Shown piece after piece: positions 1 through 64,000 of a stretch of DNA of 64,000 nucleotides. Within the stretch, counting starts at the first letter, position 1. The number at the start of each line of letters is the position of its first letter. This DNA comes from a virus, in the IMG/VR virus record IMGVR_UViG_3300031578_000004, positions 66,359 to 130,358 of that record; one strand, written 5' to 3'. The position numbers and the translations under genes are program-made. The notes under the pieces are model-generated. The model did not search any database and was not told the DNA's origin. It saw only the letters and a list, made by a program, of their open reading frames with translations.

Positions 1-60
1 ATATTTCAATAAAATACAGATTTTGAGATAAATTTTAGTAAATAAAAAAGGCTTTACGCC

Positions 61-438
61 TTAATTATTTATTTTTGCATATTCTTCAGATTCCCTTAAT
101 TTTTTAATTACAAATTGTTTAATGTCATGTTCATCATTTAAATCATTTGTAATATAGTCGTTAATCATATTATAAATTTCTGATTCTTCAAGTTCAATTT
201 CTTCTGCTAGTTTTATTATTTCTTCTGCATCATTTTCGTAGTTTGTAATATATTCTTTCCACCAGTCAAAATCTTCTTCTACCATTTCATAATTTTCGGT
301 TTCATCATTCCAAAAATCTGATGCTGTTATTAGGTCTGCTGTATATTCTATTCCATTTATACCTATAATAGTCAAATCTTTAATTTCAGAACAAACCGTA
401 TTACCCCTTTTACCAATTGTTTTTACTCTAATTTTCAT
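61..438 (-). CDS. Hypothetical acidic phage early protein
   Basis: ORF 61..456; ATG at 438 follows a purine-rich RBS; own sigma-A-like promoter upstream. Confidence 0.7.
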   Translation of the reverse strand: MKIRVKTIGKRGNTVCSEIKDLTIIGINGIEYTADLITASDFWNDETENYEMVEEDFDWWKEYITNYENDAEEIIKLAEEIELEESEIYNMINDYITNDLNDEHDIKQFVIKKLRESEEYAKINN

Positions 439-482
439 TTTTATTCCTTCTTTCATTTTTTATTTATTTGTTGATTTTACTA

Positions 483-512
483 ATTATAACATATCAATAA
501 TTTTATTGTCAA
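483..512 (-). promoter_or_regulatory. Sigma-A-like promoter
   Basis: Minus strand TTGACA-N18-TATAAT directly upstream of the 61..438 gene. Confidence 0.6.
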
Positions 513-891
513 TAGTATTTTATGTAGTTTTATATTATTTATGCATGTTTTTAAAATATATTTTTATATAGTTTTTTTGTGTAGATATTATAGATATTTT
601 ATATCAATATTAATAGATAAATTATAATTAATTTTATATAATGTATTATATGCCTTTGTAACGTCATAGGATTGATTTTAAGCGTGTTTGGTGATAGTAT
701 TTGTGTATAAGGTTTAAAATAAGCTGGTAGAATAAATTATGATGCTTTGTTTTTGTTGTTGTTATACTCTGTTATATGTATTTTTCGCTGATATAGAATA
801 ACGTGGCTGTTATAGCGTGGCTGTTATACTGATATTTTAGGAAATAAAAACAGACTCAACTATTTTGTCAAGTCTGTTATAGTGATTCTGT

Positions 892-1164
892 TTATATTTT
901 GCTTATTGTTTTATATATTGGTGTTATTGATATTATTAAATCCTCATAGCTGTTAATGGCTTTTGTTATATATTCTTTTGTTTGTTTCCACGTTTCCATT
1001 TTATCAATTTTAAAAGATTGTCTATAATCAGAGCCGTCAAAACTTATATGACTTTTTATAGTTGTATTAAAATTTTCTATAAACCAGTTTATTTTGTTTA
1101 TGTTTTTTGATGTGCATCTTATAATAAAATATTCTAGTTCATTTTTATATAGATATTTATTCAT
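892..1164 (-). CDS. Hypothetical protein
   Basis: ORF with AAGGAG RBS before ATG 1164; hairpin plus U-tract downstream at about 845-878. Confidence 0.6.
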   Translation of the reverse strand: MNKYLYKNELEYFIIRCTSKNINKINWFIENFNTTIKSHISFDGSDYRQSFKIDKMETWKQTKEYITKAINSYEDLIISITPIYKTISKI

Positions 1165-1266
1165 TTTATACACTCCTTTATATATTATAGTGATTCTGTT
1201 ATACTATTATTTCACGCTACAATCTTTTTTAAGCTTCTGTTATTGTTATAATACATTTTTTTTATA

Positions 1267-1644
1267 TTATTTTAGAATAATACTTTTATTTTCAAGTTTT
1301 GCTATAAATGTTTTGATTATTTCAATTCTAGCATTAATCATATTTTGACTTTCAGAGGTGAATTGTACTTCATCCCTTATATATTCTATCATATCATTGT
1401 TTAAAGGTAATATTTTATTGATACTAATATAATTGCATATATCCTTCCAAGTATTTATTAAATAGCTGTTATTATCCAGTATAACGTTATTTTCTGCATC
1501 TACTATTATGTCATTGCTTAATACTGATTTTAATATTGTTTTGATTCTGGTTATTGTATTTGAATCTATGAAGTTGTAATGATAGTAATTAGCGTACTCG
1601 ATTTTATAGGCATCTAAAATGTTTTTTATTTCTGTTTTTGTCAA
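1267..1644 (-). CDS. Hypothetical protein
   Basis: 125-aa ORF, AAGGAG RBS, TTGCAA-N17-TATAAT upstream (about 1681-1709). Confidence 0.65.
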   Translation of the reverse strand: MTKTEIKNILDAYKIEYANYYHYNFIDSNTITRIKTILKSVLSNDIIVDAENNVILDNNSYLINTWKDICNYISINKILPLNNDMIEYIRDEVQFTSESQNMINARIEIIKTFIAKLENKSIILK

Positions 1645-2074
1645 TGTGATTCACTCCTTTATATTTGATATCTAAATACTATTATACTCCTATTATATTC
1701 AATTGCAATAGTATTATTCAAATATTTTTATATTATTTGTGATTTATTTTTTTGTACTATATATAGGTAGAGATTTATTAATTAGCTCTTAACTACTGAT
1801 ATTAGATTGATATTAGATATATTTTATGCATTATATTAGCTAATTACTAATATTTGATTATATACGCTGTAAGTATTGCAATATAAGGATTCCTTTTATT
1901 TTTGTGAATTAGTGTTAGTATACTAGATAATAGGTTTAATCGGTTTAAAGGCATCCTGGAGCGTTATGGAGGTATGTTGGAGTTTGTAATTTTATAGTTA
2001 TTGTTGGTGATTGTTTATGCAGTGGATGTATAAAATTGTGAGATGCATTATAATTTTAGGCAAAGAAAAAAGCC

Positions 2075-2572
2075 CTAATTTAAAGGCTTTTCAAATTCTA
2101 AATAATAATCATTCATATCTTTTACTATCAATGGGTTTTTATATACTTCTGAAAATGTCTGATTTAAAAAATCATATGAATCAATTTCACCGATAAAATC
2201 ATTATAATAGTCTATGCATTCTTCTCCGCTGGAAAAGTGTATATTAACTATATTATTCAAATTTGGTTTTTTACCTTCATATTCATAATTAAATCTTATA
2301 ATTGTATTATCTGCATATTTGATTAAAAAAGTTTCATCTTCACTCATCTCATTTGTTAGCCAATTTTCAATGCTATATTTCAAACATTGTTTTAAATCAC
2401 TTTTATAAATTTGTGTTTTATCTTGCTTTGATTGTCTTATATATTGTTTACACCAGCTTTGCTTGTCTAGTTTACTATTCATGTATTTTGGTTCTATTTG
2501 GTTTGTGTAATCTTCATGGGTTGTTGTTAGGTTTGTAAGGTTTAAAAACTCTTGATATAACATTGTTAACAA
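2075..2572 (-). CDS. Hypothetical protein
   Basis: 165-aa ORF with AAGGAG RBS and TTGACT...TAGTAT promoter-like element upstream. Confidence 0.65.
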   Translation of the reverse strand: MLTMLYQEFLNLTNLTTTHEDYTNQIEPKYMNSKLDKQSWCKQYIRQSKQDKTQIYKSDLKQCLKYSIENWLTNEMSEDETFLIKYADNTIIRFNYEYEGKKPNLNNIVNIHFSSGEECIDYYNDFIGEIDSYDFLNQTFSEVYKNPLIVKDMNDYYLEFEKPLN

Positions 2573-3413
2573 CTCCTTATTAATTTTTATAGTTATTATC
2601 TAATATACTACTACTACTATATGTAAGAGTCAATAGCATTATACTATTTATTTTTATAGTCTTTATTCCTTATTATATGAAGTGTTTTATTAGTTGGTGT
2701 ATTAATTGTGTAGTTGATATATAAGATAGTTTATAATCAATTGTAGTAGCTTGCAGAGGTATTGTAAAAGGTGATTGTATTGGTATAGATTGTATTGTCA
2801 ACTGCTTTATATTATATAGTTAACAATAGTATTGAGTTTGATTAGTTTGATTGTCAACTTTGATATTGTAGTTAGTTAACAATATGTATAATTAATATAT
2901 GAACATTATATGCCTTTAATGGTTTAATGTTCGTGTTTATTATGTGATATGTTTGATTGATATTAATTGAGTATTGAATAATAAAACACGAACATTATTA
3001 TTATATTAGTGTTTAATGTTCGGATATTATAATATGAATTGTATCGCTACAATTATAGTATATATTGTTTAATAGTGTATTAGTACATTGGTTAATTAGT
3101 GTAGTAACTAACCTTAATACTTCAGTGAGTTGTTCGCTGTTATTACTGCCGAATTTTAGGCATATTTATGCATTATATTGTAAGTCTATACAATTACATT
3201 GGCATCCTGCAAAGCTCCAATAAACAACATCAATATACTCTTATTATTCCCTATTTTTATTAACATAATACATAACATATCTTATAATAATCATTATAGG
3301 ATATGTTTTTAATATATAATAAATGACTGTAAAGCCTTATATATCAACGTTTACAAGGCTTTTACTGATATACAATCAACAAATCAGCTTATGTAGTGGG
3401 GCATAGTTTACAT

Positions 3414-3428
3414 TGATAATCATTATCA
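3414..3428. promoter_or_regulatory. Perfect Fur-box palindrome TGATAATCATTATCA
   Basis: Exact match to the 7-1-7 Fur consensus TGATAATnATTATCA. Confidence 0.55.
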
Positions 3429-4154
3429 TTTAGCAGGATGGAGCATGAGTACATCAACAAACACACCCACTTTAAAATACGAAATCGACTCTCCAAAATT
3501 ACATAAAAATACAAAACAAAAAACCCAAAAACCCTTCCTCACACTCGACTAAATTATCGTACACCCTTTTCCACTCCTATTCCATAAGGGGGCGTACATT
3601 AACAACCAACACACTAAAAACACCCTATACACCACCATACCCTTACAAAACACTAACATATTACGACTGTAATCCATAAACTCAATATCCAATAATCCAC
3701 TAAACCTATAAATACCAATACTTCAACTATATTTCTAATACTATATCTAAACCATAACCGAACACCATTTCACATACCCTCTCTCCAAATACCACATTAA
3801 TCCTAAACAAAACTTCCCACCCTTCCCATATAAATCTACCACTAAAATATAAACTATCTTAAAACTCATTACAATACCCAACTCCAAACCACCTCACTCC
3901 CAAATTCAAACCCCACTTCACGACAATAAAAAAGTAGGGCATTAAACCTTACTAAAAATTACACTATAATCCTTATCTTTTCCTTCAAACCATTCATGTT
4001 GTCTAACAAATCTTCTGGAAATATATAAATAGCACGATGTTTAATTGTTTCACAAGTTTCTATCTTTGCAATCGCATAAAAGTAAGTTATAAATAGAGGA
4101 ATTTGTGAAAAAATATAGAAGTAATATAAGAAATTTGCAAAAGGGGGAAACAAA

Positions 4155-4610
4155 ATGAAAAAATCAATTTTTAAACGTTGGTGGTTTTGGGTAATTATTG
4201 TTGTAGTTTTAATAGGTGCGATTAGTTCGCAAGGGGGAAATGATGTAACTCCAACACAAAGCACAGCTGCACCAGCTCCGGTAAAAGAGGTAATGCCAGA
4301 AGTTGTTGTTACTGCAGCAGACCTTTCTGCAGCTTTTGAAGCTAATGAAGTAAAAGCAAATAAGGATTATAAAGATAAATTAGCTGAAATTACAGGAACA
4401 GTTGACAGTGTCGGTGAAATGCTAGGTCAGACATTTGTAGTGTTATCATCTGGTAAAGATTTTTCAATTGTGAATGTTCAATGTTTTTTTGATGATAAAG
4501 CAGAAATAGATAAAATTGCTGAACTTAATAAAGGAGATACAGTTACTATTATGGGAAATATTGATGGAATGTCGATGAACGTAGGAGTAAATGGTTGCAT
4601 TCTTAAATAA
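4155..4610 (+). CDS. Membrane-anchored OB-fold protein (tRNA_anti-like family)
   Basis: N-terminal TM (KRWWFWVIIVVVL), then AFEANEVKANKDYKDK...ITGTV...KGDTVTIMG pattern typical of this family. Confidence 0.75.
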   Translation: MKKSIFKRWWFWVIIVVVLIGAISSQGGNDVTPTQSTAAPAPVKEVMPEVVVTAADLSAAFEANEVKANKDYKDKLAEITGTVDSVGEMLGQTFVVLSSGKDFSIVNVQCFFDDKAEIDKIAELNKGDTVTIMGNIDGMSMNVGVNGCILK

Positions 4611-4713
4611 ATATTAAAATATAAAAACTGTCTACAACTTTAAGTAGTCAGTTTTTTCTTTGGAATATATTCAATTAAATCTGTAAGACAAGCTATTTAA
4701 CAATCATTATAGT

Positions 4714-4740
4714 AAAAAAGCCAGAGCTTTCGCCCTGACT
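4714..4740 (-). terminator. Intrinsic terminator of the flagellin gene
   Basis: Minus strand GTCAGGGC-GAAA-GCTCTGGC followed by TTTTTT. Confidence 0.8.
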
Positions 4741-4770
4741 CCTTAATATATCTATTGTAAGTTTTTTCAA

Positions 4771-5640
4771 TTACCTTAATAATTGAAGTACACCTTGTGG
4801 AGCTTGGTTTGCTTGAGCTAACATAGCTGTTGCTGCTTGATTAAGGATGTTATTCTTGCTGAACTCCATCATTTCCTTTGCCATGTCTACGTCACGGATT
4901 CTAGATTCAGAAGCCGATAAGTTTTCTGATGATGTATCTAGATTCTTAATAGTATGTTCAAGTCTATTTTGCAATGCACCTAATTGTGATCTTTGTGTAG
5001 AAACTTGACTGATAGCTTCGTCGATAGCACCCAATTGATTGTCAAAAGATGTAAGGGTGCCGGATGCTCCAAAAGTTTCAACATCTATAGTATCCATTGT
5101 TAAAGACGAAGCAGGGGTGGCACCAATTGTACCTAATGCATCAGAGCCCATATCTGCCACGTTTATTTTTAACGTTTGACCCGCGTTAGCGCCAATTTGT
5201 AAATCAATACTAACAGCTGAATAAGCTCCATTCAACAAAGTTTTTCCATTGAATTCTGTTCTGTCTGAAATTCCTGTAATTTCATCTGATAAAGCAGTTA
5301 TCTCAGTTTGAATTGCTGCTAAATCTTCATCTGCGTTTGTTCCGTTACCAGCTTGAACAACTAGCTCACGCATACGTTGCAAAATTGCATGTGATTCGTT
5401 TAATGCACCTTCTGCCGTTTGTATCAATGAAATACCATCTTGTGAGTTTCTTGAAGCTTGATTTAACCCTCTGATTTGACCTCTCATTTTTTCTGAGATA
5501 GAAAGACCAGCAGCGTCATCTCCTGCTCTATTGATTCTTGAACCTGATGATAACTTCTCCATTGACTTGGCATTGGCATTTGCATTGATACCTAATTGTC
5601 TGCTTGTGTTCATTGCCATTATGTTCGTGTTTATTCTCAT
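4771..5640 (-). CDS. fliC: Flagellin (short, Bacillota type)
   Basis: MRINTN...EKLSSGSRINRAGDDAAGLSISEKMRGQIRGL; C-terminal SRIRDVDMAKEMMEFSKNNILNQAATAMLAQANQAPQGVLQLLR. Confidence 0.98.
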   Translation of the reverse strand: MRINTNIMAMNTSRQLGINANANAKSMEKLSSGSRINRAGDDAAGLSISEKMRGQIRGLNQASRNSQDGISLIQTAEGALNESHAILQRMRELVVQAGNGTNADEDLAAIQTEITALSDEITGISDRTEFNGKTLLNGAYSAVSIDLQIGANAGQTLKINVADMGSDALGTIGATPASSLTMDTIDVETFGASGTLTSFDNQLGAIDEAISQVSTQRSQLGALQNRLEHTIKNLDTSSENLSASESRIRDVDMAKEMMEFSKNNILNQAATAMLAQANQAPQGVLQLLR

Positions 5641-5669
5641 AAAATTTCCTCCTTAGACGCGTTAATTTA

Positions 5670-5681
5670 CACATCCATGTG
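5670..5681 (-). promoter_or_regulatory. CsrA-binding hairpin in the flagellin leader
   Basis: Minus strand CAC-ATGGAT-GTG with ANGGA in the loop, plus AAGGAGG Shine-Dalgarno; same arrangement as the B. subtilis hag leader. Confidence 0.7.
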
Positions 5682-5708
5682 ATTTATTTACAAACTGATA
5701 TTATCAGT

Positions 5709-5927
5709 CTATATCGATATTAAAGGTTTGACTAATTCTGTTCTCAAAATTTGTATACTCTTTGGAGCATCTATTGCTACTCTAAACAAGTCACCACTTG
5801 TTTTTAGAAAGAATATAGAAATTACTCCATCTGAGGTTTGAAACTTGATTGACTCACCAACTTTTCTACCTAAAACCAACCCTCCTATGTTGTTTACTTT
5901 TGATGATTTCTTTATTATATTGCTCAT
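5709..5927 (-). CDS. csrA: Carbon storage regulator CsrA/RsmA
   Basis: LVLGRKVGESI...VAIDAPKSIQILRTEL matches the CsrA signature; N-terminal extension. Confidence 0.88.
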   Translation of the reverse strand: MSNIIKKSSKVNNIGGLVLGRKVGESIKFQTSDGVISIFFLKTSGDLFRVAIDAPKSIQILRTELVKPLISI

Positions 5928-6008
5928 TTGTTTTCCTCCTTGATTGATTCGGTAGTTTATTTAGTAGTTCCATCTACAAAATTTGTTGTTTTGTTGTCCT
6001 TAGTTATT

Positions 6009-6035
6009 ATATCGGAATATTTTAATAATACATTA
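6009..6035 (-). promoter_or_regulatory. Sigma-D (FliA)-like promoter for csrA-fliC
   Basis: Minus strand TAAT-N15-TCCGATAT versus consensus TAAA-N15-GCCGATAT. Confidence 0.6.
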
Positions 6036-6439
6036 GTGATTTTTTTAGATTTTTTTAATATAAGTGGAATGTTCGTTTTTACTTATTTATCTCAACCTCA
6101 ACCGTAACCTTCTTGCCCTTTTCCCCCGACCTTATAATCCCCACGATATAGCAGTGTTACTGTCTCCACGTTCCTCCGTTTTTAATACCATTTTATCACA
6201 TCTACAATTTAAAAACCGTTCTCTGTAGCAAAACTAATTTGTCAGCGTACAAACTGCGGGGAATTAAACCCGTCTTTGATTAAAGCAACCCCCATTATGT
6301 CAATTATATAGCATCAACTGTACAATGTAAGCATTGATAAAAACGACACAGAATTGATTGTAGATTAATTCAATTTTAAATTGTCACCTTTCAATATCAT
6401 TTAAACATGACCTATATTTTAATATTTTTTTACTCTGCA

Positions 6440-7042
6440 TTATTTGTTAAATTCCTGCCTGATTTCTTGTATAGTTGAAACTAATGCTAACATTTCCTCA
6501 TAGTTCTCATGTATATAATTAGATATCTCCCTATCTAACTCTGCAAAAAATTCATATAGCTTAGCATCATACTTGTATTTATCAAATAAAATTAGTGCGC
6601 CATCACTTCCCATTAAATACTTTTTAGTAATGAATCGTTTTGCATATCCTAATGCTAAAACTGCGTATCCATAAGTGATACTTCCTGTTCCTCTATACTT
6701 CAGCCTTGCTTTAGACCATTTCTCAAGTCTTGAAAATAAATACTTATATTGTCTTTTATCTAACATATATGTTGATAATCTGCAAATATATCCAAATGCT
6801 ATGGCTGAAAGCTCATAAGAATAATTTACTTTATCTTGGTGTTTTATATCTATTTGAAGAAGTCTTTTATCATCCATAAAATCATTCAGAATTTTGTCTA
6901 TAACATACAAAGACATATCAACAGCAATTGAATTAATTTTACTACTGTCTTTAACTGTAATCCTAATATATATTGTTTGTAATACCTTCCAAGTTATTAA
7001 TATTGTCAGTGCATATGTAACATATTTAATAAACATTTTCAT
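6440..7042 (-). CDS. Hypothetical membrane-anchored protein
   Basis: 200-aa ORF with N-terminal hydrophobic segment and AGGGAG RBS. Confidence 0.6.
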   Translation of the reverse strand: MKMFIKYVTYALTILITWKVLQTIYIRITVKDSSKINSIAVDMSLYVIDKILNDFMDDKRLLQIDIKHQDKVNYSYELSAIAFGYICRLSTYMLDKRQYKYLFSRLEKWSKARLKYRGTGSITYGYAVLALGYAKRFITKKYLMGSDGALILFDKYKYDAKLYEFFAELDREISNYIHENYEEMLALVSTIQEIRQEFNK

Positions 7043-7222
7043 TTCTCCCTTTACACATTTTTTGAGGCTTCTCTAATTTATGCCATCATCTCTTCTTACT
7101 ATAATTCGCAATTTTCAAGTTTCTCCTTTTAATTTTATTTATTAAAAGTTATATAATAAATGAGCCTCTACGGTCATTGTAGAAGCTCTAGAAAGTTATC
7201 CCGTTAAAGGTAGACAGAAATA

Positions 7223-7618
7223 TTAATACAGCCAATTTCCATTACTATCTACTCTACCTTTTAATTTTGGTAGTATACCTAGCTTTTCCAAAATAATTCC
7301 CGTTAGGCTTCTTCCATTTTGATAAAAATATCCGTTTTGTTTATCTCCTTCATCCATTATGTACCCAAGTGTTTTTGCATTTCTTAATGTGTTTTCTTTC
7401 AAATCTAATGCTGTTACTTTCTCTTGTGTTAAGCTTAATGGCGAATAAAAAACATTTGTATTAGTGTCGACATAAACAATGGCATTGTCTGGAATTGTTC
7501 CCATAGAACCAATTGTAAGTCCCAAACCCAACAAAGCCACGATTGCAATTATTAGATTTAGCGTATATTTTTTTATCTTTTCCAATAAAAACACCCTTTC
7601 ATATAATACAATGAACAT
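7223..7618 (-). CDS. Hypothetical membrane-anchored protein
   Basis: ORF with one N-terminal TM helix; true start probably about 10 codons inside. Confidence 0.6.
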   Translation of the reverse strand: MFIVLYERVFLLEKIKKYTLNLIIAIVALLGLGLTIGSMGTIPDNAIVYVDTNTNVFYSPLSLTQEKVTALDLKENTLRNAKTLGYIMDEGDKQNGYFYQNGRSLTGIILEKLGILPKLKGRVDSNGNWLY

Positions 7619-7663
7619 AAGTAATACAAATTCGAGAGTAATATACCAAATTTTCTTCTATGT

Positions 7664-7915
7664 TTATTTATTCAAATCATCTAAGCTCTTTTTAGTTGGT
7701 GGGCGACATACTTTACATGCTTCTAATCCATCATATAAAGCCCTAGAGAGATTTATATCTATCGCTTTACCTTTTACATATCTACAATTCATACGGTGAT
7801 ATTTTGCCCCTGCTGATGTTTTATAGACTGATATATCATTCTTTGGGGCTTGATAACATGATGTGAGTGATAAACACAATATAACTAATAATAACATTAG
7901 CAATTTTCTTTTCAT
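7664..7915 (-). CDS. Small lipoprotein with Ada-like metal-binding motif
   Basis: Lipobox LTSC; KYHRMNCRY...GLEACKVCRP. Confidence 0.7.
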   Translation of the reverse strand: MKRKLLMLLLVILCLSLTSCYQAPKNDISVYKTSAGAKYHRMNCRYVKGKAIDINLSRALYDGLEACKVCRPPTKKSLDDLNK

Positions 7916-8205
7916 ATAATTTCATCCTTTGGTATACATATAGCTATTAGAACTTTCAGAATAATTCCCCCTATTATATATGTAAATACAATAATAGAAT
8001 ATTTAGTTAAAAGTGTATGGCTAATTTCGTAGCCTAGTATGATTAAGTATATTTGTGATACAAACGGAAAACATAAACTTGCTAATCCCCATAAAACCCC
8101 GTTTATAGTATAAATAATATAAGCAGTCCACAAATGAATCCCTCCACCAACTAATCCTAATAAAATATTAACAATAAAACTTACATAGAATATGCTTTTT
8201 CTCAT
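7912..8205 (-). CDS. Hypothetical multi-TM membrane protein
   Basis: 97 aa, hydrophobic, GGAGG RBS. Confidence 0.65.
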   Translation of the reverse strand: MRKSIFYVSFIVNILLGLVGGGIHLWTAYIIYTINGVLWGLASLCFPFVSQIYLIILGYEISHTLLTKYSIIVFTYIIGGIILKVLIAICIPKDEII

Positions 8206-8597
8206 AATATTACCTCCCTTATTTTTACAACCACATTAATCCCTCTTTCAAATTAATAACATATATATCAACATTGAACACATACCTTTTTAATGAATAG
8301 AACCACAAATTGTTCGCTTGCACCCAATCCATCCTATAGATATCAAATGTTCCCCTTTAGTATAAAAATAAACAGCGTAACCTTCAGCATCATAACTTTT
8401 TTTATAATATTCCCACCCGCAAGAATTTAATAATATTATGCCTTTTCCCATTGAAGCAGTTTAAGCACGATTACACATAACCATCATAAATTAGTCCTCC
8501 TTCATTAATATTGTTATATATAGACTTTCTCGATGAGCATTTGTCGACTTTTAATAATAAAAATCTATCCTAATTTTAAGCTGTTTAGATCAACCTT

Positions 8598-9346
8598 TTA
8601 TTGAGATATATCTTTATTCTTTTGTTTCAGTAACATCTTTAGAGACTCTACAGTACTATATTCCCCTTGGCCAGCAGGTACTAATAATACATAATTTTCT
8701 ATGCAATTGAGATTTTCTATATCAGTTGTTTTCTGATCCTCATAATAATCTTCTACTATGGAATCTACACAGTCTTGCTTCTCTTCTCTGTATTGTATTT
8801 CATATGTTGCAACCTTAACTCCACACTTACTACAATATTTCTCGTTATCTATGATAACATTACCACATTGTGTGCAATACTTTGCTAATTTACTAACTTC
8901 TATTGAATCACTCTCATCATTATTTTGTATAACATCATAGTTATTTTGTCTTTGATCGATTCCATAATTATTTAATCCGCTGTAACTTCCCTTAACTAGT
9001 AAAAATATATAAAATACTAGGTTAACTATAGGAATATAGCCGATTATAAAATACCCCCTGGCAAATTTATATCATGTAATCTCCTTATAAAGTTAACAAT
9101 AGATATCCAGACTATTAATAATGTAGCTGGAAGAAAAATCTGACGGGCAAATTGATATGTATATTTAAATGTTTTAAAAGCCTCTCTATTATTTGTTCTG
9201 CCTATCTCTATCATTGTCTTATTTACATTACTAAGCCACACGCTTAATATAACAAAGGCAAAAATTGTGACAATGAAAGTAATAGCATATCTTATTCTTG
9301 TATTCCGCCCCTTATAAAAAAAAACTTTATTTAAGAACTTTTTCAT
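8598..9346 (-). pseudogene. DUF805-type membrane protein plus zinc ribbon, frameshifted at a G5 run (9054-9058)
   Basis: GRNTR...RRLHDINLPG ends in frame; the neighbouring frame continues YFIIGYIPIVNLV...NNYG...CTQCG...YCSKCG to a stop at 8598. Confidence 0.65.
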
Positions 9347-9735
9347 TAATATTACCTCCTTATATTTTCTTTTCAGAGTGTATCTTATCGATTTCTTAAT
9401 TATAAAACTTTACATTTGATTATACGTTTTAGTTATTATTATAGTCATCAATAAATCTTTCTCTTCTGCTATTAAATTCTCTCCCTTTTCTTTTGTATAT
9501 TGCTTCTTAAAATTCGCATTATCTCATAGAAGATAAAAATAAGTTCTCTTGCCTATAGTAGCTATGGGAAATATCCTCTTACGTATTAACTTATACATGA
9601 GTTTATTAAATTCTTAGCTCATTATTTAATTATGTACTAAACATTTGAATGTCATTTCTGGGATAAGAATCAATGAAGGTTCACCAATTACTGCTACTAT
9701 TGCATTTCCCTCCAATCACTTAACACCAATAATTA

Positions 9736-10299
9736 CTATTTAAAAGCTTTCCACATTTCAGCTTCAGCTTCAGTTACCGCATTATTAATTTTAACATAAT
9801 TAGAAAAGCTCCGAACCGCCTGAATACCTCCAAATAATATAGCACCCCAAGTAACGACGTATGTTCCGCCACCACTATTTACCGCAGCCATATAGCTTCC
9901 AAAAGTAACCACTAATCCACCGATCAACCACGCCATGCCAACCGCAACTGATCTTTTAGCCTCTTCTTTATATGGCTTGACCTCCTCATACAGTGCATGA
10001 ATATACCGTTCAATGTCTGCCGCAGTAGCACGAACACTACTATAATATGACGACGATCTTTTATCAGTAGTTTGTTGCTGAGACGCTCCCTCTTGATAAA
10101 ATGCATCCCAGTAATTCTTTTGTGCAGGATCTGCTAATATTGCGTACGCTTCCGCAACGTCCCTGAATTGAGCAGTCATTTGTTGGCTCCCGCCGTTTAA
10201 GTCAGGATGTGTCTCCTTTGCCAAGCGACGAAAAGCGGATTTAATCTCGTCAGTTGGCGCATTGGTTGGAACACCCAAAACTTCGTAAGGATTTTTCAT
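9736..10299 (-). CDS. J-domain (DnaJ-like) membrane protein
   Basis: NPYEVLGV...AFRRLAKETHPD...AEAYAILAD; C-terminal TM hairpin. Confidence 0.88.
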   Translation of the reverse strand: MKNPYEVLGVPTNAPTDEIKSAFRRLAKETHPDLNGGSQQMTAQFRDVAEAYAILADPAQKNYWDAFYQEGASQQQTTDKRSSSYYSSVRATAADIERYIHALYEEVKPYKEEAKRSVAVGMAWLIGGLVVTFGSYMAAVNSGGGTYVVTWGAILFGGIQAVRSFSNYVKINNAVTEAEAEMWKAFK

Positions 10300-11282
10300 T
10301 TTTTTACCCTCCCTTTTCTTTGTACCATTAATTCCTAAGTTCTGCATTATCAATTAAAGTCCTTTAATAATTATGAACTGGATTGACTTATTTTCTAATT
10401 TAATAGTTACCATTAAAACTCATTATAATTTATCTAACCAATTAAAACAATCTTAACCAATAAAAAACCATTCCCCATACTAAAACAAAATCCCACCCAT
10501 AACAATCCCTCACCATATCCTCTCCGAATTACAATCTATTCCCACAGCCACTTTTACCCACTTTACCTATAAACACCTTACTCACTATATAAATGTCTCA
10601 AACTTACTTTAAATTAACCATATCAAACTAAATATAAAAAACATTTAAACACCCACTGTTTACACCTCACACTTAACACACTATACTGTTTAGTCTATAA
10701 CCTTAACACGCAAATTAACCGCAATTCAAACACAAATCTATCCACAAAACAAAAGGATGCTCTCAAACACCCTCACAAATCACATCACATTTATACCCTT
10801 AATTTTAATTCCAAGGTAACTTATCAACAAAACCCATAACCTTATCTAACCAAATCCCAAACCCAAACAATACACTAATAATACTTTCCACATTATAATT
10901 ACTTAAATACACCATTATAAATCTTCTATTTTTCTTTAAATTTCTCATATTTTACCTCACTTTTAAAGAATTTTTACATATAATTAAAGTATTTTACTAA
11001 AATCTAACCAATACCATTTTATTAACATTTTGGTATATTATTGTTTTTTAGGAATTTTTTTATTAGATATTTATTTTTTATTCTCTTTAGCATATAATGT
11101 ATTTGAGGTGAATATTTATGTTAAGTCAGAGAAGATAAATAATTCAAAATATAAGTAGCAAAATTATTATTTGTCATTTATTATTTGAGGATTTGGTTGT
11201 GGATAACTTTGTCAATATTTGTGACAGTTTTATATTTTAATCGAATTTTAAAACATTAAACAAATAATATAAAAATAATTTA

Positions 11283-11310
11283 TTGACAAGGTAGAAATGC
11301 GTGATATACT
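11283..11310 (+). promoter_or_regulatory. Sigma-A-like promoter heading the plus-strand region
   Basis: TTGACA-N16-TATACT with TG extension. Confidence 0.6.
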
Positions 11311-11351
11311 TAATTTAGGATTGAAAAATATATTTAGAAAGGAGGAAAATA

Positions 11352-11630
11352 ATGGTTAAAATAATAGAAACAAATTTATCATTAGATGCTTGTAATGAAA
11401 TAAAAGACCATCAATCAAGAGTAATAGAAGTTTTTGATTGGAATTCTTACATAAATGAAATTAAAGAATGCAAGTCTATAAACAGAAGTAGTGTAATAGG
11501 AAGTTTATACGGTTATTCTATACCTAAAGAATCTACAGTTGTAAACCTTACATATGATGATAAACATTTAGATTGTGATGTTATTAATAGATTCGGAATT
11601 AAAACTAAAAAATTAGTTTATTTGGTTTAG
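11352..11630 (+). CDS. Hypothetical phage protein
   Basis: AGGAGG RBS, 92 aa. Confidence 0.7.
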   Translation: MVKIIETNLSLDACNEIKDHQSRVIEVFDWNSYINEIKECKSINRSSVIGSLYGYSIPKESTVVNLTYDDKHLDCDVINRFGIKTKKLVYLV

Positions 11631-11672
11631 TAGAATAAACAATATAAAATAGTAAAAAGAAAGGAGGAAAAG

Positions 11673-12023
11673 ATGTTTAATTTATTTAAAAAGTATTATA
11701 TTAAAGAGTTTACAATAAGTGATTTTAGCGAAGGTAGACATGGTTACAACAACTCATATACTCATACTTGTGCTAATGTATCATATACAGGCATATATAA
11801 AGGTGAAAGTTATTCTTATACTTATAATTTACATTCTAGTAAAGATGGTTATTATTTTTGGAGTAAAGTAGGAGAAGATAGTATTAGTAAGGAATATGCT
11901 TATAAGTTTGCCACAGATATTAAAAAGGGAAAATATAAAAATATTATTAAGAATTTACTAGAGAATGATTTTAAGAAATGTATGATTAAAATGGAATATG
12001 AAAAATTAAGTTTAGTAAATTAG
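11673..12023 (+). CDS. Hypothetical phage protein
   Basis: AGGAGG RBS, 116 aa. Confidence 0.7.
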   Translation: MFNLFKKYYIKEFTISDFSEGRHGYNNSYTHTCANVSYTGIYKGESYSYTYNLHSSKDGYYFWSKVGEDSISKEYAYKFATDIKKGKYKNIIKNLLENDFKKCMIKMEYEKLSLVN

Positions 12024-12036
12024 AAAGGAGAAAAAT

Positions 12037-12234
12037 ATGGAAAGTAAAATAGATATTAGAACAGAAGTATATATGATTAAAAATAATAAAGACAAATATA
12101 TACTTCCTGTAGCATATGAAACTAAGGGATTTGCAGAATTTATCATGGAAGTAAAATTTAATTCTCTGTGGATACATAATAATTGGGTTGAGGTTATAGT
12201 TATTCCAGTAAAGTTTTTAAAAGAAACGTACTAA
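12037..12234 (+). CDS. Hypothetical phage protein
   Basis: AAGGAG RBS, 65 aa. Confidence 0.6.
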   Translation: MESKIDIRTEVYMIKNNKDKYILPVAYETKGFAEFIMEVKFNSLWIHNNWVEVIVIPVKFLKETY

Positions 12235-12278
12235 CAAATAATATAAAAATAAATATAATTTAGAAAGGAGGCACTTAT

Positions 12279-12716
12279 ATGAGAGATATAAAATTTAGAG
12301 CATGGGTGAAAGAAGTTTATGAAAATGGAGAATTTCAATATGGAGGGTATATGATAGATAATATTCACTCTTTGAATTTCAGTAAAGTTACAAACTTAAT
12401 GCTCGGTGTGACCCCTGTAGGAATTAGTTATTATCAACCAATGATGTATTTTGGGTCAATTGAAAATCTAAAGCAAGAGGAAATTGAGTTAATGCAATAT
12501 ACAGGATTAAAAGATAAGAACGGCAAAGAGATATATGAAGGTGATATAGTTGGATTTAAAGGCATAAGAGCAAAAATAATTTATGGATTTTGCGGATTTG
12601 AGTTTGAATGGATTGATGGCAACACTGATAAAATAAGACAACGCAAAACGGAAGAAATGTTTGAAAACACATCTATAATTTTTGAAGTAATCGGCAACAT
12701 ATACGAGGTGAAATAA
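12279..12716 (+). CDS. YopX family protein
   Basis: MRDIKFRAW...LMQYTGLKDKNGKEIYEGDIV...EVIGNIYE. Confidence 0.93.
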   Translation: MRDIKFRAWVKEVYENGEFQYGGYMIDNIHSLNFSKVTNLMLGVTPVGISYYQPMMYFGSIENLKQEEIELMQYTGLKDKNGKEIYEGDIVGFKGIRAKIIYGFCGFEFEWIDGNTDKIRQRKTEEMFENTSIIFEVIGNIYEVK

Positions 12717-12910
12717 TGAAATACATCTATGTAATCTTATGTGGAGACACTGTATCAGGACTAGGTTTTGATTCATTTGAGAAAGCTGAACAGTGGTTAA
12801 TTACAGAAAGGGATTGTGAGAGAGTGGGTAATGATTGGATTTATAAGGATAAGAGTGCTGATAGATGTAATTGTTTTTATTATAAGATAAAAGAAGTTAA
12901 GATTGTTTAG
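12716..12910 (+). CDS. Hypothetical phage protein
   Basis: Coupled to the YopX gene (TAATG overlap), GAGGTG RBS. Confidence 0.6.
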   Translation: MKYIYVILCGDTVSGLGFDSFEKAEQWLITERDCERVGNDWIYKDKSADRCNCFYYKIKEVKIV

Positions 12911-13025
12911 TGTTGTGAGGTTATGAATAAAATATATAAAAATAATAAATAAAATCAAACTAACAATACATCAATAAATAAATATACAATACGAAACCAC
13001 AAATGTGAATTGGAGGATTATTAAT

Positions 13026-13208
13026 ATGGTATATGTAATAAAAAATGAAAGGCTAAGAGATTATTTATATTGTCTAGGTTTTAATTATAAACAAACAACA
13101 GATAAAAACCAAATACAAGAATACATATATTTATTTAAGAAAACAGAAAAATTATTAGAAGCAATTACTTACTACACAAACTTTAAACAAGACCAAAAAC
13201 ATAATTAA
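13026..13208 (+). CDS. Small DUF5659-like protein
   Basis: GGAGG RBS; VIKNERLRDYL...GF...IYLFKKTEKLLEAITYY pattern. Confidence 0.55.
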   Translation: MVYVIKNERLRDYLYCLGFNYKQTTDKNQIQEYIYLFKKTEKLLEAITYYTNFKQDQKHN

Positions 13209-13320
13209 AAAACAAAACTTAATAACGAACAAAACAATCATAAAATAAAACAAGTTTTAAGCGAAGAAGAGATTATTATTTTCTCTTATTATATCTTTAA
13301 TTACTATTACTACACCTTAA

Positions 13321-13410
13321 TGAGGTACACGATTTATGTACCTGAGATTTGGCTTCTACTTGTTTTGAGGTACATGAATTATGTACCTGAGATTTTTTAC
13401 TTGTTTTTGA
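13321..13410. repeat. Two tandem copies (45-nt period) of a palindromic AGGTACA-N7-TGTACCT box
   Basis: TGAGGTACAcgatttaTGTACCTGAGATTT at 13321 and TGAGGTACAtgaattaTGTACCTGAGATTT at 13366, each followed by TACTTGTTTT. Confidence 0.85.
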
Positions 13411-13491
13411 TAAGTTTTTAAGTGTTTGATTTATAAGGGTTATGTAGGTTTTAAATGTAAATATCATGTTGATTTAGGAGGAAATTATATC

Positions 13492-14454
13492 GTGACAAAA
13501 AACAAGTATTTTTCAAAAATACCAAACAACTTATTTTATCTAAAAAGTAAAAAAAGTATATTTAAAATAACAAATGATTATAATGTTTTGTTTGTATTGG
13601 ATTATCTCTATACTAATACAAATAGGAGAAATCAAACTTTATTTACAATAGAAGATATTGTTAGGTATTGTGGACTTAAACCAGATGCTCACAGAGGTAA
13701 GAGTAATAATAGAATAAAAAGTATTGTAATAATGTTAAAGGAACTAAATTTAATTAATGATGATACAGATTATAGTCTGTTGGGAACTAAAGGTTATAAA
13801 AATGATAAAGATATATTATATACAAATCTAAACCTATTCAAGAAAAATAAAGAAGGTAATGATGTAGAGTTTGTATTATTAGAAGATAATGAAAGAAATA
13901 AGATTGTAAATACAGATACAAATCTTGATAAAACAAAACTACTATTCTATTATTTGTATTTAAAATCAAGAATATATAAAAGAAATGCTGAAACAGAGGG
14001 AGATTTAATTATGAATGGTGGAAAATCTGAGTCAGCATATATAAGTTTTGAAAAAATAAATGAGGATACTCTCCTTACAGCAGATACAATTAATAAATAT
14101 AATGAAGTATTAGTGGATTTACATTTAATTAAATATGATAGAGCTGAACACTGGTATTATAAAAGTGACCCTAATAAAACCACTTATGAAAGTTGTAATG
14201 TTTATGTTTTATATAATAATGGTAATTTTAAAACCAATTTAAAAGAAGGTATAAAACAATATAAATTATTCTATTCAGAGAAAAGAGTGTTTACTAAAAA
14301 TGAATATACTAACAATAATAGAAGAATTAATGGTAAAATAGGTAGATTATCTTATCTTGAGAGAATCGGTAAGGCTACTGAACAACAAATATTAGAGAAA
14401 AATGATTTAATTAAGTTGGTAGAATCTGAAAAGGAAAAGTATCTAACAAAATAA
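13492..14454 (+). CDS. Putative winged-helix DNA-binding / replication-initiator-like protein
   Basis: GTG after AGGAGG; FSKIPN start and two helix-turn-helix-like segments (FTIEDIVRYCG, ISFEKINEDTLLTADTINKYNEVL); repeats upstream. Confidence 0.5.
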   Translation: MTKNKYFSKIPNNLFYLKSKKSIFKITNDYNVLFVLDYLYTNTNRRNQTLFTIEDIVRYCGLKPDAHRGKSNNRIKSIVIMLKELNLINDDTDYSLLGTKGYKNDKDILYTNLNLFKKNKEGNDVEFVLLEDNERNKIVNTDTNLDKTKLLFYYLYLKSRIYKRNAETEGDLIMNGGKSESAYISFEKINEDTLLTADTINKYNEVLVDLHLIKYDRAEHWYYKSDPNKTTYESCNVYVLYNNGNFKTNLKEGIKQYKLFYSEKRVFTKNEYTNNNRRINGKIGRLSYLERIGKATEQQILEKNDLIKLVESEKEKYLTK

Positions 14455-14490
14455 TTTAACAAAAACTATAAAATTATTATTCAAACCCTA

Positions 14491-14518
14491 TTGACATACT
14501 CCAAACACGTGCTATAAT
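14491..14518 (+). promoter_or_regulatory. Sigma-A-like promoter upstream of metK
   Basis: TTGACA-N16-TATAAT with TG extension. Confidence 0.65.
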
Positions 14519-14635
14519 TAGTATATGGAGGTGATGATGATAACGGAAACTTAGTGATTGCAACAAATGATTTATAGAAGTGTAAAGAACAAATAATATA
14601 AAAATAAACCAAACAACATAAAAGGAGAATTATAA

Positions 14636-15673
14636 ATGAAATTATATAGTAATGAGATAGTTTTTAGAGGACATCCTGATAAGACTTGTGACCAAATAAG
14701 TGATGCATTATTGGATGCTTATTTAAAAGGGGATAAATATACAAGAGCAGGAATTGAAGTAATGGGTGGTAAGGGTAAAATATTTGTCACAGGTGAGGTT
14801 ACATCAAAAACAGAAGTAAATGTAGAAGAAGTAGTAAAAAGAGTTGTAAAAGAAATAGGTTACAATCCAGATAATTATGAAGTAATAGACAATATAGGTA
14901 AACAAAGTCCAGATATAGCACAAGGAGTAGACTTAGGTGGTGCTGGTGATAATGGTATGATGTTTGGTTATGCTTGTAATGAAACTATAGAATTATTACC
15001 TAAAGCTATGATAATACTTCAAAAATTAAGTCAATCATATAATAATTTAACACATCTTTATATGTTTTTACCAGATGGTAAGGCTCAAATAACAGGTTAT
15101 TATGATGATGATTTTAGATTAAAAAAGATAAAGACATTTACTATATGTTATCAAAACACAGAAGACAATAGAGAATATACAGATAAGATAATTAAAAAAT
15201 TAGCTTTGAGTATATGCAAAGAATATGAGATAGAAGTAGAAGAGTTTTTAATTAATCCTACTGGTAAGTTTTTAATTGGATTTTTTGAAGGAGATGCAGG
15301 TTTAACAGGTAGAAAAATAGTAGTAGATGCATATCAAAGTTTTGCAAATGTTGGCGGAGGAGCTTATTCAGGGAAAGATGGTACGAAAGTAGATAGAAGT
15401 GGAGCATATAAATCAAGACAAATAGCAAAGAGATATTTAATAAAACATAACCTTAAATGGTGTGAAGTACAATTAAGTTATGCAATAGGCAAGGCAGAAC
15501 CATTGGCAATTTATATAGATAGTGATATAGGTAATTTAGATGCAGAAGATGGTTTATACCAAGAATGTATACCATCAAATATTATAAGAGAATTAGATTT
15601 AAGAGAACCGAAATTTGAGAAAACAGCTATGTATGGACATTATGGTAATTCAGATTTTAGTTGGGAAATGTAA
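14636..15673 (+). CDS. metK: S-adenosylmethionine synthetase
   Basis: GHPDKTCDQISDA, GAGDNG, GLTGRKIVVD, GGGAYSGKDGTKVDRSGAY motifs. Confidence 0.97.
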   Translation: MKLYSNEIVFRGHPDKTCDQISDALLDAYLKGDKYTRAGIEVMGGKGKIFVTGEVTSKTEVNVEEVVKRVVKEIGYNPDNYEVIDNIGKQSPDIAQGVDLGGAGDNGMMFGYACNETIELLPKAMIILQKLSQSYNNLTHLYMFLPDGKAQITGYYDDDFRLKKIKTFTICYQNTEDNREYTDKIIKKLALSICKEYEIEVEEFLINPTGKFLIGFFEGDAGLTGRKIVVDAYQSFANVGGGAYSGKDGTKVDRSGAYKSRQIAKRYLIKHNLKWCEVQLSYAIGKAEPLAIYIDSDIGNLDAEDGLYQECIPSNIIRELDLREPKFEKTAMYGHYGNSDFSWEM

Positions 15674-15714
15674 AACAAATAATATAAAAATAAAATAATA
15701 AAGGAGAATAATTA

Positions 15715-16504
15715 TTGAGGTATTTTGGCGGAAAAGCAAAGATTGCTAAAGATATAGCAAATTTTATTAATGGGAGGTTTCTATGCAATATTTCGGAGGA
15801 AAACAAAGGATTGCAAAACATATTGCAGAATGGCTTAACTCTACACACACACACACACACACTATGTAGAACCTTTTTGCGGAGCGTGTAATGTTGCATC
15901 TAAAATACATATTAAAAATAAGATATTAAATGATAAAAATCCATATTTAATTGAAATGTTTAAAGCAATTCAAAAAGGATGGATACCACCTACTTATGTA
16001 TCTGAAGAAGATTATGCCAATGCAAAAAAGAATCAAGATAATGAACCGCATATAGCAGGATTTGTTGGATTTGCTTGTAGCTTTGCAGGAAAGTTTTGGG
16101 GAGGATATGCTAGAGATAGTAAAGATGGTAGTGGAACTGGAAATTATGCTTTGAGAGGTCATAATAGTATTTTAAAGAAGATGGAAATATTGATGGATGC
16201 ACAATTTACATGTAAAGATTTTATGGAATTAGATTATGAAAATTGTTTAATTTATTGCGACCCTCCATATAAGGGAACTACACCTTATTATAAAAAGATA
16301 TTAGGAGAATTTCCATATGATAAGTTTTTAGAATGGGTTAAAGAACAAAGTAAGAATAATACAATAATAATTAGTGAATATAAACATAATGTTCCTAATG
16401 ATGCATACATAGTTTTGGAAATACCATCAAAAACAAGTATAAGAGATAAAACTGGCAATGTAATTGAAACAATTGAGGTTTTATGGACTTATAATAATTT
16501 TTAA
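15715..16504 (+). pseudogene. Dam/D12-class N6-adenine DNA methyltransferase, out of frame at an (AC)10 tract; two alternative N-termini (TTG 15715, ATG 15783)
   Basis: YFGGK in both N-termini; YVEPFCG motif I from 15863 and DPPY motif IV lie in a third frame. Confidence 0.85.
15843..15862 (+). repeat. (AC)10 microsatellite inside the methyltransferase gene
   Basis: CT-ACACACACACACACACACAC-TATGTAGAA. Confidence 0.95.
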
Positions 16505-16558
16505 TACATAAAACAAATAATATAAAAATAAAATAACAAAACGGAGGTAACAAAATAA

Positions 16559-17026
16559 ATGACAAACAACACAAACAATTCCACTTCCCCAGATTCCGAC
16601 TCCCAAATAGAAGGTTTTAACCACACAGGTATACTACTACTAAAGCCTATGCAAAACAAAATAGAATATAGACTATATGACACAAAGATACCTTATCCTA
16701 TATGTGTAGAGAATTGGGATGTAAATGAGAGTCTTGAATTACATACATATAAAAACACATCACAAGAAACATATATACATATTTCAAGCGGTAATGAATT
16801 AATATGTGAAGGTATAGGTAAATTGAATAAGTATGTTGAAAATGGAGTAGATAAATATTATTTAATTACAGGAAAATATGTAGATTATATAGACCTTGAA
16901 AGAATCTTATTTAACTCAACAGAAAAAACAATTAATATAAAAATAAACACATTCCACAACGAAGAAGTAATCGTAGATGAGAAAGGAAGTCAAGCAGATG
17001 AGTCAAGAGAAGAACAACAAAGTTAA
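16559..17026 (+). CDS. Hypothetical phage protein
   Basis: GGAGG RBS, 155 aa. Confidence 0.65.
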   Translation: MTNNTNNSTSPDSDSQIEGFNHTGILLLKPMQNKIEYRLYDTKIPYPICVENWDVNESLELHTYKNTSQETYIHISSGNELICEGIGKLNKYVENGVDKYYLITGKYVDYIDLERILFNSTEKTINIKINTFHNEEVIVDEKGSQADESREEQQS

Positions 17027-17195
17027 TACGGCTAAAAATGAAGGATACAGTGATGTTTATGAAAGTTGTAGTATTTGTGGTAGAGATATGAGCAATCCAA
17101 AATACATATTTGTAGAAGTAGATTCAGATTTATATATTTGTGCTATTTGTAAGAAAAAACATAATATTCATGCTGTACAATGTGCAGAGATATAG
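16998..17195 (+). CDS. Small zinc-finger protein
   Basis: CSICG...ICAIC pair of CxxC motifs. Confidence 0.6.
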   Translation: MSQEKNNKVNTAKNEGYSDVYESCSICGRDMSNPKYIFVEVDSDLYICAICKKKHNIHAVQCAEI

Positions 17196-17221
17196 AAATC
17201 TCAACCAATTGCGAAATTGAT

Positions 17222-17284
17222 TAAAAGTGAATAATGAGTTTTATATGGCGTGAACACTCGTGATTTCAGTCGTGTGAGGTTCAG
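17222..17284 (+). mobile_element. IS200/IS605-derived minimal element (PATE-like), 63 nt
   Basis: Follows TTGAT; contains the hairpin CTCGTGA-TTTCAG-TCGTGTGAG and ends GGTTCAG; removing it restores an ORF at 17180-17374. Confidence 0.55.
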
Positions 17285-17391
17285 GCTAGAGAAATAAAAA
17301 ATCCATTTTCAAAAATGAAGAGATATTGCAAAGCTGAGTTCTGTGAAATTTTATTGAAGGATTATGAGGTTTAGAAAGGAGATAAATATAA

Positions 17392-17979
17392 ATGACATGT
17401 ATTATAGGTGTATTTGATAAAGAACAAAATTGTGTTTATATAGGAGCGGATAGTTTAGGTTCAAATGGATATAGTCAACAATTATTTAGAAATAAGAAAG
17501 TATTCAAAGCAACAGATAATTCAAATATAGTAATGGCTATTAGTGGAGATTATAAACTCTCTAATATATTGTCTATAGAGGATAAATTAGTTGAAGAGTT
17601 GAAAGAATTGAAAAACGAAGTTAATATTTCACATATTATTCAATATACAGTTCCTAAAATAATTGACTCTGCTATGAAATATAGATGTTATAAGAATAGA
17701 GATGGGTATGTAAGTATTGAAGGAGATATTATATTTGCATATAAAAATCAATTATATATAATAGAAAGTAATTTACAGGTTTTAGAGTCTGATGATGATT
17801 ACTTAGCTAGTGGTTCGGGGAAACAATTCGCTATGGCAGTACTTTCACAGAATAAAGATAAAAGTACCATAGATAGAATTAAAGAAGGTTTAGAGGCATC
17901 TGAGAAGCATGGTATTGGTATTAAAAGACCTTTTTATATTATGAATACTAAAGATGATAAAGTTATTAAGATTGATTAA
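17392..17979 (+). CDS. Ntn-hydrolase (HslV/proteasome beta-like) peptidase
   Basis: N-terminal Thr (MTCIIG), GADS motif, ASGSG...AMAVL. Confidence 0.75.
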   Translation: MTCIIGVFDKEQNCVYIGADSLGSNGYSQQLFRNKKVFKATDNSNIVMAISGDYKLSNILSIEDKLVEELKELKNEVNISHIIQYTVPKIIDSAMKYRCYKNRDGYVSIEGDIIFAYKNQLYIIESNLQVLESDDDYLASGSGKQFAMAVLSQNKDKSTIDRIKEGLEASEKHGIGIKRPFYIMNTKDDKVIKID

Positions 17980-18019
17980 GATAAAATGCGAAATTGGTAG
18001 AAATATAAAAGAGGAAATT

Positions 18020-18418
18020 ATGAATAAATCTAACAACATTATATATATAGTCGATATAGAAACATTTATAAAAGACTTCAGAAATTATGAAACAGGTAAA
18101 GAAATAATAGAACGTTTTACTCAAGGGTATTGCTATTGGTTTGCATACATATTAATTAATAGATTTCCAGACGGAGAAATTTATTATAATACCATGAACC
18201 ATTTTGTTTTTAAATATAACAATAGACTTTATGATATTACAGGTGATTGCACTGATAAATGGGATAATGAGTATTTATATGATTGGAATGAATATCAGAA
18301 AAAGGAAAAAGATTCAGAGCATATTAAACTTTTAGAACATTGCTGTATTAATAAAAATTATTATTATCCATATGGCTCTTTGGAGTTGGAAAATAAATAT
18401 CAAAAAACATATATATAA
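18020..18418 (+). CDS. Hypothetical phage protein with Cys-His-Asp (papain-like) pattern
   Basis: GYCYWFA...NHFV...YDITG; ATG 18020 after GAGG. Confidence 0.55.
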   Translation: MNKSNNIIYIVDIETFIKDFRNYETGKEIIERFTQGYCYWFAYILINRFPDGEIYYNTMNHFVFKYNNRLYDITGDCTDKWDNEYLYDWNEYQKKEKDSEHIKLLEHCCINKNYYYPYGSLELENKYQKTYI

Positions 18419-18469
18419 AATTACGACCAATGCTCAATTTTGTAAAAATAAGAAAGGAGAAAATTTAAT

Positions 18470-18631
18470 ATGAAATCGAAATGACATTTGTATATCTCGC
18501 TTACCAAATCAATAATCAGAATTCTAGCCTGTATTGTTGCTATAAAAACAAATAATGTATGGGATTTAGCAATAGGTTTAGCGGTAGCTGAGGTTTTGGG
18601 GATTTTGGAAGAAGTTAGGGATGAGAGATAG
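18470..18631 (+). pseudogene. Small membrane protein with in-frame TGA at codon 5
   Basis: AAGGAG RBS; MKSK*HLYISLTKSIIRILAC...AEVLGILEEV. Confidence 0.5.
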
Positions 18632-18671
18632 GGAAATATGAGATATATAAAATTATAAGGAGGATACTAAA

Positions 18672-19538
18672 ATAGAATTTGAAAAATATAAATTAATAAA
18701 GAGTCCACTTAATTATGTGGGTGGCAAATATAAACTACTTCCGCAGATACTCCCTTTATTTCCTGAAAATATAAATAGGTTTGTTGATTTATTCTGTGGA
18801 GGAGGAAATATAGGGGTTAATGTAAAGGCAAAACAAATTATTTGTAATGACTTTCAAAAAGAAGTAATAGAATTTTTAGATGCATGTAATAACACAGATA
18901 GTGAAGAAATGTTGTTAAAAATATTAGATATTGTTAATACATATAAGTTATCCAAAACTAATGCAGAAGGGTATTTAAAACTAAGAGAAGATTACAATAA
19001 TGGACATAAATCTTGGCTGACTTTTTATTCTTTAATATGTCACGCTTTTAACAACCAGATAAGATTTAATTCTAAGGGTAATTACAATATGCCTTTTGGG
19101 AAAGATAGAAGTAGTTTTAATCCAACACTACAAAAGAAGTTCATTAATTTTGTTGATGAATTAAAAAAGAAAAATATAAAATTTATAAATAAAGACTTTA
19201 GAAAATTACCTTTTGATAAATTAAATTCCAATGATTTTGTATACGCAGACCCTCCGTATTTGATTACTTGTGCAAGTTATAATGAAAATGATGGTTGGAA
19301 TGAGAAACACGAAAGAGATTTAATTAGTTTACTAGATAAATTAAATAAGCAGGGAGTTAAATTTGCTTTAAGCAATGTGTTAGAAGATAAAGGTAAATCT
19401 AATGATATATTAAAAGAATGGGTAATTAAATATAATATTAATCATTTAAATCATACATATGGGAATTGTAATTATCAAGCAAAAGATAAAAGCAAAGATG
19501 GAACGGTTGAAGTTTTAATTACAAATTATAAATATTGA
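18672..19538 (+). CDS. dam: Dam-family DNA adenine methyltransferase (T4 Dam-like)
   Basis: KSPLNYVGGKYKL, FVDLFCGGG, RFNSKGNYNMPFG, YADPPY; the frame extends upstream to an ATA placed 7 nt after AAGGAGGA. Confidence 0.9.
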   Translation: MEFEKYKLIKSPLNYVGGKYKLLPQILPLFPENINRFVDLFCGGGNIGVNVKAKQIICNDFQKEVIEFLDACNNTDSEEMLLKILDIVNTYKLSKTNAEGYLKLREDYNNGHKSWLTFYSLICHAFNNQIRFNSKGNYNMPFGKDRSSFNPTLQKKFINFVDELKKKNIKFINKDFRKLPFDKLNSNDFVYADPPYLITCASYNENDGWNEKHERDLISLLDKLNKQGVKFALSNVLEDKGKSNDILKEWVIKYNINHLNHTYGNCNYQAKDKSKDGTVEVLITNYKY

Positions 19539-19589
19539 AACTATAAAAAATGTCCTCAAAAGTTCAATTTGATGGAAAGGAGAGAATAA

Positions 19590-19823
19590 ATGATAGATAA
19601 GAGTAATCATAAAAAAGTAGGTAGAGGGTTATATTTAAAATTCACACCAGAAAATTTTATAAACACATTTAAGTAATATGAAATTAATGAAAAAGATATT
19701 GAAGTTGGAGATACTTATGATTTAGAAGAATGTACAATACCTATATATATTGCAGAAAATGTTCAAGGTGATTATGAATGTGTTTGTGAATTTGGAACTG
19801 AAATACATGAAATTGGAGATTAG
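19590..19823 (+). pseudogene. Hypothetical protein with in-frame TAA (19674-19676)
   Basis: Strong RBS; the frame stays open for 48 further codons after the stop. Confidence 0.45.
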
Positions 19824-19840
19824 AAAAAATATAAAATTAG

Positions 19841-20068
19841 ATGAAGGAGGAATATAAAAATAATATGATAAAAACAGAACATGATGTAATAAGATTCATA
19901 AAGAGATTTCCAGATAAAATAATAACTTCTGAAAACATTTCCGAAAGAATGATTGCTAAAACATGGAAATGCTCAAGTTGTAAGACAAAATATTATAGTG
20001 AACTTGGTAGGATAATACCGAGTCCGTGTGAGATGTGTGGTGGGATTGGGTTTGAGAAGGTTGAGTAG
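19841..20068 (+). CDS. Small zinc-ribbon protein
   Basis: WKCSSC...PCEMCGG. Confidence 0.65.
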   Translation: MKEEYKNNMIKTEHDVIRFIKRFPDKIITSENISERMIAKTWKCSSCKTKYYSELGRIIPSPCEMCGGIGFEKVE

Positions 20069-20101
20069 GGGATAGGATTTGATAGTAGATAGGAGGATAA
20101 T

Positions 20102-20335
20102 ATGAGCATAAAATATATAAAACAATTTAGTATTCCTTATTGGATAAATAGAAAATTAGATTTAGACTTGTTTTGGAGATTTAGTAATATTGAAAATATT
20201 AAAGAATTAATTCTAACAATATGGAAAGTTAAAAGATTAACTGATTATAAATGTCATGAAAATGAATGGGGTAGTAATTGGTGGAAACATATTGTGATTT
20301 GGAAGAGTAAGGGAAGGCTTAGACAGGAGGAATAG
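20102..20335 (+). CDS. Hypothetical protein
   Basis: AGGAGG RBS, 77 aa. Confidence 0.6.
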   Translation: MSIKYIKQFSIPYWINRKLDLDLFWRFSNIENIKELILTIWKVKRLTDYKCHENEWGSNWWKHIVIWKSKGRLRQEE

Positions 20336-20336
20336 A

Positions 20337-23054
20337 TTGAAGAAAGAAAATGCATACATAATGAATTTAGAATCTGCTTATATATATAAAGATATTCAAG
20401 AAAATAAAAAGATAACCATTAAAAATAGAGATTTAACAAAATTATTTTCAGCCACAATACCTTATAGTTTGGAAACTATTAGAATGAATAATATGTTTTC
20501 TGATACTTTTTATACAATAAAAAACAGTGGAAAACAATATACTACAAAAATTATAAATGTCACTTTTGATAAAAACTATACTATATGGGATGACATAAAT
20601 AAAAAAAGAATTACTTTAACTAATAAGAAAAAAATTAGAAAACATCTATATGACAATGGATTTGTGATGGATGATGTGAAATATATTTTTTATAAAAGGG
20701 GAGCAGGAAAAGCTAAAAATGGTTACGCTTTCTATATTCAAGAAGATATGAGGGATAAATTAATCAATAGAAGTAGGTTAAATTTAAAATTTGAGAAAGA
20801 TGAACTTCTTGATTTAACTTCACTTTTAGCTTATGAATCTTTAATTTCATCAAGTATAGATTTTACAATTAACTTAAATCCCTTAACAGAAATCCTATTA
20901 ATAGATGATATATATGGGTTAGAGTTTGAAAGTCTTGCTAGTGTCACCAGAGAGCAAAATAAACACGTATCTACTCAGAATGAAACTTTAATTTTACAGA
21001 ACTACTTAACAGATGGGCAGGGACTTCTTGATGAGTCAGTTTTTAAACAATATGATAAATCAGATAAAGGATTTATGCTTTTAAGAAGTGATATGTTTAA
21101 AGATTGTGGATTTAATACTAAGTTACAAGTATGGTTTAAGTATAATAATATAGATACTCTAACAGATATGTTTGGAAATATATATGAAGCAAATAAAATA
21201 AAATTAGTAATTACCCCTAATTCATTAAAGTTCTTAAAGTTTGCTTATAAATTTACAAAAACAAAGACAATGGAAGAATATAATAATTTAAATAAAGAAG
21301 AACAAATAAAAGTAAAAAAAGAATGCTATGACTATTGGAAAAACAATATTGATGATATGTTTGGTGTAGTTAAATGTGACAAAGAAGGTAATTATGGTAA
21401 TTATAATAGAACTACATATCAAGTTTTAAATAGTATACCTAATTTAACGTATGCAGAATTAATGGAAATTACGGAAATTGAAAGAGAATATGTAATGCTA
21501 TTGAAGAACGATTTTGCTGTATTTAGAAACTATTTAGGCTGTGATGCTAAAACAAGTTTAAAATTAGAAAAGAAGTTAGAAGAAGGGGATATTAGTTTAT
21601 ATGAAAATACAGACTTAATAAATGCACTACTGTTGGTTAATTCAGATATTCAATATACCACAAAGTTTAAAAAGATAAAAAGTGATTTGATTGCTAATTA
21701 TATTACTCATTTAAAAGAAGGCAAGATAAGAATGAAAGATTCTAAATATGTAACGTTAGTTTCTAATCCTTATGAGATGCTTTTAGCTTCAATAGGTAAA
21801 TATAATAATAAGTCAATTATGAGTGGTAGGGAGGTATATTGTAAATATTATCAAGATGGTCAAAACTTTTGTGCCACAAGAAATCCTCATATTAATTCAG
21901 GAAATTTGATGCACACCACAAATAGATATCATGAAGAATATGAGGATTGGTTTAATTTAACTGATAATATTTGTGCAATAAACTTTTTTGATAATGATGC
22001 TCCAGATAGACTTCAGGGGTGTGACACCGATTCTGACACAATTCTGCTAAATTCGAGTACCATATTGTCGAATAAAGCCAAATATTGTGAAGAGAACTTT
22101 CCTACTCCTATAAATAGAGTCGAAGGTAATTCAAAACCTAGAAAAAATAATATGACTGAATTACATAAATTAGATATTATATTGAGTGATAATTACATAG
22201 GTAGAATAGTTAATATGTCTCAAATAATTAATTCGTATTTAAATGATGCTATTTCAAAAAGTAAGTCTAATGAGATAATAGATGAATTATATCAAGCAAG
22301 TAGTAAGCTATCAAGTATGAGTCAAATTGAAATAGATAAAAGTAAAAAGGTTTTTGATAATATTAAAATGAATAAAGAATTAGGAAAAATGAGAAATATT
22401 AGTTCTATAAGGTATGTTGAAGAAAAAGATAAGTTTGAAAATATGGTTAAGAAAATGGTAGTTCCTAATTTTTTTAATATGATTTCAGACTCTAATGATT
22501 ACAGGGTGTTTGAGAAGTTTAATACCCCTTTAGATATATTACAAGATATATTAGTGTTTAAGCACTCTGATTATAAGAAAGGAACAAAGAATATAGAATT
22601 AGTTGATTTATTAGTTAAGTCAAAAGAATTAGATGGAATATATCAAATAAATAGTGCATTAGCTATATGTAAAATAATTGAGGATTGTGGAAAAAAGATA
22701 AATGGATTAAAGCTTAAAACATGTACATTGAATGATAAAGCTAAAAAAACCGTTGAGAGAAAATCTAAAAAAGAAGCTATTGAAAAATTAAAAAAATTAA
22801 CCCCAAATGATGCAACGATTTTATCAATATTAAAACAAAGTTTTGGTAAAAAAGAAGATGATAGACTTGGATTTAAAAAATATAGTATGTTAACTTTAAA
22901 TTTATTATTTATTTCTAAAAAAATTCAAGTGCTAAAATGTTTTAAAAACAATAATATGGCTATGGATGAAGTGTTGATAAAAATAAAAGATGAATATGAT
23001 TTTAATATCTTTGGAGAAAATTATCAAAAGATGTTAAGAAAAGAAATTTTATAA
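20337..23054 (+). CDS. YonO-like single-subunit two-barrel RNA polymerase
   Basis: TDGQG, RNPH and RLQGCDTDSD (DxDxD) motifs; about 900 aa; sits ahead of an SPbeta-like late region. Confidence 0.85.
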   Translation: MKKENAYIMNLESAYIYKDIQENKKITIKNRDLTKLFSATIPYSLETIRMNNMFSDTFYTIKNSGKQYTTKIINVTFDKNYTIWDDINKKRITLTNKKKIRKHLYDNGFVMDDVKYIFYKRGAGKAKNGYAFYIQEDMRDKLINRSRLNLKFEKDELLDLTSLLAYESLISSSIDFTINLNPLTEILLIDDIYGLEFESLASVTREQNKHVSTQNETLILQNYLTDGQGLLDESVFKQYDKSDKGFMLLRSDMFKDCGFNTKLQVWFKYNNIDTLTDMFGNIYEANKIKLVITPNSLKFLKFAYKFTKTKTMEEYNNLNKEEQIKVKKECYDYWKNNIDDMFGVVKCDKEGNYGNYNRTTYQVLNSIPNLTYAELMEITEIEREYVMLLKNDFAVFRNYLGCDAKTSLKLEKKLEEGDISLYENTDLINALLLVNSDIQYTTKFKKIKSDLIANYITHLKEGKIRMKDSKYVTLVSNPYEMLLASIGKYNNKSIMSGREVYCKYYQDGQNFCATRNPHINSGNLMHTTNRYHEEYEDWFNLTDNICAINFFDNDAPDRLQGCDTDSDTILLNSSTILSNKAKYCEENFPTPINRVEGNSKPRKNNMTELHKLDIILSDNYIGRIVNMSQIINSYLNDAISKSKSNEIIDELYQASSKLSSMSQIEIDKSKKVFDNIKMNKELGKMRNISSIRYVEEKDKFENMVKKMVVPNFFNMISDSNDYRVFEKFNTPLDILQDILVFKHSDYKKGTKNIELVDLLVKSKELDGIYQINSALAICKIIEDCGKKINGLKLKTCTLNDKAKKTVERKSKKEAIEKLKKLTPNDATILSILKQSFGKKEDDRLGFKKYSMLTLNLLFISKKIQVLKCFKNNNMAMDEVLIKIKDEYDFNIFGENYQKMLRKEIL

Positions 23055-23276
23055 TTATTTCTAAAAACAAGTGATTGCAAGGTGAAAATATTTTTATACC
23101 CCTCAAACCTTGTAGTACCAATGGTTCTACGATTGTCTATCTTCCTTGTATATGATATAGAACAACAAATATAAAAATAAATAATATAAGTGAGGCTTGT
23201 TGTGATAATAACCCTTTATATTATGTTTTTAAAAATACAGACAGATAAACAATAAATAAGTAAGGGGATAGGACTT

Positions 23277-23576
23277 ATGAATAATTCCTGTAAAAATTGC
23301 ATTATGGATTGTGACCAATATACAGAAAATGAATTATGTAACAACTTCAAGAAAGCGAAGCCTGTTTCCGAATATAATAAAATTGTTAGAGAAGAAAATA
23401 GAAATCTACATAAATTCTGCGATAAAAATAATCTCAAATACAGTGAACTAATGAAAATGCTAAGATATAAGATTAGGTTTAAATATAAATATCGTGTTTT
23501 ACTAGAAAATTTCTTGTATATGAAAGATGAGTGGAGTCAATGGATTGAGGATGGCGAAAAAACATATGGGGAATAA
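23277..23576 (+). CDS. Hypothetical protein with Cys-rich N-terminus
   Basis: CKNCIMDC...C; 99 aa. Confidence 0.6.
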   Translation: MNNSCKNCIMDCDQYTENELCNNFKKAKPVSEYNKIVREENRNLHKFCDKNNLKYSELMKMLRYKIRFKYKYRVLLENFLYMKDEWSQWIEDGEKTYGE

Positions 23577-25005
23577 AAAGAAAAGTGAAGATAAGATAAA
23601 GATACAGTTTATCGGAGCTACAGATGAAGTTACAGGTTCATGTACATATATTCAAGTAGATGGAATAAATATATTAGTTGATTTTGGTTTGATACAAAAC
23701 AATGAATTAACAATAGACCAACTATATAGATTAAATTCAAAAGAATTACCACTTCCAATGAGTAAAATCGACTATGTAATAATATTACATTCTCATTATG
23801 ACCATTGTTCGAGACTCCCTATATTATCAAATTCTGAATTTACAGGTAAGATTATTACCACAACTTTAACAGCAAAGCTAATGAATCTTATACTGAATGA
23901 TTCAGCTCACATAATGAATAGAGAAGTAACAAGGGTGAATAAAAAGAGAACAGTAAAAAAGTTATCACCTTTATATACAAAATCAGATGTTGAATACATT
24001 ATGACCTTTGTACAAGGTTATGATTTTAATAAAGAAATAATATTAAATAATAGAACCAAAATAACTCTACTTCCTGCATCTCATATTAGTGGTGCAGCAA
24101 TGTTGTATTTAGAATTTCAAGAATCTGAATATGTAAAGAAAAGAATCCTAGTTACATCAGATACAAGTGGAATAGATAGAGATGTTCCTTTTACTATGAA
24201 GCCTGATATAGAAAAATTAAAAGTAGATTTAATAGTTTCAGAATCGACTTATGGTGATAGAGAACATGATGATATTAATCCTGAAGAACAGTTAGAAAAA
24301 TGTATTAGGGATACTATTTTAGATAAAAAGAAAACTTTAATAATCCCTTCGTTTGCGATGTCCAGATGCACGAATATAATATTAATGCTTTATAATTTAT
24401 TTAATAAATATAAGGAATTTCAAGATATAGAGTTATATTTAGCAAGTCCTATGAGTATTAATGCACATAAGATTATTGGAGAAGATGAAAGTTTTGATTT
24501 CTATGATAAGCAATGGAGTCAATATAAGGACTTATTTAAATGGGATAAAATACAAATGATTGATGATTTTGAAATAGTTCAAACAAAATTAATTAATGAC
24601 ACTCCAAAACTGATAATCTCGGCTAGTGGAATGTGCGATAATGGCTTTGTGAAATACATAATTAGTAAGTATTTACACATTAAAGATAATAAGATTTTAA
24701 TTTCTGGCTATCAATCAAATGGAAGCCTTGGTAGGAAATTAATTGACGGAATTACTAAAACAGTTACTATAGATGGAATAGCCGTACCTATAAAAGCAGA
24801 TATAGAAATGCTTAAAAAAATGAGTAGTCACGCAAGTAAAAGTGAACTTGTGAATTTACTAAAGACAGTAGAAAAAAAGAAAGTAAAAAAGATTGCTTTG
24901 GTACACGGGCAAAAAGAAGCAAAAGAAAGTCTTAGAGAAGCACTAAAGAAGGAATTTGATTGTGAGATTATTATACCGTATGAGAACATGATAATTAAAA
25001 TATAA
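23551..25005 (+). CDS. MBL-fold beta-CASP ribonuclease
   Basis: GATDEVTGSC, HSHYDH, ASHISG, ESTYG, SASGM, SSHA, LVHG motifs; exact start uncertain (23551 or 23566). Confidence 0.9.
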   Translation: MAKKHMGNKKKSEDKIKIQFIGATDEVTGSCTYIQVDGINILVDFGLIQNNELTIDQLYRLNSKELPLPMSKIDYVIILHSHYDHCSRLPILSNSEFTGKIITTTLTAKLMNLILNDSAHIMNREVTRVNKKRTVKKLSPLYTKSDVEYIMTFVQGYDFNKEIILNNRTKITLLPASHISGAAMLYLEFQESEYVKKRILVTSDTSGIDRDVPFTMKPDIEKLKVDLIVSESTYGDREHDDINPEEQLEKCIRDTILDKKKTLIIPSFAMSRCTNIILMLYNLFNKYKEFQDIELYLASPMSINAHKIIGEDESFDFYDKQWSQYKDLFKWDKIQMIDDFEIVQTKLINDTPKLIISASGMCDNGFVKYIISKYLHIKDNKILISGYQSNGSLGRKLIDGITKTVTIDGIAVPIKADIEMLKKMSSHASKSELVNLLKTVEKKKVKKIALVHGQKEAKESLREALKKEFDCEIIIPYENMIIKI

Positions 25006-25046
25006 ATAATTAATATAAAATAAAAGGAATAAAAGGAGAAATAAAA

Positions 25047-25244
25047 TTGGCAAATAAAAAGAATTCGGTTAGTTTCAAAAAAGGATTTATACATTTTGAA
25101 GATGATAAAATAACTTTTGAAGAAATAACTAAAGACGGTAGTTTCTTTTATGATTTAATAGCTACTTTAAAGGAATTTGATGGTATTGAAAATGTAAGTA
25201 TCACAATAGGAAATGATAAAGATATCGCTCCTATAAAAGAGTAA
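25047..25244 (+). CDS. YonK-like protein
   Basis: EITKD...YDL...LKEFDG...VSITI pattern, size and position match SPbeta YonK. Confidence 0.7.
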   Translation: MANKKNSVSFKKGFIHFEDDKITFEEITKDGSFFYDLIATLKEFDGIENVSITIGNDKDIAPIKE

Positions 25245-25258
25245 TAACAAATTTAAAA

Positions 25259-25441
25259 AACGTGGTGGCGGAATAGATTTCTATTAGCATGAGTGCGAGT
25301 AGAGAGGTCTAGGAATGACCAGTAGACGCAAGCAAATTACAGGTTCGATGTGCTGAACGCACGTGGGTATAGCCAATATCCCACAACATGGCGCTGTCAA
25401 AAACTGTATGATATGTAGAGTGCAAATCTTTACCCACGTTT
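25259..25441 (+). ncRNA. Enlarged tRNA-like RNA
   Basis: Acceptor stem AACGTGG/CCACGTT, D-arm TGGCGGAATAG...GTAGACGCA split by about 45 nt, T-arm GTAGAG-TGCAAAT-CTTTAC; no clear anticodon loop, no CCA. Confidence 0.5.
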
Positions 25442-25449
25442 AACAAATT

Positions 25450-26250
25450 AATATAAGCCGAAGGGCATTATAAATAAATAGAATATGTGGAAGGGCATCG
25501 AAAGAGTAAGTCCAGCCACAATAGAATGAATAGGGTATAGAATCCCAACAAAGAAGATTTAACTATCCAGTGTGAGAAATCACACACCTGCCTATAACAC
25601 AAATAACAGTTTACAAGTTTATATTTTGTGTGAAGAAAAACTTGTCTGAAACATATATAGTTACCTGTCGTATATGTGAATGGTTTACTGCTTGATAAAA
25701 GCAACAGGCAAAACTATTATTTATTTAATAGTCGGTACAATATCACCGAATAGTCCTCATGATAGAGGTTTGTCAGAAGCCTACCAAATATCTGCATGGT
25801 AAAGCATGTAAAAACTTAGAGTGCGAGGTTTAGAGGAAAAGCCTTCCAAGATATTGTTTGAGGCAATGCACTTAAAAAACCCTGCTTTTATTACTTACTT
25901 GCTTTAGAGCAAGAGATTTTATCACATATTCTACATGTAGAACACGAGAGGATATTGGACGTTCTGACATCTTCTCAACCCCTTAATTTTTACTATTTTG
26001 AGGATAGAACAGGCAGCTATCACACCATGAAAATGGTCTTATAAGAGATGCAGGAGCTATATCAATAAGGATATAGAGTTTATAGATTAGAAATACATTT
26101 ATAAACTGATTGTCGCCCTGCCAAATAGTTTAATAATCCTACAGGGCATGTAATTTTGCTTGTGGAATAACATACATTTTAATGGTGTATCACAAGTTGG
26201 TAATATACTTTGTCAGAAGTACAAACTGACCATGTCCGAATTTGCCTTAT
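25450..26250 (+). ncRNA. Candidate large structured ncRNA (GOLLD/ROOL size class)
   Basis: No plausible ORF, GC above the flanks, many hairpins and long-range complementarities. Confidence 0.45.
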
Positions 26251-26367
26251 ATATAATTTTTTATTATACTCCCTCTAAAATACAGGTGCTTACTTGCTAA
26301 TGGGTGGGCATCTGTATTGATTTAAACTAAAATAAGTAAATAACGAAAGGTGTTTGTTTAATAGAAA

Positions 26368-26541
26368 ATGAACAATTTTGAAGATAATTTTATTGATGAA
26401 CTGGATGAAGCAGAGCAATCATACAATATCGACCTAAAAGTAATAAAACAATTTAAACGAGAAAGTAAGCAGAAAAAGATAGATGGTAAGAAGAAGAAAA
26501 AAATTAATAAAATTAAATTAGAGAATGAGGAAAAGGAGTAA
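26368..26541 (+). CDS. Small charged hypothetical protein
   Basis: 57-aa frame ending 3 nt before the next ATG. Confidence 0.45.
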   Translation: MNNFEDNFIDELDEAEQSYNIDLKVIKQFKRESKQKKIDGKKKKKINKIKLENEEKE

Positions 26542-26544
26542 AGA

Positions 26545-27720
26545 ATGAATAATTTAATTAGGTTATCTAATGAATGTATTAAAGATTTTAAAATTAGACT
26601 TTGTAAAAATAGAGAATTATATAATCTTACATGGGATGACCTTGCCGAAATTATTAATATAGAAACTGGTGATAAGTTTGGTGAATCTAAATATAGAAAA
26701 TGGTGGTATGCATATTCAGAAGGTTTAAATGATGCAATTGATAGTAATATAACTGAAGATAAATTTTTAATAGAATTGGATTTAAAACGTAGAGAATTAG
26801 AAAAAGAAAAACAGAGATTCTTTGACCAAAGGTCAGCATATAACAAAATAGTAAGAGAAGATGCGAGACGTGATGAATTAAAAGACATTATAACAAATAC
26901 TATAAAATATATTGAACCTTATAAAAATAATAATATTTTGAAAGTAGATTATTTACCTAATGATTTATTAGTTGGATTAAATGACCTGCATTTTGGAATT
27001 GAGATTGAAAACTATTGGAATAAATATAATTCAGAAATAGCAAAGCAAAGACTTGAAAAATATTTACAAGAAATTATATCTGTGCAACAATTACATAAAT
27101 CTGAAAATTGTTATGTTTGTGCAAACGGAGATTTAATTTCTGGGGCAATTCATTATACAATTGCTCTAGCAAATAGAGAAAATGTTGTTGAGCAAGTAAT
27201 GGGAGTATCAGAATTAATTTCGTGGTTTTTAAGTGAATTAAGTAATCATTTTAAAAATATTTATTTCTCTGTAGTGGCAGGAAATCATAGCAGATTAACA
27301 GTAAATAAAGATATGAGTCCTAAGAATGAGAGACTTGATGATTTAATACCTTTTTATGTAAAAGCGAGATTGCAGAATTTAAAGAACATATTCATTATAG
27401 AAGATAAGGTTGATAATACAATGTCTTTGGTCGAGATAAGAGGATTGAACTATTTAGGAGTCCACGGAGATATGGATACTGTAAATGGTATTTTAAAACT
27501 TATTGAAATGTTACCACAGAAGATTTATGCAATAGTTTTTGGACATTTACATCACAATGCCACTAACTTTACTCAAGGATATAAAACATTAATGTCAGGA
27601 AGCCTCATGGGAGTCGATGACTATTGTATTGAAAAACGTATTTTCGGTAAAGCACAACAATTAATAAGTGTTTGTGATAAAAATGGTGTTAAATGTAGTT
27701 ATGATATAATGTTTCAATAA
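26545..27720 (+). CDS. Metallophosphoesterase (YonJ-like, calcineurin-like fold)
   Basis: DLHFG, NGD, GNH, VHGD, GHLHH motifs. Confidence 0.85.
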   Translation: MNNLIRLSNECIKDFKIRLCKNRELYNLTWDDLAEIINIETGDKFGESKYRKWWYAYSEGLNDAIDSNITEDKFLIELDLKRRELEKEKQRFFDQRSAYNKIVREDARRDELKDIITNTIKYIEPYKNNNILKVDYLPNDLLVGLNDLHFGIEIENYWNKYNSEIAKQRLEKYLQEIISVQQLHKSENCYVCANGDLISGAIHYTIALANRENVVEQVMGVSELISWFLSELSNHFKNIYFSVVAGNHSRLTVNKDMSPKNERLDDLIPFYVKARLQNLKNIFIIEDKVDNTMSLVEIRGLNYLGVHGDMDTVNGILKLIEMLPQKIYAIVFGHLHHNATNFTQGYKTLMSGSLMGVDDYCIEKRIFGKAQQLISVCDKNGVKCSYDIMFQ

Positions 27721-27869
27721 ACAAATAATATAAAATTAATATACTCCTTTAGAATGTTTATCTATATGGAGTTTTGAGGTAGAATGTTTTTCTACCCTCT
27801 TTTAATTTATAGATATGAAAACAATTGATATTAGGCAATCAATAATATAAAAATAAGCGAGGATAGTTT

Positions 27870-28454
27870 ATGAATAATACATTTGTCAAAGTAGAAGATG
27901 GAATAAGTATCTATGAAAAAATGTATAATGAATTACTTGATAATAGAATTTTATACTTGAATAGTGATATAGATGACAACACCGTAGATATGATAACTAT
28001 GCAAATAATAATAGCAAATGAAAGAGAAAAATCAATACAAGAAAGCGAATTGAAACCTATATGGATTTATTTAAATAGTTACGGTGGTTCAGCCGATGTA
28101 TGTCTTCATTTAATTCAAGTAATTGAAGAATCTCGTATTCCTATAAATGTAAAGGTTTTAGCAATGGCTGCTTCAGCAGGTTTATATCTAGCAGTGGCTT
28201 GTAAACATAGAGTTAGTTCTAAAAACTCTATCTTCCTACTTCATAAAGGAAGTATTCAGATTGCAGGAAATATGAGCGAGGCAGAAGAAATTATGGATTT
28301 CTATAAGAATGAAGTACAAGAGAAAATGGATGATTTACTTATAAGAAGAACTAAGATTACCAAAGAAGAATTAAAGAAAATTAGACGAAATGAAACATAT
28401 TGTTTAGGGGAAAAGGCTTTAGAACAATATGGGTTTATTGATGAATTAATATAA
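27870..28454 (+). CDS. ClpP-family serine protease
   Basis: RILYL, YLNSYGG, AASAG (Ser), LLH (His), YGFIDELI. Confidence 0.88.
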   Translation: MNNTFVKVEDGISIYEKMYNELLDNRILYLNSDIDDNTVDMITMQIIIANEREKSIQESELKPIWIYLNSYGGSADVCLHLIQVIEESRIPINVKVLAMAASAGLYLAVACKHRVSSKNSIFLLHKGSIQIAGNMSEAEEIMDFYKNEVQEKMDDLLIRRTKITKEELKKIRRNETYCLGEKALEQYGFIDELI

Positions 28455-28495
28455 AACTATAATTAGAATTAAAAGGAGAAACAAAAGGAACGAAC

Positions 28496-28813
28496 ATAAT
28501 ACACAAAATTAATTTCAACGATGAAGGCATTTACGAAGAAAAATACCTGTACAATGGTCAAGAAATTACAGAGACACAATTTGTGGGATTGGCTGAAGAT
28601 TTAAAAGATTATGACAACGTTGAGGATTTTGAAGATGAATGTGATGATTGTTGTGGCTGTGGTGGATGTGGAAAAGAAGATGATTTAGAAAATAAAGGCA
28701 TATCTGTAAAACTAAATGTTAGTTTAAATCCAGATGATTTAGAGGATATACTTGATACCGTAGATTATTTAGAAGAAAAATTAAGTAATATTAAGGTTAA
28801 ATTTAGTTTATAA
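28496..28813 (+). CDS. Hypothetical acidic protein with Cys cluster
   Basis: Frame open upstream to ATA 28496 after AAAGGA; CDDCCGCGGC. Confidence 0.55.
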   Translation: MIHKINFNDEGIYEEKYLYNGQEITETQFVGLAEDLKDYDNVEDFEDECDDCCGCGGCGKEDDLENKGISVKLNVSLNPDDLEDILDTVDYLEEKLSNIKVKFSL

Positions 28814-29005
28814 AACCTAATCAATAATCCCTACCTTCCTTTTCTTTATGAGCTGGACTTAGTCCGATAGCAAGGAGTTGACTGTAGGGTTTATTATATA
28901 TTATAAAGAATTTTAGAGTGAATATTGATAACTGCTCTTATTTAGATAAGGGCAGGATTGAGTATTTATTTTTACATTAAAATTTAAAAGGGAGATGAAA
29001 ATCGG

Positions 29006-29974
29006 ATGCCTAGAGCAAATAAAAACAGTAAACAACTAAAAGCGGTGTCTGGTGAAGGATATTGCAGAAAATGTACCAATACATTGCCACTAGACAAATT
29101 CTACGAAACAACAAACAGGGATTTAGATACAAATGGAAAAACATCTATTTGCAAAGAATGTTGTAATTCTATTTATGATGTATATGCTGATAAATATAAA
29201 AGTATGGAAAAGGCTTTATATTTGACTTGTCAAGATTTAGATATGATGTTCAGTAAAGAAACTTTATTGCAAACACAATCTCATATAAATGGAATGGTGG
29301 AAAAAGGAAAAAATATAACTAAAGTTTTTGGTATTTACAAAAGTAAATTAAGCTCTACTGGTAAAAACAATTCAAAATTAGAGTCTATTAGATTTAAAGA
29401 TAGTAATGAATTAGTAGATGAACAAAATAACGATGTAACAAGTGATAGTTTTGATGAAGATATAGAAGATGATTTAATATTATTTTGGGGTAGAGGATTT
29501 GATTTAGATGACATAATATTTTTAGAAACGGAATTGTCAAGTTGGAAACAAACTCATAAATGTGACAATCAGGCAGAATTAACATTATTGAAAGAAATAT
29601 GTATAAAAATTTTAGATATAAGAAAATCAAGGGAAAAAAAAGAAAATGTAGGGACTCTTCAAAAAGAGCTACAAGACCTGTTTAAAACTTGTTCTGTTGA
29701 CCCTGCAAAAGCAAATTCTGCAAGTGCAGGTAAGTCTCATGAGGCATTTGGTATTTGGGTTAAGGATATAGAACAACTTCGTCCTGCTGAATGGTTTGAA
29801 CAACAAGAAAAATATAAAGATATGGATGGTTTCGTTCCGTATATAAAGAATTATATAGTTCGTCCCATAGAAAATTTCTTAACAGGTGTGAGAAATTTCT
29901 TTGTAGACGATAATATTGATGCGGATTTGGATAGTGTTGATGTTACTTCAAATGACGGTGAAACAAATGGGTAA
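29006..29974 (+). CDS. Putative terminase small subunit with N-terminal zinc finger
   Basis: CRKC...CKEC; overlaps the large terminase start; SPbeta-like position. Confidence 0.6.
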   Translation: MPRANKNSKQLKAVSGEGYCRKCTNTLPLDKFYETTNRDLDTNGKTSICKECCNSIYDVYADKYKSMEKALYLTCQDLDMMFSKETLLQTQSHINGMVEKGKNITKVFGIYKSKLSSTGKNNSKLESIRFKDSNELVDEQNNDVTSDSFDEDIEDDLILFWGRGFDLDDIIFLETELSSWKQTHKCDNQAELTLLKEICIKILDIRKSREKKENVGTLQKELQDLFKTCSVDPAKANSASAGKSHEAFGIWVKDIEQLRPAEWFEQQEKYKDMDGFVPYIKNYIVRPIENFLTGVRNFFVDDNIDADLDSVDVTSNDGETNG

Positions 29975-32907
29975 ATCGTATAGTAAATATGAAAATGACT
30001 TTAAGAAATACTCAGGTCATAGCAATCAATTTAAAGCACCTAAATCAATGATAAAAGAAAAAGATAGAAATGAATTATGGCAAGAAAATCTAATTGATTG
30101 GATTACATTCTATCGCCGTAATATTCATAGATTTATACAACATTATTTTGGAGTACAATTATATTGGTATCAAATTATATGGATATATTTTATGAGTATA
30201 AGTGAAAGTTTTGTTACAATAGCATCGAGAGCCTCTGCGAAATCGTGGCTAATCGCCCTATTAGCATATGCTCGTGGGTCGCTTTACCCCAACAGCGAAA
30301 TTGTAATCGTGGCAAATTCTATGAAACAGGCTGCGGTTATTTTTGGAAAGATGGCAAGATTAAAAGATGATTATTCAAATATTGCAAGAGAAGTAAAAGA
30401 TTTTTCTGATACTCAAAATAACTGTAGTTGCCTATTACATAATGGTACAACAATTAAGGTTGTAGCGTGTCAGGAAAGTGGTCGTGGAGAACGTTCAACT
30501 TTCACAATTGGAGAAGAATTTCGGATTATGGATAAACAGAAATTCGATAGTATAGTAAAACCTTTTGCCTATGCTAGACAAACTCCTTATTTAAAAAATC
30601 CGAAATATTCAAATATAAAAGTATTAATAGAAGAACCAAGACAAATTCTTATATCTTCTGCATATCATAAAGGTTTGTGGTGGTATAAAGAAACATTAGA
30701 TACAATAAAAATGATGTTAGAAGGTAAAGATGCTGGTTTTATAGCTTTTGATTATTTAATTGCTATAAAACATAATATAAAAACTAAAAAGGCGATAGCA
30801 AGAGACCGTTCTACTATGGATGAAATCACTTTTCTTGAAGAATATGAAAATATTCCTTGGGGAGAAAACAGTAATGCTTATTTTAAATTAGAGATGTTTA
30901 ATAAAAATAGAAGCATTAAAAAAGCTTTTTATCCTTTAAGAAAAGATATTTTAGATAGTAAAAAAAATCCATATGACATAAAAAGAGTAGATGATGAAAT
31001 TAGACTTGTATCTGTGGATATAGCTACAAGAAAAAATGAAAAAAATGATAATAGTATAATAACATGCATTAGACTTATACCAACTTCTAAAGGCTATGTA
31101 AGAGAATATGTTTATATGGAAAGTCATCAAGGTGAACATACTGGAAAACAAGCATTAAGGATAAAGCAAATATATCATGATTTTAGTGGTGATTATATTG
31201 TACTTGATTTACAGCAAGCTGGGATGAACTTACTTGTCCTCCTTATAAGAAATTATAGGGTAATAAATTGCGGAACTAAGCGGGAAGGCTGAAATGCTAA
31301 TCCGAACCGAAGGCTATAATATAAAAGGTGTAGTCAGGGGCAGAGCATAGGTGATGAGGAAACAATAATTCACCCAAGAGTCCGCAACATCTAAAATTGA
31401 ATAAATTACTTCTAAACATCTCTAAAGGAGGTGTTTTTATTTGCTAATTTCAGAAACCGTTGAAACAAAATGGAATTCAAGAACTAAAAAATATTATGAA
31501 TTACTAGGCTATATTTATACAAAAATGAAAGATTCTTTTATTGTAGATGTTTATGATTTAAAAGATAATAGTATGATTTATGTAGATGTACGATGTGAAT
31601 ATTGCGGAGAAAAATATTCAATATTATGGCTACATAGAACTAAAATGGTTTCAAAAAATATAAAGCATAAAGATTGTTGTCTAGCTTGTACTCCTAAAAA
31701 AGCTTCTGAAACGATGTTGTTAAAATATAATAGTAAAAATGCTATGTATATTAACGAATTTAAAGAAAAACAAAAACAAACTGTTTTAAATAATTATGGT
31801 TGTGAAAATGTTTTTCAAAGTGAAGAAGTTAAAAATAATATAAGACAGGGAAATTACCAAAAATATGGAGTAGAAAGTTACACTCAAACTGAAGAATGTC
31901 AAAATAAAAGAAAAGAAACATGCTTATTAATATATGGTGAAACAAGTCATATGAAAACTAAAAAATACAAATTAATGTTTACTGGGAAAAATAATCCTGT
32001 ATGGAAGGGTGGAATTAGGACAAAAAGAACAGAAAGAATAACTAACGAATATAAAGAATGGAGATTATCTGTTTTTGAAAGAGATAGTTATGAGTGTTCT
32101 AAATGTCATCAAAACTCCCATGATTTACAGGCACATCATATTTTATCTTGGAGAGACAACGAAGATAAAAGATATGACGTTGATAACGGTATTACATTAT
32201 GTTTGACTTGTCACCAAGAATTTCATAAAATTTATGGGAAAACCATAGCAAATAGAGATGATTTATTAGAATTTATTCAAAAATGATGAAAATATATGCC
32301 GAACTATTAGGAATTATAACTAATAGAACTATAGAATAAAAAGTCTGTAGGATAACAAATTTGAAGTGTATTTGAACAATTAGCAGTTGTAACTAAAGAT
32401 GATGAAAGAGGTATTGAATATGATGCTTTAACTGTTTATGAACATAAAACTATAGATAAATCTTTAATTGCTGAATTAAAAGAAAAAACATTAGGTATAA
32501 AAGCAAAACCTGTTATTTATCCAATAATGGCAAGTGCAAAATTAAATAGTGAAATTGCTGTTGATTTTAGAGATAAATTACAAAGAGGTTTAATTAATTT
32601 TCTTGTGAATGAAAATGATGCAGAAAGTTATTTAACTAAAAATAATAAAGAATATTCAAATTCAAAAGATATAAATTTAAGAGTGTGGTATACGTTGCCT
32701 TATATTGAAATAGAATTACTTGCAAACGAGACAATTAATCTTGAATATTCTGTTGTAAGTGGAAATATTAAATTAGAGACTTCGGGAACGGCAAGGAAAG
32801 ATAGGTATACAAGTTGCAGTTACGGTAACTTCGTAGCTTCGTTGTTAGAACTTGATTTTTTAAAAAATGGTGATTCAGACTATGATTTTGTTTTTACCTA
32901 TAGCTAA
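29967..32907 (+). CDS. Terminase large subunit, spliced: exon 1 29967-31225, exon 2 32364-32907
   Basis: ASRASAKS Walker A, IGEEFR Walker B, VSVDIA nuclease Asp, C-terminal RKDRYTS; the join reads LDLQQAG-I-SVFEQL. Confidence 0.9.
31226..32363 (+). mobile_element. Group I intron in the large terminase gene
   Basis: Exon ends GGGAU paired to IGS GUCCU (U-G wobble); ACUU pairs exon 2 AAGU (P10); P3 TTGCGG/CCGCAA; P7 GCATA/TATGC; terminal G; splicing restores the frame. Confidence 0.88.
31441..32286 (+). CDS. Intron-encoded HNH homing endonuclease
   Basis: VFERDSYECSKC...AHHI...NGITLCLTCHQEFH; N-terminal zinc finger and KYG repeats. Confidence 0.9.
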   Translation: MLISETVETKWNSRTKKYYELLGYIYTKMKDSFIVDVYDLKDNSMIYVDVRCEYCGEKYSILWLHRTKMVSKNIKHKDCCLACTPKKASETMLLKYNSKNAMYINEFKEKQKQTVLNNYGCENVFQSEEVKNNIRQGNYQKYGVESYTQTEECQNKRKETCLLIYGETSHMKTKKYKLMFTGKNNPVWKGGIRTKRTERITNEYKEWRLSVFERDSYECSKCHQNSHDLQAHHILSWRDNEDKRYDVDNGITLCLTCHQEFHKIYGKTIANRDDLLEFIQK

Positions 32908-32924
32908 TACATTAATACAATAAC

Positions 32925-33003
32925 TATAAAATTATATATAAATATAAAATTATATATAAATATAAAATTATATATAAATATAAAATTATATATAAATATA
33001 AAA
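32925..33003 (+). repeat. Tandem 18-mer TATAAAATTATATATAAA, four copies plus a partial
   Basis: Units start at 32925, 32943, 32961, 32979. Confidence 0.92.
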
Positions 33004-33046
33004 TATATAAAACTAAAATTAAATAAAAAAGAAAGGAGGATTTCAA

Positions 33047-34639
33047 TTGGAAGAAAATACTCAAAACACTTCTCAATCTCAACCACTTGAAGCTTCCCAT
33101 ATGATTGAATTAAATGCGATGTCTTTATCAAGTTATTTTTTTAGTGAAGCATTAACAACTGGAATATCATTAGAACAATTAAGATTATATTGTAGATATC
33201 CTATGAAATATAATATTCAATTGCGAAAAATTAGTCGTGAAATGTATGGATTAAATGGAGTCTTTGCTAATGTATGTGATTATTATGTATCTATGCCTTC
33301 ATTAGATAAAATTACTACATGTTATGATAATACACCACAAAATCAAAAGAAAAGAAAATTATATGATTTAATGTTAGATAAAATTAATCATAAATTATCT
33401 TCAAGAGATATTTTATTAAAAGTATGTATAGATGGTATGTACATTGGTTATTTACGTGATTCTATAGCTACAAACAAAGATGCACAAATTCAAGAAGGAT
33501 TAGTTGACAGTATGACAATTCTTGAAGGTTTAGCTATAGATGATTCTTTTATGATAAATCCGTTAAATCTTGATTTTTGTAAAATATTAGGTTTTCAAAA
33601 TAATGATTATGTTGTTGGTTTTGATATGATGTATTTCAATCAATTCGTAGGAAATGATTTATTGGGAGAAATTAAGAATTTTCCCTCTGAATTGATTAAA
33701 GGCTATTTATCATATAAAAAAGATAATTCTAAAAGATGGTTAAAATTAGACCAATCTAAAACGGTTGTATTAAAAATCAAAAGTAATATTGATGAACCTT
33801 TTGGTAGAGGATTGGCTATATCGGCATTATCAGATATGTTCTTTTCAGACCAATATACTGAAAGTCAAAGAGCAAACATTATTGAAAATGCTGGTACTAT
33901 TAGATGGTTAAAACAACCTTCTGGTGAAAAAAAAGGGACTTCCGCTTTAACTAAAGAACAACAGCAATCACAATATGAAAATTTTAAATCGGCAGTTTTA
34001 TCTAATGCAAGTGGGTCGGATAGAAGAATTGGAAAAACAACTACTTTAGTTTTAGCACCAGATACAGAAGTTGGAAAACTTGAAACAAATACTAATGACA
34101 CATCAAAAACATTAACAGATGAAAATATTAAAAGAATATCTACAGATTTAGGATTTGCTTCAGGAGCATTAAATGGAGAAGGAAATTCCACATATAGTAG
34201 TTTACAAATTAATATAGAATTAATTTTAACACAAGTTTATCAATGGTTAGAACAAATTTCATGGCAATATACAAAAGTATTTAATAATGTTATTAATTCT
34301 AAAGGTAAAGACATTATTAAATTTATATATTTAAAAACTTCTTCATTGAATAAAGATAATGAATATAATATTGCAAAAGAAATGTTTACTTTAGGTTCTG
34401 GCTCTAGACTATGGTTATATGCAGTTGGTTCTGGAGATATTGATACTTATATGTCATTGATGGAGTATGAAAAATCAATGGATATGGATACACTGTATCC
34501 TCCACACCCTATTTCATTCACTACTAGTGGAGATAATGGAGATGAAGGTGGAACACCTACTAAAAATTCTAGCAATCCGAATACAGTAAAATCAAAAACA
34601 AATAACTCAAATAAAACACCTAAACCATCGACTAAATAA
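33047..34639 (+). CDS. Portal protein (YonE-like)
   Basis: 530 aa directly after the terminase; PFGRGLAISAL motif; disordered C-terminal tail. Confidence 0.78.
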   Translation: MEENTQNTSQSQPLEASHMIELNAMSLSSYFFSEALTTGISLEQLRLYCRYPMKYNIQLRKISREMYGLNGVFANVCDYYVSMPSLDKITTCYDNTPQNQKKRKLYDLMLDKINHKLSSRDILLKVCIDGMYIGYLRDSIATNKDAQIQEGLVDSMTILEGLAIDDSFMINPLNLDFCKILGFQNNDYVVGFDMMYFNQFVGNDLLGEIKNFPSELIKGYLSYKKDNSKRWLKLDQSKTVVLKIKSNIDEPFGRGLAISALSDMFFSDQYTESQRANIIENAGTIRWLKQPSGEKKGTSALTKEQQQSQYENFKSAVLSNASGSDRRIGKTTTLVLAPDTEVGKLETNTNDTSKTLTDENIKRISTDLGFASGALNGEGNSTYSSLQINIELILTQVYQWLEQISWQYTKVFNNVINSKGKDIIKFIYLKTSSLNKDNEYNIAKEMFTLGSGSRLWLYAVGSGDIDTYMSLMEYEKSMDMDTLYPPHPISFTTSGDNGDEGGTPTKNSSNPNTVKSKTNNSNKTPKPSTK

Positions 34640-34650
34640 GGAGGTGAAAT

Positions 34651-36129
34651 ATGAAAAACAAAATAATTGAAATATCAAAAATGAATGAAGTCACAGGGCG
34701 TTCGTCAATAAAAATAGCAATGCACGAAATTTATGATTCTAATGAAGTTTATAATAAAAATGGAATATCATGGAGTGAAACTTATACTGAAAATAATTTA
34801 GATTCATGTATTGGAATGCCTATATGTGTTTCATTTATTGATGATGCAAATACAATACCTTCTGGACATGGAGAATTTGAGGTTTTAGATGATGGTACGG
34901 TAACTTTTGGTACTTCTTCTGTAGTGGTAGGTTCAATAGAAAAAGCATATATAGGAAATATTGAAATTGATGGAACAATAAAAAAGGTTGCAATTGCAGA
35001 AGGATATTTATTTTCGCAACGCTACACTTCCTTCGTTGATTGGCTGAAAGAAACAATAAATTCTGAGCAAATTACAACGTCTATAGAAATTGGTGCAAAA
35101 GCACCAAATACTGAAATTATATATGATGGTGGATATAAAACAAAAGGGCGTGTACCTCAAGATTATTGTTACACAGCAACAGCTATACTTTATATAGTTG
35201 AACCTGCTGATGATTCTGCTATAGTAATTGAAGTAAATAAAAATATTAATAACGAGGTGAATGTTGAATTGAAAAATAAAAAGAGAACAATCAAAGGACA
35301 AACTTTTGAAATGAATGCTTTAAATTATTATGATATTTGTTCAATTATAACAAAAGCATTTAATAAGATTATGAATCCTACTTGCAGTAATTGGTGTTGG
35401 GATTATTGTATTCATAAATTTTACCCTACAGAATCATATGTAATTATGTGTAAATATGATGATGCAGGAGAATATTGGAAAACGCCATATACAATAACAA
35501 ATGGAGATATCACACTTGGCGATATAACAGAAGTTGAAGAGGATTGGAAACCTACTAATGAAGTTCAAGAAATGCAGATTGATTTATCTTCTCTAAAGGA
35601 AGATTTTATTAATAAAGAAGAAAATGTTTGTAAACAACAAGAAAACAATTCTAATAAAGGAGGTAATAATGAGATGGATGAAACTAAAATTCAAGAACTT
35701 AATTCTAAAATTGACGAGTTATCTAATAAAGTTACCGAGTTAAATTCAACTGTTGTTGAAGCTAATAAGGCTTTGGAAACTGAAAAAAATGAGAAGATAG
35801 CTATGGTTGAAGAATTAAATTCTTTAAAGGTATTTAAGGAAGAGAAGGATTTAGAAGCCAAGAAGGCAGAAATTAATTCATATTTTACAACTGAGGTTTT
35901 AAAAAATGGTTTTACAGAAATTGAAATTAATTCTCTTAAAACAGATTATGTAGATAAAATGGATTTGGATGGTTTGAAGAAAATTGAAGCAGAATTATGT
36001 GTGAAGAAAGTAAAAGAACTTAATTCTATACAAAAAAATGTGGAAGTTAATTCAAAAGACAATTCCGATTTATTTATGGCAATTCACAACACTGAAAAAT
36101 CAGACGAAGATATGTCTGATTTATTTTAA
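34651..36129 (+). CDS. Prohead protease/scaffold fusion (YonD-like)
   Basis: NKNG...GH...TSIE N-terminal domain and C-terminal coiled coil; follows the portal. Confidence 0.68.
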   Translation: MKNKIIEISKMNEVTGRSSIKIAMHEIYDSNEVYNKNGISWSETYTENNLDSCIGMPICVSFIDDANTIPSGHGEFEVLDDGTVTFGTSSVVVGSIEKAYIGNIEIDGTIKKVAIAEGYLFSQRYTSFVDWLKETINSEQITTSIEIGAKAPNTEIIYDGGYKTKGRVPQDYCYTATAILYIVEPADDSAIVIEVNKNINNEVNVELKNKKRTIKGQTFEMNALNYYDICSIITKAFNKIMNPTCSNWCWDYCIHKFYPTESYVIMCKYDDAGEYWKTPYTITNGDITLGDITEVEEDWKPTNEVQEMQIDLSSLKEDFINKEENVCKQQENNSNKGGNNEMDETKIQELNSKIDELSNKVTELNSTVVEANKALETEKNEKIAMVEELNSLKVFKEEKDLEAKKAEINSYFTTEVLKNGFTEIEINSLKTDYVDKMDLDGLKKIEAELCVKKVKELNSIQKNVEVNSKDNSDLFMAIHNTEKSDEDMSDLF

Positions 36130-36153
36130 TTAAAAATTAAGGAGGAAATAATA

Positions 36154-36960
36154 ATGAGTTTATTTAAATTTAATTCAATTCAAGCTTTAGTTAACGCAAA
36201 AAATAATCCTAGAGTTAGAGCAACAGCTGAAATAAAAAATGGTTACATTCTTACAGTAGAGGAAAAACATGTTGGAACTGGTACAAAATCGTTGGCTGAT
36301 ATTACTGTAGGTGGAACACCTGCTGCTGGTACTTTAAAAATTAGTGTTGGTGGCTATAGAGCTGATGTAACAACAACTGCTACAACTGCTGCTGCTACTG
36401 CTACAGTTATATATAATACATTATTAACTATATTAACACCATATGGTTATATATTGGATAATACTACATCAGCACATGTAAAAATTACTGCACCTACAAA
36501 TAGTTCTGATACAAGTTCTATTGCTGTAGTCGTAATAGATGCAGGTGTAAGTGGAGTTACATTTAGTACTGCTACAACCGCTGGTACTTTAACTGCGTCT
36601 TATGATGAAGCTACAAAAACTATTACAACTCTTACTGCTACAGATAGATATTATATAGCAATGAATATAATTGATACACCTGAATTATGGAAACAAAGTG
36701 ATTTTGCTATATCTGAAGGTGGTTATGTTAATACGTTTGAACTTAATCAATTAATTGGTTATCCTGTGGAAATATCAAGTGATTTGGTTACTACAGCATT
36801 TGTATCAGTAGATGCAGATGGAACTGATTTCCTTGTACCTGATACTTCCAATGCATATAAATGGGTTAAGGCAGATTCAAAGGGTAATGCAGCAGTAGCA
36901 ATAAAAGTACTTGAAAAAACTACTTTCGGTGGAACTGGTTTCTACGGAAAATTAGTTTAA
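36154..36960 (+). CDS. Putative capsid decoration/structural protein
   Basis: Between scaffold and major capsid genes; Thr/Ala-rich beta-type insert. Confidence 0.55.
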   Translation: MSLFKFNSIQALVNAKNNPRVRATAEIKNGYILTVEEKHVGTGTKSLADITVGGTPAAGTLKISVGGYRADVTTTATTAAATATVIYNTLLTILTPYGYILDNTTSAHVKITAPTNSSDTSSIAVVVIDAGVSGVTFSTATTAGTLTASYDEATKTITTLTATDRYYIAMNIIDTPELWKQSDFAISEGGYVNTFELNQLIGYPVEISSDLVTTAFVSVDADGTDFLVPDTSNAYKWVKADSKGNAAVAIKVLEKTTFGGTGFYGKLV

Positions 36961-36988
36961 TATTATAATATAAAAGGAGGAAAATTTA

Positions 36989-38107
36989 ATGAGTAAAATA
37001 TATGAATTAAATAATTTTCAGGCAAAACCTGAAATTAATAGCATTGTATCAGAGCATACATATAATGAAAAATCACCAGTAATTGAAATCTTTTCTGCAA
37101 TGATAAAAGGCGAGGACACAAGCAAGTATGGAGAAAAGGCAAATAAAGCATATAATTATATAAAAACATTGGCAGCAAATGCACTTGCTGGAGATGGAAA
37201 AGCTAAAGTAGAATTAAATACTATTACATCAGTAATGATTCAAGCACCTCTTTTAAAGAGATTACAGTTACTTTCATTTATGGGTAATGTAACTAATGTA
37301 GCTTATAATGAAAGATTGCTTTATAAAGTATATAAATTACAAGGTAAAATGTCTAATTTCCAAGCTAGTCAAGGCGATGTTACTTTTGCAACTGAAACTT
37401 GGGATTACAGAGAAATGTCCACACAAACTATTTCTGGTGGTACTGCTGTAAACTATAGAGAACTTGCTACAGGTAATTTTGATAATCAAGGAGTATTAAC
37501 TGAACAAGTTATTACAGATATGATGAACAAAGTTTTCTACAAAATAATGGTAGACCTTTATAGTGGAGTTAAAAATGCTACAGGTATTAAACATTTCGTA
37601 GAAGCATCAGGTATTACATCACAATCTGTAAAAGATATGGTAAAAGTAATACGTAGATGGGGTAATGTAGGTCTTTCTGGAGATTTTTCAGTAGTTTCTC
37701 AATTAAATGATTTTGTTGGATTTAAAGCATCATCTGGAGTAGGTACTAATTTACAATTACCAACAACAGTAGTTGAAGAAATTATGAAAACAGGATTGTT
37801 AAATACTTTCTTTGGTTCTTCTGTAGTTGAAATACCTAACACTTACAATTTAACTAAACTTAATTCTGCTGGTGATAATTATGAAACATACTTACCAGAA
37901 GGTTTATTATTTGCTATGGTTAATGGTGAGAAATCACCTTTACAAGTTGGTTATAGAGGTGGTTTAACTTCTAAAGCAGGTTTTGACGTAGTTACAGGTA
38001 ATGAAATTACAAGATTTGATATGGAAGTAGGTTCAGTTGTTATTCCAGAATACGTCCCAACTATGGGTATTATTTCAGATTCAAACTTTGCTGTAGATAA
38101 AACATAA
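36989..38107 (+). CDS. Major capsid protein
   Basis: 372 aa, strongly biased codon usage, synteny, followed by a terminator. Confidence 0.78.
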   Translation: MSKIYELNNFQAKPEINSIVSEHTYNEKSPVIEIFSAMIKGEDTSKYGEKANKAYNYIKTLAANALAGDGKAKVELNTITSVMIQAPLLKRLQLLSFMGNVTNVAYNERLLYKVYKLQGKMSNFQASQGDVTFATETWDYREMSTQTISGGTAVNYRELATGNFDNQGVLTEQVITDMMNKVFYKIMVDLYSGVKNATGIKHFVEASGITSQSVKDMVKVIRRWGNVGLSGDFSVVSQLNDFVGFKASSGVGTNLQLPTTVVEEIMKTGLLNTFFGSSVVEIPNTYNLTKLNSAGDNYETYLPEGLLFAMVNGEKSPLQVGYRGGLTSKAGFDVVTGNEITRFDMEVGSVVIPEYVPTMGIISDSNFAVDKT

Positions 38108-38133
38108 TTAGTATAAATATAAAAATATAATAT

Positions 38134-38168
38134 AAGGGAGTAAATTAGTAAATATTTACTCCCTTATT
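38134..38168 (+). terminator. Terminator after the major capsid gene
   Basis: AAGGGAGTAAAT...ATTTACTCCCTT inverted repeat. Confidence 0.7.
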
Positions 38169-38200
38169 AAAATTAAAGGATATTTTATGGAGGTTATTTT

Positions 38201-38722
38201 ATGGAAAAAAAAATTATAGAAAAAGAAATTATAGAAAAAGAAAACAAAGGTTATATAAAACCGAATATGGATTCATTCACTACTTGTAGAAATTTATGCA
38301 ATTGGAGTTTATACTTTTCACTTCCATCTGTTTTAGGTGGAGAAAAAACAATAAAGTCTAATGGTACAATTGATTTACTCAATAGAGAAATTAAATTATT
38401 ATGTGATAATAATGATATATTTTTTATTGGAACTGGTGAGGGTAATCATGCTAGAATTTTCGTAGATGACGAAAATATGAGAGTTTATTTAGGTTTTGAA
38501 TCTGAGGATGGTAAAAGAAAACAAAATATAATATCAGATGAAAAATGCCAAAAACTCTTTGATTATAAAACGCATAGTACTTTTGAAAAACATATAAACG
38601 AAGATATTATCACAGAACATGAAAAAGATTTTATAATGAGTTACGCACGTAAAAATAAAATTAATGATTTTGAGAAGATTGACTTTTTAGAAAATTTTTG
38701 TAATAAAAAATTTAAAATATAA
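38201..38722 (+). CDS. Hypothetical virion-module protein
   Basis: GGAGG RBS; position after the capsid gene. Confidence 0.65.
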   Translation: MEKKIIEKEIIEKENKGYIKPNMDSFTTCRNLCNWSLYFSLPSVLGGEKTIKSNGTIDLLNREIKLLCDNNDIFFIGTGEGNHARIFVDDENMRVYLGFESEDGKRKQNIISDEKCQKLFDYKTHSTFEKHINEDIITEHEKDFIMSYARKNKINDFEKIDFLENFCNKKFKI

Positions 38723-38734
38723 GGAGGAATTTTT

Positions 38735-39160
38735 ATGACTCCTTTGCAACAAATTTATGATGCTTTTCTTGGAAAAATAGATGAAAATATGTTTGGCAAA
38801 GAAGCTCAAATATTTCAATGGTTAAATTCTGCAAGAGCTAAGTGTAAAAAATATGTTATTCATTCTTTAGATTATGTATTAGATTCTCCAGTTTTACCTG
38901 AAACAGTTTCTTATGATGGAAATTTTCTTGTTAATTTAGATGATGATGAAATTGATTTAATAGCTATGCAGATGAAATATGAATATTATGACAAAAAGAA
39001 TGCTTATTTAATTGGACTTAAAAGAGAAATAGGAACAAAAGATTTTAATTCGTTACCAAATAAAAAGCAAGAATTAGATGGAATATGTAATGTAATGAAA
39101 ATAATTAAAGAAGACATTAAAGAATTACAACAACAATTTAACACTTATAAATATAATTAG
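38735..39160 (+). CDS. Putative head-tail adaptor
   Basis: MTPLQQIYDAFLGKI...LDDDEIDLIA pattern; synteny. Confidence 0.6.
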   Translation: MTPLQQIYDAFLGKIDENMFGKEAQIFQWLNSARAKCKKYVIHSLDYVLDSPVLPETVSYDGNFLVNLDDDEIDLIAMQMKYEYYDKKNAYLIGLKREIGTKDFNSLPNKKQELDGICNVMKIIKEDIKELQQQFNTYKYN

Positions 39161-39170
39161 GAGGGATATT

Positions 39171-39413
39171 TTGAAAGAGATTTTAATAAAAACATCACAG
39201 GGAGAAATGTCCCTTCAATTCCTATGTGATAAAGAATATAGGCGAATTTGTGCAATTTTAAATATGATTGAAACGGAATTTAATACTTCTATGTCTCAAC
39301 ACTTAGAATTAAGAAAATATTTATTAGATACAGGTAATTTCATTCAAAAAATACCCGAAATGATTTCAGAAATAATTGAAGTTAAGGGTGATAAAAATGA
39401 ATACAAGAAATGA
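39171..39413 (+). CDS. Hypothetical protein
   Basis: GGAGG RBS, 80 aa. Confidence 0.6.
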   Translation: MKEILIKTSQGEMSLQFLCDKEYRRICAILNMIETEFNTSMSQHLELRKYLLDTGNFIQKIPEMISEIIEVKGDKNEYKK

Positions 39414-40611
39414 ATGGATGACTGATAATGAACATTTTGGTAGTGAGTATCCTAATAATATGCTATTAGAAAAAACCATTGAGAGATTTGAAATTCAAAA
39501 AAATTCTCTTGAAGGAAAAGATGCAGTTATTGATGGAGTGAGCGAACGTGTTGTTTCTCAAAATCATACAAATCCTTTAAATCAAAGTAAATATGATTTA
39601 AAAATTCATTGTGATATGAGTAGTTTAGTACATACAGGTTCAATAATTGAGATGGAAAATAAAACTTGGTTAGTTACAAGTAACGTATTTGATACTCAAG
39701 CATACAAAACCGTAAGTGTTGTTAAATCCAACAACACCCTAACTTTCTATTCCTCCCAAATTCTATATACGCTCCCCTGTATCTTTTCAGATATAAGCAT
39801 AGATATGGAAGAAAGCAAATTTATGAATCTTCCTATCGGACATTACTTAATTTATATTTCTAGTGGATATATTACTAAATCTGATTTAAACTTACGTTTT
39901 ATATTAAATGATTCAGCTTATAAGATTGAAGGGATAAGTAATGCTACAAATGGATTAGTGAAGATTGAGTTAGTGGATGATGAAATAACTCCTGATGATA
40001 ATCTTGAATTAGGTATTGCTAATTATTATAGTAATCAAATACAATATGAAGTTACTATATTAAATGGGGAATTTGCTTCTTTACTCTATACAAATTCCAC
40101 ACTACAATTAAATGTACAATGTAAAGAAAATGGAGCAATCGTTAGTAATCCATTAGTTGTTTATACAACTAATAATAACTTAATTGCAACAGTTTCCAAC
40201 GCAGGTTTAGTTACAGTAATTGGAACAGGGGATTGTATTATTACTGCTACTTATAATGGTATAACGGATACAATGAATATTCATGGAGATATTTCATCTT
40301 CAAATAATTATTCTCTTACTTTAACACCTACAGATACGACTTTAAATCTAGGTGGAACATTAAAATTTACGGCACACGCATTTAATAATGGAATTGAAGA
40401 TTTAACAAGGCAATTTAATTTTATTGTATCCAATCTCGATGGAACTACTAATAAATATGTAACCGTGATATCGGATTTTAATATTTGTACACTTAATGCA
40501 AGTATATCATCAAGTCTTGCTATGAATAAATATATAAAAGTAAGAGCTGAATTAACATATGATTCGGCTATTTTTGTTGAGAAACAAATTAAAATTATTG
40601 GATTAATATAG
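39397..40611 (+). CDS. Putative head-closure protein with Ig-like (Big_2) domain
   Basis: DDNLELGIANYY then IATVSNAGLVTVIGTGDCIITATY. Confidence 0.65.
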   Translation: MNTRNEWMTDNEHFGSEYPNNMLLEKTIERFEIQKNSLEGKDAVIDGVSERVVSQNHTNPLNQSKYDLKIHCDMSSLVHTGSIIEMENKTWLVTSNVFDTQAYKTVSVVKSNNTLTFYSSQILYTLPCIFSDISIDMEESKFMNLPIGHYLIYISSGYITKSDLNLRFILNDSAYKIEGISNATNGLVKIELVDDEITPDDNLELGIANYYSNQIQYEVTILNGEFASLLYTNSTLQLNVQCKENGAIVSNPLVVYTTNNNLIATVSNAGLVTVIGTGDCIITATYNGITDTMNIHGDISSSNNYSLTLTPTDTTLNLGGTLKFTAHAFNNGIEDLTRQFNFIVSNLDGTTNKYVTVISDFNICTLNASISSSLAMNKYIKVRAELTYDSAIFVEKQIKIIGLI

Positions 40612-40623
40612 GAGGTGTATATA

Positions 40624-41112
40624 TTGAAAATTGGTCAATCAATAACTGAATTACAAAATAAAGTAATAGATAAAATATTAAAAAATCAAGAAATAGTTAA
40701 GGCATTAATTATTGATAATGAAGATTTTCTCAATATAACACCTACTGCTGAACAGAATGCTATATTGGAAAAACCAAATGTTTTAATTAGAAAACAGATA
40801 ATGCCTTATAAAAATATTACATCTGTAACCAATATTGATAAACCTTATATTACTTCTGCTTGGGTAAATTTTAAAAGAACAAGTAATAACTATAAAAGTG
40901 GTAGAGTTTATTTTTATATAATAATGCCTAATAGCTTAGAAAAAACAGCAGAAGGTATTAGATATCTTTTTATAGCAGATAGACTTGATGAATTATTATC
41001 TGAAAGTGGTATAGGTAGATTTGTTTTTGATGAACGAGGAGATTTTCCGATAGATAAAGAAACTTTAGGTCATTACATAGTTTTTAATATAGAAGATTTT
41101 TATGGTGTATAA
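40624..41112 (+). CDS. Putative tail terminator/completion protein
   Basis: Size, synteny, IRYLFIADRLDELL. Confidence 0.5.
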   Translation: MKIGQSITELQNKVIDKILKNQEIVKALIIDNEDFLNITPTAEQNAILEKPNVLIRKQIMPYKNITSVTNIDKPYITSAWVNFKRTSNNYKSGRVYFYIIMPNSLEKTAEGIRYLFIADRLDELLSESGIGRFVFDERGDFPIDKETLGHYIVFNIEDFYGV

Positions 41113-41114
41113 AT

Positions 41115-41822
41115 ATGGATATTAAATTAAATTTGATTTTACAAGAGCCTATTGATTTTTATGGAATACCTATTCAACTTATAACTTTTGAAGAAATATT
41201 TAAATATGGAATAGATAAATTTAATCAACTATTAATACCGTTTAGTATTACCATTGATTTATTGGAAAACGAGTTATCTGAGGAAGATAAATTAAAAATT
41301 AAAAACTTTGATTTAGTTGTTTCTGATAAAAGCATTTTCCAATTATTAATACAGGCATTGCAACTATTTTGTAAAACAGATGACATTCAATTTGTTGAAG
41401 AAGGTATTAAAATTAAAGATGGTATTCTAAATAGAGATAATTTTGATGAATTTGCTATAATCATTCTTCAAATATGTGCAAGAGAGAGACAAACAAAAGA
41501 AAGAGTGCCTATATTTAAAAATGATTTACAAAGAGATATTTGGACAAAACTTCAAGAAGGTAGAAAACGTGAGGCTAAAAAAAATGAATTGAAATTAGAA
41601 GATGTAATTAATATTGTTCAATATGGTGGGAAATCGTTTATACCCAAAGAAGAAATTAAAAAATTTACTTTATGGGAAATGATGAACGCTTATAAAACAA
41701 TATTAGGTATTTCTAATTACCAAGATAGTTTTAGTATTTATTTAATTAGTGGTGAAAAATCATTAGTTGAAGGAAAACATTGGACTGAATTAATTAAAAT
41801 TGATAATAAATCAAAAGAGTAA
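41115..41822 (+). CDS. Putative tail assembly protein
   Basis: Synteny; NRDNFDEF, FTLWEM, HW motifs. Confidence 0.5.
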   Translation: MDIKLNLILQEPIDFYGIPIQLITFEEIFKYGIDKFNQLLIPFSITIDLLENELSEEDKLKIKNFDLVVSDKSIFQLLIQALQLFCKTDDIQFVEEGIKIKDGILNRDNFDEFAIIILQICARERQTKERVPIFKNDLQRDIWTKLQEGRKREAKKNELKLEDVINIVQYGGKSFIPKEEIKKFTLWEMMNAYKTILGISNYQDSFSIYLISGEKSLVEGKHWTELIKIDNKSKE

Positions 41823-41889
41823 TAAGCCGAAAGGCTTTTTATTTTATATAAAACCAAAACAAAAAAATATTTAAGGAGGCAAAAAAATT

Positions 41890-43618
41890 ATGTTATATGG
41901 TATTAAGGATTGAATGCAGTCCCCTGTGTTAGTGATAGCATATGGAAAACTCCGAATATGCTGGAAACCCCTTAGAGTCTTTAATAGTAATTTATATAAG
42001 AAATTATATAAATATCTGAAAATTTAAAGAATTGGGCAATCAGCAGAGATAGACCTAACCCTATTAATAGGTATGGTAAGCTCTCAGAGACTACCAAGGA
42101 GTGTCTTGTAAGGACTTATTCACAAGACAATGGTATAGTCCATTCCCCTAATAAGTACGAAAGGAATGATAGTAGATGGTAAAGTTACCGTCAAAGGTTA
42201 ATATAGAAGCATTAATAATAGGATTAGTAATAGGTGATGGATACATGCGGATACAAGAAAAATCACATCACGCCTATTTAGAAATATCACACTCTTTAAA
42301 ACAAAAACAATATTTAGATTTTAAAATATCTTTAGTTAAAAAATACCTTAAAATAGACCATTCTATATACAATAGAATAATAAAAAAAGATAACAAAGAA
42401 TATCCAGTTATTAAAGCAACTTTTAAGTCCGATTCAAGATTTACTCATATTTATAAATTGGTGTATGAAGATAAAATTAAAACACTTAGAAATATATATG
42501 ATAAATTTGACAAATTATCATTGGCTTTAATGTATATGGACGATGGTTCTTGTAAGGTAAAAAAAAGATTAAAACAAAAAAATGGAGATATATTATTATC
42601 TGATATTGGTTATATAGATGCTTTTATGATAGCAACTAATTGTTTTAGTTTTGGTGAGTGTAAATTATTTTGTAATATGCTTAAAAATAAATTTGATATT
42701 GATGCGACAGTTCAAAAAGATAGAGAATTACCAAGGATAGCAATATCGAATATAAAAAGTAAACAAATATTTATTGAATTAATAAAACCTTTCGTAGAAT
42801 TAGTGCCAGATATGTTATATAAAATTAATAAACCAATTAGAATGTCTGATGCTAATTTTTTAAAAATATCGGGATAACCGAGGGTATAAAAGGCTGCAAA
42901 TTTGCAGATTATTTCACAAGTAACTGGAAAACCTGTATTGTATTGTAACTATGCTCAAACAAGTTCTATAGATTTTACTGCTGATAGTGTTTATGCAATG
43001 AATAAATCTACAAAGGCGATTCGTTGGGATAAACAGAGAGAAGGTACTTTCAAAACAGAAATGGAAGTATTTGAAACTAAATGGTTGTCACTTTTATTCG
43101 GCACTTCAATGTCTTCTTCAACAAAATCAATAGCTAAAAGAGAAGTATTAGATGTTCAATCAGGGGGTCTAGGTGCTTCATTGGCAGTTGCTCCAAAACC
43201 AGGTAGTCTTGTTATTTTCATATTAAATGCAGATTCTGTATCTCATGGAATTGAACAAACAGCAGGAACTCCAGCTACCGCACCAGACACTTATAGCGTC
43301 TCAACATTAGCTCTTACTTTTAACGCAACTACTTTTGCATCTGCTGGAAAAATAGTTGCTTACTATTTAATAGATTCGGCTGTATCTGGCTTTACAGTTG
43401 ATAATATTTCATTCCCATCGGGATATAAAATTTATGCAGATTCAGCTATTAGAGGTACTGACCAAGTTGATAAATTTGTACAGTATCAGTTACTTAATGT
43501 TAAACCGAAATCTAATGTAAGTTTAACTATGGATGATAATAATGTAGCCAAACTGTCGATTGAATGGGATATTTTGTCAGATTCCGCAGGTAATATGATG
43601 CACTACATAGAAGTATAA
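41890..43618 (+). CDS. Major tail (tube) protein, spliced: exon 1 41890-41910, exon 2 42893-43618
   Basis: AAGGAGG RBS plus 7-codon exon MLYGIKD joins in frame to AANLQIISQVTGKPVLY. Confidence 0.78.
41911..42892 (+). mobile_element. Group I intron in the major tail protein gene
   Basis: GGAU/GUCC P1 with U-G; TGCTGGAAA (P), AATCAGCAG (Q), CAGAGACTAC (R), GGTATAGTCC (S); terminal G; boundaries +/-1 nt. Confidence 0.88.
42176..42877 (+). CDS. Intron-encoded LAGLIDADG homing endonuclease
   Basis: LIIGLVIGDG and LALMYMDDG motifs. Confidence 0.9.
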   Translation: MVKLPSKVNIEALIIGLVIGDGYMRIQEKSHHAYLEISHSLKQKQYLDFKISLVKKYLKIDHSIYNRIIKKDNKEYPVIKATFKSDSRFTHIYKLVYEDKIKTLRNIYDKFDKLSLALMYMDDGSCKVKKRLKQKNGDILLSDIGYIDAFMIATNCFSFGECKLFCNMLKNKFDIDATVQKDRELPRIAISNIKSKQIFIELIKPFVELVPDMLYKINKPIRMSDANFLKISG

Positions 43619-43633
43619 TAGGAGAAGTTATTT

Positions 43634-43873
43634 ATGATTAAATATAATGAAGTAAAATTGACTTACACTTGTCCTGCGTTCCCACCAGAAGGAATTTTTA
43701 TGAATAGAAGTTATAGAATTGTTAAAAAAGATAATATATTATTTGTAACTGATGGAAATAAAGATACTTTAATGGAAGAGTTATTAATAAAAATGTTGTT
43801 TTCTCCTCAAGAGAAAGATATTACTTGGATAAACGTAGATTTCAAAGAAGAAATAGTACCAAAGAAAAAATAA
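43634..43873 (+). CDS. Hypothetical protein
   Basis: AGGAG RBS; followed by a terminator at about 43890-43950. Confidence 0.6.
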   Translation: MIKYNEVKLTYTCPAFPPEGIFMNRSYRIVKKDNILFVTDGNKDTLMEELLIKMLFSPQEKDITWINVDFKEEIVPKKK

Positions 43874-44488
43874 TAAGTAATATAAAACTAATAGGAGTTG
43901 GGAAAAATGGCTCAAAAGGCTTGATAGCCTAACTCCTATTTTTTATTTTTGTAAATATAATAATTACGTTTTATTTAATGTTTAAGCCAAAATATCCCTC
44001 ACCAATAACATTACACCAAACCACTATAAACATTTCTCAAACTTTAATTAAATCACTTGTAGACGTATCTCAATATCCCAACAATACCAAAACATAACTT
44101 TGAAAATAAATAATATTAACATAGATAAATTAAAATTAGGAGTGAGAATATGATAGGTAGTTGTTTCTCTTTTAGTTTGGAAATAAACAGAGATGTTTTA
44201 GATAGATATAATATAAAACTATTGACAAGCAACATAAATAGTATATAATAAACTTATACACATAAACTAAATTATGGAATAAAGGGTGGGTGTAGTAACC
44301 CTATGCTCACTCTTTTAAAAATCTATTGTAATTATAATATAATAAACAATATAAAATTATTTTACTAACACATGAATAAATCATACACATTAGTAATATA
44401 CTTATAATAATACTCAATCCCATATTAACAAATACATATTTAATATAGTATAATATGAATATAGATATGAAATGAGAGGATTGAGAAT

Positions 44489-45052
44489 ATGGGAGTTAAA
44501 AACAAATTAAAATATTTATTAGATGCAAGGGGTTATACCCAAGCAACCTTAGCATCAATGTTAGATATTTCTTTAGTAGCATTAAATAACATAATCAATA
44601 ATAAATCTTATCCAAGCGTAGTTATTTCAATGAATATGGCGAAAGTATTTAATGTATCAGTTGAAGATATATTCTATGAAGAATCCGATAGTCTACTAAC
44701 AGAAGAGTTAAATGAAATAATTTATAACTTTGACCATGCTAATATTGATGAAAAAGAAGATTTATTAAAAAGGATTTTATATTTAGATATTCAAAATGTG
44801 GTTACAATTTTAAAAGATAAAAATCAAAAGATTTATAAAATGTTAGAATTTGAATATGAAGAAAAAGAAGATATGGGTTTATATGAGAGATTTGATTTTC
44901 ATATTAATTTTCAATTGAGACATATAATTAAACTTATGGATGATACATTAAATGATAATAGAGAACTAAAAAATTCCTTAGAAAAGTTATTAGAATCGGT
45001 TATAAGGTATAATCAAAAGATGATAGATAAGAATATAAAGTTTAATTTATAA
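44489..45052 (+). CDS. XRE-family HTH transcriptional regulator
   Basis: NKLKYLLDARGYTQATLASMLDIS...PSVVISMNMAKVFNVSVEDIF. Confidence 0.88.
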   Translation: MGVKNKLKYLLDARGYTQATLASMLDISLVALNNIINNKSYPSVVISMNMAKVFNVSVEDIFYEESDSLLTEELNEIIYNFDHANIDEKEDLLKRILYLDIQNVVTILKDKNQKIYKMLEFEYEEKEDMGLYERFDFHINFQLRHIIKLMDDTLNDNRELKNSLEKLLESVIRYNQKMIDKNIKFNL

Positions 45053-45079
45053 ATTATTATTTATTTTTATAAAGAATAG

Positions 45080-45108
45080 TTGACATTTTAAATTTCCCAG
45101 CATATAAT
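45080..45108 (+). promoter_or_regulatory. Sigma-A-like promoter
   Basis: TTGACA-N17-TATAAT. Confidence 0.65.
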
Positions 45109-45174
45109 ATAATTAGGAAAGGGAAATAAATCCCAAACTAACCAAAATATATTATATGAAGGGGTGTTATTAAA

Positions 45175-45468
45175 ATGGATGTAATAACAAGTAAGAGAAT
45201 GGAACAAAAACAGTATCGTGAGGCAGAAAGTGATTATGGAATCGGTTTAGCAGAATATAACTATGGTGACAAAATGAAGTTGAGTTGGTTGGATATAATA
45301 AATTACGTATATGAGCAAACTCGAAAAGGAATTGGTAAAGTAATAATAAAAGAAAATTTCCTAAGAGACATAATAGACCCAAAGATTAGTGAAATGAATA
45401 TTGATTTAAGTGTAATGGAAGTTAATATAGAAATGGAGCTTGAACTTGAAAGATATAACTATAAATAA
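45175..45468 (+). CDS. Hypothetical protein
   Basis: 97-aa ORF with RBS and own promoter. Confidence 0.6.
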   Translation: MDVITSKRMEQKQYREAESDYGIGLAEYNYGDKMKLSWLDIINYVYEQTRKGIGKVIIKENFLRDIIDPKISEMNIDLSVMEVNIEMELELERYNYK

Positions 45469-45716
45469 AAAAAATAAGTATCCTGTCAGATACTTAGTAA
45501 AATAAATAATTGTTCGGTTGAGTTAATTATATACTTAATATTAGATAAAATCAATAAATAGAATAAATAGATAATAGTTTTCACAAGGGATAGATTAGCA
45601 TGAGTTTGCAAAATCCTCCCCATACATAAACAATCTACATAATTGTAAATATTCCCAACATATAATATAATATATATAATTGTGTAGATTGTTCAAATTT
45701 AAAGGAGGATTAATTT

Positions 45717-46217
45717 ATGAAAAAATTCTTTATTCCATTGATTCTAGTATTGGTTTTAATATTATCATCATGCACGAGTACATTATCAGACGAACAGAAA
45801 GATAAAATAATAATAAGTGCTTATACAAAAGGTGATGTAGAGACTGCAAAACGGAAAGCAGTAGAATTATATAAAGATGATGAAAGCAAAGCTATTACTT
45901 GGCTTATGGTTTTTAATGAAACAGAAAATAAAGATTACAAAGATAAGTTAATAATACAAGATGGTTGGACTTGGAAAGTTGATAAAAATTATTCTTATGT
46001 AAAGGGTAGGGTAAAAAATACAAGTGATAAAGATATTAGATACTTTGAAGTGACAGTAGAGTATTTAGATAGTGCAGGAAAAGTTTTAGATTCTGATTAT
46101 ACCAATAGCGGAGAAACATTGAGAATTGGCAATCAGAAGGAATTTGAAATAATGCATAAGAATAATAGTGATTATGAAAAAGTTAGAGTGTTTGTAAATG
46201 AAGTGAGAACTGAATAA
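45717..46217 (+). CDS. Lipoprotein with FxLYD-like domain
   Basis: Lipobox LSSC; VKGRVKNTS...VEYLDSAGKVLD. Confidence 0.78.
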   Translation: MKKFFIPLILVLVLILSSCTSTLSDEQKDKIIISAYTKGDVETAKRKAVELYKDDESKAITWLMVFNETENKDYKDKLIIQDGWTWKVDKNYSYVKGRVKNTSDKDIRYFEVTVEYLDSAGKVLDSDYTNSGETLRIGNQKEFEIMHKNNSDYEKVRVFVNEVRTE

Positions 46218-46302
46218 AACAAAATTATTAAAAGAAGCAAGTAATTCTTGTTTCTTTTAATTTGAATAAATAAAATATATAAAATTAATTGGAGGTAAAG
46301 GA

Positions 46303-46824
46303 ATGGAAGTAAATTTAGTAACTATAGAACAGGTGAAAGAAAATATAGAATTATTAATAGTAAAACAATACATACCTTTTGCATTTAAAAAGAAGATGGT
46401 AGAAGATATAATAGAAACCTGCACATCTACAAATGAAAGTGGATTTTATATTGATAGTTTATTCAAGCAGATGGCTTTTGAATATTCAATAGTTAATCAG
46501 TATAGTAATATTGAATTATCTGATAATAATATAATTGAAACCTATGACACAATTAAAGAATTTGGAATAGTAAACCATGTATTTAAATCAGTAGAAATAG
46601 AAGAAATTAAGTTTATAGAAAAATGTTTAAATGAACAATTAGAATATTTACTTAAAATAAACAATAGTATTGAAAGCGTTATTGCAAAGGGTATTTCTAA
46701 GATAGTAGAAAAAATACCAAATAGCAAAGAAATAAATAAAATGATTCCAAAATTAACTAAAGAGTTGAGTAAAATTTCGCCAGAAACAATGGAAATAATA
46801 AAAGGTTTTAATAAAACAAAATAA
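46303..46824 (+). CDS. Putative tail assembly chaperone
   Basis: KQYIPFAFKK motif; upstream of the tape measure gene. Confidence 0.5.
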   Translation: MEVNLVTIEQVKENIELLIVKQYIPFAFKKKMVEDIIETCTSTNESGFYIDSLFKQMAFEYSIVNQYSNIELSDNNIIETYDTIKEFGIVNHVFKSVEIEEIKFIEKCLNEQLEYLLKINNSIESVIAKGISKIVEKIPNSKEINKMIPKLTKELSKISPETMEIIKGFNKTK

Positions 46825-46900
46825 ATTTAAAAAACAAAATATATAAAAATAAACCTCTCTATTAATTTAGGGAGGTTTTTATTATTGGTGGTGATATTTA

Positions 46901-47338
46901 GTGTTAATATCCGACAAAGATATACAAAATGAAATGAATTTATATATAAAAAACATTCAGAAACGTTGTGAGCAGATATTAAGGGAAGAAATTGGAAGGT
47001 TAGTATACGATTCCTATAACAGTGTGCAATATGAACGCACCTTTTCTCTACTTGAGTCTGTAGATTCTAAAATAACAGAGGATGGAAGTTTATTAGTTTA
47101 TATCAATGAAGGATTATTGGATTATTTTTCTGTAGTAGATGGAAGTGACCAATCCAAGAATGTTCCTTTTTACTTAAACTATGGACATACAGATAATACG
47201 GGTATTGATAATATGTATCACAATTATCCTGCTCGTAACTTTATTGAGAGTAGTGCTGAAAGAATGAGTAAGGAATTTGGAATGAAAGTTGAAATAATTA
47301 ATGATAGAAATATTGGATATTTGGATAATTATAGATAA
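46901..47338 (+). CDS. Putative tail-completion (HK97 gp10-like) protein
   Basis: VYDSY...YERTFSLLES...PARNFIE. Confidence 0.55.
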   Translation: MLISDKDIQNEMNLYIKNIQKRCEQILREEIGRLVYDSYNSVQYERTFSLLESVDSKITEDGSLLVYINEGLLDYFSVVDGSDQSKNVPFYLNYGHTDNTGIDNMYHNYPARNFIESSAERMSKEFGMKVEIINDRNIGYLDNYR

Positions 47339-47367
47339 TTCACATTCACAGAAAGCGAGGTGTAAAC

Positions 47368-50300
47368 ATGGCTTTAGGTATTAAAATGCAACTGATAAAT
47401 AAACAAGAATTAGAAAAAGAATATTCTAGTTATCTTGATAGTTTATCTAAAAAATATAATCTTAATGTAAAAATCAATTCTACAATTAATGAACAAATGA
47501 AACAAACAGAACAAATTACAAAGAATACTACACAAGCACAAAATACTCAAAATAAATCCTTACAAGAACTGATACAATTAAGAAAAACATTACAAATAGA
47601 TGCTCAACAATTTACTCAACTTGCTTCAAAATATAGGCAAGAAGAAGAATTTGTAAATTTAACTAAAAAAGAACAAGTTCAATTAGTAAGTATGCTAACT
47701 AAAGCTGAAAAAGAACATTCTGCGGTTTTAAATAGTAGAACTAATACTTTGAAAACCATGAATAATCAAGAAGAACAATTAGCAAAATTAATGGCTAAAG
47801 GAAGAGAGGCATCTCAATTAAAATCCAAAACAAATGACAGAAGTGCAGAATTGTTACAAACCAAAGCAATTAATCAATCTTTAGAAAAAACAAAACAATT
47901 AGAAATAGATATAGCATTATATAAACAAAAAATGCTTGGTGGAAATGGTTTTTCAGGAGAATTGGATATATTTGCAGGAAAACAAAAGGGTAGATATGAT
48001 ACAGATGCATTAGCTAAAATTAAAACAGATATACAAGGTTTAAATACAGCTACTCCTGAATTAAATTCTAAAATAAAACAAACTGGTATAGAATTTTCTT
48101 CATTAAAACAACAAGCAGGTCAATCAGGTAGTGTAATGGCTAATGCATTAGAAAATGCAGGTAAATTCTTACGTTTTTATTTAGTAGGAGGATTATTAGT
48201 TGGTGCAGTAAATGTATTAAAAGGAAGTTTAACTACCATAAGAGAAATGGATACGGCATTAACAAATTTAAAAAAAGTTTCAGATGAACTAGGTAAGAGT
48301 GTGGGAATTACTCAGTTTTTAACTGATGTAAATAATTTAGCTATTGAAGTAGGACATAGTACAAAAGCAGCGATAGAAGCAATTACTGATTTTAAAAAAT
48401 TAGGTTATTCTTTATTGGATTCTCAAGAATTAGCAAAAAATGCTTTAATATATAGTAATGTTGGGGATTTACCTATTGAAGATTCAACAAAATCTTTAAT
48501 TTCTACTATGCAAGGTTTTAAAATAGAAGCAAAAGATACTATGGAAATAATTGACAAATTTAATAATATTGGAAATAAATTTGCAGTTACATCCGAAGGA
48601 ATAGGAAATGCATTACAAAAAAGTGCAGCTTCTTTACAAATTTCAGGAAATACTTTAGATGAATCAATTGCATTAATAGCTAGTGCTAATCGTTCTGTTC
48701 AAGACCCTGAGAAAATAGGAAATTCCCTAAAAACTGTTTCTATGCGATTAAGAGGGATATCTGAAGAAACAGGAGAAGCTATTCCTAAATTAGATAGATT
48801 TGTAAAATCTTTAACAGGTGTTGATATTATGAAAGATAAAAATACTTTCAAATCAACATATGAAATATTATTGCAGATTGGACAAGAATTTGACAATCTT
48901 ACAGATAAAAGTAAAGCTAATTTAGTTGAAAAATTATTTGGATTAAGACAAGGAAACGTTGGTACGGCTATACTTACCAATACTAAAGATTTAATTAATG
49001 TCTTAGAAGAATCTTCTAATTCCGCAGGTTCGGCTTTACAAGAACAAGAGGCTTTTATGACATCTTTAGATGCAAAAACAAATAGATTTAGCGAAACAGT
49101 TGTAAAATTTTGGAACAATTTAATTAGTACCGATTTAGTTAAATGGTTTGTTGATTTAGGTACAGGTATTATTAATGTTGCCGATAATGGTTTTGTAAGA
49201 TTTATAGCTTCTATAATCCTTACAACAGTTGCTATTGCAGGATTAACAGTAGGATTAGGTGTAATGAAAGCAGGATTTTTAAAGACAGCAATGGGAATAG
49301 CCGTATTAAAAATGGCTGAAGATGGTTTAATAGTAACAACACAAAAATTAACGGCAACATTACTGGCTTCTCCCTTATTTTGGTTAGCAGCAGGAGTTAC
49401 TACTATTTATGCAGTAGTAAAAGCTGTGGATTTTTTTACTGTATCAATTGAAGAACAACAAACAAAAGTAGCAGATTTAACATCAAAATATAATGCACTA
49501 TTAGATAAAATAAAAGAACTTAAACAGGTAAAGTCTCTAACTGAAGACCAAAAACAATATATAGATATTTTAGATAGAGAATTATTAATTCAAGAAAAAA
49601 TACTTGCAATAGAAAAAGAACGTTTGATTTTAAAGGAAATTTTTGGAAAAGGTGTTTTAGGTAAGGGAATAGCAGGAGATATAGCAAAAGAAGCAATTCA
49701 AGCAACGGACTTAGCTGAAACTATAAAAGAAATACAAGATAGAATTTCTGAAACACCCAAGGGAACAGATACAAGTGCATGGACTAAAGTATTACAGGGT
49801 TTAAGAGAAGATGCACTAGCATTAGAAGATACCTTAACTCAACAAAAGAAAATAATTAAAGATGATATTGATTCTTATAAGATAATAGGGGAAGTGGCAC
49901 CTCAAGCTTTAAAAGACCAATTAGTTGCTATTGATGATACTTTAGTTGGCTTACAACAGTTGAATAACTCTTTAAATGATATACCAACAAACGCCACAGA
50001 AGCAGGAGATGCCCTCGAATCAGCATTTGACTTCACTTCCGCAGAAGAATCTATAAAAACATTACAAAAAGTTAAAGAAGAGACAAAAGATTTAACTGAT
50101 GCAATGGCTGAATATAATGATGCTGGAAAATTTAATAATAAAACTTTACTAGAATTAGTTGCAAAATATCCAGACCTTATAAAGTACCTCGGAAATGAGA
50201 AAGAATTATACGAACAAATATCAAAGAAAGTCAATCAAAAAACCACAGATGTACAAACAGCATATAACACAGAATTAACAGCATTAGAAACTAGTATAAA

Positions 50301-52905
50301 TCAGAAAGCTAAAGGTTATGTCACAGACCTTAAAAATTGGCATAGCATAGAAGAAGCTAAATTAGCAATCAGTAAAGATATGCTTAACCAAGTAAATGAT
50401 TTGTATAATAAAACATTAACAGCCACTGGTGACACAGGTACGGCAGAAATAAGTGCTATGAAATTTGCGAGGAGATTAAAGGAAAACTTAAATGCTGTAT
50501 TGCCTGACATTGGTAAATATATAGATTTAAGTAATTTTAATATTGGTAAATTACTAAAACCTGATAGTAAATCTTCTAAATCATCTTCAACTTCAGCAGA
50601 AAAAGAAATATCAGATACTATATTAAAAGCAGAAAGATATTCAGAACTTAATACTCAAATTGAGATTACCAATAGTCTTTTAGAGAAAAACAAAGCAATT
50701 CAGGAAAATCTATCTGGTGATGCATTAATTTCATCTTTAAGAGAAGAGCAAGAATTATACGAGCAAAAACAAAAGAATCTATCAGCTATAAATGACGAAA
50801 GAAGAAAAGAACGTGCTGAATTAACTTCTTATTTAAAAACTCAAGGAGCAGTATTTAAAGGAGAAGGAGATTTATTACAAGTTAAAAATGCCCAAGTTAT
50901 TCTTCAAAATAAATTAGACGAAGTTAATGCACATAGGTCAGATAAAGATAAAACTTTATATAATCAATTAAAATCTCAATATGATAATTTAAATGACTCA
51001 TTAAAAAGATTTATTGATTTACAGACTAAAGATATTCCAAATGCTTCTGCTGAATGGTGGAAATTAGAAGGTGCAATAAAAGATAATACATCTACAATTG
51101 AAGATAATATTAAGGCTCAACTAAAAACACAAATAGAAACTCAACAAAAAATAGATGAATTAGTTCTTAAAGATAAACATGACCGTGAACAAACCGCATT
51201 TGACACACAAAAGAAAATTGATGACGAGGCTTTTTCGGTTAAACAACAAGGCGAAAAAGATAATTTTGAAGCTATTAAGAAAATTAGAGACGATGCTTTT
51301 TCAGATCAATTGCAACAACAACAAGATGCATTTGATACACAAAAAGCAATTGAAGATAAAGCATTTGAAGATAGTCAACAAAGCCAAAAGACTAATCTTT
51401 CTGCACAAACTTATGGAGTTACAGAATCAGATTATAATATTTATAAAGCAAATAAAATAACTCAATTAAATCAGGGTATAGCAGGTTTGCAAGGTGTAAC
51501 AGGGGCAGATTCTGAAATTCAAGCAAAACAAACAGAAATAGATAATTTAAATGCACAAAGTTTTTCTGATTTAACAGATTATCAACAACTTTATACTGAC
51601 ATTCATCAGGTTAGAATTGACGCTTTAGATGCGGAACTTACAGCCTTACAAGCTACAAATGAAGCACAAGCAGAAACAGAAACACGTTTAAAGAATCAAA
51701 ATGATTTGATTGAAAAACAAACTGCTTTAAAAAATGCTTTAGATAATAAAAATGTTCAACAATTAAAAAAGCAAAGTGATGGAAGTTGGCAATATGAATA
51801 TGTTGCTGATGACGATGCAGTAAAATCTGCACAAAAAGCATTTGATGACCAAATTACATCTAATCAAGACTGGGAATCTCAAACCACATTAAAGCATAAA
51901 GAAGATTTATTAAATCAAAAAAAACAATATGAGCAAGATTTAATAAATGCTAAAAATAATTTATCAGATACCTTGCAATTAAATTTAGATAAGTCTTTAG
52001 CAGCGGAAAAAATTATTTATGATAATGCTTATGCTTTAAGACAAAAAGCATTAGACATTTCATTAAAAGTTCAACAAGATGCTTACGATTTAGCAGAAAG
52101 AAATATACAAAGAGGAATTGATAATGCATTAAAAGCAGAACAACTTGCTTACGATACAGCGGAAGCTATTAAACAAACTACTTTAACTAACGCACAAAAT
52201 GTAGAGAATCTTAATTTAACTACTCATTATGCAGATATGAATACTTTAGTTGACATAGGTTTAAAAGAATTAGAAAAGACATATGGTAATGATTGGGATA
52301 AAATAAATGAAACTATAAAATCTAAACTAGATATTGCAAAAGAATTGTATGCGGAATTAGCACTAATACAAGCTGAAACAGGAAGTTTAGAAAGTGCAGA
52401 TATTAATAATGGTGGAAACTCCCCTACTAATGTAAAAACCCCTCAACAATTGTATGCAGAAGCTAGAGCGAATGGCGATTGGCAAGGCATGGAAGATGCT
52501 AATAAATCTGCAAACAATGGTAAAATAACAGCTTCAGTAGATATAGAATATATAAAGAAAAAATATGGTCATGTAACTGGTGGAGAGGTTAGTGGAACAG
52601 GTTTTCAATGGCTTGATGGTAGTTTGCAAAAACCAGAAAGAGTTTTATCAGCAGAACAAACATTATCATTTAATAAACTAGTTGCAAATTTACCTAATCT
52701 TATGAATCTTATAAAATTACCTAGTTTACTTGATTTTAGTAGTTTTAAATTAGGTAATAATTCTAAAACAGAACAGATATTTAATATTGATAAATTAGAA
52801 TTTCCAAATGTAACAAATCACACAGAAATTGTACAGGCATTGGATACTATTAGTTTAAGAGCTAAACAATATTCAACAACTAAAACATATGGACTAAATC
52901 AGTAA
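47368..52905 (+). CDS. Tail tape measure protein
   Basis: 1845 aa, mostly helical; TP901-type core (IGNSLKTVSMRLRG), TM segment, C-terminal GH..GG.V...ERVL. Confidence 0.92.
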   Translation: MALGIKMQLINKQELEKEYSSYLDSLSKKYNLNVKINSTINEQMKQTEQITKNTTQAQNTQNKSLQELIQLRKTLQIDAQQFTQLASKYRQEEEFVNLTKKEQVQLVSMLTKAEKEHSAVLNSRTNTLKTMNNQEEQLAKLMAKGREASQLKSKTNDRSAELLQTKAINQSLEKTKQLEIDIALYKQKMLGGNGFSGELDIFAGKQKGRYDTDALAKIKTDIQGLNTATPELNSKIKQTGIEFSSLKQQAGQSGSVMANALENAGKFLRFYLVGGLLVGAVNVLKGSLTTIREMDTALTNLKKVSDELGKSVGITQFLTDVNNLAIEVGHSTKAAIEAITDFKKLGYSLLDSQELAKNALIYSNVGDLPIEDSTKSLISTMQGFKIEAKDTMEIIDKFNNIGNKFAVTSEGIGNALQKSAASLQISGNTLDESIALIASANRSVQDPEKIGNSLKTVSMRLRGISEETGEAIPKLDRFVKSLTGVDIMKDKNTFKSTYEILLQIGQEFDNLTDKSKANLVEKLFGLRQGNVGTAILTNTKDLINVLEESSNSAGSALQEQEAFMTSLDAKTNRFSETVVKFWNNLISTDLVKWFVDLGTGIINVADNGFVRFIASIILTTVAIAGLTVGLGVMKAGFLKTAMGIAVLKMAEDGLIVTTQKLTATLLASPLFWLAAGVTTIYAVVKAVDFFTVSIEEQQTKVADLTSKYNALLDKIKELKQVKSLTEDQKQYIDILDRELLIQEKILAIEKERLILKEIFGKGVLGKGIAGDIAKEAIQATDLAETIKEIQDRISETPKGTDTSAWTKVLQGLREDALALEDTLTQQKKIIKDDIDSYKIIGEVAPQALKDQLVAIDDTLVGLQQLNNSLNDIPTNATEAGDALESAFDFTSAEESIKTLQKVKEETKDLTDAMAEYNDAGKFNNKTLLELVAKYPDLIKYLGNEKELYEQISKKVNQKTTDVQTAYNTELTALETSINQKAKGYVTDLKNWHSIEEAKLAISKDMLNQVNDLYNKTLTATGDTGTAEISAMKFARRLKENLNAVLPDIGKYIDLSNFNIGKLLKPDSKSSKSSSTSAEKEISDTILKAERYSELNTQIEITNSLLEKNKAIQENLSGDALISSLREEQELYEQKQKNLSAINDERRKERAELTSYLKTQGAVFKGEGDLLQVKNAQVILQNKLDEVNAHRSDKDKTLYNQLKSQYDNLNDSLKRFIDLQTKDIPNASAEWWKLEGAIKDNTSTIEDNIKAQLKTQIETQQKIDELVLKDKHDREQTAFDTQKKIDDEAFSVKQQGEKDNFEAIKKIRDDAFSDQLQQQQDAFDTQKAIEDKAFEDSQQSQKTNLSAQTYGVTESDYNIYKANKITQLNQGIAGLQGVTGADSEIQAKQTEIDNLNAQSFSDLTDYQQLYTDIHQVRIDALDAELTALQATNEAQAETETRLKNQNDLIEKQTALKNALDNKNVQQLKKQSDGSWQYEYVADDDAVKSAQKAFDDQITSNQDWESQTTLKHKEDLLNQKKQYEQDLINAKNNLSDTLQLNLDKSLAAEKIIYDNAYALRQKALDISLKVQQDAYDLAERNIQRGIDNALKAEQLAYDTAEAIKQTTLTNAQNVENLNLTTHYADMNTLVDIGLKELEKTYGNDWDKINETIKSKLDIAKELYAELALIQAETGSLESADINNGGNSPTNVKTPQQLYAEARANGDWQGMEDANKSANNGKITASVDIEYIKKKYGHVTGGEVSGTGFQWLDGSLQKPERVLSAEQTLSFNKLVANLPNLMNLIKLPSLLDFSSFKLGNNSKTEQIFNIDKLEFPNVTNHTEIVQALDTISLRAKQYSTTKTYGLNQ

Positions 52906-52937
52906 AATGGTTTAGTCCTTTAAAATGAGGTAATTAT

Positions 52938-53225
52938 ATGAACGAAAATATTAATAAAAATAAGATTCAGCAGCAAGATGAGATATTGAAAGCAATAGAA
53001 ATAATGATAACAGCATATAATAAAGATTCAAAATATGATAAAACTCAATGGGGAACAATCACAACCATTAATGTTAATGGGACATATGCGGTGACTCATA
53101 ACGGTGAAGTGTTTGATTTAACAGCAGTAAGCGGATTAACTCTTGCTATAAATGACGTTGTGCTAGTATTTATTCCTAATGGAAATTTTTCTCAAAGGTT
53201 TATTTTGTGTAAACGTCCATTTTAA
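52938..53225 (+). CDS. Putative baseplate/tail-tip small protein
   Basis: YDKTQWGTI...VLVFIPNGNFS; synteny. Confidence 0.5.
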   Translation: MNENINKNKIQQQDEILKAIEIMITAYNKDSKYDKTQWGTITTINVNGTYAVTHNGEVFDLTAVSGLTLAINDVVLVFIPNGNFSQRFILCKRPF

Positions 53226-53260
53226 TACAATTAAACGGTAAATAAAGGCGGTGATTAATT

Positions 53261-54304
53261 TTGCTAATAACACCACAGATTCCATCATTCCTACCCTTTG
53301 ATGCAACAAAAGATTATGAATTAAACTTTAACATACCTTCATATTCAGACCAATGTGTCAAAAATCAAATTCAAATATTTAAACAATCAGATAGTACTTT
53401 AGTATATAACAGCATAACTACAAGTTTTCAACTTTTTTGCCCTATTCCTATGAATACTCTTATGAATGGTATAAATTATCAATGCCAAATTAGAACTTAT
53501 AATATAAATAATGATATTTCTGATTGGTCTGTTATGACTTTCTTTTTGGTATTGTCTCCTGTGACATTGACATTATTTATTCCAAATATTATTTTAAGCC
53601 AAAGTTTAATTTTAAATGCCACTTATTCACAATTGGAATTTGAATCAATTTTAAGTTCTAAATTTATATTATATGATAGTCAAAAAAATCAAATATCAAT
53701 TTCTGAAGAAATATTTGGACTTCCAATACAATATCAATTTGATTTATTAGAAAATAATACTAACTATTTTGTAACTTGTGAATCAATCTCTCAAAATGGA
53801 TTATTAGGAGATACGGGATATATTGGGTTTATGACACAGTTCCAAACTCCTAGAATAAATAATGTACTACAGTTAACTAATCAACACCAAGATGCTGCCG
53901 TGCTTGCCTCTTGTGAAATAGTTAGAGTATTGGGGCATGGAGTAGGCAGTTACTTTTATGAAGATAGTGAATGGATAAATTTAACTGTAGCTGATTCAAT
54001 GGTGTATTTTGATGATGCTAATGGTTTTAAAATGGATAGTGATTTTATCTTAAAAGTGTGGTGCAAAGGTGTCGTAGAAGACAAAGTAATTATATCTATA
54101 TATGGATATAATTCTTTAGATAAAATAGAAGTACAATATTACAATAATAGGTTTCATGCATTTAAAAAATCATGTGGCTTAGTTAATCATTATGCTAGTA
54201 ATGAGTTGATAGTATTGCCAACAGACAATGTATTTATGTTTTTAAAACAAACCAATATAGGGATAGATGTTAAAACTGAGATAATAAGTGGTTTAGTATT
54301 ATAA
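53261..54304 (+). CDS. Tail/baseplate protein with FN3-like domains
   Basis: PFDAT start; LMNGINYQCQIRTY...SDWS. Confidence 0.55.
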   Translation: MLITPQIPSFLPFDATKDYELNFNIPSYSDQCVKNQIQIFKQSDSTLVYNSITTSFQLFCPIPMNTLMNGINYQCQIRTYNINNDISDWSVMTFFLVLSPVTLTLFIPNIILSQSLILNATYSQLEFESILSSKFILYDSQKNQISISEEIFGLPIQYQFDLLENNTNYFVTCESISQNGLLGDTGYIGFMTQFQTPRINNVLQLTNQHQDAAVLASCEIVRVLGHGVGSYFYEDSEWINLTVADSMVYFDDANGFKMDSDFILKVWCKGVVEDKVIISIYGYNSLDKIEVQYYNNRFHAFKKSCGLVNHYASNELIVLPTDNVFMFLKQTNIGIDVKTEIISGLVL

Positions 54305-54333
54305 CGTGAAATTAAGAAGGGAGATGATAGCAT

Positions 54334-56049
54334 ATGGGTTATAATAGGTCAAATTTTCCAAACCAATACGACCTCTTTCCAGAACTTTATGATGTTTCGC
54401 CATCAGATAGTCAAGATTTAGATATTTTATTTACTTTGCAAAAAATTATAAATAGAACCCCAACTGAAGAGATACAATACCAAAGTTTATTAACAACATA
54501 TAATAATAAAATAATAAATGCTGAGAAATTAAATTATTTTCAAGATAGTGTAACAGCTACCCAGAAATTTTTTAAAGATTCTGTAGATAGTTATATTAAT
54601 TATTCAGGAGTCTATAATATTAATGCTCAGTATGTAATTTACAATACAGTAAAGTCAGCAACAGGAGATATATATTTAGCATTAAAAAATAATATTGGAA
54701 TGCCATTGACTGATAGTATAGCATGGACAAGGATTTCATCAAAGGGAGATAAAGGAGATAAGGGAGATTCAATAAAAGGAGATGCGGGAATTGGATTAGC
54801 ATTCGTTGGAGCATACGACCCATCAGCAACATATATGCTAAACCAAGCTGTCGAATACAACGGTAGTTTATATGGTTGTATATCCGCAATACCTGTAACT
54901 GGAATATCTCCAAGTAATATAATTAATTGGAGTATGGTAGTTTCTAAAGGTAGCTCAACTTTCTTAGCCGTTTTGCGAAATTCAGTTACAGTAAATACGA
55001 ATATATCTAGTTTACCTATAGGTATTGTAGGTTTCAATATGAATACTGACCAAATTTTTGTATATAAAAACAAAGAGTATATTGAACAAAATCAAGAATA
55101 TGTATTGAGTAGTAATGGAACGAACATTGAAAAAACAAGTGACACTTGGAATGGATTAACTGTGCCAATTTATTTTAACTTTGTAGTATTTAAAAATATA
55201 GTGCAAGGAGTAACTTTAAGTGATGGAAGCTTAATTCAGATTAATAGTATTACATTAGATAAATTAAATGTGGGTATACAAAGTCAGATTAATAAAGTCG
55301 GCGATTCCTTTTTACAAACTACTGCTCAAAATTTGAGTGGAGGTCTAAACGAATTAAAAATAGTAGTTGATAGTAGTGCAATAGCCGTTGCTAAGAAAAT
55401 TGAAAATAAAGGCAATACCCCTGCTATTCAATCTGGACTAGATGCGTCAAAACCCAACCCTATTACAAATATCAATGAAATATATGTAGCTACAGATTCT
55501 AAGAAAATTTATAGAAGCAATGGTGTTGCTTATGATATGATAGGCGGTTCATCTACAGTTACAGATAATTTTGTGAGCAAAACTCAATTAGAAATTGATG
55601 CAAGCGATTTAAAATTTACAGGTACTAAAAAAGTAGATTTATTATGTTGGGATGGACAATCCGTTTATAAAAGTACATTGACAACAGGGAGTATTGGTCT
55701 AACAAGTCTGACAATCAACAATTTAAGATTTGGTAATTATGTTCTAATGATTAGGTTTAAATCTGCTAATAATGCTTTAGCTACAAACGCAATTAACGCA
55801 AGTGTGTTGAAGAATATTAGTGGTGTATTTACAAGTATTTTAAATGCAAGTAGAAATATAAAAGCAAATGAATTTACTAATATAACAGACTACCAATGTT
55901 TTTATATTAATTTTAAATATTCAGGTATAAAAGCAACTAACAACGAATTAAAAATTAATATAGATTTATTAATACAAACTGTAGCTTATGAAGTAAGTTT
56001 AGATTGTATTCAAATTATGCCTGTTGGAATGGGTGTATTTACTTTTTAA
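54334..56049 (+). CDS. Tail fibre / receptor-binding protein
   Basis: SNFPNQYD start, short collagen (KGDKGDKGD), CBM5/12-like YDPSATY...VEYNGSLY repeats, LQTTAQNLSGGLNEL fibre motif. Confidence 0.7.
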   Translation: MGYNRSNFPNQYDLFPELYDVSPSDSQDLDILFTLQKIINRTPTEEIQYQSLLTTYNNKIINAEKLNYFQDSVTATQKFFKDSVDSYINYSGVYNINAQYVIYNTVKSATGDIYLALKNNIGMPLTDSIAWTRISSKGDKGDKGDSIKGDAGIGLAFVGAYDPSATYMLNQAVEYNGSLYGCISAIPVTGISPSNIINWSMVVSKGSSTFLAVLRNSVTVNTNISSLPIGIVGFNMNTDQIFVYKNKEYIEQNQEYVLSSNGTNIEKTSDTWNGLTVPIYFNFVVFKNIVQGVTLSDGSLIQINSITLDKLNVGIQSQINKVGDSFLQTTAQNLSGGLNELKIVVDSSAIAVAKKIENKGNTPAIQSGLDASKPNPITNINEIYVATDSKKIYRSNGVAYDMIGGSSTVTDNFVSKTQLEIDASDLKFTGTKKVDLLCWDGQSVYKSTLTTGSIGLTSLTINNLRFGNYVLMIRFKSANNALATNAINASVLKNISGVFTSILNASRNIKANEFTNITDYQCFYINFKYSGIKATNNELKINIDLLIQTVAYEVSLDCIQIMPVGMGVFTF

Positions 56050-56082
56050 TTTATAAATATTATAACAAAAGGGTGTGATTTA

Positions 56083-56982
56083 ATGTCATTAAAAAGAGAT
56101 AATTTCCCTTCTTCTACAGATTTTAGAAATTTAAAATCAAGAGTAAAAGCAGAAATGCTAAGAAGAAGTGGATATGGAACTTTAGTTGCATTCGGCGGAG
56201 CAACTTATGATTATACAGTAGTGCCTAAAGTTGATGACCTACCTAAGATTGAACATTATTCTAAAATTAGAGATGTAATGACAAATATAAATATAGCTTC
56301 TGTCGGTATGACTGTTAAAAAAGCTGATGATTTAGTAGCTGAAATGGTAGTATTAGAGGCTAATATGACAGTATTTGAAGCAAAGCCAAGAGGTGAGAGA
56401 AGTACTAGTGATTGTAGTTCTTTATGTACGGGTACTTGTATATCAGCTTGTACTACTACATGTACGGGAACTTGTTCAGGATATTGTACTGGTTGCACGG
56501 GAACTTGTTCAGGAGGTTGTACTAGTTGTACGGGAACTTGTTCAGGAGGTTGTACTAGTTGCACAAGCTGTACTGGTTGCACGGGAACTTGTTCAGGAAG
56601 CTGTAGTGGTTGCACGGGCTGTACTAGTTGCACGGGAACTTGTTTAGGATATTGTACTAGTTGCACAAACTGTACTGGTTGTACGGGAACTTGTTCAGGA
56701 GGTTGTAGTGGTTGCACGGGCTGTACTAGTTGCACAAACTGTACTGGTTGCACGGGAACTTGTTCAGGAGGTTGTAATGCCTGTCCTAGTGGTTGTGGAA
56801 GCTCTTGTTTTGGGGGTTGTTCCACTGGTTGTGGGGACTGTACTGGTACTTGTGTTGGTTGTACTGGTGGTTGTACTGGTGGTTGTTGGAATGGGTGTGA
56901 CGGGAGTTGTGGTACAGGATGTTCTATATGTACTAGTTGCACAGGTTGTTCTGGTGCTTGTGGTTTAAGTTGTACTTGTTAA
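56083..56982 (+). CDS. Cys-rich CxxC/CxxxC repeat protein, putative radical-SAM modification target
   Basis: 110-aa Cys-free N-domain followed by about 54 Cys in 189 Cys/Thr/Gly/Ser-rich residues. Confidence 0.85.
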
Positions 56983-57000
56983 AAAAAAGGGAGGGTTATT

Positions 57001-57573
57001 ATGAGAATATTAAATGATGTGGAGTTAACATTACTTAGAGGTGAGATGTACGCTTCGATAGCTAAAAATGGTATTGTAACTGTAGAGTTGGTTAAGGATT
57101 ATAGAGATTCTATTCTAGATATTTCAGAATATAATAAAAAACCAAGTATGATAGTAAGAAATATTTTAAATGCTTTAAGTTGGAATATATCAAATTATTC
57201 TAATGACTTAGAAGTGGTTTCCGATAATTATAGAGCATTATTACAAATGGTAAATGATAATATAGAAGAGATAAATATAGATTTCTTTTATAATACGTAT
57301 AAAATCTCCTGTGCTAAATATAATATAAATCTTATGAATAAAATAAATCTTGTTACTAGAATAGAGATACTTGAATTATGTGATAGTATGATAATACCTA
57401 TGGATTATATTAATGAGAGTGTAGATATGAAGAATTTACTATTACGTTCTTACTTAGAAAAGTATGAAGTTTATAGTAGTAAAATACCAGCATTCTCAGA
57501 TAAATTAAAAGAGTTGATAGTTATAAGAAATGATGTTGTTAATGCTCAATATCAGTATGAATTATTTAATTAA
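57001..57573 (+). CDS. Hypothetical helical protein inside the rSAM cassette
   Basis: GGAGG RBS, 190 aa. Confidence 0.7.
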   Translation: MRILNDVELTLLRGEMYASIAKNGIVTVELVKDYRDSILDISEYNKKPSMIVRNILNALSWNISNYSNDLEVVSDNYRALLQMVNDNIEEINIDFFYNTYKISCAKYNINLMNKINLVTRIEILELCDSMIIPMDYINESVDMKNLLLRSYLEKYEVYSSKIPAFSDKLKELIVIRNDVVNAQYQYELFN

Positions 57574-57590
57574 AAGATAGGAGAAGGATT

Positions 57591-57914
57591 ATGGAAATTA
57601 AGAGAGTAATAATAGGCGAGGATATTTCTGATTATCTTCAACGATTGAATTATGAATTGTTAGGCTACAGAAATCTTATAAGTAGCTTAGTGACTAATAC
57701 AAATTCAGAATTAAAATATACAGATAATCATTATAGACAGCTAATGCAAGAATATAGGAAATTAAATATAGAGTATATGTTGTCTATGGATGAATTGAAA
57801 CAAGAATATATTCCAGATGTTGAGATGAAAGAGAGCGTAGTATCAATAAGCATAAACTTTGATAAATGTGAAGTTCTATTTTATACAGGTGGGGGTTGTT
57901 CTATACATGAATAA
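57591..57914 (+). CDS. CXXX-repeat modification system accessory protein (putative)
   Basis: 107 aa, helical, ending INFDKCEVLF; overlaps the rSAM start; resembles the small partner of CXXX-repeat maturases. Confidence 0.6.
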   Translation: MEIKRVIIGEDISDYLQRLNYELLGYRNLISSLVTNTNSELKYTDNHYRQLMQEYRKLNIEYMLSMDELKQEYIPDVEMKESVVSISINFDKCEVLFYTGGGCSIHE

Positions 57915-59217
57915 ATCAAGTATGTTTCAAGATATCTTCCCTAACTTGTACCCTGAATTAAGAAGTGGAGAGTTAATGGTAAAGACAATAACTCTGGTAA
58001 ATACACAAGATTGTAATTTAAGATGTACTTATTGTTATGAGCATGGAAAAGGAGAGGGGAAAGTAATGCCAATATCAATAGCTAAAAAGACTATTGATAT
58101 GTTATTTAAGAGTGATATTGAGAATTCTAAATACTTAAATAATAAAAATGCAACTGCACTTATTCTTGAGTTTATAGGTGGTGAGCCTTTCCTAGAGATA
58201 GATCTCTTAGATGAAATAGTAGAATATTTTAAATATAAAGCAATTACTTTAAATCATAGATGGAAGACATATTATATGATAAGTATAAGCACTAATGGAA
58301 TTTTATATCTGGATTCAAAAGTACAGAGGTTTCTTAAAAAGAATGATGGAAGAATTAGTGTTACAATAACTATAGACGGAAATAAAGAGTTACACGATTC
58401 TTGTAGAGTATTCCCAAATGGAGAAGGAAGTTATGATATTGTTGAGAAGGCTTATAAGAAATATTTATCTCAAGATTTGAATGATAGAAAAGCGACTAAA
58501 TTAACATTGGCTCCTGCTAATGTTAGTTATCTTTTTGAAGCAACAAAACATTTATATAATATGGGTTTAACTCATGTTTTTGCTAATTGTGTGTTTGAAG
58601 AAGGGTGGACTAAAGAACATGCATTAATATTATATAATGAGATGAAAAAACTTGCAGATTATCTTATTGAGGATGAAAAAATAAATAAGTATACATGTAC
58701 TTTATTTGAACCCACTTTGGGTAAATCTATGTTAGAGACTGATAATGAAAATTGGTGTGGAGGAACTGGTAAGATGTTAGCTATTGATTGTGATGGTATA
58801 GTATATCCATGTTTAAGATATCTTCCCTTTTCCCTTAAAGAGGGTTTAGAACCTATTGTAGTAGGAGATGTTAATAATGGAGTAGCCATTCTTCCTGAAC
58901 ATAAAGAAAAAATGGAAGAACTTAATTTAATAACAAGACGTAGTCAATCTACAGATGAGTGTTTTAATTGTCCCATAGCTTCTGGATGTGCTTGGTGTTC
59001 AGCTTATAATTATGAAGTGTTTGGAACTCCTAATAAGAGAGCGACTTTCATATGTGTGATGCATAAAGCAAGGGTTTTAGCTAATAATTATTTATGGAAT
59101 AAATTGTTTATAGCTAGAGGGATGAAAACTAGAGAACCTTTGAATATTCCTAAGGAGTGGGCGTTGGAAATTATATCTGAAGAGGAATATAATATGTTAG
59201 AAGATTTATCTAAATAA
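57907..59217 (+). CDS. Radical SAM/SPASM peptide maturase (CXXX-repeat target family-like)
   Basis: CNLRCTYC, FIGGEP, STNG, and SPASM cysteines CGG...YPC...CFNCPIASGCAWC...C. Confidence 0.93.
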   Translation: MNKSSMFQDIFPNLYPELRSGELMVKTITLVNTQDCNLRCTYCYEHGKGEGKVMPISIAKKTIDMLFKSDIENSKYLNNKNATALILEFIGGEPFLEIDLLDEIVEYFKYKAITLNHRWKTYYMISISTNGILYLDSKVQRFLKKNDGRISVTITIDGNKELHDSCRVFPNGEGSYDIVEKAYKKYLSQDLNDRKATKLTLAPANVSYLFEATKHLYNMGLTHVFANCVFEEGWTKEHALILYNEMKKLADYLIEDEKINKYTCTLFEPTLGKSMLETDNENWCGGTGKMLAIDCDGIVYPCLRYLPFSLKEGLEPIVVGDVNNGVAILPEHKEKMEELNLITRRSQSTDECFNCPIASGCAWCSAYNYEVFGTPNKRATFICVMHKARVLANNYLWNKLFIARGMKTREPLNIPKEWALEIISEEEYNMLEDLSK

Positions 59218-59234
59218 GTAGTGAATTAAAATAA

Positions 59235-59270
59235 AAAGAGGTGGATATCAATGTACTTATCCACCTCTTA
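59235..59270 (+). terminator. Hairpin closing the rSAM cassette
   Basis: AAGAGGTGGATA...TATCCACCTCTT inverted repeat. Confidence 0.65.
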
Positions 59271-59293
59271 TATAGTAAAGGAGGTTAAAATAT

Positions 59294-60184
59294 ATGGGAT
59301 TAATTTTAGGGTATAATGCATGTCTATTTACATGTTCTGATATTTCCTTACCTTCTAATAATTATTATAGATTAGAATTGCAGAATGCAATATTTGATAC
59401 TATTAATGGGTTTGAAGATTTATCTAAAGTTTATTCATCAGATAAAGATGAATGGAGTTACGATTGCATAATAAATGGAGAATTTAGAGATGATTTAGAA
59501 GCGGGGAATATTGATGTCAATGGTCAAGATGTAAAGTATATTTTATTTCAAAAACGTAAAATAGATGAATTACAATGGAATACTATAGCAAAACTTGATT
59601 ATGACAAAGCTATTAAATTATATCGGATAATGGATTATTATATTGAAAATGCTCAACCATATGAGTATTGTATAATTCCATTAGCAGCAACAGTTCAAGG
59701 TGATAGAAATAATGTAGCAGTAATAATTCCAGATTATGATGGAATATGGCTTACAGACAGTCAAAATAATGTTCAGTTATTATACAACCTTGAACAAGGA
59801 GATATTGAATTTACAAAATCTTGTAGTTCCACTGAAACTTTGGGTGGAAGATATCCTATAACAAATTACTCTGGTAATTTGGATTATAAAAAAGGAACAA
59901 TGAAGGCTATGGTTGTGTCAGATGCATCAGCGAGTGGAAAAATAGATATATATAATGAAAAAATCAATAGGAATAATATTATTAATTTCCTTAAAAGTTG
60001 GAAGCCAAAGCTATATAGAAATTCATCAACAGGAGAAATGATGATGATTGCTACAACAAGCAATCCTAAGTTTTCACCTAATAATGATTTATCAGGACAA
60101 ATAGGAACTATTTCTTTCGATTTTCAAGAAGCTGGAGATACTACAAATGATACAGATATGAGGAATAATGGATTTATTGAGTAA
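59294..60184 (+). CDS. Putative distal tail/baseplate protein
   Basis: ETLGGRYP...NLDYKKG...KPKLYR...ISFDFQEAG; synteny. Confidence 0.55.
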   Translation: MGLILGYNACLFTCSDISLPSNNYYRLELQNAIFDTINGFEDLSKVYSSDKDEWSYDCIINGEFRDDLEAGNIDVNGQDVKYILFQKRKIDELQWNTIAKLDYDKAIKLYRIMDYYIENAQPYEYCIIPLAATVQGDRNNVAVIIPDYDGIWLTDSQNNVQLLYNLEQGDIEFTKSCSSTETLGGRYPITNYSGNLDYKKGTMKAMVVSDASASGKIDIYNEKINRNNIINFLKSWKPKLYRNSSTGEMMMIATTSNPKFSPNNDLSGQIGTISFDFQEAGDTTNDTDMRNNGFIE

Positions 60185-60215
60185 TGATATTTCAGTATAG
60201 GAGGAGGAATATAAA

Positions 60216-61430
60216 ATGGTAACTCAGGCAGAATATGATCTAATGTTTCAATCTGTAAGAGAATTGTATATAAGAATGGCTGTATTGGATATGAATGATA
60301 ATATAGTCGATAGAATAGAAGGATTTTTAATTGATGGAAATATCACGATTGATAATTCTTCCTCTATAAGAAGAACAGCAGACAGTATAAAACTATATTT
60401 AAAAAATAATTTTATTCCTGCTCCTGATAGTCCAATATGGTTAAATAAAAGATTTAAATTAGAAGTGGGAATAAAATCTATAAAAAATGACCAAATATAT
60501 TACTTTAATTTAGGCATATTTAGTTATGACCAACCTCAAACAAACATAAGTCTTGCTGAACATACTATTACCATTAAAGGTGTAGATAAAATGGCTTTCC
60601 ATGATGGAACTTATAATGGGAAATTAGATGTCCCTAAAACAATTTGTAATGTAGATGCACCTATAAGTCAAGCAATAAGAGCAACCATTACTGGGTTAGG
60701 ACATGAGACAAAATGTATAATTGAAGATTGTGTTGATGATAGCGGTGTTATTAGAAACGTTCCTTATAAACTCGAAAAAGATATCGGGAGTACAGAATGG
60801 GATATAATAAAAGAATTGTCAAATTTATATATGTGGTATCAATGTTACTATGACATTGATGGTTTTTTTAGATATGAGAAATATAAATTTAGATTAACAG
60901 ACCCTATTATATGGGATTTTTCAGATTATGATTTTAGGATAACAAGCCAAACAATAGATGATTTTCAAAATGTAAGAAATATAATAAAAGTATATGGTGG
61001 AGAACAAGGTGATGGCACTCAACCAAGTGCAATAGCAAGAAACGATGACCCAACCAATAAATATTCAACTGTAAATATAGGGGAACGGATTTTACCTATA
61101 TCTGAGACGACATATTATAATGTATCCCAGTGTCAAGATTGTGCAGATTATAATTTGTTTCTTCATAGTAACTTAAATGAAAAAATTTCAATTAGTTGTT
61201 TACCCATATATTTAATTAATGATGTTAATACATTAATTAAATTTAATGTCCCTGCTCATAATTTAAAAGGAGTCTATATGGTAGATAAAATAGGTTTTCC
61301 TTTGAAAATAGATGGGACTATGACAATAGATGCTCATAAGATTTATGATTTGACATCTCAAGAAGATAATGTTCTTTATCCTAATGGTCGATTGTATCCA
61401 GAGGATGGATTATATCCTAATATTAATTAA
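60216..61430 (+). CDS. Putative baseplate hub / tail protein
   Basis: GNITIDNSSSIRRT...YFNLGIF...YYDIDGFFRY...RNIIKVYG. Confidence 0.6.
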   Translation: MVTQAEYDLMFQSVRELYIRMAVLDMNDNIVDRIEGFLIDGNITIDNSSSIRRTADSIKLYLKNNFIPAPDSPIWLNKRFKLEVGIKSIKNDQIYYFNLGIFSYDQPQTNISLAEHTITIKGVDKMAFHDGTYNGKLDVPKTICNVDAPISQAIRATITGLGHETKCIIEDCVDDSGVIRNVPYKLEKDIGSTEWDIIKELSNLYMWYQCYYDIDGFFRYEKYKFRLTDPIIWDFSDYDFRITSQTIDDFQNVRNIIKVYGGEQGDGTQPSAIARNDDPTNKYSTVNIGERILPISETTYYNVSQCQDCADYNLFLHSNLNEKISISCLPIYLINDVNTLIKFNVPAHNLKGVYMVDKIGFPLKIDGTMTIDAHKIYDLTSQEDNVLYPNGRLYPEDGLYPNIN

Positions 61431-61450
61431 GAAAGGAAGGAGGTTCCTAT

Positions 61451-63625
61451 ATGTCAGTATATAATTATATTCCAAATAATTGGGATGGTAATAATGGAGC
61501 ATCAATAAATACAACTTCATTGCAGAAAATAGAGAGGGGTATAAAATTTTCTCACGAAAGAATAAATAATGTTGAAGATGAAATAAGTCAAACTACTACA
61601 AACATTATAGATGCAACAAATAATATTATAACTATAGATGGCAATATATTTACTTTACAAAGTTTTATGAATAAGTTTAATTTAAGTGGAGTAAATGGAC
61701 AGGTCTTAACTTTAAAAGATGGAAATATTATATTACAATCACCAATAAATGGAGAAACTTCAATAGGCAATATAACTCAATGGGAATCAAGTAAGTTATA
61801 TACAGAAAATGTTTCAACTGTAATTTATAACAATGGAAGTTTTTATGGATTTTATTTATGTAAAATTACAACTGCTAACATTTTATTTACCCCTACAGAT
61901 TGGGATTTAATAGGTGAAACAGGATTTATTAAATCTGATAGTACCAATACGCTAAGAAATAAAACTATAGATACAAGTAATAATACTATCACAAATATTG
62001 GATTAGGTAATTTCGTAAGTGGTCTTGTTGAAACAGATACTTTTTTAACAAGTAATAGTGACGCAAAAATCCCTTCTACCAAATCTGTCAAGGAATATAT
62101 AGATAATAAATTAGCTTCCATAGCTGGAGGATTAATAAAAAAAGGAACACTTGATGCTAGTCTAGGTATATTACCCTCAAATGTGAAATTGGGGGAATAT
62201 TACATTGTCAGTAAAGAGGGAAATGTTGGACAGATTCTACATACTGGAGATTACATAATTGCCAATAAAACTGTAGTAGGTAGTACAAATATGAGCGACT
62301 GGGATATAATTCCTAATACACTCTCTAGTGATATATTAAGAGAAATAAACATATCTACTAATGCAGATTTTACAATAGATACAGGAAAGTTAACTAATAG
62401 GGGAACTATTAAAACCTTTGTTGATGGATTAACTACTACTAAGGTGAATGTTTCGGATATCATTGATGACTTAATTCACATTGATACAAATAAACCATTA
62501 AGTGCAAATCAAGGTAAAACTTTAAAAGATTTACTAGGTTCTTTAAGTACAATTGTAAGTGGGAAAGCTATTCAAAGTGATTTAATTGTTACTAACGCAA
62601 ATGTTGCCGAAAATACTTCAGCTATAGTATTAAAGGCAGAAATCAATGATATTGGTACAACGGGAAATATAACAGAAACATATAGTGTAAATAAAATACT
62701 AGATTTACTGAATAATAAACAAAATATAATATTTATACAAACAACTCAACCTGCAATGTTAACAGACAATATTTGGATTGATACTACATTAATTCCTTAT
62801 AAAATTAGTAGGTGTGACGGGGTAGTTTACAATCAGATAGGTGGTACTGGAACAGGAGGAGGAACTTTATTAACTGATTGGGTTACAAATACATTTTATA
62901 CAGTAAATACTAACTTTGTAATTTATTCAAATACAATGTATAGATGTATATTAAGTCATACGAGTGTAACGTGGGACGCTCTAAAATGGCAACCAATTAG
63001 TGGTGGTAATTACAACGATTTATTAAATAAACCTACTATGTATTCTCCTAAAGGTATATGGAGTAATTTAACTGCTTATGTTACAAATGATTCCGTAACA
63101 TTAAATGGTAGTACATTTTATGCTTTATACAATAATACCAATCAACAACCATCAACTGCAAATCCACCTGTTAATACAGTATATTGGGCAGTTTTAGCTT
63201 CTATTGGTGCGACAGGTATACAAGGTTTAACAGGTTTAGATGGTGCGACAGGTATACAAGGTATACAAGGAGTTGAGGGTGCTAAAACGGTAGTATTCTG
63301 TTTAACTGGTGCGTTGACTATAGGAACTAACAAAATTGGTTGGCTAGCTACAGGTGCTTATACCATAACTAAAATAAAGATTTATTCTAGCACTGTACCA
63401 ACTGGCGCAGACATCATAGTGGATGTTAATAAGAATGATGTCTCACTATTTACTACTCAAACTAATAGACCAACGGTAATCGCTGGGACAAATTTAGGGG
63501 CAGACCGAATCAACATGGATATTGCTACAGTAGTTGAGAATGATTATGTTAATTTAGATATTGATCAAGTGGGTAGTATTATTGTCGGTGGAAACAACCT
63601 AATTGTAGAGTTGGTGATAGTTTAA
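61451..63625 (+). CDS. Tail fibre / receptor-binding protein
   Basis: PLSANQGKTLK fibre motif, CBM5/12-like W...Y repeats, collagen GxY stretch, C-terminal beta domain. Confidence 0.78.
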   Translation: MSVYNYIPNNWDGNNGASINTTSLQKIERGIKFSHERINNVEDEISQTTTNIIDATNNIITIDGNIFTLQSFMNKFNLSGVNGQVLTLKDGNIILQSPINGETSIGNITQWESSKLYTENVSTVIYNNGSFYGFYLCKITTANILFTPTDWDLIGETGFIKSDSTNTLRNKTIDTSNNTITNIGLGNFVSGLVETDTFLTSNSDAKIPSTKSVKEYIDNKLASIAGGLIKKGTLDASLGILPSNVKLGEYYIVSKEGNVGQILHTGDYIIANKTVVGSTNMSDWDIIPNTLSSDILREINISTNADFTIDTGKLTNRGTIKTFVDGLTTTKVNVSDIIDDLIHIDTNKPLSANQGKTLKDLLGSLSTIVSGKAIQSDLIVTNANVAENTSAIVLKAEINDIGTTGNITETYSVNKILDLLNNKQNIIFIQTTQPAMLTDNIWIDTTLIPYKISRCDGVVYNQIGGTGTGGGTLLTDWVTNTFYTVNTNFVIYSNTMYRCILSHTSVTWDALKWQPISGGNYNDLLNKPTMYSPKGIWSNLTAYVTNDSVTLNGSTFYALYNNTNQQPSTANPPVNTVYWAVLASIGATGIQGLTGLDGATGIQGIQGVEGAKTVVFCLTGALTIGTNKIGWLATGAYTITKIKIYSSTVPTGADIIVDVNKNDVSLFTTQTNRPTVIAGTNLGADRINMDIATVVENDYVNLDIDQVGSIIVGGNNLIVELVIV

Positions 63626-64000
63626 ATGGCAACTACATGGAACCCGTCGGATAAAGGTGCAAATGTTATTTTAAGTAATGGCGATTTAACGATGGCATCT
63701 AGCACAGGTGCTACAAATGGTAGTGTTAGGGCAAATAAAGGAGTTTCTTCTGGTAAATGGTATTGGGAAATAAAGTTTATCAGCGGATCATCCGTTATGG
63801 TAGGTGTTGGTAATACTCTTGCATCTTTAACATCTTTGAGTTATACAACTAATAATATTAGATTATATTATATTAATGGTGCTAAATATCCTGGTGGGGC
63901 AGCTTACGGGGCAGCTTACACAGTTAATGATGTTATAGGTGTTGCTCTTGACATGGATGTTGGAACATTAACATTCTATAAAAATGGTGTATCTCAAGGA
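63626..64000 (+). CDS. SPRY/B30.2-domain protein (partial, runs off the window)
   Basis: MATTWNPSDK...LSNGDLT...SSGKWYWEI...DVIGVALDMDVGTLTFYKNGVSQG. Confidence 0.82.
   Translation, partial: MATTWNPSDKGANVILSNGDLTMASSTGATNGSVRANKGVSSGKWYWEIKFISGSSVMVGVGNTLASLTSLSYTTNNIRLYYINGAKYPGGAAYGAAYTVNDVIGVALDMDVGTLTFYKNGVSQG

Follow-up and report, generated by a model that had tools for sequence, protein, structure and literature searches.

A compact two-gene cassette occupies positions 4714 to 6035 of the window, by which we mean the whole 64,000-nucleotide stretch analyzed here, part of a virus record of 130,358 bp that is estimated to be 78% complete. All of its parts lie on the minus strand. In the order of transcription they are a candidate sigma-D/sigma-28-type promoter (6009..6035), a csrA leader (5928..6005), csrA (5709..5927; 72 aa, with a match to PF02599), a csrA-flagellin spacer that doubles as the flagellin leader (5641..5708), a Hag-type flagellin gene (4771..5640; 289 aa, with matches to Flagellin_N, Flagellin_C, and NF009446), and an intrinsic terminator (4714..4745). 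A sequence-only reading of this DNA had placed the flagellin, csrA, a sigma-D-type promoter, CsrA-type hairpins, and a terminator here, and each of them was found at those positions. With its own candidate promoter and terminator and its insertion among phage genes, the cassette is well supported as a self-contained moron in the order promoter, csrA, flagellin, terminator.

The B. subtilis sigma-D consensus is TAAA-N15-GCCGATAT, and the cellular hag promoters that we examined agree with it. The window promoter, TAAT-N15-TCCGATAT, has the 15-nt spacer, agrees with the consensus at 10/12 positions (two mismatches), and stands 81 nt upstream of the csrA start. Equally good matches occur at 22 places on the two strands of the 130-kb record, and the window match taken alone is non-significant. 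Its position recurs elsewhere: 8/11 phage cassettes have a sigma-D-type promoter, which lies ahead of csrA in 7 of these 8, and a promoter with 0 to 2 mismatches occupies the same place ahead of csrA in 6 to 7 of the 10 other phage cassettes. One further phage cassette has a sigma-D-type match between csrA and flagellin. The window spacer contains no sigma-D match of ≤2 mismatches, and for this reason the two genes are likely to be cotranscribed. The ATCGATAT at 5718-5711 weakly resembles a −10 element but has a poor −35. A sigma-70 pattern scan returned 18 sites, compared to 16.2 expected. No sigma-70-family region 2 domain was matched anywhere in the record, so a host sigma factor would be needed. 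At the other end, the terminator (4745-4714) combines a G+C-rich stem, a GAAA loop, and a U run; its predicted stability of −20.7 kcal/mol (z = −4.62) was reached by 0/200 shuffles, and a simple terminator pattern scan did not list it.

Both leaders carry predicted CsrA-type sites. Ahead of csrA there are four GGA motifs, comprising one at 5999-5997, one in the hairpin GUAG-AUGGAA-CUAC (5977-5964), and two in the Shine-Dalgarno region (AGGAGG[A], 5940-5935), where AAGGAGG lies 7 nt upstream of the csrA ATG at 5927. The flagellin leader begins with a hairpin immediately after the csrA stop (5708-5694), followed by the CsrA-type hairpin CACA-UGGA-UGUG (5681-5670) and the Shine-Dalgarno sequence AAGGAGG (5654-5648), and so fits the pattern of CsrA-repressed hag-type leaders, in which one GGA sits in a hairpin loop and another overlaps the Shine-Dalgarno sequence. 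The spacer folds more stably than most shuffled versions of itself (z = −2.85; 2/200 shuffles as stable), whereas the csrA leader folds no better than shuffles (z = −0.31). Over the 146 nt of the two leaders combined there are 2 GGA-in-loop hairpins and 7 GGA motifs, compared to about 0.08 and 1.4 expected from the genome-wide rates of 0.57 and 9.3 per kb per strand; no GGA-in-loop hairpin occurs in the transcript's 1146 coding bases. GGA-bearing csrA leaders were found in 7/7 phage cassettes examined, leaders with a GGA hairpin and a Shine-Dalgarno site are conserved across phage cassettes and cellular hag genes, and the window hairpin is identical, letter for letter, to those of three cellular hag leaders (L012, L016, and L057). 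The promoter and the leader are thus consistent with the earlier suggestion that the phage plugs into the host motility regulon. We also considered whether the phage leader carries a weakened CsrA site (AUGGA rather than AAGGA) and rejected the idea, since cellular leaders have the same variant.

The flagellin is full length. Flagellin_N (PF00669) matches at 4.4e-49 over profile positions 1 to 137 of 139, Flagellin_C (PF00700) matches at 8.3e-33 over positions 1 to 86 of 86, and with the NCBIfam model "flagellin Hag" (NF009446) the protein reaches 417.7 bits, above the 352 cut-off. The N- and C-terminal helical regions (D0/D1) are complete and enclose a short variable middle; in relatives that are 79 to 89% identical, the differences are almost confined to residues ~139 to 197. 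When positions 4771-5047 were compared with a related contig, 11/12 listed differences fell at third codon positions, a count that covers those 12 only and leaves outside it 20 further differences over the whole stretch. The gene appears to be under constraint, and the conserved terminal regions suggest that its product can be exported and assembled into a filament. When the flagellin was used to scan metagenomes, the 80 loci recovered were all at ≤66% identity, so that none gave a close relative of the cassette; in a phylogeny of phage and cellular sequences the phage flagellins adjoin different cellular clades. In the C-terminal block, N225 and N240 are invariant in 8/8 aligned phage flagellins. 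A conserved Asn of flagellin has been described as necessary for FliW binding (PMC12327847), and either N225 or N240 is a candidate counterpart of Hag N255.

The CsrA is a divergent protein; 16 residues extend its N terminus, and its tail is 10 residues long and nonhelical. Its match to PF02599 starts at residue 17 and scores 44.6 bits, above the cut-off of 27, but with the NCBIfam equivalog TIGR00202 it reaches 40.5 bits, short of the 70.1 cut-off. It aligns with solved CsrA/RsmE chains (RsmE, B. subtilis, and Geobacillus), the equivalents of L2, L4, R6, R44, and E46 are kept and are invariant in the alignment, and the RNA-binding core appears to be retained. Close relatives are few, numbering 2 among 5.8 billion proteins; the relative P0002 is 83% identical and of equal length. 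tblastn searches of the phage collection and the plasmid collection gave no match, and no relative emerged when metagenomes were scanned with the three closest CsrAs.

The hallmarks of a FliW-regulated CsrA (a C-terminal helix, Asn N55, and an Ile or Val four residues before it) are absent from the window protein. The Asn in question, 11 residues after the RNA-binding Arg, is N55 in B. subtilis and C. jejuni and is reported to be required for FliW binding (PMC7829508). The window CsrA ends 10 residues past that Arg, with a Pro at +6, and stops before the Asn position; in its AF2 model (mean pLDDT 84), the last strand is followed only by a 3-residue turn, with no helix of ≥4 residues in the tail. 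The N55-equivalent Asn was found in 0/11 phage CsrAs, compared to 38/40 cellular and 20/23 metagenome CsrAs adjacent to flagellin (Fisher P of ~1e-9). In a search of 1.84 billion representatives, the 84 nearest single-domain relatives of the window CsrA include 1 with the Asn and have a median tail of 13 residues. The window CsrA is a member of a tail-less class without the FliW-binding Asn. These two features make action beyond the control of the host more plausible, and we infer that the protein is insensitive to FliW. Against this, FliW is said, in the title of Oshiro 2020, to contact the CsrA core as well.

The surroundings of the cassette are those of a phage. PHROG matches include portal, tape measure, and tail-fiber proteins, and the rest of the record encodes a large serine recombinase, two tyrosine recombinases, PolIII alpha, a ligase, NrdD, SpoIIID, and MazEF; portal, tape measure, tail-fiber, recombinase, and replication genes flank the cassette on either side. 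The carrier is probably a large temperate phage or phage-plasmid of anaerobic, spore-forming soil Bacillota, and placement of the cassette in the accessory region of the record is well supported. Contigs from 3 soil metagenome runs, 2 of which possibly represent the source sample, tile positions 3600-7400 and span both junctions, which makes an assembly chimera unlikely and bears out the linkage of two complete genes to the phage. The phage lineage is present in soil metagenomes at a coverage of about 15 to 80×. In a related contig from run X4, likeness ends at ~4708 and ~6059, just beyond the terminator and the promoter; compared at 90 to 95% likeness, these breakpoints are suggestive of the cassette edges. 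The 5-kb bin that holds the cassette has 31.4% G+C, compared to 28.0% for the whole record. tRNA and Rfam scans of window positions 1 to 14000 returned nothing.

Similar units recur in other viruses. Our viral scan yielded 41 flagellin loci, of which 10 had csrA directly upstream and 6 had no upstream DNA. With the window included, csrA lies directly upstream of flagellin at 11/36 evaluable viral loci (those with upstream DNA), and Pfam confirms the CsrAs of the phage cassettes. The other 25/36 evaluable loci carry flagellin without csrA, so csrA is dispensable for phage flagellin carriage. FliW was found within 5 kb at 0/41 scanned loci, and fliW is absent at 42/42 once the window is added. 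By comparison, csrA lies ≤400 nt upstream of flagellin in 40/79 cellular loci, and canonical CsrAs have fliW upstream in 33/37 cellular and 18/19 metagenome cases. It is therefore well supported that the window cassette belongs to a recurrent phage csrA-flagellin class that never includes fliW. A lone short CsrA was also found in 14 high-G+C viral contigs, with flagellin within 3 kb in 0/14. We had entertained the possibility that tail-less CsrA-flagellin pairs are always phage-borne. This is contradicted by such pairs at cellular or metagenome loci without obvious phage genes (L020, L021, L045, L150, and L183), and the class is thus not phage-specific.

Across the whole record, which is ~78% complete, PF02623 (FliW) had no match at E values up to 1 and FliS was not found. 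Together with the missing sigma-70 region 2, this extends to the full record the earlier observation that the window lacks fliW and other flagellar genes. Given the incompleteness of the record, fliW or another partner could sit in the missing part. No TnpB/TldR-type domain (PF07282) was matched in the record, and none lies near the cassette.

Our preferred interpretation, to which we give about an even chance, is that the cassette is a lysogenic-conversion moron, active only in flagellating cells, whose flagellin would enter the filament and whose FliW-insensitive CsrA would repress hag-type mRNAs outside the Hag-FliW-CsrA switch. The host late-flagellar sigma factor would transcribe csrA and the flagellin gene together, so that expression of the cassette would be limited to cells in the process of flagellar construction, and because CsrA-type sites precede both cistrons, host CsrA and phage CsrA could both dose them. 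The flagellar apparatus of the host would then secrete the phage flagellin, which would be incorporated into the filament, with a changed exposed middle domain. FliW would release CsrA from RNA through the helix and the Asn, and the phage CsrA has neither; with the core kept and these two elements gone, hag-type leaders, the host's and the phage's own, would be repressed regardless of the partner switch. The phage CsrA would cap or lower total flagellin synthesis, and the balance between host and phage subunits would shift with mRNA supply. In this way the phage can probably reshape or throttle the building of host flagella. The sequence-only reading had further proposed that the phage uses its CsrA to silence host flagellin. 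The selectivity implied there is unsupported: the phage flagellin leader keeps the same host-type sites, and the phage's own flagellin should therefore be repressed too. For the same reason, a simple logic of replacing the host subunit is incomplete, because a FliW-blind repressor should shut off the phage flagellin as well.

A stronger version, which we consider doubtful, makes the cassette a protein-only counterpart, in Bacillota phages, of the TldR-FliCP system discussed below. The CsrA would lock hag translation and override the assembly checkpoint, giving a flagellin takeover switch in which the phage subunit would be favored because its gene is cotranscribed with the repressor gene and, in some cassettes, translationally coupled to it. 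If true, lysogen filaments would be of a phage-chosen surface type, with altered recognition by flagellotropic phages and by animal and plant immune receptors.

We regard it as similarly unlikely that the cassette serves to shut motility off and not to alter the filament, with a FliW-blind CsrA blocking host hag translation while the phage flagellin, as a decoy, soaks up cytoplasmic FliW and thereby also releases host CsrA. A cell with fewer flagella would save resources, and flagellotropic competitors would be deprived of their receptor. The CsrA does lack FliW-binding determinants, the invariant N225 and N240 suit a protein that titrates a partner whose binding depends on a conserved Asn (PMC12327847), and motility-off CsrA homologues are described on mobile elements, including RsmQ (PMC9928087) and CsrT of Legionella ICEs (PMC7366521). 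A decoy, however, has no need of export and polymerization regions conserved from end to end or of a variable surface domain; a lone CsrA would be enough, and lone phage CsrAs exist in the 14 viral contigs noted above, while most evaluable viral loci (25/36) carry flagellin and no csrA.

Rather improbable, in our judgment, is a purely cis-acting role, in which the CsrA would cap the phage's own flagellin when the element is multicopy or replicating and any effects on the host would be incidental. One transcript would fix the ratio of repressor to mRNA independently of a limited host FliW pool. This would account for the apparent single csrA-flagellin transcript in 7/11 cassettes (promoter ahead of csrA, spacers of −11 to 76 nt) and for the GGA sites ahead of both cistrons, and several carriers look plasmid-like or extrachromosomal (e.g., Rep3 in L081), with Bacillus phage EZ-2018a reported at ~1.8× chromosomal coverage (PMC5920177). 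However, the motifs are common to host and phage leaders, so host hag cannot escape the repressor, and the carriage of flagellin itself is left unexplained. Finally, that the cassette has no function for the phage, being a recent capture of host DNA or a phage-host assembly join, is very improbable. In its favor, csrA beside hag is the usual Bacillota chromosomal order (the 40/79 cellular loci), the bin is richer in G+C than the record, and the tree placements are as captures would give, but contigs of three runs span both flanks, the CsrA is not host-type (2 close relatives in 5.8 billion, below the equivalog cut-off, no FliW tail), fliW is missing where 33/37 cellular loci have it upstream of canonical csrA, the promoter has moved to the front of csrA, a position shared by 6 other phage cassettes, and the open reading frames and signals are intact, with third-position changes dominating against the relative.

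Flagella are costly; innate immunity takes them as a main target, and many phages use them as a receptor. To our knowledge, phage control of flagellin has been shown only recently and only in enterobacteria, with an RNA-guided repressor. The recurrent csrA-flagellin unit in phages of spore-forming Firmicutes suggests that independent lineages follow the same strategy by another route, acting on translation and not on transcription. Natural CsrA variants that have apparently shed FliW control are a further product of the cassettes, useful for dissecting the partner switch, and a B. subtilis csrA fliW reporter system is described that takes foreign CsrAs (PMC13443453). A cultured carrier, B. pumilus 145 with EZ-2018a, makes the idea directly testable.

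Of the known systems, the Hag-FliW-CsrA switch of B. subtilis (Mukherjee 2011, 2016; as described in PMC13443453, PMC7829508, and PMC7366521) shares with the window a csrA immediately upstream of a Hag-type flagellin and a hag leader with a GGA hairpin and a site overlapping the Shine-Dalgarno sequence, and its sigma-D-type promoter has a candidate counterpart there. The window differs in being phage-borne, in lacking fliW, in having a CsrA without the C-terminal helix and Asn, and in the position of the candidate promoter, which lies ahead of csrA and not between csrA and hag; in twelve cellular hag leaders the sigma-D −10 lies roughly 90 to 110 nt before the start codon, and the whole window spacer is 68 nt. 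The closest published analogue is TldR-FliCP of temperate Enterobacter phages, where a phage flagellin under a host sigma-28-type promoter is likewise accompanied by a repressor of flagellin expression, and which has been shown to alter the filament, motility, TLR5 recognition, and gut colonization (PMC10705468, PMC13418256). That repressor, derived from TnpB and guided by RNA, acts at the promoter of the host, and the phage copy escapes it through target mutations. In contrast, the window has no TnpB/TldR domain, its proposed repressor is translational, escape of the phage copy is not visible, and the hosts are Bacillota. The same sources describe csrA-tldR-fliC loci in Clostridia that also tie a CsrA gene to an extra flagellin gene, and whose CsrA, by RIP-seq in E. 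coli, binds the flagellin 5′ UTR at a GGA stem-loop. Those loci are described as chromosomal, with no phage association detected according to the 2023 preprint. TldR is part of them, often alongside a hin invertase, and neither was seen in the window.

CsrA/Rsm homologues on mobile elements, whether phages, the plasmid-borne RsmQ (PMC9928087), or CsrT of ICEs (PMC7366521), are also described as reprogramming the host, motility included. A survey found such homologues in 30/2517 phage genomes (PMC7366521); Pseudomonas and Burkholderia are named, its available text describes no pairing with a flagellin gene, and the terms "Bacillus phage," "Clostridium phage," and "Firmicutes" are absent from its main text. 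Our literature search found no report of phage csrA-flagellin cassettes. Bacillus phage EZ-2018a (CP027117.1; 118,485 bp; host B. pumilus 145) was described in a genome announcement in which flagellin has 0 occurrences (PMC5920177). Its CsrA-like open reading frame no longer has the first-strand Arg, and its Pfam score of 24.6 is short of the cut-off of 27. Yet its unannotated public record repeats the layout of the window, with TAAA-N15-GACGATAT, the CsrA-like frame, and then a flagellin that is 61.8% identical to the window flagellin.

The cassette lies between a leftward and a rightward gene block of a linear IMG/VR virus record (130,358 bp, 28% G+C, ∼78% complete by CheckV), where its neighbors are small ORFs without family matches. 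The window forms the right half of this record; beyond 13 kb it carries genes for portal, tape measure (1,845 aa), tail fiber, and weakly terminase-like proteins. The left half encodes a lysin, one large serine recombinase, two tyrosine recombinases, PolIII alpha, a RecD-like helicase, NAD ligase, and an anaerobic ribonucleotide reductase, together with a SpoIIID homolog and MazE/MazF-like genes. The SpoIIID homolog (PF12116, 4.4e-31; minus strand, G000:C1:60785-61045 in whole-record coordinates, L093:3785-4045 among our scanned loci), outside the window, is close to a tyrosine integrase and the MazE/MazF-like genes, and the presence of a sporulation regulator in a phage suggests interference with host sporulation. 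Within the window, a DnaJ-domain protein (9736-10353), a proteasome-subunit-like protein (17392-17979), and a ClpP-like protease (27870-28454) are also encoded. A 1.6-kb stretch (2573-4154) has no ORF of at least 60 aa and gave no tRNA or Rfam match; its repeats are palindromic and paired, with two ATTGTCAAC...GTTAACAAT units (2794-2884) plus a perfectly matching 14-nt inverted pair (2925-2997), and it may be an origin or operator region.

Reading along the minus strand, a sigma-D-type promoter match with two mismatches (TAAT-N15-TCCGATAT, 6035-6009) is followed by a 78-nt leader, a 72-aa csrA ORF (5927-5709; PF02599), a 68-nt spacer, a 289-aa flagellin ORF (5640-4771; Flagellin_N and Flagellin_C), and a strong terminator consisting of a stem-loop and U run (4745-4714; z = -4.6, with 0 of 200 shuffles folding equally well). 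The two leaders, 146 nt together, hold two GGA-in-loop hairpins and seven GGA triplets, against record-wide backgrounds of 0.57 hairpins and 9.3 triplets per kb per strand; no such hairpins occur in the coding parts of the cassette transcript. The complete flagellin and csrA, promoter, GGA sites, and terminator described on this strand in a sequence-only reading were all located at 4714-6035. That reading had also found no fliW or other flagellar genes in the window, and we detected no FliW, FliS, sigma-70 region 2, or TnpB/TldR-type domain anywhere in the ∼78%-complete record. The promoter match is not significant alone, with 22 comparable matches in the record (both strands). A second, weak -10-like element, ATCGATAT (5711-5718, minus strand), overlaps the csrA 3′ end with a poor -35 and could be a source of separate flagellin transcription.

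The possibility of a chimeric join, raised earlier as a refuting condition, finds little support. In each of three soil metagenome runs (X1, X2, and X3), two of which may be the source sample itself, 97 to 98% of sampled words of window 3600-7400 were present, and contigs from a different assembler tile this interval and span both cassette flanks. For instance, an 11,994-nt contig of X1 corresponds to 3600-5361 and a 7,211-nt contig to 5332-7400, while three contigs of X3 correspond to 3600-4861, 4832-5625, and 5596-7252. An assembly chimera at the cassette is unlikely. At positions 5988 and 6003, which fall within the csrA leader shortly after the -10 element, contigs of all three runs read A where the window reads G (plus strand), reflecting strain variation or a record error. 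A run from another year (X4) contained a relative at 90 to 95% likeness. One of its contigs matches window 5509-6059 and is unlike beyond; a second matches 4708-5047, and in it 4688 and 4708 are set apart by 3,301 letters of other sequence. Likeness ends just outside the promoter and terminator, as expected of a module moving as a unit, and we regard these boundaries as suggestive of such mobility because joints at 90 to 95% likeness can stem from other organisms.

By sequence comparison the flagellin is an ordinary member of its family, whereas the CsrA is not. The flagellin matched Flagellin_N (4.4e-49) and Flagellin_C (8.3e-33) across each full profile and the NCBIfam “flagellin Hag” model at 417.7 bits (cutoff, 352), and a word-indexed search returned at least 8,000 matches (8,000 of 8,000 scored candidates). 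Among the matches listed, the closest nonself flagellins share 76 to 87% identity and lie on short contigs, one at 78% sits on a 2.39-Mb contig, and the top named organisms are Tepidibacillus (72%) and Clostridium sp. Cult1/[Clostridium] ultunense (69%). Differences from relatives at 79 to 89% identity are almost confined to residues ∼139 to 197, with nearly invariant termini. Across 4771-5047, third codon positions account for 11 of the 12 listed differences from the X4 relative (20 more lie outside that listing). Convergent with the flagellin gene, and sharing its terminator region, is an ORF for a 151-aa tRNA_anti-like OB-fold protein with an N-terminal hydrophobic segment (4155-4610, plus strand; PF12869, 4.3e-32).

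The CsrA scored 44.6 bits against PF02599 (cutoff, 27), with the match beginning at residue 17, but fell below the NCBIfam CsrA equivalog cutoff (40.5 versus 70.1). A word-indexed search of 5.8 billion proteins returned itself and one protein at 83% identity; exhaustive HMMER of 1.84 billion representatives gave 120 matches at E ≤ 0.001 and 2 at E ≤ 1e-10; and tblastn found no match in phage or plasmid collections. Residues 16 to 67 align to solved RsmE, B. subtilis CsrA, and Geobacillus CsrA chains, and equivalents of L2, L4, R6, R44, and E46 are retained. The protein ends 10 residues past the RNA-binding Arg, with Pro at +6, and in an AlphaFold2 model (mean pLDDT, 84) the beta core is followed by merely a three-residue turn. 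FliW binding requires an Asn of the helix that follows the final strand (N55 in B. subtilis and C. jejuni, N56 in Geobacillus), an Ile or Val four residues before it also contributes, and C. jejuni CsrA without residues 56 to 75 nearly loses FliW binding (PMC7829508).

Taking Asn 11 residues past the RNA-binding Arg as the mark of a FliW site, we found it in 0 of 11 phage flagellin-adjacent CsrAs, whose tails are 6 to 25 residues in nine and longer and unrelated in two, versus 38 of 40 in GTDB cellular loci (Fisher P ∼ 1e-9) and 20 of 23 in a metagenome sample. fliW lies just upstream in 33 of 37 canonical cellular loci with enough upstream DNA and in 18 of 19 canonical metagenome loci. In one cellular exception (L017), the Asn is offset by one residue and fliW is present; L020, counted as canonical, is only 56 aa long and may have its Asn by chance. 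In the representative library, the closest relatives of the window CsrA include 84 single-domain proteins with the motif, of which 1 has the Asn and whose median tail is 13 residues; we excluded 30 longer forms, most of them tandem, and in 5 the motif could not be recognized. The window CsrA therefore falls in a tail-less family branch rather than being a fresh host-gene copy. From the missing site we infer FliW-independent repression by the window CsrA. Tail-less CsrAs directly ahead of a flagellin, without fliW, were also found in cellular or metagenome loci with no obvious phage genes nearby (L020, L021, L045, L150, and L183), so the class extends beyond phages; in L045 the pair follows a canonical fliW-csrA-flagellin as a second locus, and in L150 the CsrA precedes two tandem flagellins. 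Separately, fourteen high-G+C viral contigs (L094 to L107) carry a lone short CsrA, with flagellin within 3 kb in 0 of 14.

Sequence scans show the csrA-flagellin cassette to be a recurrent phage module. Searching IMG/VR with the flagellin of the window yielded 8 loci, and Pfam searches of their 129 ORFs identified true phage neighborhoods: L084 has holin and amidase immediately upstream, L085 has both terminase subunits (small and large) and portal immediately downstream, and integrases, Rep3, and Gam are found in others. A wider scan, run with aligned phage flagellins, yielded 41 distinct viral loci. Profiles built from cellular loci placed csrA directly upstream of flagellin in 10 of these, or in 11 of 36 evaluable loci once the window is added and 6 loci without upstream DNA are removed, and viral CsrAs were verified by Pfam. 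FliW was found within 5 kb of the flagellin in 0 of 41, using a profile verified on a cellular Tepidimicrobium locus (L013; Pfam FliW, 2.7e-43). Bacillus phage EZ-2018a (CP027117.1; L229, 72173-76075) has the layout of the window, with flagellin and a sigma-D-like promoter, and its CsrA-like ORF is degenerate (24.6 bits; Pfam cutoff, 27). This is a 118-kb extrachromosomal element of a cultured strain, B. pumilus 145; the record was deposited unannotated, and flagellin is absent from the announcement text as available (PMC5920177).

Sigma-D-type matches (TAAA and GCCGATAT separated by 14 to 16 nt, with a CGATA core and no more than two mismatches) occur in 8 of 11 phage cassettes, seven of them 23 to 81 nt upstream of csrA and one between csrA and flagellin, with a background of 0.11 per kb in cassette loci. 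Cellular loci have the promoter between csrA and hag, ∼90 to 110 nt ahead of the start codon. In seven phage cassettes the csrA-flagellin spacer ranges from -11 to 76 nt, which makes cotranscription the simplest reading of these sequences. The phage flagellin leaders retain the GGA-loop hairpin and a GGA overlapping the Shine-Dalgarno sequence (SD), the window's hairpin motif being identical to that of cellular leaders L012, L016, and L057; phage csrA leaders carry GGA sites too, and their SD frequently occupies the loop of a small hairpin.

A phylogeny of phage versus host flagellins, proposed in the sequence-only reading, was built with FastTree from 200 flagellin-family rows (local SH-like support), with FlgL-like proteins of the same loci as the deepest split. 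The csrA-paired phage flagellins are scattered among several cellular clades, L109, for example, next to Bacillus xiamenensis and L108 next to Ornithinibacillus, and the window flagellin falls in a starred clade of nine that includes the protein from the 2.39-Mb contig. On this scatter the flagellins, unlike the CsrAs, track their hosts, a pattern that fits repeated capture or recombination of flagellin inside a persistent cassette design. A separate ten-row clade without csrA upstream comes exclusively from viral contigs of 12 to 386 kb, several of them 90 to 386 kb (L115 to L119, L121, L123, L124, L126, and L135).

What can be read directly from the DNA is a full-length flagellin of the Hag type, a CsrA that keeps its RNA-binding core intact but lacks the FliW site, and host-type promoter and leader signals with a terminator; fliW, fliS, and a sigma factor are absent from the record. 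We give about half of our credence to filament remodeling with FliW-independent dosing: host sigma-D would transcribe csrA and flagellin in flagellating cells, the phage flagellin would be exported and assembled, and the phage CsrA would repress hag-type leaders independently of FliW. The interpretation given in the sequence-only reading is partly supported. The proposal that the phage taps the host motility regulon fits the host-type signals; silencing of host flagellin by the phage CsrA is not supported insofar as it implies selectivity, since phage and host leaders share their sites and sequence gives the repressor no preference between them. Bias toward the phage subunit would need mRNA supply or, where the genes overlap (L083 and L085), translational coupling, which the 68-nt spacer does not suggest for the window. 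That the cassette instead serves motility shut-off or as a FliW decoy seems unlikely, and pure cis dosage control slightly more so. Passenger DNA or an artifact is very improbable, given a CsrA of the tail-less branch rather than a freshly copied host gene, and contigs from three runs across both flanks.

In a survey for csrA, 30 of 2,517 phage genomes were positive; the phages named in the available text are from Pseudomonas and Burkholderia, and the main text does not contain “Bacillus phage,” “Clostridium phage,” or “Firmicutes” (PMC7366521). Our literature searches, in which subscription journals were thinly covered, found neither a csrA-flagellin phage cassette nor a FliW-insensitive phage CsrA described. 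Enterobacter phages are an established case of a phage encoding both a flagellin and a repressor (TldR-FliCP); in the available text, the same authors describe csrA-tldR-fliC loci in Clostridia, with no bacteriophage association detected in 2023 and the term chromosomally encoded used in 2026 (PMC10705468, PMC13418256). Unlike TldR-FliCP, the window's record lacks a TnpB/TldR-type domain. The csrA-flagellin phage cassette, recurrent and experimentally tractable and with a putative function, belongs with known phage flagellar remodeling modules and mobile-element CsrA regulators.

What the first reader, a model, noticed from the sequence alone, without database searches (positions are those of the whole stretch)
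15700..16504. Three-state phase-variable DNA methyltransferase: two N-termini and the catalytic body each in a different frame around (AC)10
Seen: start A (TTG 15715, AAGGAG RBS, MRYFGGKAKIAKDIA) and start B (ATG 15783, GGGAGG RBS, MQYFGGKQRIAKHIA) are diverged duplicates of the Dam N-terminal motif. Both frames stay open into the (AC)10 tract, and the body (YVEPFCG...DPPY) is in the third frame. Frame arithmetic: 10 repeats = OFF, 9 or 12 = fusion to B, 8 or 11 = fusion to A with about 23 extra residues. Known: SSR slippage switches bacterial mod methyltransferases (phasevarions). Inference: a phage-borne switch with two ON isoforms and one OFF state, giving mixed methylation of progeny as a hedge against restriction and methyl-dependent defences.
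Basis: partly seen in the sequence, partly recalled or inferred. Interest (0 to 1): 0.82.

Follow-up and report, generated by a model that had tools for sequence, protein, structure and literature searches.

The report
Three-way repeat switch in phage methylase
A large soil phage carries a DNA adenine methylase gene whose slippery AC repeat sits behind two alternative protein beginnings in different reading frames, so gaining or losing repeat units should toggle the enzyme between a long form, a short form and off.

Summary
A perfect (AC)10 lies at 15843-15862. It is the only dinucleotide repeat of 6 or more units in the 130-kb phage record. It separates a Dam-type (Pfam PF02086) methylase body from two diverged copies of the family's N-terminal YFGGK motif, each with its own ribosome-binding site and its own frame. 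This copy is in the OFF phase.

Comparative data support the three-state reading.
- 34 of 35 distinct relatives at 58% identity or more keep a CA or GA repeat (4.5-23.5 units) at the same codon.
- 29 of them keep both N-termini: 6 are in the long-form phase, 11 in the short-form phase and 12 are off.
- Both N-termini are under purifying selection (dN/dS 0.08).
- The short form's isoleucine codons avoid ATA wherever ATA would put a stop in the long form's frame (0 of 45, against 150 of 272 elsewhere).

No raw reads were available, so slippage within one phage population is not shown. Enzyme activity and target site are untested.

Five literature searches found no paper on this design. Earlier follow-ups in this scan reported the same design in a gut phage with (AG)11, and CA-repeat methylases in groundwater phages. 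I rate it a new variant of a known kind.

The parts
14491..14518 (+). Consensus sigma-70-type promoter (TTGACA, 16-nt spacer, TG, TATAAT; 12 of 12). It lies upstream of metK and is the likely promoter of the metK-methylase transcription unit.
   Evidence: No terminator-like site was found on the + strand between it and 17100. This is a consensus match only.
14636..15673 (+). Phage S-adenosylmethionine synthetase (MetK, 345 aa), immediately upstream of the methylase.
   Evidence: PF00438, PF02772 and PF02773, E 1.7e-25 to 7e-40.
15672..15698 (+). 27-base gene-boundary repeat, upstream copy.
   Evidence: exact copies at 15672 and 16510, a third with 3 mismatches at 14586, and 0 expected in shuffles.
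15700..15706 (+). Ribosome-binding site of start A (AAAGGAG), 8 bases before the TTG.
   Evidence: Read.
15715..15891 (+). Frame of N-terminus A. TTG start, MRYFGGKAKIAKDIANFING, then the B segment read out of frame, the repeat, and a stop 26 bases past the tract. It would join the body at 8 or 11 units (long isoform).
   Evidence: The segment is conserved with dN/dS 0.084. The frame is kept open in 28 of 29 relatives.
15772..15777 (+). Ribosome-binding site of start B (GGGAGG), 5 bases before the ATG.
   Evidence: Read.
15783..15869 (+). Frame of N-terminus B. ATG start, MQYFGGKQRIAKHIAEWLNS, the repeat, then a stop at TAG 15867-15869. It would join the body at 9 or 12 units (short isoform with the family's usual spacing).
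   Evidence: dN/dS 0.086.
15843..15862 (+). (AC)10 simple sequence repeat, the proposed slippage site. It encodes the (His-Thr)n linker in both frames that read into it, A and B, and in the body frame.
15839..16504 (+). Methylase body in the third frame: motif I region EPFCGAC (15869-15889), DPPY (16259-16270), stop at 16502-16504. It has no start codon of its own before 15956.
   Evidence: It is 84-86% identical to its nearest relatives.
16510..16536 (+). 27-base gene-boundary repeat, downstream copy. The methylase gene is bracketed by two identical copies.

Best explanation
This is a phage contingency locus, meaning a gene with a hypermutable repeat that switches it on and off. It controls an orphan Dam-type N6-adenine DNA methyltransferase.

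The (AC)n tract lies in the loop between the enzyme's first helix, which follows the YFGGK motif, and the first strand of the AdoMet-binding fold (YVEPFCG). I infer that strand slippage during phage DNA replication adds or removes AC units, each of which moves the body by 2 bases.

The same N-terminal module is encoded twice upstream, in two different frames. Two of the three phases therefore give a full-length enzyme.
- Short form: from start B, with the family's normal spacing.
- Long form: from start A, with about 24 extra residues that are simply the B segment read out of frame.
- Third phase, as in this window: two short peptides and no enzyme. The body lacks its N-terminal motif and has no start codon before motif I.

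Shown here: the anatomy, its conservation, the occurrence of all three phases, and selection on both N-termini and on the openness of the A frame.

Inferred: that slippage is frequent within a phage population, that both isoforms are active, and that the mixture of methylated and unmethylated progeny is what is selected.

The two ON forms probably differ in amount. A often has a weak or non-canonical start and B mostly has ATG. They may also differ in DNA recognition.
For: 1. Anatomy and frame arithmetic.

2. The repeat is not chance. It is the only dinucleotide repeat of 6 or more units in 130 kb of 28% G+C DNA.

3. Conservation. One search examined 35 distinct loci at 58% identity or more. 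34 of them have a CA or GA run of 9-47 bases ending at or within 8 bases of the Tyr codon of YVEPF. 29 have both N-termini with A upstream of B. The A-to-B distance is 2 mod 3 in 28 of those 29.

4. All three phases occur among those 29: 6 A-in-frame, 11 B-in-frame, 12 neither. By my own chi-square (2.1, 2 d.f.) this does not differ from equal thirds. L112 and L114 come from one metagenome and their flanks are 95% and 98% identical. Their runs differ by two units (25 and 21 bases), and one is B-in-frame and the other off.

5. Selection on the N-termini (Nei-Gojobori method, 406 pairs). dN/dS is 0.084 for A codons 2-20, 0.086 for B codons 2-19 and 0.17 for the first 60 body codons. The same segments read in their other frames give 1.07-2.8.

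6. The A frame is kept open. Between the B start and the repeat (mean 19 codons), the A frame has a stop in 1 of 29 loci and the third frame in 27 of 29, with 43 stops in all.

7. Synonymous codon choice. ATA followed by A or G would create TAA or TAG in the A frame. Isoleucine codons in B that are followed by A or G are never ATA (0 of 45). ATA is used in 27 of 34 when C or T follows, in 49 of 70 such positions in the A segment that nothing overlaps, and in 101 of 202 in the body. Fisher's test gives 1e-14, though the loci are related and not independent.

8. Protein-database relatives fall into matching classes. Among the 120 listed hits, 31 are short forms with an HT or RE linker and 23 are long forms. 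Many others are N-terminally truncated gene calls. Long forms whose repeat has decayed but whose frame is intact exist (P0025, P0040, P0077, and locus L117). This suggests that the long form is a usable enzyme.

9. Structure predictions of natural relatives. The long form P0019 has mean pLDDT 81. Its N-terminal helix (residues 7-23) is confident (about 91) and its extra linker (residues 25-51) is below 50, so it looks like a disordered loop. The short form P0001 has mean pLDDT 83. The fold matches E. coli Dam, T4 Dam and DpnM.

10. Repeated origin. Other lineages in a separate, well-supported clade combine two N-termini with a different repeat: (GA)n in L052 and L084, G8 in L047, L039 and L066, and (GACA)n in L164.
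Against: - No read-level data. The three runs that hold the stretch are kept only as contigs. The two that may be the source bridge the tract with exactly (AC)10. Heterogeneity within a population is therefore not shown.
- The long-form phase is the rarest (6 of 29).
- The A start codon is ATA, ATT or ATC in 14 of 29 loci and TTG in 5. In 5 of the ATA loci there is no canonical start upstream in frame. A may be poorly translated there.
- Two relatives have a mutated A motif (GRK in L090, GEK in L106). One has lost A by deletion (L105). One has an indel that uncouples A from the switch (L116).
- The B start is ATC or ATA in 6 of 29 loci.
- The loci come from a small number of related environmental samples and are phylogenetically related, so counts and P values overstate independence.
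- Enzyme activity, target sequence and any fitness effect are untested.
- The first six residues have pLDDT below 50 in both models.
- The two models were not superposed.
Confidence: 0.72

Rival explanations
1. A two-state switch only. The repeat turns the short (B) enzyme on and off. The upstream A copy is not an alternative N-terminus but a translated leader (uORF) or a slowly decaying relic of a 5' duplication.
For: - B has the family's normal spacing to motif I: -75 to -106 bases here against -81 in single-copy relatives.
- B mostly has ATG (23 of 29). A often has weak or non-canonical starts (19 of 29 are not ATG).
- A-in-frame is the rarest phase (6 of 29).
- A is damaged or lost in L090, L106, L105 and L116.
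Against: - A leader or a relic would not need to stay open as far as the repeat. Yet it is open in 28 of 29 loci, while the third frame carries 43 stops.
- B's synonymous codons avoid exactly the ATA codons that would close the A frame (0 of 45).
- A keeps the enzyme's own motif, with dN/dS 0.084 at near-saturated synonymous divergence (pS 0.69).
- Long forms persist in frame where the repeat has decayed (P0025, P0040, P0077).
Confidence: 0.15
2. The frame break is overcome without any DNA change. Transcriptional slippage or ribosomal frameshifting on the AC tract makes enzyme from the 10-unit allele. The locus would then be a constant low-level expression device, or a leaky switch, and not a heritable one.
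For: A 2026 preprint (10.64898/2026.04.01.715767; abstract and outline read) reports low, frame-dependent expression from out-of-frame (AG)n constructs of a Mycoplasma bovis mod gene in E. coli.
Against: The DNA length itself differs among relatives and places them in all three phases. Two conserved N-termini in two frames are not needed for a non-heritable frameshift. Leakiness could coexist with the heritable switch.
Confidence: 0.08
3. An artefact or a dead gene. On this reading, an assembly or sequencing error in the repeat, or a pseudogene in decay.
For: This copy is out of frame, and it rests on one assembly and its probable source runs.
Against: - Dozens of independent assemblies carry the repeat at the same codon with many different lengths.
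- The body is intact over 221 codons and is 84-86% identical to in-frame relatives.
- Both N-termini and both ribosome-binding sites are intact.
- Dinucleotide repeats are not a typical short-read error site. This last point is general knowledge and was not tested here.
Confidence: 0.03

Closest known systems
Phase-variable DNA methyltransferases of bacteria with intragenic repeats. Examples are the Type III mod 'phasevarions' and M.MmyCI of Mycoplasma mycoides with (AG)12 (PMC3498834, listing and abstract start seen). The surveys PMC5909438 and PMC7383803 were seen as listings only.
   Same: A simple repeat inside the coding region of an N6-adenine methylase sets the reading frame. A dinucleotide unit has a precedent in MmyCI.
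   Different: - This is an orphan D12/Dam-class enzyme on a phage, with no res partner. It is not a Type III mod.
- The repeat sits between the N-terminal motif and motif I.
- A second, frame-shifted copy of the N-terminus makes two of the three phases productive.
- No regulon was shown, so it is not a phasevarion by definition.
Haemophilus influenzae lic1 (licA) translational switch. (CAAT)n lies downstream of three start codons that occupy two of the three frames (PMC2212159, passages read).
   Same: The repeat lies between alternative start codons and the body. Two frames are productive and one is off. In that paper, revertants and clinical samples preferentially used one of the two productive frames.
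   Different: - In lic1 the alternative starts add only a few leader residues. Here each start brings its own copy of a conserved catalytic-domain motif and helix, so an essential module is duplicated in two frames.
- The unit is a dinucleotide and not a tetranucleotide.
- The gene is viral.
Phage contingency loci (Gomez, Barrick and Waters, bioRxiv 10.1101/2025.10.21.683753; abstract and four passages read).
   Same: Hypermutable repeats in phage genes produce reversible frameshifts and mixed progeny as a bet hedge against host defence.
   Different: - That work deals with homopolymer runs of 6 or more bases in T2, T4 and other phages, such as T2 agt. A text search of it found 'dinucleotide' 0 times.
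- Its single mention of a methylase is a polyG tract in a thymine methylase gene of phage BBP-1.
- It describes no dual-start design.
Earlier follow-ups of this scan: e1-2902255 (gut-phage Dam with (AG)11 and a frame-shifted duplicate N-terminus) and e1-5390105 / e1-5390098 (phage Dam with (CA)35).
   Same: The same design idea. The GA-repeat, two-N-terminus lineage seen here (L052, L084) may be the one that e1-2902255 describes.
   Different: - This clade uses CA repeats. One sub-lineage has switched to GA.
- Its A-to-B offset is 2 mod 3, against 58 bases (1 mod 3) in L052 and L084.
- It lies in a separate clade of the tree.
- Those notes are unpublished AI reports and not independent evidence.
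E. coli Dam and T4 Dam (solved structures 2g1p, 4rtn, 1yfl and others).
   Same: The fold matches: Foldseek E 1.6e-8 and TM about 0.5 for the model of relative P0019. The N-terminal motif aligns with K9-W-A-G-G-K14 of E. coli Dam.
   Different: About 18-23% identity. The target site of the phage enzyme is unknown. The residue at the K9 position is Arg in copy A and Gln in copy B.

Membership tests
D12-class (Dam-type) N6-adenine DNA methyltransferase, Pfam PF02086 | A match to the family profile above its curated cut-off. | tested here: met
   58.1 bits against a cut-off of 22, for the body alone; the genome search finds the same two stretches.
D12-class (Dam-type) N6-adenine DNA methyltransferase, Pfam PF02086 | Catalytic DPPY motif and the FxG AdoMet-binding motif I. 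| tested here: met
   YCDPPYKG at 16259-16270 and YVEPFCGAC at 15863-15889. Both are invariant or nearly so in 35 aligned relatives.
D12-class (Dam-type) N6-adenine DNA methyltransferase, Pfam PF02086 | The N-terminal motif (YxGGK type; K9-W-A-G-G-K14 in E. coli Dam) in frame with the body. | tested here: not met
   In this copy the motif is present twice, but neither copy is in the body's frame. In relatives it is in frame in 17 of 29. The gene is a member. This allele is in a non-productive phase.
D12-class (Dam-type) N6-adenine DNA methyltransferase, Pfam PF02086 | Dam fold. | tested here: met
   AlphaFold2 models of relatives P0019 and P0001. Foldseek top hits are E. coli Dam, T4 Dam and DpnM. 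The window's own fused protein was not modelled.
D12-class (Dam-type) N6-adenine DNA methyltransferase, Pfam PF02086 | Methylation of adenine in a defined target such as GATC. | not testable with these tools
   It needs a methylome or an enzyme assay.
Repeat-driven contingency (phase-variable) locus | A perfect simple repeat in or at the 5' end of the coding region, long enough to slip. | tested here: met
   (AC)10. It is unique in the genome.
Repeat-driven contingency (phase-variable) locus | Repeat number differs between closely related copies and moves the gene in and out of frame. | tested here: met
   Runs of 9-47 bases and all three phases among 29 relatives. L112 and L114, with near-identical flanks, differ by 2 units.
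Repeat-driven contingency (phase-variable) locus | Length heterogeneity within one population, and a measured switching rate. | not testable with these tools
   Only contigs were available. In an independent run (X3), contigs end on both sides of the tract at 15834 and 15872.
Phasevarion (phase-variable Type III or Type I methylase that controls a regulon) | The methylase is the mod or hsdM/hsdS subunit of a Type III or Type I restriction-modification system. | tested here: not met
   It is a D12 Type II-like orphan enzyme. Its neighbours are metK and small ORFs with no Pfam match. It works like one at the level of the switch, but it is not a member.
Multi-start translational switch of the lic1 type | Start codons in two of the three frames upstream of the repeat. 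| tested here: met
   TTG 15715 (frame 1) and ATG 15783 (frame 0), each with a ribosome-binding site. The third frame is closed by a TAA at 15836-15838. The arrangement is conserved in 28 of 29 relatives.
Multi-start translational switch of the lic1 type | The two productive frames give different expression or phenotype. | not tested
   The only hint is from start codons: A is ATG in 10 of 29 loci and B in 23 of 29.

The most novel reading that the evidence does not exclude
The two ON phases may make enzymes with different DNA recognition, and not only different amounts. The residue aligned with Lys9 of E. coli Dam is Arg in every upstream copy and Gln in every downstream copy of the 29 canonical loci. 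Only L118 has the order reversed. A paper I read in passages assigns Lys9, together with Tyr138, to recognition of the first base pair of GATC (PMC4417163). The same paper says that this contact is not conserved across the Dam family.

If the Arg and Gln forms read the first base pair differently, one dinucleotide repeat would toggle a virus between two methylation patterns and none. That would be a heritable three-state epigenetic identity for escaping both restriction and methylation-dependent defence. The design appears to have arisen more than once in phages.
Probability: 0.2. Interest if true: 0.9.

Novelty: new variant of a known kind. Interest (0 to 1): 0.74.

Why it matters
Repeat-driven phase variation of methylases is a textbook bacterial strategy. 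Contingency loci in phages have only just been claimed, for homopolymer runs (2025 preprint).

This locus differs in three ways.
- A virus has built the switch into an orphan Dam-type enzyme with a dinucleotide repeat.
- An essential N-terminal module is encoded twice in overlapping frames, so two of the three phases are productive.
- Selection is visible at synonymous sites to keep that overlap readable.

This is a compact, testable example of overprinting used for a three-state heritable switch. The design recurs in separate methylase lineages with different repeat types, which argues that it is adaptive.

In practice, such genes are routinely annotated as truncated or frameshifted. Phage methylation capacity is therefore under-called. 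The methylation state of phage stocks carrying such loci may be mixed, which bears on host-range and defence assays.

Tried and rejected
Read-level test. The look-up of sequencing runs gave three soil-metagenome runs, all kept as contigs. Read laying showed the two possible source runs bridging the tract with (AC)10 and no gaps. The third run's contigs stopped at 15834 and 15872, at depth 3-6. This cannot show or exclude heterogeneity, and I draw nothing from it.

Search for another assembly of the same phage.
- An exact-flank pattern scan of viral contigs found 0 matches.
- blastn of 14600-17100 against 50,697 phage records found only short metK matches to Streptococcus phages and nothing for the methylase.

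Host assignment. The genome-contig scan gave no relative above 51% identity. The nearest were mostly Clostridia and other Bacillota, as MAGs and isolates. The host stays unassigned.

Gene context. metK is not linked to the methylase in relatives: 1 of the loci searched, L116, has it, and there it lies downstream. I dropped the idea of a conserved metK-methylase module.

Third N-terminus. The body frame upstream of the tract is closed by a TAA at 15836-15838 and has stops in 27 of 29 relatives. I rejected the idea of a third N-terminus in that frame.

Literature. Five searches found no paper on a phage Dam-type methylase with a dinucleotide repeat and dual starts. The library lacks most subscription journals. 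Supplements were closed and I did not ask for any. One search for the Lys9 literature returned only unrelated papers. The needed passage came from PMC4417163.

Recalled and not checked: Levinson and Gutman (1987) on frequent 2-base frameshifts in poly-CA tracts carried by phage M13. I offer it only as a lead for the slippage step.

Limits of the counts.
- The regex classification of the 120 database proteins misfiles some distant hits whose motif I differs. I use only its two clear classes.
- Rows dropped before the counts: loci with less than about 215 bases upstream of the match, exact duplicates of the upstream 239 bases, and hits whose alignment did not start within the first 3 query residues.
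Full report
**What is there**

The window is bases 66359-130358 of a 130,358-base IMG/VR virus record, which CheckV estimates to be 78% complete. Its G+C content is 28%.

At 15843-15862 there is a perfect (AC)10. A scan of the whole record finds no other dinucleotide repeat of 6 or more units. The expectation for such a run at this base composition is about 5e-8.

Three reading frames meet at the tract.
- Frame 1 starts at TTG 15715, eight bases after AAAGGAG. It reads MRYFGGKAKIAKDIANFING and continues through the tract to a stop at 15889-15891.
- Frame 0 starts at ATG 15783, five bases after GGGAGG. It reads MQYFGGKQRIAKHIAEWLNS, then the tract, and stops at TAG 15867-15869.
- Frame 2 opens only at 15839. 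It reads (TH)n-YVEPFCGAC...DPPY... to 16504.

The frame-2 product matches the D12/Dam family PF02086 from profile position 20 onward. It therefore lacks exactly the N-terminal motif that frames 0 and 1 each encode. One AC unit shifts the body by 2 bases, so 9 or 12 units join it to B, 8 or 11 join it to A, and 10 units, as here, join it to neither.

**Relatives**

A search of the 5.8-billion-protein collection with the body gave 501 proteins at E of 0.001 or better among 598 candidates. The best 120 are listed, from metagenomes and unnamed assemblies. Their sequences fall into three kinds.
- Short forms, which begin MQYFGGKQ and have an (HT)n or (RE)n linker before YVEPF.
- Long forms, which begin MRYFGGKSKIAK and read ...CNISEENKE... 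before the linker.
- Gene calls that begin downstream of the N-terminus.

CNISEENK is simply MQYFGGK read one base out of register. The long forms therefore contain the B start inside them.

I then fetched DNA: 80 loci from viral contigs and 80 from metagenome contigs. I located the body by tblastn and looked upstream in all three frames. Near-end loci and exact duplicates were dropped, which left 35 distinct loci at 58% identity or more.
- 34 have a CA or GA run of 9 to 47 bases that ends at or within 8 bases of the Tyr codon. The exception, L122, is the sister of the clade. It has a single N-terminus at the family's usual distance of -81.
- 29 have both N-termini with A upstream. The A-to-B distance is 2 mod 3 in 28 of these 29.
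- Among the 29, six have A in frame, eleven have B in frame and twelve have neither. By my own chi-square this is not distinguishable from equal thirds.
- L112 and L114 come from one metagenome. Their flanks are 95% and 98% identical and their runs differ by two units. One is B-in-frame and the other is off.

The other five repeat-bearing loci are informative exceptions.
- In L090 and L106 the A motif is mutated.
- In L105 A is deleted.
- In L161 the N-terminal region has been replaced.
- In L118 the order of the R and Q copies is reversed, and a G9 run lies between them.

**Is the second N-terminus used?**

Three tests say that it is under selection as protein and as a fusion partner.

First, Nei-Gojobori dN/dS over 406 pairs is 0.084 for A codons 2-20, 0.086 for B codons 2-19 and 0.17 for the first 60 body codons. 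Synonymous sites are near saturation (pS about 0.68). The same segments read in the other frames give 1.07-2.8. The B segment read in the A frame, which forms the long form's extra linker, gives 1.07, so the linker's sequence is unconstrained.

Second, between the B start and the repeat the A frame has a stop in 1 of 29 loci. The third frame has 43 stops, spread over 27 of 29 loci.

Third, the A frame is kept open through synonymous choice. An isoleucine codon ATA in B followed by A or G would create TAA or TAG in the A frame. Such codons are ATA in 0 of 45 cases. The figure is 27 of 34 when C or T follows, 49 of 70 in the A segment (which nothing overlaps), and 101 of 202 in the body.

A relic or a simple leader peptide would not need this. 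The loci are related and come from few environments, so the P value (1e-14) overstates independence. The contrast within the same genes is still hard to explain otherwise.

Long forms also persist in frame where the repeat has decayed: P0025, P0040, P0077 and L117.

**Structure**

The models are of natural relatives, not of an edited window sequence. The long form P0019 has mean pLDDT 81. It has a confident first helix (residues 7-23) and a low-confidence stretch at residues 25-51, which is the out-of-frame B segment. The short form P0001 has mean pLDDT 83.

Foldseek places the long form with E. coli Dam, T4 Dam and DpnM. Sequence search of the solved structures finds T4 Dam and E. coli Dam only weakly.

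The repeat-encoded (His-Thr)n therefore lies in the loop between helix 1 and strand 1. Variable length there is plausibly tolerated. In-frame relatives carry two to seven HT pairs.

**How the two ON forms might differ**

Start codons differ. A is ATG in 10 of 29 loci, TTG in 5, and ATA, ATT or ATC in 14. B is ATG in 23. This suggests high, low and off levels, as in lic1 of Haemophilus influenzae (PMC2212159, passages).

The copies also keep their own signatures. The upstream copy has Arg at position 2 and the downstream copy has Gln, in all 29 canonical loci (general motif search). An alignment with E. coli K-12 Dam puts this residue at Lys9. Passages of PMC4417163 name K9 and Y138 as the contacts that recognise the first base pair, and say that this contact varies across the Dam family. 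A difference in target recognition between the isoforms is therefore possible. It is entirely untested.

**Context**

A 12-of-12 sigma-70-type promoter at 14491-14518 precedes a phage metK (14636-15673) and the methylase. No terminator-like site lies between them on the + strand.

The methylase gene is bracketed by identical 27-base repeats at 15672 and 16510, and a third, diverged copy lies before metK. This fits the gene-boundary repeats that an earlier follow-up described in this genome. Linkage to metK is not conserved in relatives.

The record also holds a second, uninterrupted D12 methylase at 18717-19538. It has only 15 GATC sites against about 330 expected from base composition.

**Origins**

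In a quick maximum-likelihood tree of 124 bodies, the window's clade (29 rows, SH-aLRT 97) is entirely repeat-bearing. Its sister L122 and the neighbouring 15-row clade are almost all single-start and repeat-free.

Other combinations of two N-termini with a repeat sit in a separate 45-row clade with support 100: (GA)n in L052 and L084, G8 in L047, L039 and L066, and (GACA)n in L164. In L052 and L084 the two copies lie 58 bases apart, a different frame offset (1 mod 3). The tree needs at least 8 gains or losses of the two-N-terminus state. The design has therefore most likely arisen more than once. Within the window's own clade, one sub-lineage (L100, L101, L103) has exchanged CA for GA.

**Comparison with what is known**

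The switch works like bacterial phase-variable methylases and like the lic1 multi-start switch.

It is not a phasevarion in the defined sense. There is no Type III or Type I system and no demonstrated regulon.

The 2025 preprint on phage contingency loci says that such loci had not been reported in phages before. It deals with homopolymers, and a text search of it found no mention of dinucleotide repeats.

Five full-text searches found no description of this design. The library has known gaps.

Within this scan the same idea has been reported before on other DNA: e1-2902255, e1-5390105 and e1-5390098. This finding adds a second, independent lineage and the synonymous-site test.

**Verdict**

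Slippage within a population, the activity of both isoforms and the selective benefit remain to be shown. I rate it a new variant of a known kind, with interest 0.74.

Noticed in passing
whole record G000 (window = 66359-130358 of it): GATC is strongly under-represented: 15 sites against about 330 expected from base composition. TCGA has 83 against 330. GANTC, CATG, GTAC and CTAG are only mildly low (199-258). This suggests long exposure to GATC-directed restriction. It bears on what the two Dam-type methylases protect.
   Followed up: partly
window 18717-19538 (+); the open frame starts further upstream, near 18651: A second, uninterrupted D12/Dam-type methylase (PF02086, 141 bits over the full profile). 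It has DPPY and an N-terminal ...NYVGGKYKLL motif and no repeat. The phage thus has one constant and one switchable Dam-like enzyme.
   Followed up: partly
window 14586-14612, 15672-15698, 16510-16536: A 27-base AT-rich element sits just upstream of the ribosome-binding sites of three consecutive genes (metK, the methylase and the next ORF). Two copies are identical. Shuffles expect 0. It may be a gene-boundary or promoter-like cassette repeat, and weaker copies lie elsewhere in the record.
   Followed up: partly
window 14491-14518: A perfect extended -10 sigma-70 consensus promoter (TTGACA, 16-nt spacer, TG, TATAAT) lies 118 bases before metK.
   Followed up: no
window 14636-15673: The phage encodes an S-adenosylmethionine synthetase. 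Its only DNA-level matches in the phage collection are short stretches of metK in 61 Streptococcus phage records and one Acinetobacter phage record.
   Followed up: no
L164; L047, L039 and L066; L118; L040-L044; L074, L079, L081 and L085: Distant Dam-type phage methylases carry other repeat types at the same place. L164 has (GACA)n with two N-termini. L047, L039 and L066 have G8 with two N-termini. L118 has a G9 run between the two copies as well as (AC)10. L040-L044 have G7-G8 runs, and L074, L079, L081 and L085 have (GA)7-12 with one detected N-terminus.
   Followed up: partly
window 56464-56888: Long, imperfect tandem repeats of period 33, 51 or 102 bases, rich in TGT, TGC and GGA codons. 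They are probably a Cys/Gly/Thr-rich repeat protein, perhaps a structural or tail-fibre protein.
   Followed up: no
window 32920-33029: An 18-base AT-rich unit (ATAAATATAAAATTATAT) is repeated 6.3 times at 91% match. It may be an iteron or origin-like array.
   Followed up: no
L092, L094, L099, L105, L103, L101, L120: In these relatives the B copy begins with ATC or ATA at the normal distance from a strong GGAGG site. At least L105 has no canonical start in the open frame. This points to non-canonical initiation or deliberately weak translation.
   Followed up: partly

Follow-up and report, generated by a model that had tools for sequence, protein, structure and literature searches.

A phage tail module carries a radical SAM/SPASM cassette of the CXXX-repeat type that probably staples a tail-associated protein

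We found that the tail module of a large phage that infects anaerobic bacteria contains a gene cassette with which the phage probably staples a tail-associated protein chemically, as judged from sequence and predicted structure. The cassette joins a radical SAM/SPASM maturase of family TIGR04115 to a two-domain target with a cysteine-rich tail, and we modestly favor the reading that it is a phage-specific variant of the CXXX-repeat SPASM system, which would modify a tail-associated target to give a host-adsorption accessory rather than a secreted peptide. Research on radical SAM/SPASM enzymes has treated them as producers of small, secreted peptides. In uncultured phages, this machinery is linked, across well over 100 sequence clusters, to a two-domain protein whose gene lies among those for host recognition. 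A literature search found no paper that describes radical SAM cassettes of the CXXX-repeat type within phage tail modules.

In the window (the whole 64,000-nucleotide stretch that was analyzed), four genes on the same strand encode the 299-aa target with its 54 cysteines, a 190-aa protein, a 107-aa partner and the radical SAM/SPASM enzyme. An earlier note, made from the sequence alone, had described four co-oriented genes that are flanked by tail-fiber and tail genes and closed by a hairpin, and this arrangement was borne out by the ORFs, PHROG matches and folding:

54334..56049, + strand: tail-fiber gene, 571 aa, immediately upstream of the target (phrog_26419 tail fiber, E 1.7e-17)
56083-56982, + strand: whole target ORF, 299 aa
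56083..56412, + strand: target N-domain, residues 1-110, predicted small helical bundle and marker of the phage family (profile relatives, AlphaFold)
56413..56982, + strand: target Cys-rich tail, residues 111-299, 54 Cys, including the stop codon (spacing, composition)
57001..57573, + strand: 190-aa protein, confined to the window's subgroup (ORF, iterated profile)
57591..57914, + strand: 107-aa small partner, divergent TIGR04116 relative (iterated six-frame profile)
57907..59217, + strand: radical SAM/SPASM maturase, 436 aa from ATG 57907 (TIGR04115, Pfam)
59236..59269, + strand: hairpin at the cassette end, 12-bp stem and 10-nt loop (folding energy)

The open frame of the maturase runs from TTG 57859 to 59217 (452 aa), and ATG 57907, which follows a GGTGGGGG stretch, is the more likely start; read from this ATG, the gene begins 8 nt before the end of the 107-aa ORF and overlaps its stop codon. 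The hairpin had a folding energy of -18.4 kcal/mol (z -4.1), with none of 200 shuffles folding equally well, and it was not called by a consensus terminator scan (10-nt loop, weak T run). On the 3' side of the cassette, the PHROG search identified a phrog_27355 protein (unknown function), a phrog_1887 tail protein and a 724-aa fiber. The remark that no transporter, peptidase or immunity gene is nearby also held, since none of these families was matched in Pfam, NCBIfam or PHROG by the 9 proteins encoded between 53261 and 63625. The target lacks a short leader, as had been noted, and is instead a 299-aa protein with a confidently predicted, folded N-domain. It does not fit the classical RiPP precursor, which is short, has its leader cut by a nearby peptidase, and is accompanied by export or immunity genes.

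The maturase scored 446.5 bits against TIGR04115 (cutoff 350) over profile positions 2-358 of 359, and 447 bits in a search of the whole record. Its translation contains the motif CNLRCTYC (CX3CX2C), and its Pfam matches to Radical_SAM (33.8 bits), Fer4_12 (30.8 bits) and SPASM (21.5 bits) are all at or above their cutoffs. The next-best families were PapB (NF047865, 191.7 bits against a cutoff of 340), the SCIFF maturase (TIGR03974, 123.4 bits against 425) and QhpD (TIGR03906, 115.2 bits), and these families are called thioether-forming by their NCBIfam names. The closest solved chain was 5wgg_A (E 4.2e-25; "Radical SAM domain protein" in the table), which we take to be CteB. Residue 93 of this chain aligns to residue 22 of the maturase, in which the first ~90 residues of 5wgg_A therefore have no counterpart, and the slot of this missing N-terminal part is where the partner is fused to the enzyme in some phages. 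In eight loci (L006, L007, L025-L027 and L030-L032), the partner is in frame and continuous with the maturase N-terminus.

The 107-aa partner itself matched no curated family, even at E<=10. An iterated six-frame profile built from it found relatives in 62 of 63 sources and recovered the true TIGR04116 protein of the bacterial locus L002 (104.6 bits) at E 1e-19 to 5e-20. By these profile comparisons, the partner is homologous to TIGR04116 yet falls outside the curated family. Thus, of the two families that the earlier note had named, TIGR04115 was correct for the enzyme, whereas TIGR04116 describes the partner only as a distant relative.

The bacterial CXXX-repeat system was reportedly first described by Haft and Basu in 2011. 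Our search of the literature found no experimental study of this system and no demonstrated reaction for any TIGR04115 enzyme. The phage cassette shares with it the TIGR04115 maturase and a small TIGR04116-like partner, and the phage target has in common with the target of L002 its cysteine spacing, with one Cys per three or four residues, and the opening motif C-x3-C-x-G-x-C-x3-C. The bacterial loci differ, however, in their export genes and second maturase. L002 encodes a Tat-signal target, TIGR04119, TatA (50.3 bits) and TatC (200.8 bits), and a second bacterial locus, G132, encodes a TIGR04115-TIGR04119 fusion, an ABC exporter (ABC_membrane plus ABC_tran) and a two-component regulator. No Cys-rich frame that might be a target was found in 19 kb of G132, so the target of L002 is the single bacterial case behind the shared junction motif. 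The second maturase, TIGR04119, is present in both of these bacterial loci but was not found in the 130-kb record, and a TIGR04119-like domain was found in none of the 62 phage-type sources, the six-frame profile having matched only L002 of the 63. Furthermore, no signal peptide and no Tat-like motif was detected in any of 62 phage targets, which carry instead a folded N-domain of ~110 residues and measure 180-300 aa or longer. The 107-aa partner also falls under the curated TIGR04116 cutoff of 50 bits, as does a close phage relative (16.9 bits), and the phage cassette, unlike the bacterial system, sits in tail modules. Bacterial CXXX-repeat targets fall under the Cys-repeat models TIGR04114 and TIGR04117. 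The window's target matched neither in the NCBIfam search, though its cysteines are spaced i+4 in 30 and i+3 in 22 of 53 intervals; the L001 target reached 21.3 bits to TIGR04114 (cutoff 20) and the L008 target 33.4 bits to TIGR04117 (cutoff 50).

The tail of the target comprises 189 residues starting at C111, of which about one quarter are Cys and the remainder small, mostly Gly, Thr and Ser. Its 53 intervals between cysteines are i+4 in 30 cases, i+3 in 22 and i+2 in one. The count of 54 cysteines agrees with the estimate made earlier, but this figure, like the number of repeats, depends on the assembly of this record, because contig breaks fall between about 56514 and 56747 in each of three public runs, within the tandem repeats (33, 51 and 102 nt, 82-93% match) of the tail DNA. 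The tail opens with a conserved junction, C-x3-C-x-G-x-C-x3-C-x3-C, in which C111, C115, G117, C119 and C127 are invariant and C123 is nearly invariant among 65 sequences. When the full-length target was modeled with AlphaFold, the tail had a pLDDT of about 40 and no secondary structure, beside an N-domain with a pLDDT of 91-95, as would be expected if the tail needs modification to become ordered.

One residue in four being Cys, with small residues between, might also suit a metal or iron-sulfur scaffold (metallothionein-like), or a tail that is modified otherwise than by thioether bridges, in which case the chemistry of the enzyme would differ. The maturase falls under the cutoffs of every characterized family, PapB and SCIFF included, and acidic acceptor residues are nearly absent from the tail (Asp makes up 2.8% of tail residues across 44 targets, and Asp and Glu are almost absent), both of which agree with this alternative. 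Because PapB joins Cys to acidic residues, its reaction cannot simply be carried over to the maturase. In addition, the bacterial homologues use the Tat pathway, which carries folded and often cofactor-bearing proteins. However, a SPASM maturase and a partner are strictly linked to the target, and metal binding alone needs neither; the nearest named families, moreover, are all Cys cross-linking enzymes. We therefore regard the metal-scaffold alternative as rather doubtful. It is a question of chemistry, and a role in the virion would be consistent with it.

Cross-linking is the activity of the best-scoring characterized families, since PapB-type ranthipeptide maturases and SCIFF/CteB-type maturases are SPASM enzymes that link Cys sulfur to a carbon in another residue. 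Their substrates are short, leader-bearing peptides, whereas the substrate here would be a 299-aa two-domain protein. SPASM radical SAM precedents for modifying Cys in a protein subunit, rather than in a secreted peptide, are QhpD/QhpC and the anaerobic sulfatase maturases. Besides its match to QhpD, the maturase scored 64.1 bits to TIGR03942 and matched chain 4k37_A at E 1e-9, but QhpD and the sulfatase maturases are other families with few modified sites and no phage context, in contrast to the 54-Cys ladder of the target.

In the full-length AlphaFold model, the N-domain forms helices at residues 11-27, 35-38, 56-67, 71-74 and 81-100. A profile of this domain retrieved 114 representative proteins at E<=1e-3. 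It matched no Pfam, NCBIfam or tail PHROG family; tblastn gave no match across 50,697 phage records, and no cultured phage carrying the domain was found. The only PHROG match of the target was to phrog_6085 (unknown function, E 0.0026). Foldseek returned no PDB match at E<=1e-3, and the best VIA-align Z score, 6.0, is rated by the tool as uninformative for helical bundles; TssK, considered as a fold relative, was rejected because its Z of 4.7 amounts to noise for such bundles. The BFVD matches were uncharacterized gut-phage proteins, apparently members of the same family. The earlier suggestion that the SLKRDNFPS start resembles tail-associated proteins was not reproduced in any of these searches, whether of Pfam, NCBIfam, tail PHROG families or solved folds. 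We attribute the "RDNFPS"-like start common to the fiber and the target to chance, since the first ~10 residues of the family are unconserved and the fiber N-terminus recurs in no other locus. In one relative (P0049), the segment between the N-domain and the Cys tail matches phrog_5499, "host range and adsorption protein" (E 2.5e-14), and also the tail protein phrog_1330 (E 7.8e-12). This adsorption- or tail-type domain in the same chain is the best support, though indirect, for a possible surface or adsorption role of the target.

The N-domain was found at 54 loci in viral contigs, from a collection that is viral by construction, versus 6 loci among 185,579 bacterial species genomes (one genome per species). 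All 6 bacterial loci are in Bacillota, and at least L057-L059 and L062 adjoin sheath, baseplate or tape-measure genes; the L058 cassette belongs to a prophage on a contig of Desnuesiella massiliensis. The neighborhood survey favored the placement proposed in the earlier note, with N-domain targets occurring almost only in the tail modules of phages or prophages. By its sequence relatives, the N-domain defines a phage-specific family. Scanning the viral contigs with the enzyme as a lone query had returned no loci, and an alignment-based scan recovered them. The enzyme is adjacent in 59 of the 60 N-domain loci, the exception being L054, which ends 175 bases after the start of the target. A gene of a PHROG-annotated tail cluster lies within 5 kb of 58 of 61 cassettes and within 1 kb of 39, where each BLAST cluster took its annotation from a single representative; L003, L004 and L055 have no such gene in the locus. 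The cassettes span about 18 gene-content (backbone) groups, both sheath-bearing and sheath-less, although the 61 are not independent, as two groups contain 22 and 14 of them. The target is mostly directly 3' of a fiber-type gene (in most maps the preceding gene belongs to cluster c2 or c30).

A position next to fiber genes would also suit an assembly factor for the neighboring fiber, comparable to the tail-fiber assembly proteins whose genes lie just 3' of fiber genes, and not kept in the finished particle. The target usually follows the fiber-type gene directly, and in the window's subgroup the C-terminal domain of the fiber is co-inherited with it: residues 402-571 of the upstream fiber share 41-46% identity with the C-terminal ends of the fibers that directly precede the target in L005/L058 and L062, and an iterated profile found this ~170-residue domain in 5 of 63 sources, the closest relatives only. 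A chaperone would, however, have no obvious need for an enzyme-modified tail with 54 cysteines, and the N-domain is conserved while the adjacent fiber tips are not, which makes this explanation very unlikely in our estimation.

The target may, on the other hand, be absent from the particle and act as an effector on the host or on competitors (e.g., in superinfection exclusion, defense or counter-defense) that is released at lysis, with the N-domain serving a functional or targeting purpose. Bacterial CXXX products leave the cell via Tat or an ABC transporter and so act outside the cytoplasm, and the N-domain has no detectable similarity to tail proteins. Furthermore, the HXS system has a proven antiphage effector, HxsA, which combines repeats with an additional domain and undergoes radical SAM maturation by HxsB/HxsC with a small HxsD (PMC13128918). 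HXS resembles the phage cassette in its repeat protein with an added domain, its radical SAM maturation, its small accessory and a product that acts as a protein, but differs in its His-Xaa-Ser repeats, bacterial defense locus and periplasmic effector with a signal peptide (PMC13128918). The maturase scored only 75.4 bits to HxsB (cutoff 370). An effector role is unlikely, in our view, given that the phage targets show neither a signal peptide nor a Tat-like motif, that no exporter was seen by the window's cassette among the 9 neighboring proteins, that 58 of the 61 cassettes occupy the late tail-fiber block over about 18 backbones rather than lysogeny or moron positions, and that the P0049 chain includes an adsorption- or tail-type domain.

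For the reading that we favor, a modified host-adsorption accessory, the following sequence of events may be proposed. Late in infection, alongside the tail genes, the two-part target would be made, with a folded N-domain of ~110 residues and a Cys/Gly/Ser/Thr tail of ~190 residues that would be disordered by itself until modified. The TIGR04115 enzyme would act on the tail, aided by the TIGR04116-like partner, which appears to occupy the place of the substrate-docking domain of related enzymes and is fused there in some phages. The recognition element is more likely to be the first repeats, C-x3-C-x-G-x-C-x3-C, which are also present in the bacterial target of L002, and the N-domain would replace the bacterial Tat signal. 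By analogy with the nearest characterized thioether-forming SPASM enzymes, many Cys-derived cross-links may be installed, and the cross-linked tail might then form a rigid, protease-resistant ladder. We infer that the N-domain is a handle that holds or assembles the modified tail with the tail-fiber or baseplate apparatus. It could instead serve the enzyme rather than the virion, since its only universal neighbors are the enzyme and the partner, and the adjacent fiber varies.

A working analogy for such a product is the gp38-type adhesin of T-even phages, a small protein encoded right after the fiber gene, in which an attachment domain precedes a receptor-binding region of Gly-rich, low-complexity sequence. 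The analogy was matched by neither sequence nor fold similarity in the structure searches, and gp38 needs no modifying enzyme. Tentatively, the stapled Cys ladder could be an exposed, host-contacting fiber tip, tuned in length and surface by in-frame gain and loss of the DNA repeats. If so, the target would be the first case of RiPP-type radical chemistry completing a virion protein, and phages of anaerobes would gain a protease-proof, rapidly evolvable adhesin. HK97-type capsid cross-links are a known covalent reinforcement of phage particles, and a stapled product on the particle would offer phage structural biology a new kind. Such a product would also give RiPP enzymology a protein-sized natural substrate that has dozens of sites, and phage engineering a possible route to protease-resistant fibers. 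The phage version also provides a compact set of three or four genes for testing the chemistry of the CXXX family.

The 190-aa protein encoded between the target and the partner matched no Pfam, NCBIfam or PHROG family above threshold, a word-index search returned only the protein itself, and there was no usable Atlas match (Atlas model pLDDT 0.43). By hhalign, its links to proteins that occupy this slot in other loci were weak (38% and 1.7% probability), and c12 was linked to L010_191 at 89%. The iterated profile found the 190-aa protein in 8 of the 63 sources.

The window covers the final 64 kb (G+C ~28%) of a virus record of 130,358 bases. Our gene reading of the window placed a tail module on the + strand from 47368 onward, and the open reading frames, family matches and neighbours in the window confirmed the anatomy of the four-gene cassette that the earlier note had described within it:

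From 47368, + strand: 1845-aa protein at the start of the module, 34% identical by tblastn to a 1597-aa protein of compared locus L035, which matches tape-measure PHROGs
Following, + strand: two smaller genes
Upstream of the four genes, + strand: 571-aa tail fibre (phrog_26419, E 1.7e-17)
56083-56982, + strand: Cys-rich target, 299 aa
57001-57573, + strand: 190-aa protein
57591-57914, + strand: 107-aa partner
57907-59217, + strand: radical SAM/SPASM enzyme
59236-59269: 12-bp hairpin after the enzyme gene
Downstream, + strand: phrog_27355 protein of unknown function
Next, + strand: phrog_1887 tail protein
Next, + strand: 724-aa fibre (Phage_fiber_rpt)

The four genes are tightly packed, with gaps of 33, 18 and 17 nt, and the stop codon of the 107-aa gene is overlapped by the likely enzyme ATG at 57907. 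The hairpin drew no call in a consensus terminator scan.

The enzyme scored 446.5 bits on TIGR04115, the CXXX-repeat maturase family (cutoff 350), and fell below the cutoffs of the next families, i.e., PapB (191.7/340), SCIFF maturase (123.4/425) and QhpD (115.2/453 bits); it contains the CX3CX2C motif and a SPASM domain. In its closest solved chain, 5wgg_A, residue 93 aligns with residue 22 of the enzyme, and the window enzyme therefore lacks the N-terminal ~90 residues of that chain. The 107-aa protein matched no curated family even at E≤10. An iterated profile started from it found relatives in 62 of 63 sources, including a 91-aa protein of L002 that scores 104.6 bits on TIGR04116, the small protein associated with the maturase; the sole source without a match, L054, is cut off just past the target start. 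At eight loci (L006, L007, L025-L027 and L030-L032) the partner domain is in frame and continuous with the enzyme N-terminus, and two such fusions still scored 415.8 and 423.9 bits on TIGR04115. Because of these in-frame fusions and the ~90 residues missing from the enzyme, the partner is probably an N-terminal enzyme module that has become a separate protein, for which we infer a role in substrate docking. The 190-aa protein is restricted to the subgroup of the window (8/63 sources).

The target carries 54 Cys among its 299 residues, in a 189-residue tail composed almost wholly of Cys, Gly, Thr and Ser, with Cys spaced at i+4 30 times and at i+3 22 times. Among 44 distinct family members, the tail averages 25% Cys, 23% Gly, 16.5% Ser and 11.5% Thr, and i+4 accounts for 79.5% of Cys spacing. 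AlphaFold2 (65 sequences) predicted a helical bundle at residues 11-100 (pLDDT 91-95) and no structure at residues 125-299 (pLDDT ~40). The Cys-tail region contains tandem DNA repeats of 33, 51 and 102 nt (82-93% match). Contigs of three public DNA runs, labelled soil metagenome, matched the target flanks exactly and all ended inside these repeats (~56514-56747); the tail is the longest among 62 examined, with a repeat number that is thus only as reliable as the assembly of the record. Open frames of 86-228 aa also overlap this region, at 56256-56942 on the - strand and at 56375-56968 in other frames of the + strand. We rejected these as genes and regard them as by-products of repeat composition; the family database proteins P0073 and P0088 resemble such frame errors.

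The N-domain (residues 1-110) has seven close relatives at 50-56% identity, each of which carries a Cys tail. At E≤1e-3 it matched 114 representative proteins among 1.84 billion: 70 with a clear Cys-rich tail, 29 short fragments and 15 others, of which four are borderline Cys-rich, three are long and seem to match by chance or through repeats, and the remainder contain no Cys, with signs of a frameshift in some. The earlier note had set its proposal against the prospect that such cassettes are mostly chromosomal; for the N-domain subtype this was not so, since an alignment-based scan of IMG/VR found 54 loci, versus only six among bacterial genomes (185,579 species, each represented by a single genome). 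All six are from Bacillota (two Vallitalea, Desnuesiella, Papillibacter and two Bacillota MAGs), and at least four of them (L057-L059 and L062) adjoin tail sheath, baseplate wedge or tape-measure genes. The enzyme adjoins the target at 59 of 60 N-domain loci, in the order target-(~180-aa protein)-partner-enzyme or partner(-fused)-enzyme-target. In the phage family, junction residues C111, C115, G117, C119 and C127 are invariant.

Chromosomal systems of the wider CXXX family do exist. L002 (MT837480.1), filed as 'Bacteriophage sp.', looks bacterial in content, and its 6.8 kb showed no recognisable phage gene. At 2222-6270 lie genes for a TIGR04115 enzyme and a target of 174 aa, which has a twin-arginine signal, together with the second maturase TIGR04119 (235.3 bits), the small TIGR04116 protein, and the Tat components TatA (50.3 bits) and TatC (200.8 bits). 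In a sample of 399 scored Clostridia genomes, TIGR04115 exceeded its cutoff in two, the centre genome with its prophage and G132. The chromosomal G132 locus, on contig 8 (L072/L073), pairs a 728-aa TIGR04115-TIGR04119 fusion (489.3 + 268.1 bits) with a partner that scores 84.7 bits on TIGR04116. It also encodes an ABC exporter, another radical SAM/SPASM protein, an ABC ATPase plus FtsX permease, and a two-component regulator (LuxR-type regulator and kinase), whereas no Cys-rich frame ≥35 aa in length turned up within 19 kb. A TIGR04119-like domain was found in no phage-type source searched, and a Tat-like motif in 0 of 62 phage targets. The L002 target, a single example, shares with the phage family the motif that opens the Cys tail, S-C-x3-C-x-G-L-C-T-T-T-C. 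This common motif suggests that the enzyme reads the first Cys repeats, while the N-terminal part, Tat signal or N-domain, may set the destination of the product.

Altogether, we assign the cassette with high confidence to the CXXX-repeat radical SAM system, as a variant belonging to phage tail modules; it has a full-member enzyme, a divergent partner and a new N-domain, and is without a second maturase or an export route. Literature searches returned no published description of such a cassette in phage tail modules. Whether its chemistry consists of thioether ladders we judge evenly balanced.

We lean slightly towards a product that is a tail-associated component of the particle. The best, indirect sign of a surface role comes from sequence fusions. 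In the longer relatives, extra domains are present besides a retained last helix and junction. Residues ~42-297 of P0049 matched phrog_5499, annotated 'host range and adsorption protein' (E 2.5e-14), and the tail proteins of phrog_1330 (E 7.8e-12); matches to tail-tip and receptor-binding families were weaker, and one to CBM_4_9 fell below the Pfam threshold. In P0083 the N-domain is fused to a region that lacks Cys and weakly matches a tail fibre (E 0.0042). However, the only universal neighbours of the N-domain are the enzyme and partner, and a fibre C-terminal domain accompanies the cassette in only 5 of 63 sources, both of which count against a surface role. The product might instead be an effector outside the particle, as supported by HXS, an antiphage system with a radical-SAM-matured effector (PMC13128918). 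The N-domain itself had no Foldseek PDB match at E≤1e-3; its best VIA Z was 6.0, to generic helical bundles, and its BFVD matches were uncharacterised gut-phage proteins.

Salmonella phage SPN3US (NC_027402.1) also has Cys-repeat frames, at 2097-2489, 2500-2904 and 2920-3126. Their products are short, with a head of ~50 residues and then a tail in which every fourth residue is Cys; the frames lie between the gene of gp099, annotated as a virion structural protein, and the radical SAM genes gp102 and gp103. RefSeq gp100 (2573-2908) is annotated in a different frame of the same DNA, so that proteomic searches on that annotation could miss these proteins.

For the wider tail context, all called ORFs were clustered and one representative per recurrent neighbour cluster was scanned against PHROGs, which yielded tape measure, tail sheath, baseplate wedge, Dit, tail proteins and tail fibres, some of the fibres collagen-like. 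A tail-cluster gene lies within 5 kb of 58 of 61 cassettes and within 1 kb of 39; by these representative-based labels, L003, L004 and L055 have none. The 61 cassettes are not independent and fall into ~18 groups by shared gene content (the largest with 22 and 14 loci), among which both sheath-bearing and sheath-less backbones occur. L035 (6013-10651) and L036 each have two targets, with one maturase set bracketed by two N-domain/Cys-tail proteins; there the open frame of the enzyme is broken into two parts (143 + 307 aa), and a tape-measure gene is found downstream, not upstream. In one lineage, the L028/L037 group, a reverse transcriptase (phrog_1423, Pfam RVT_1) lies 4-5 kb downstream of the cassette, with a phrog_5302 tail protein in between (e.g. 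L037 11137-15808), and is possibly part of a diversity-generating retroelement acting on a neighbouring tail gene.
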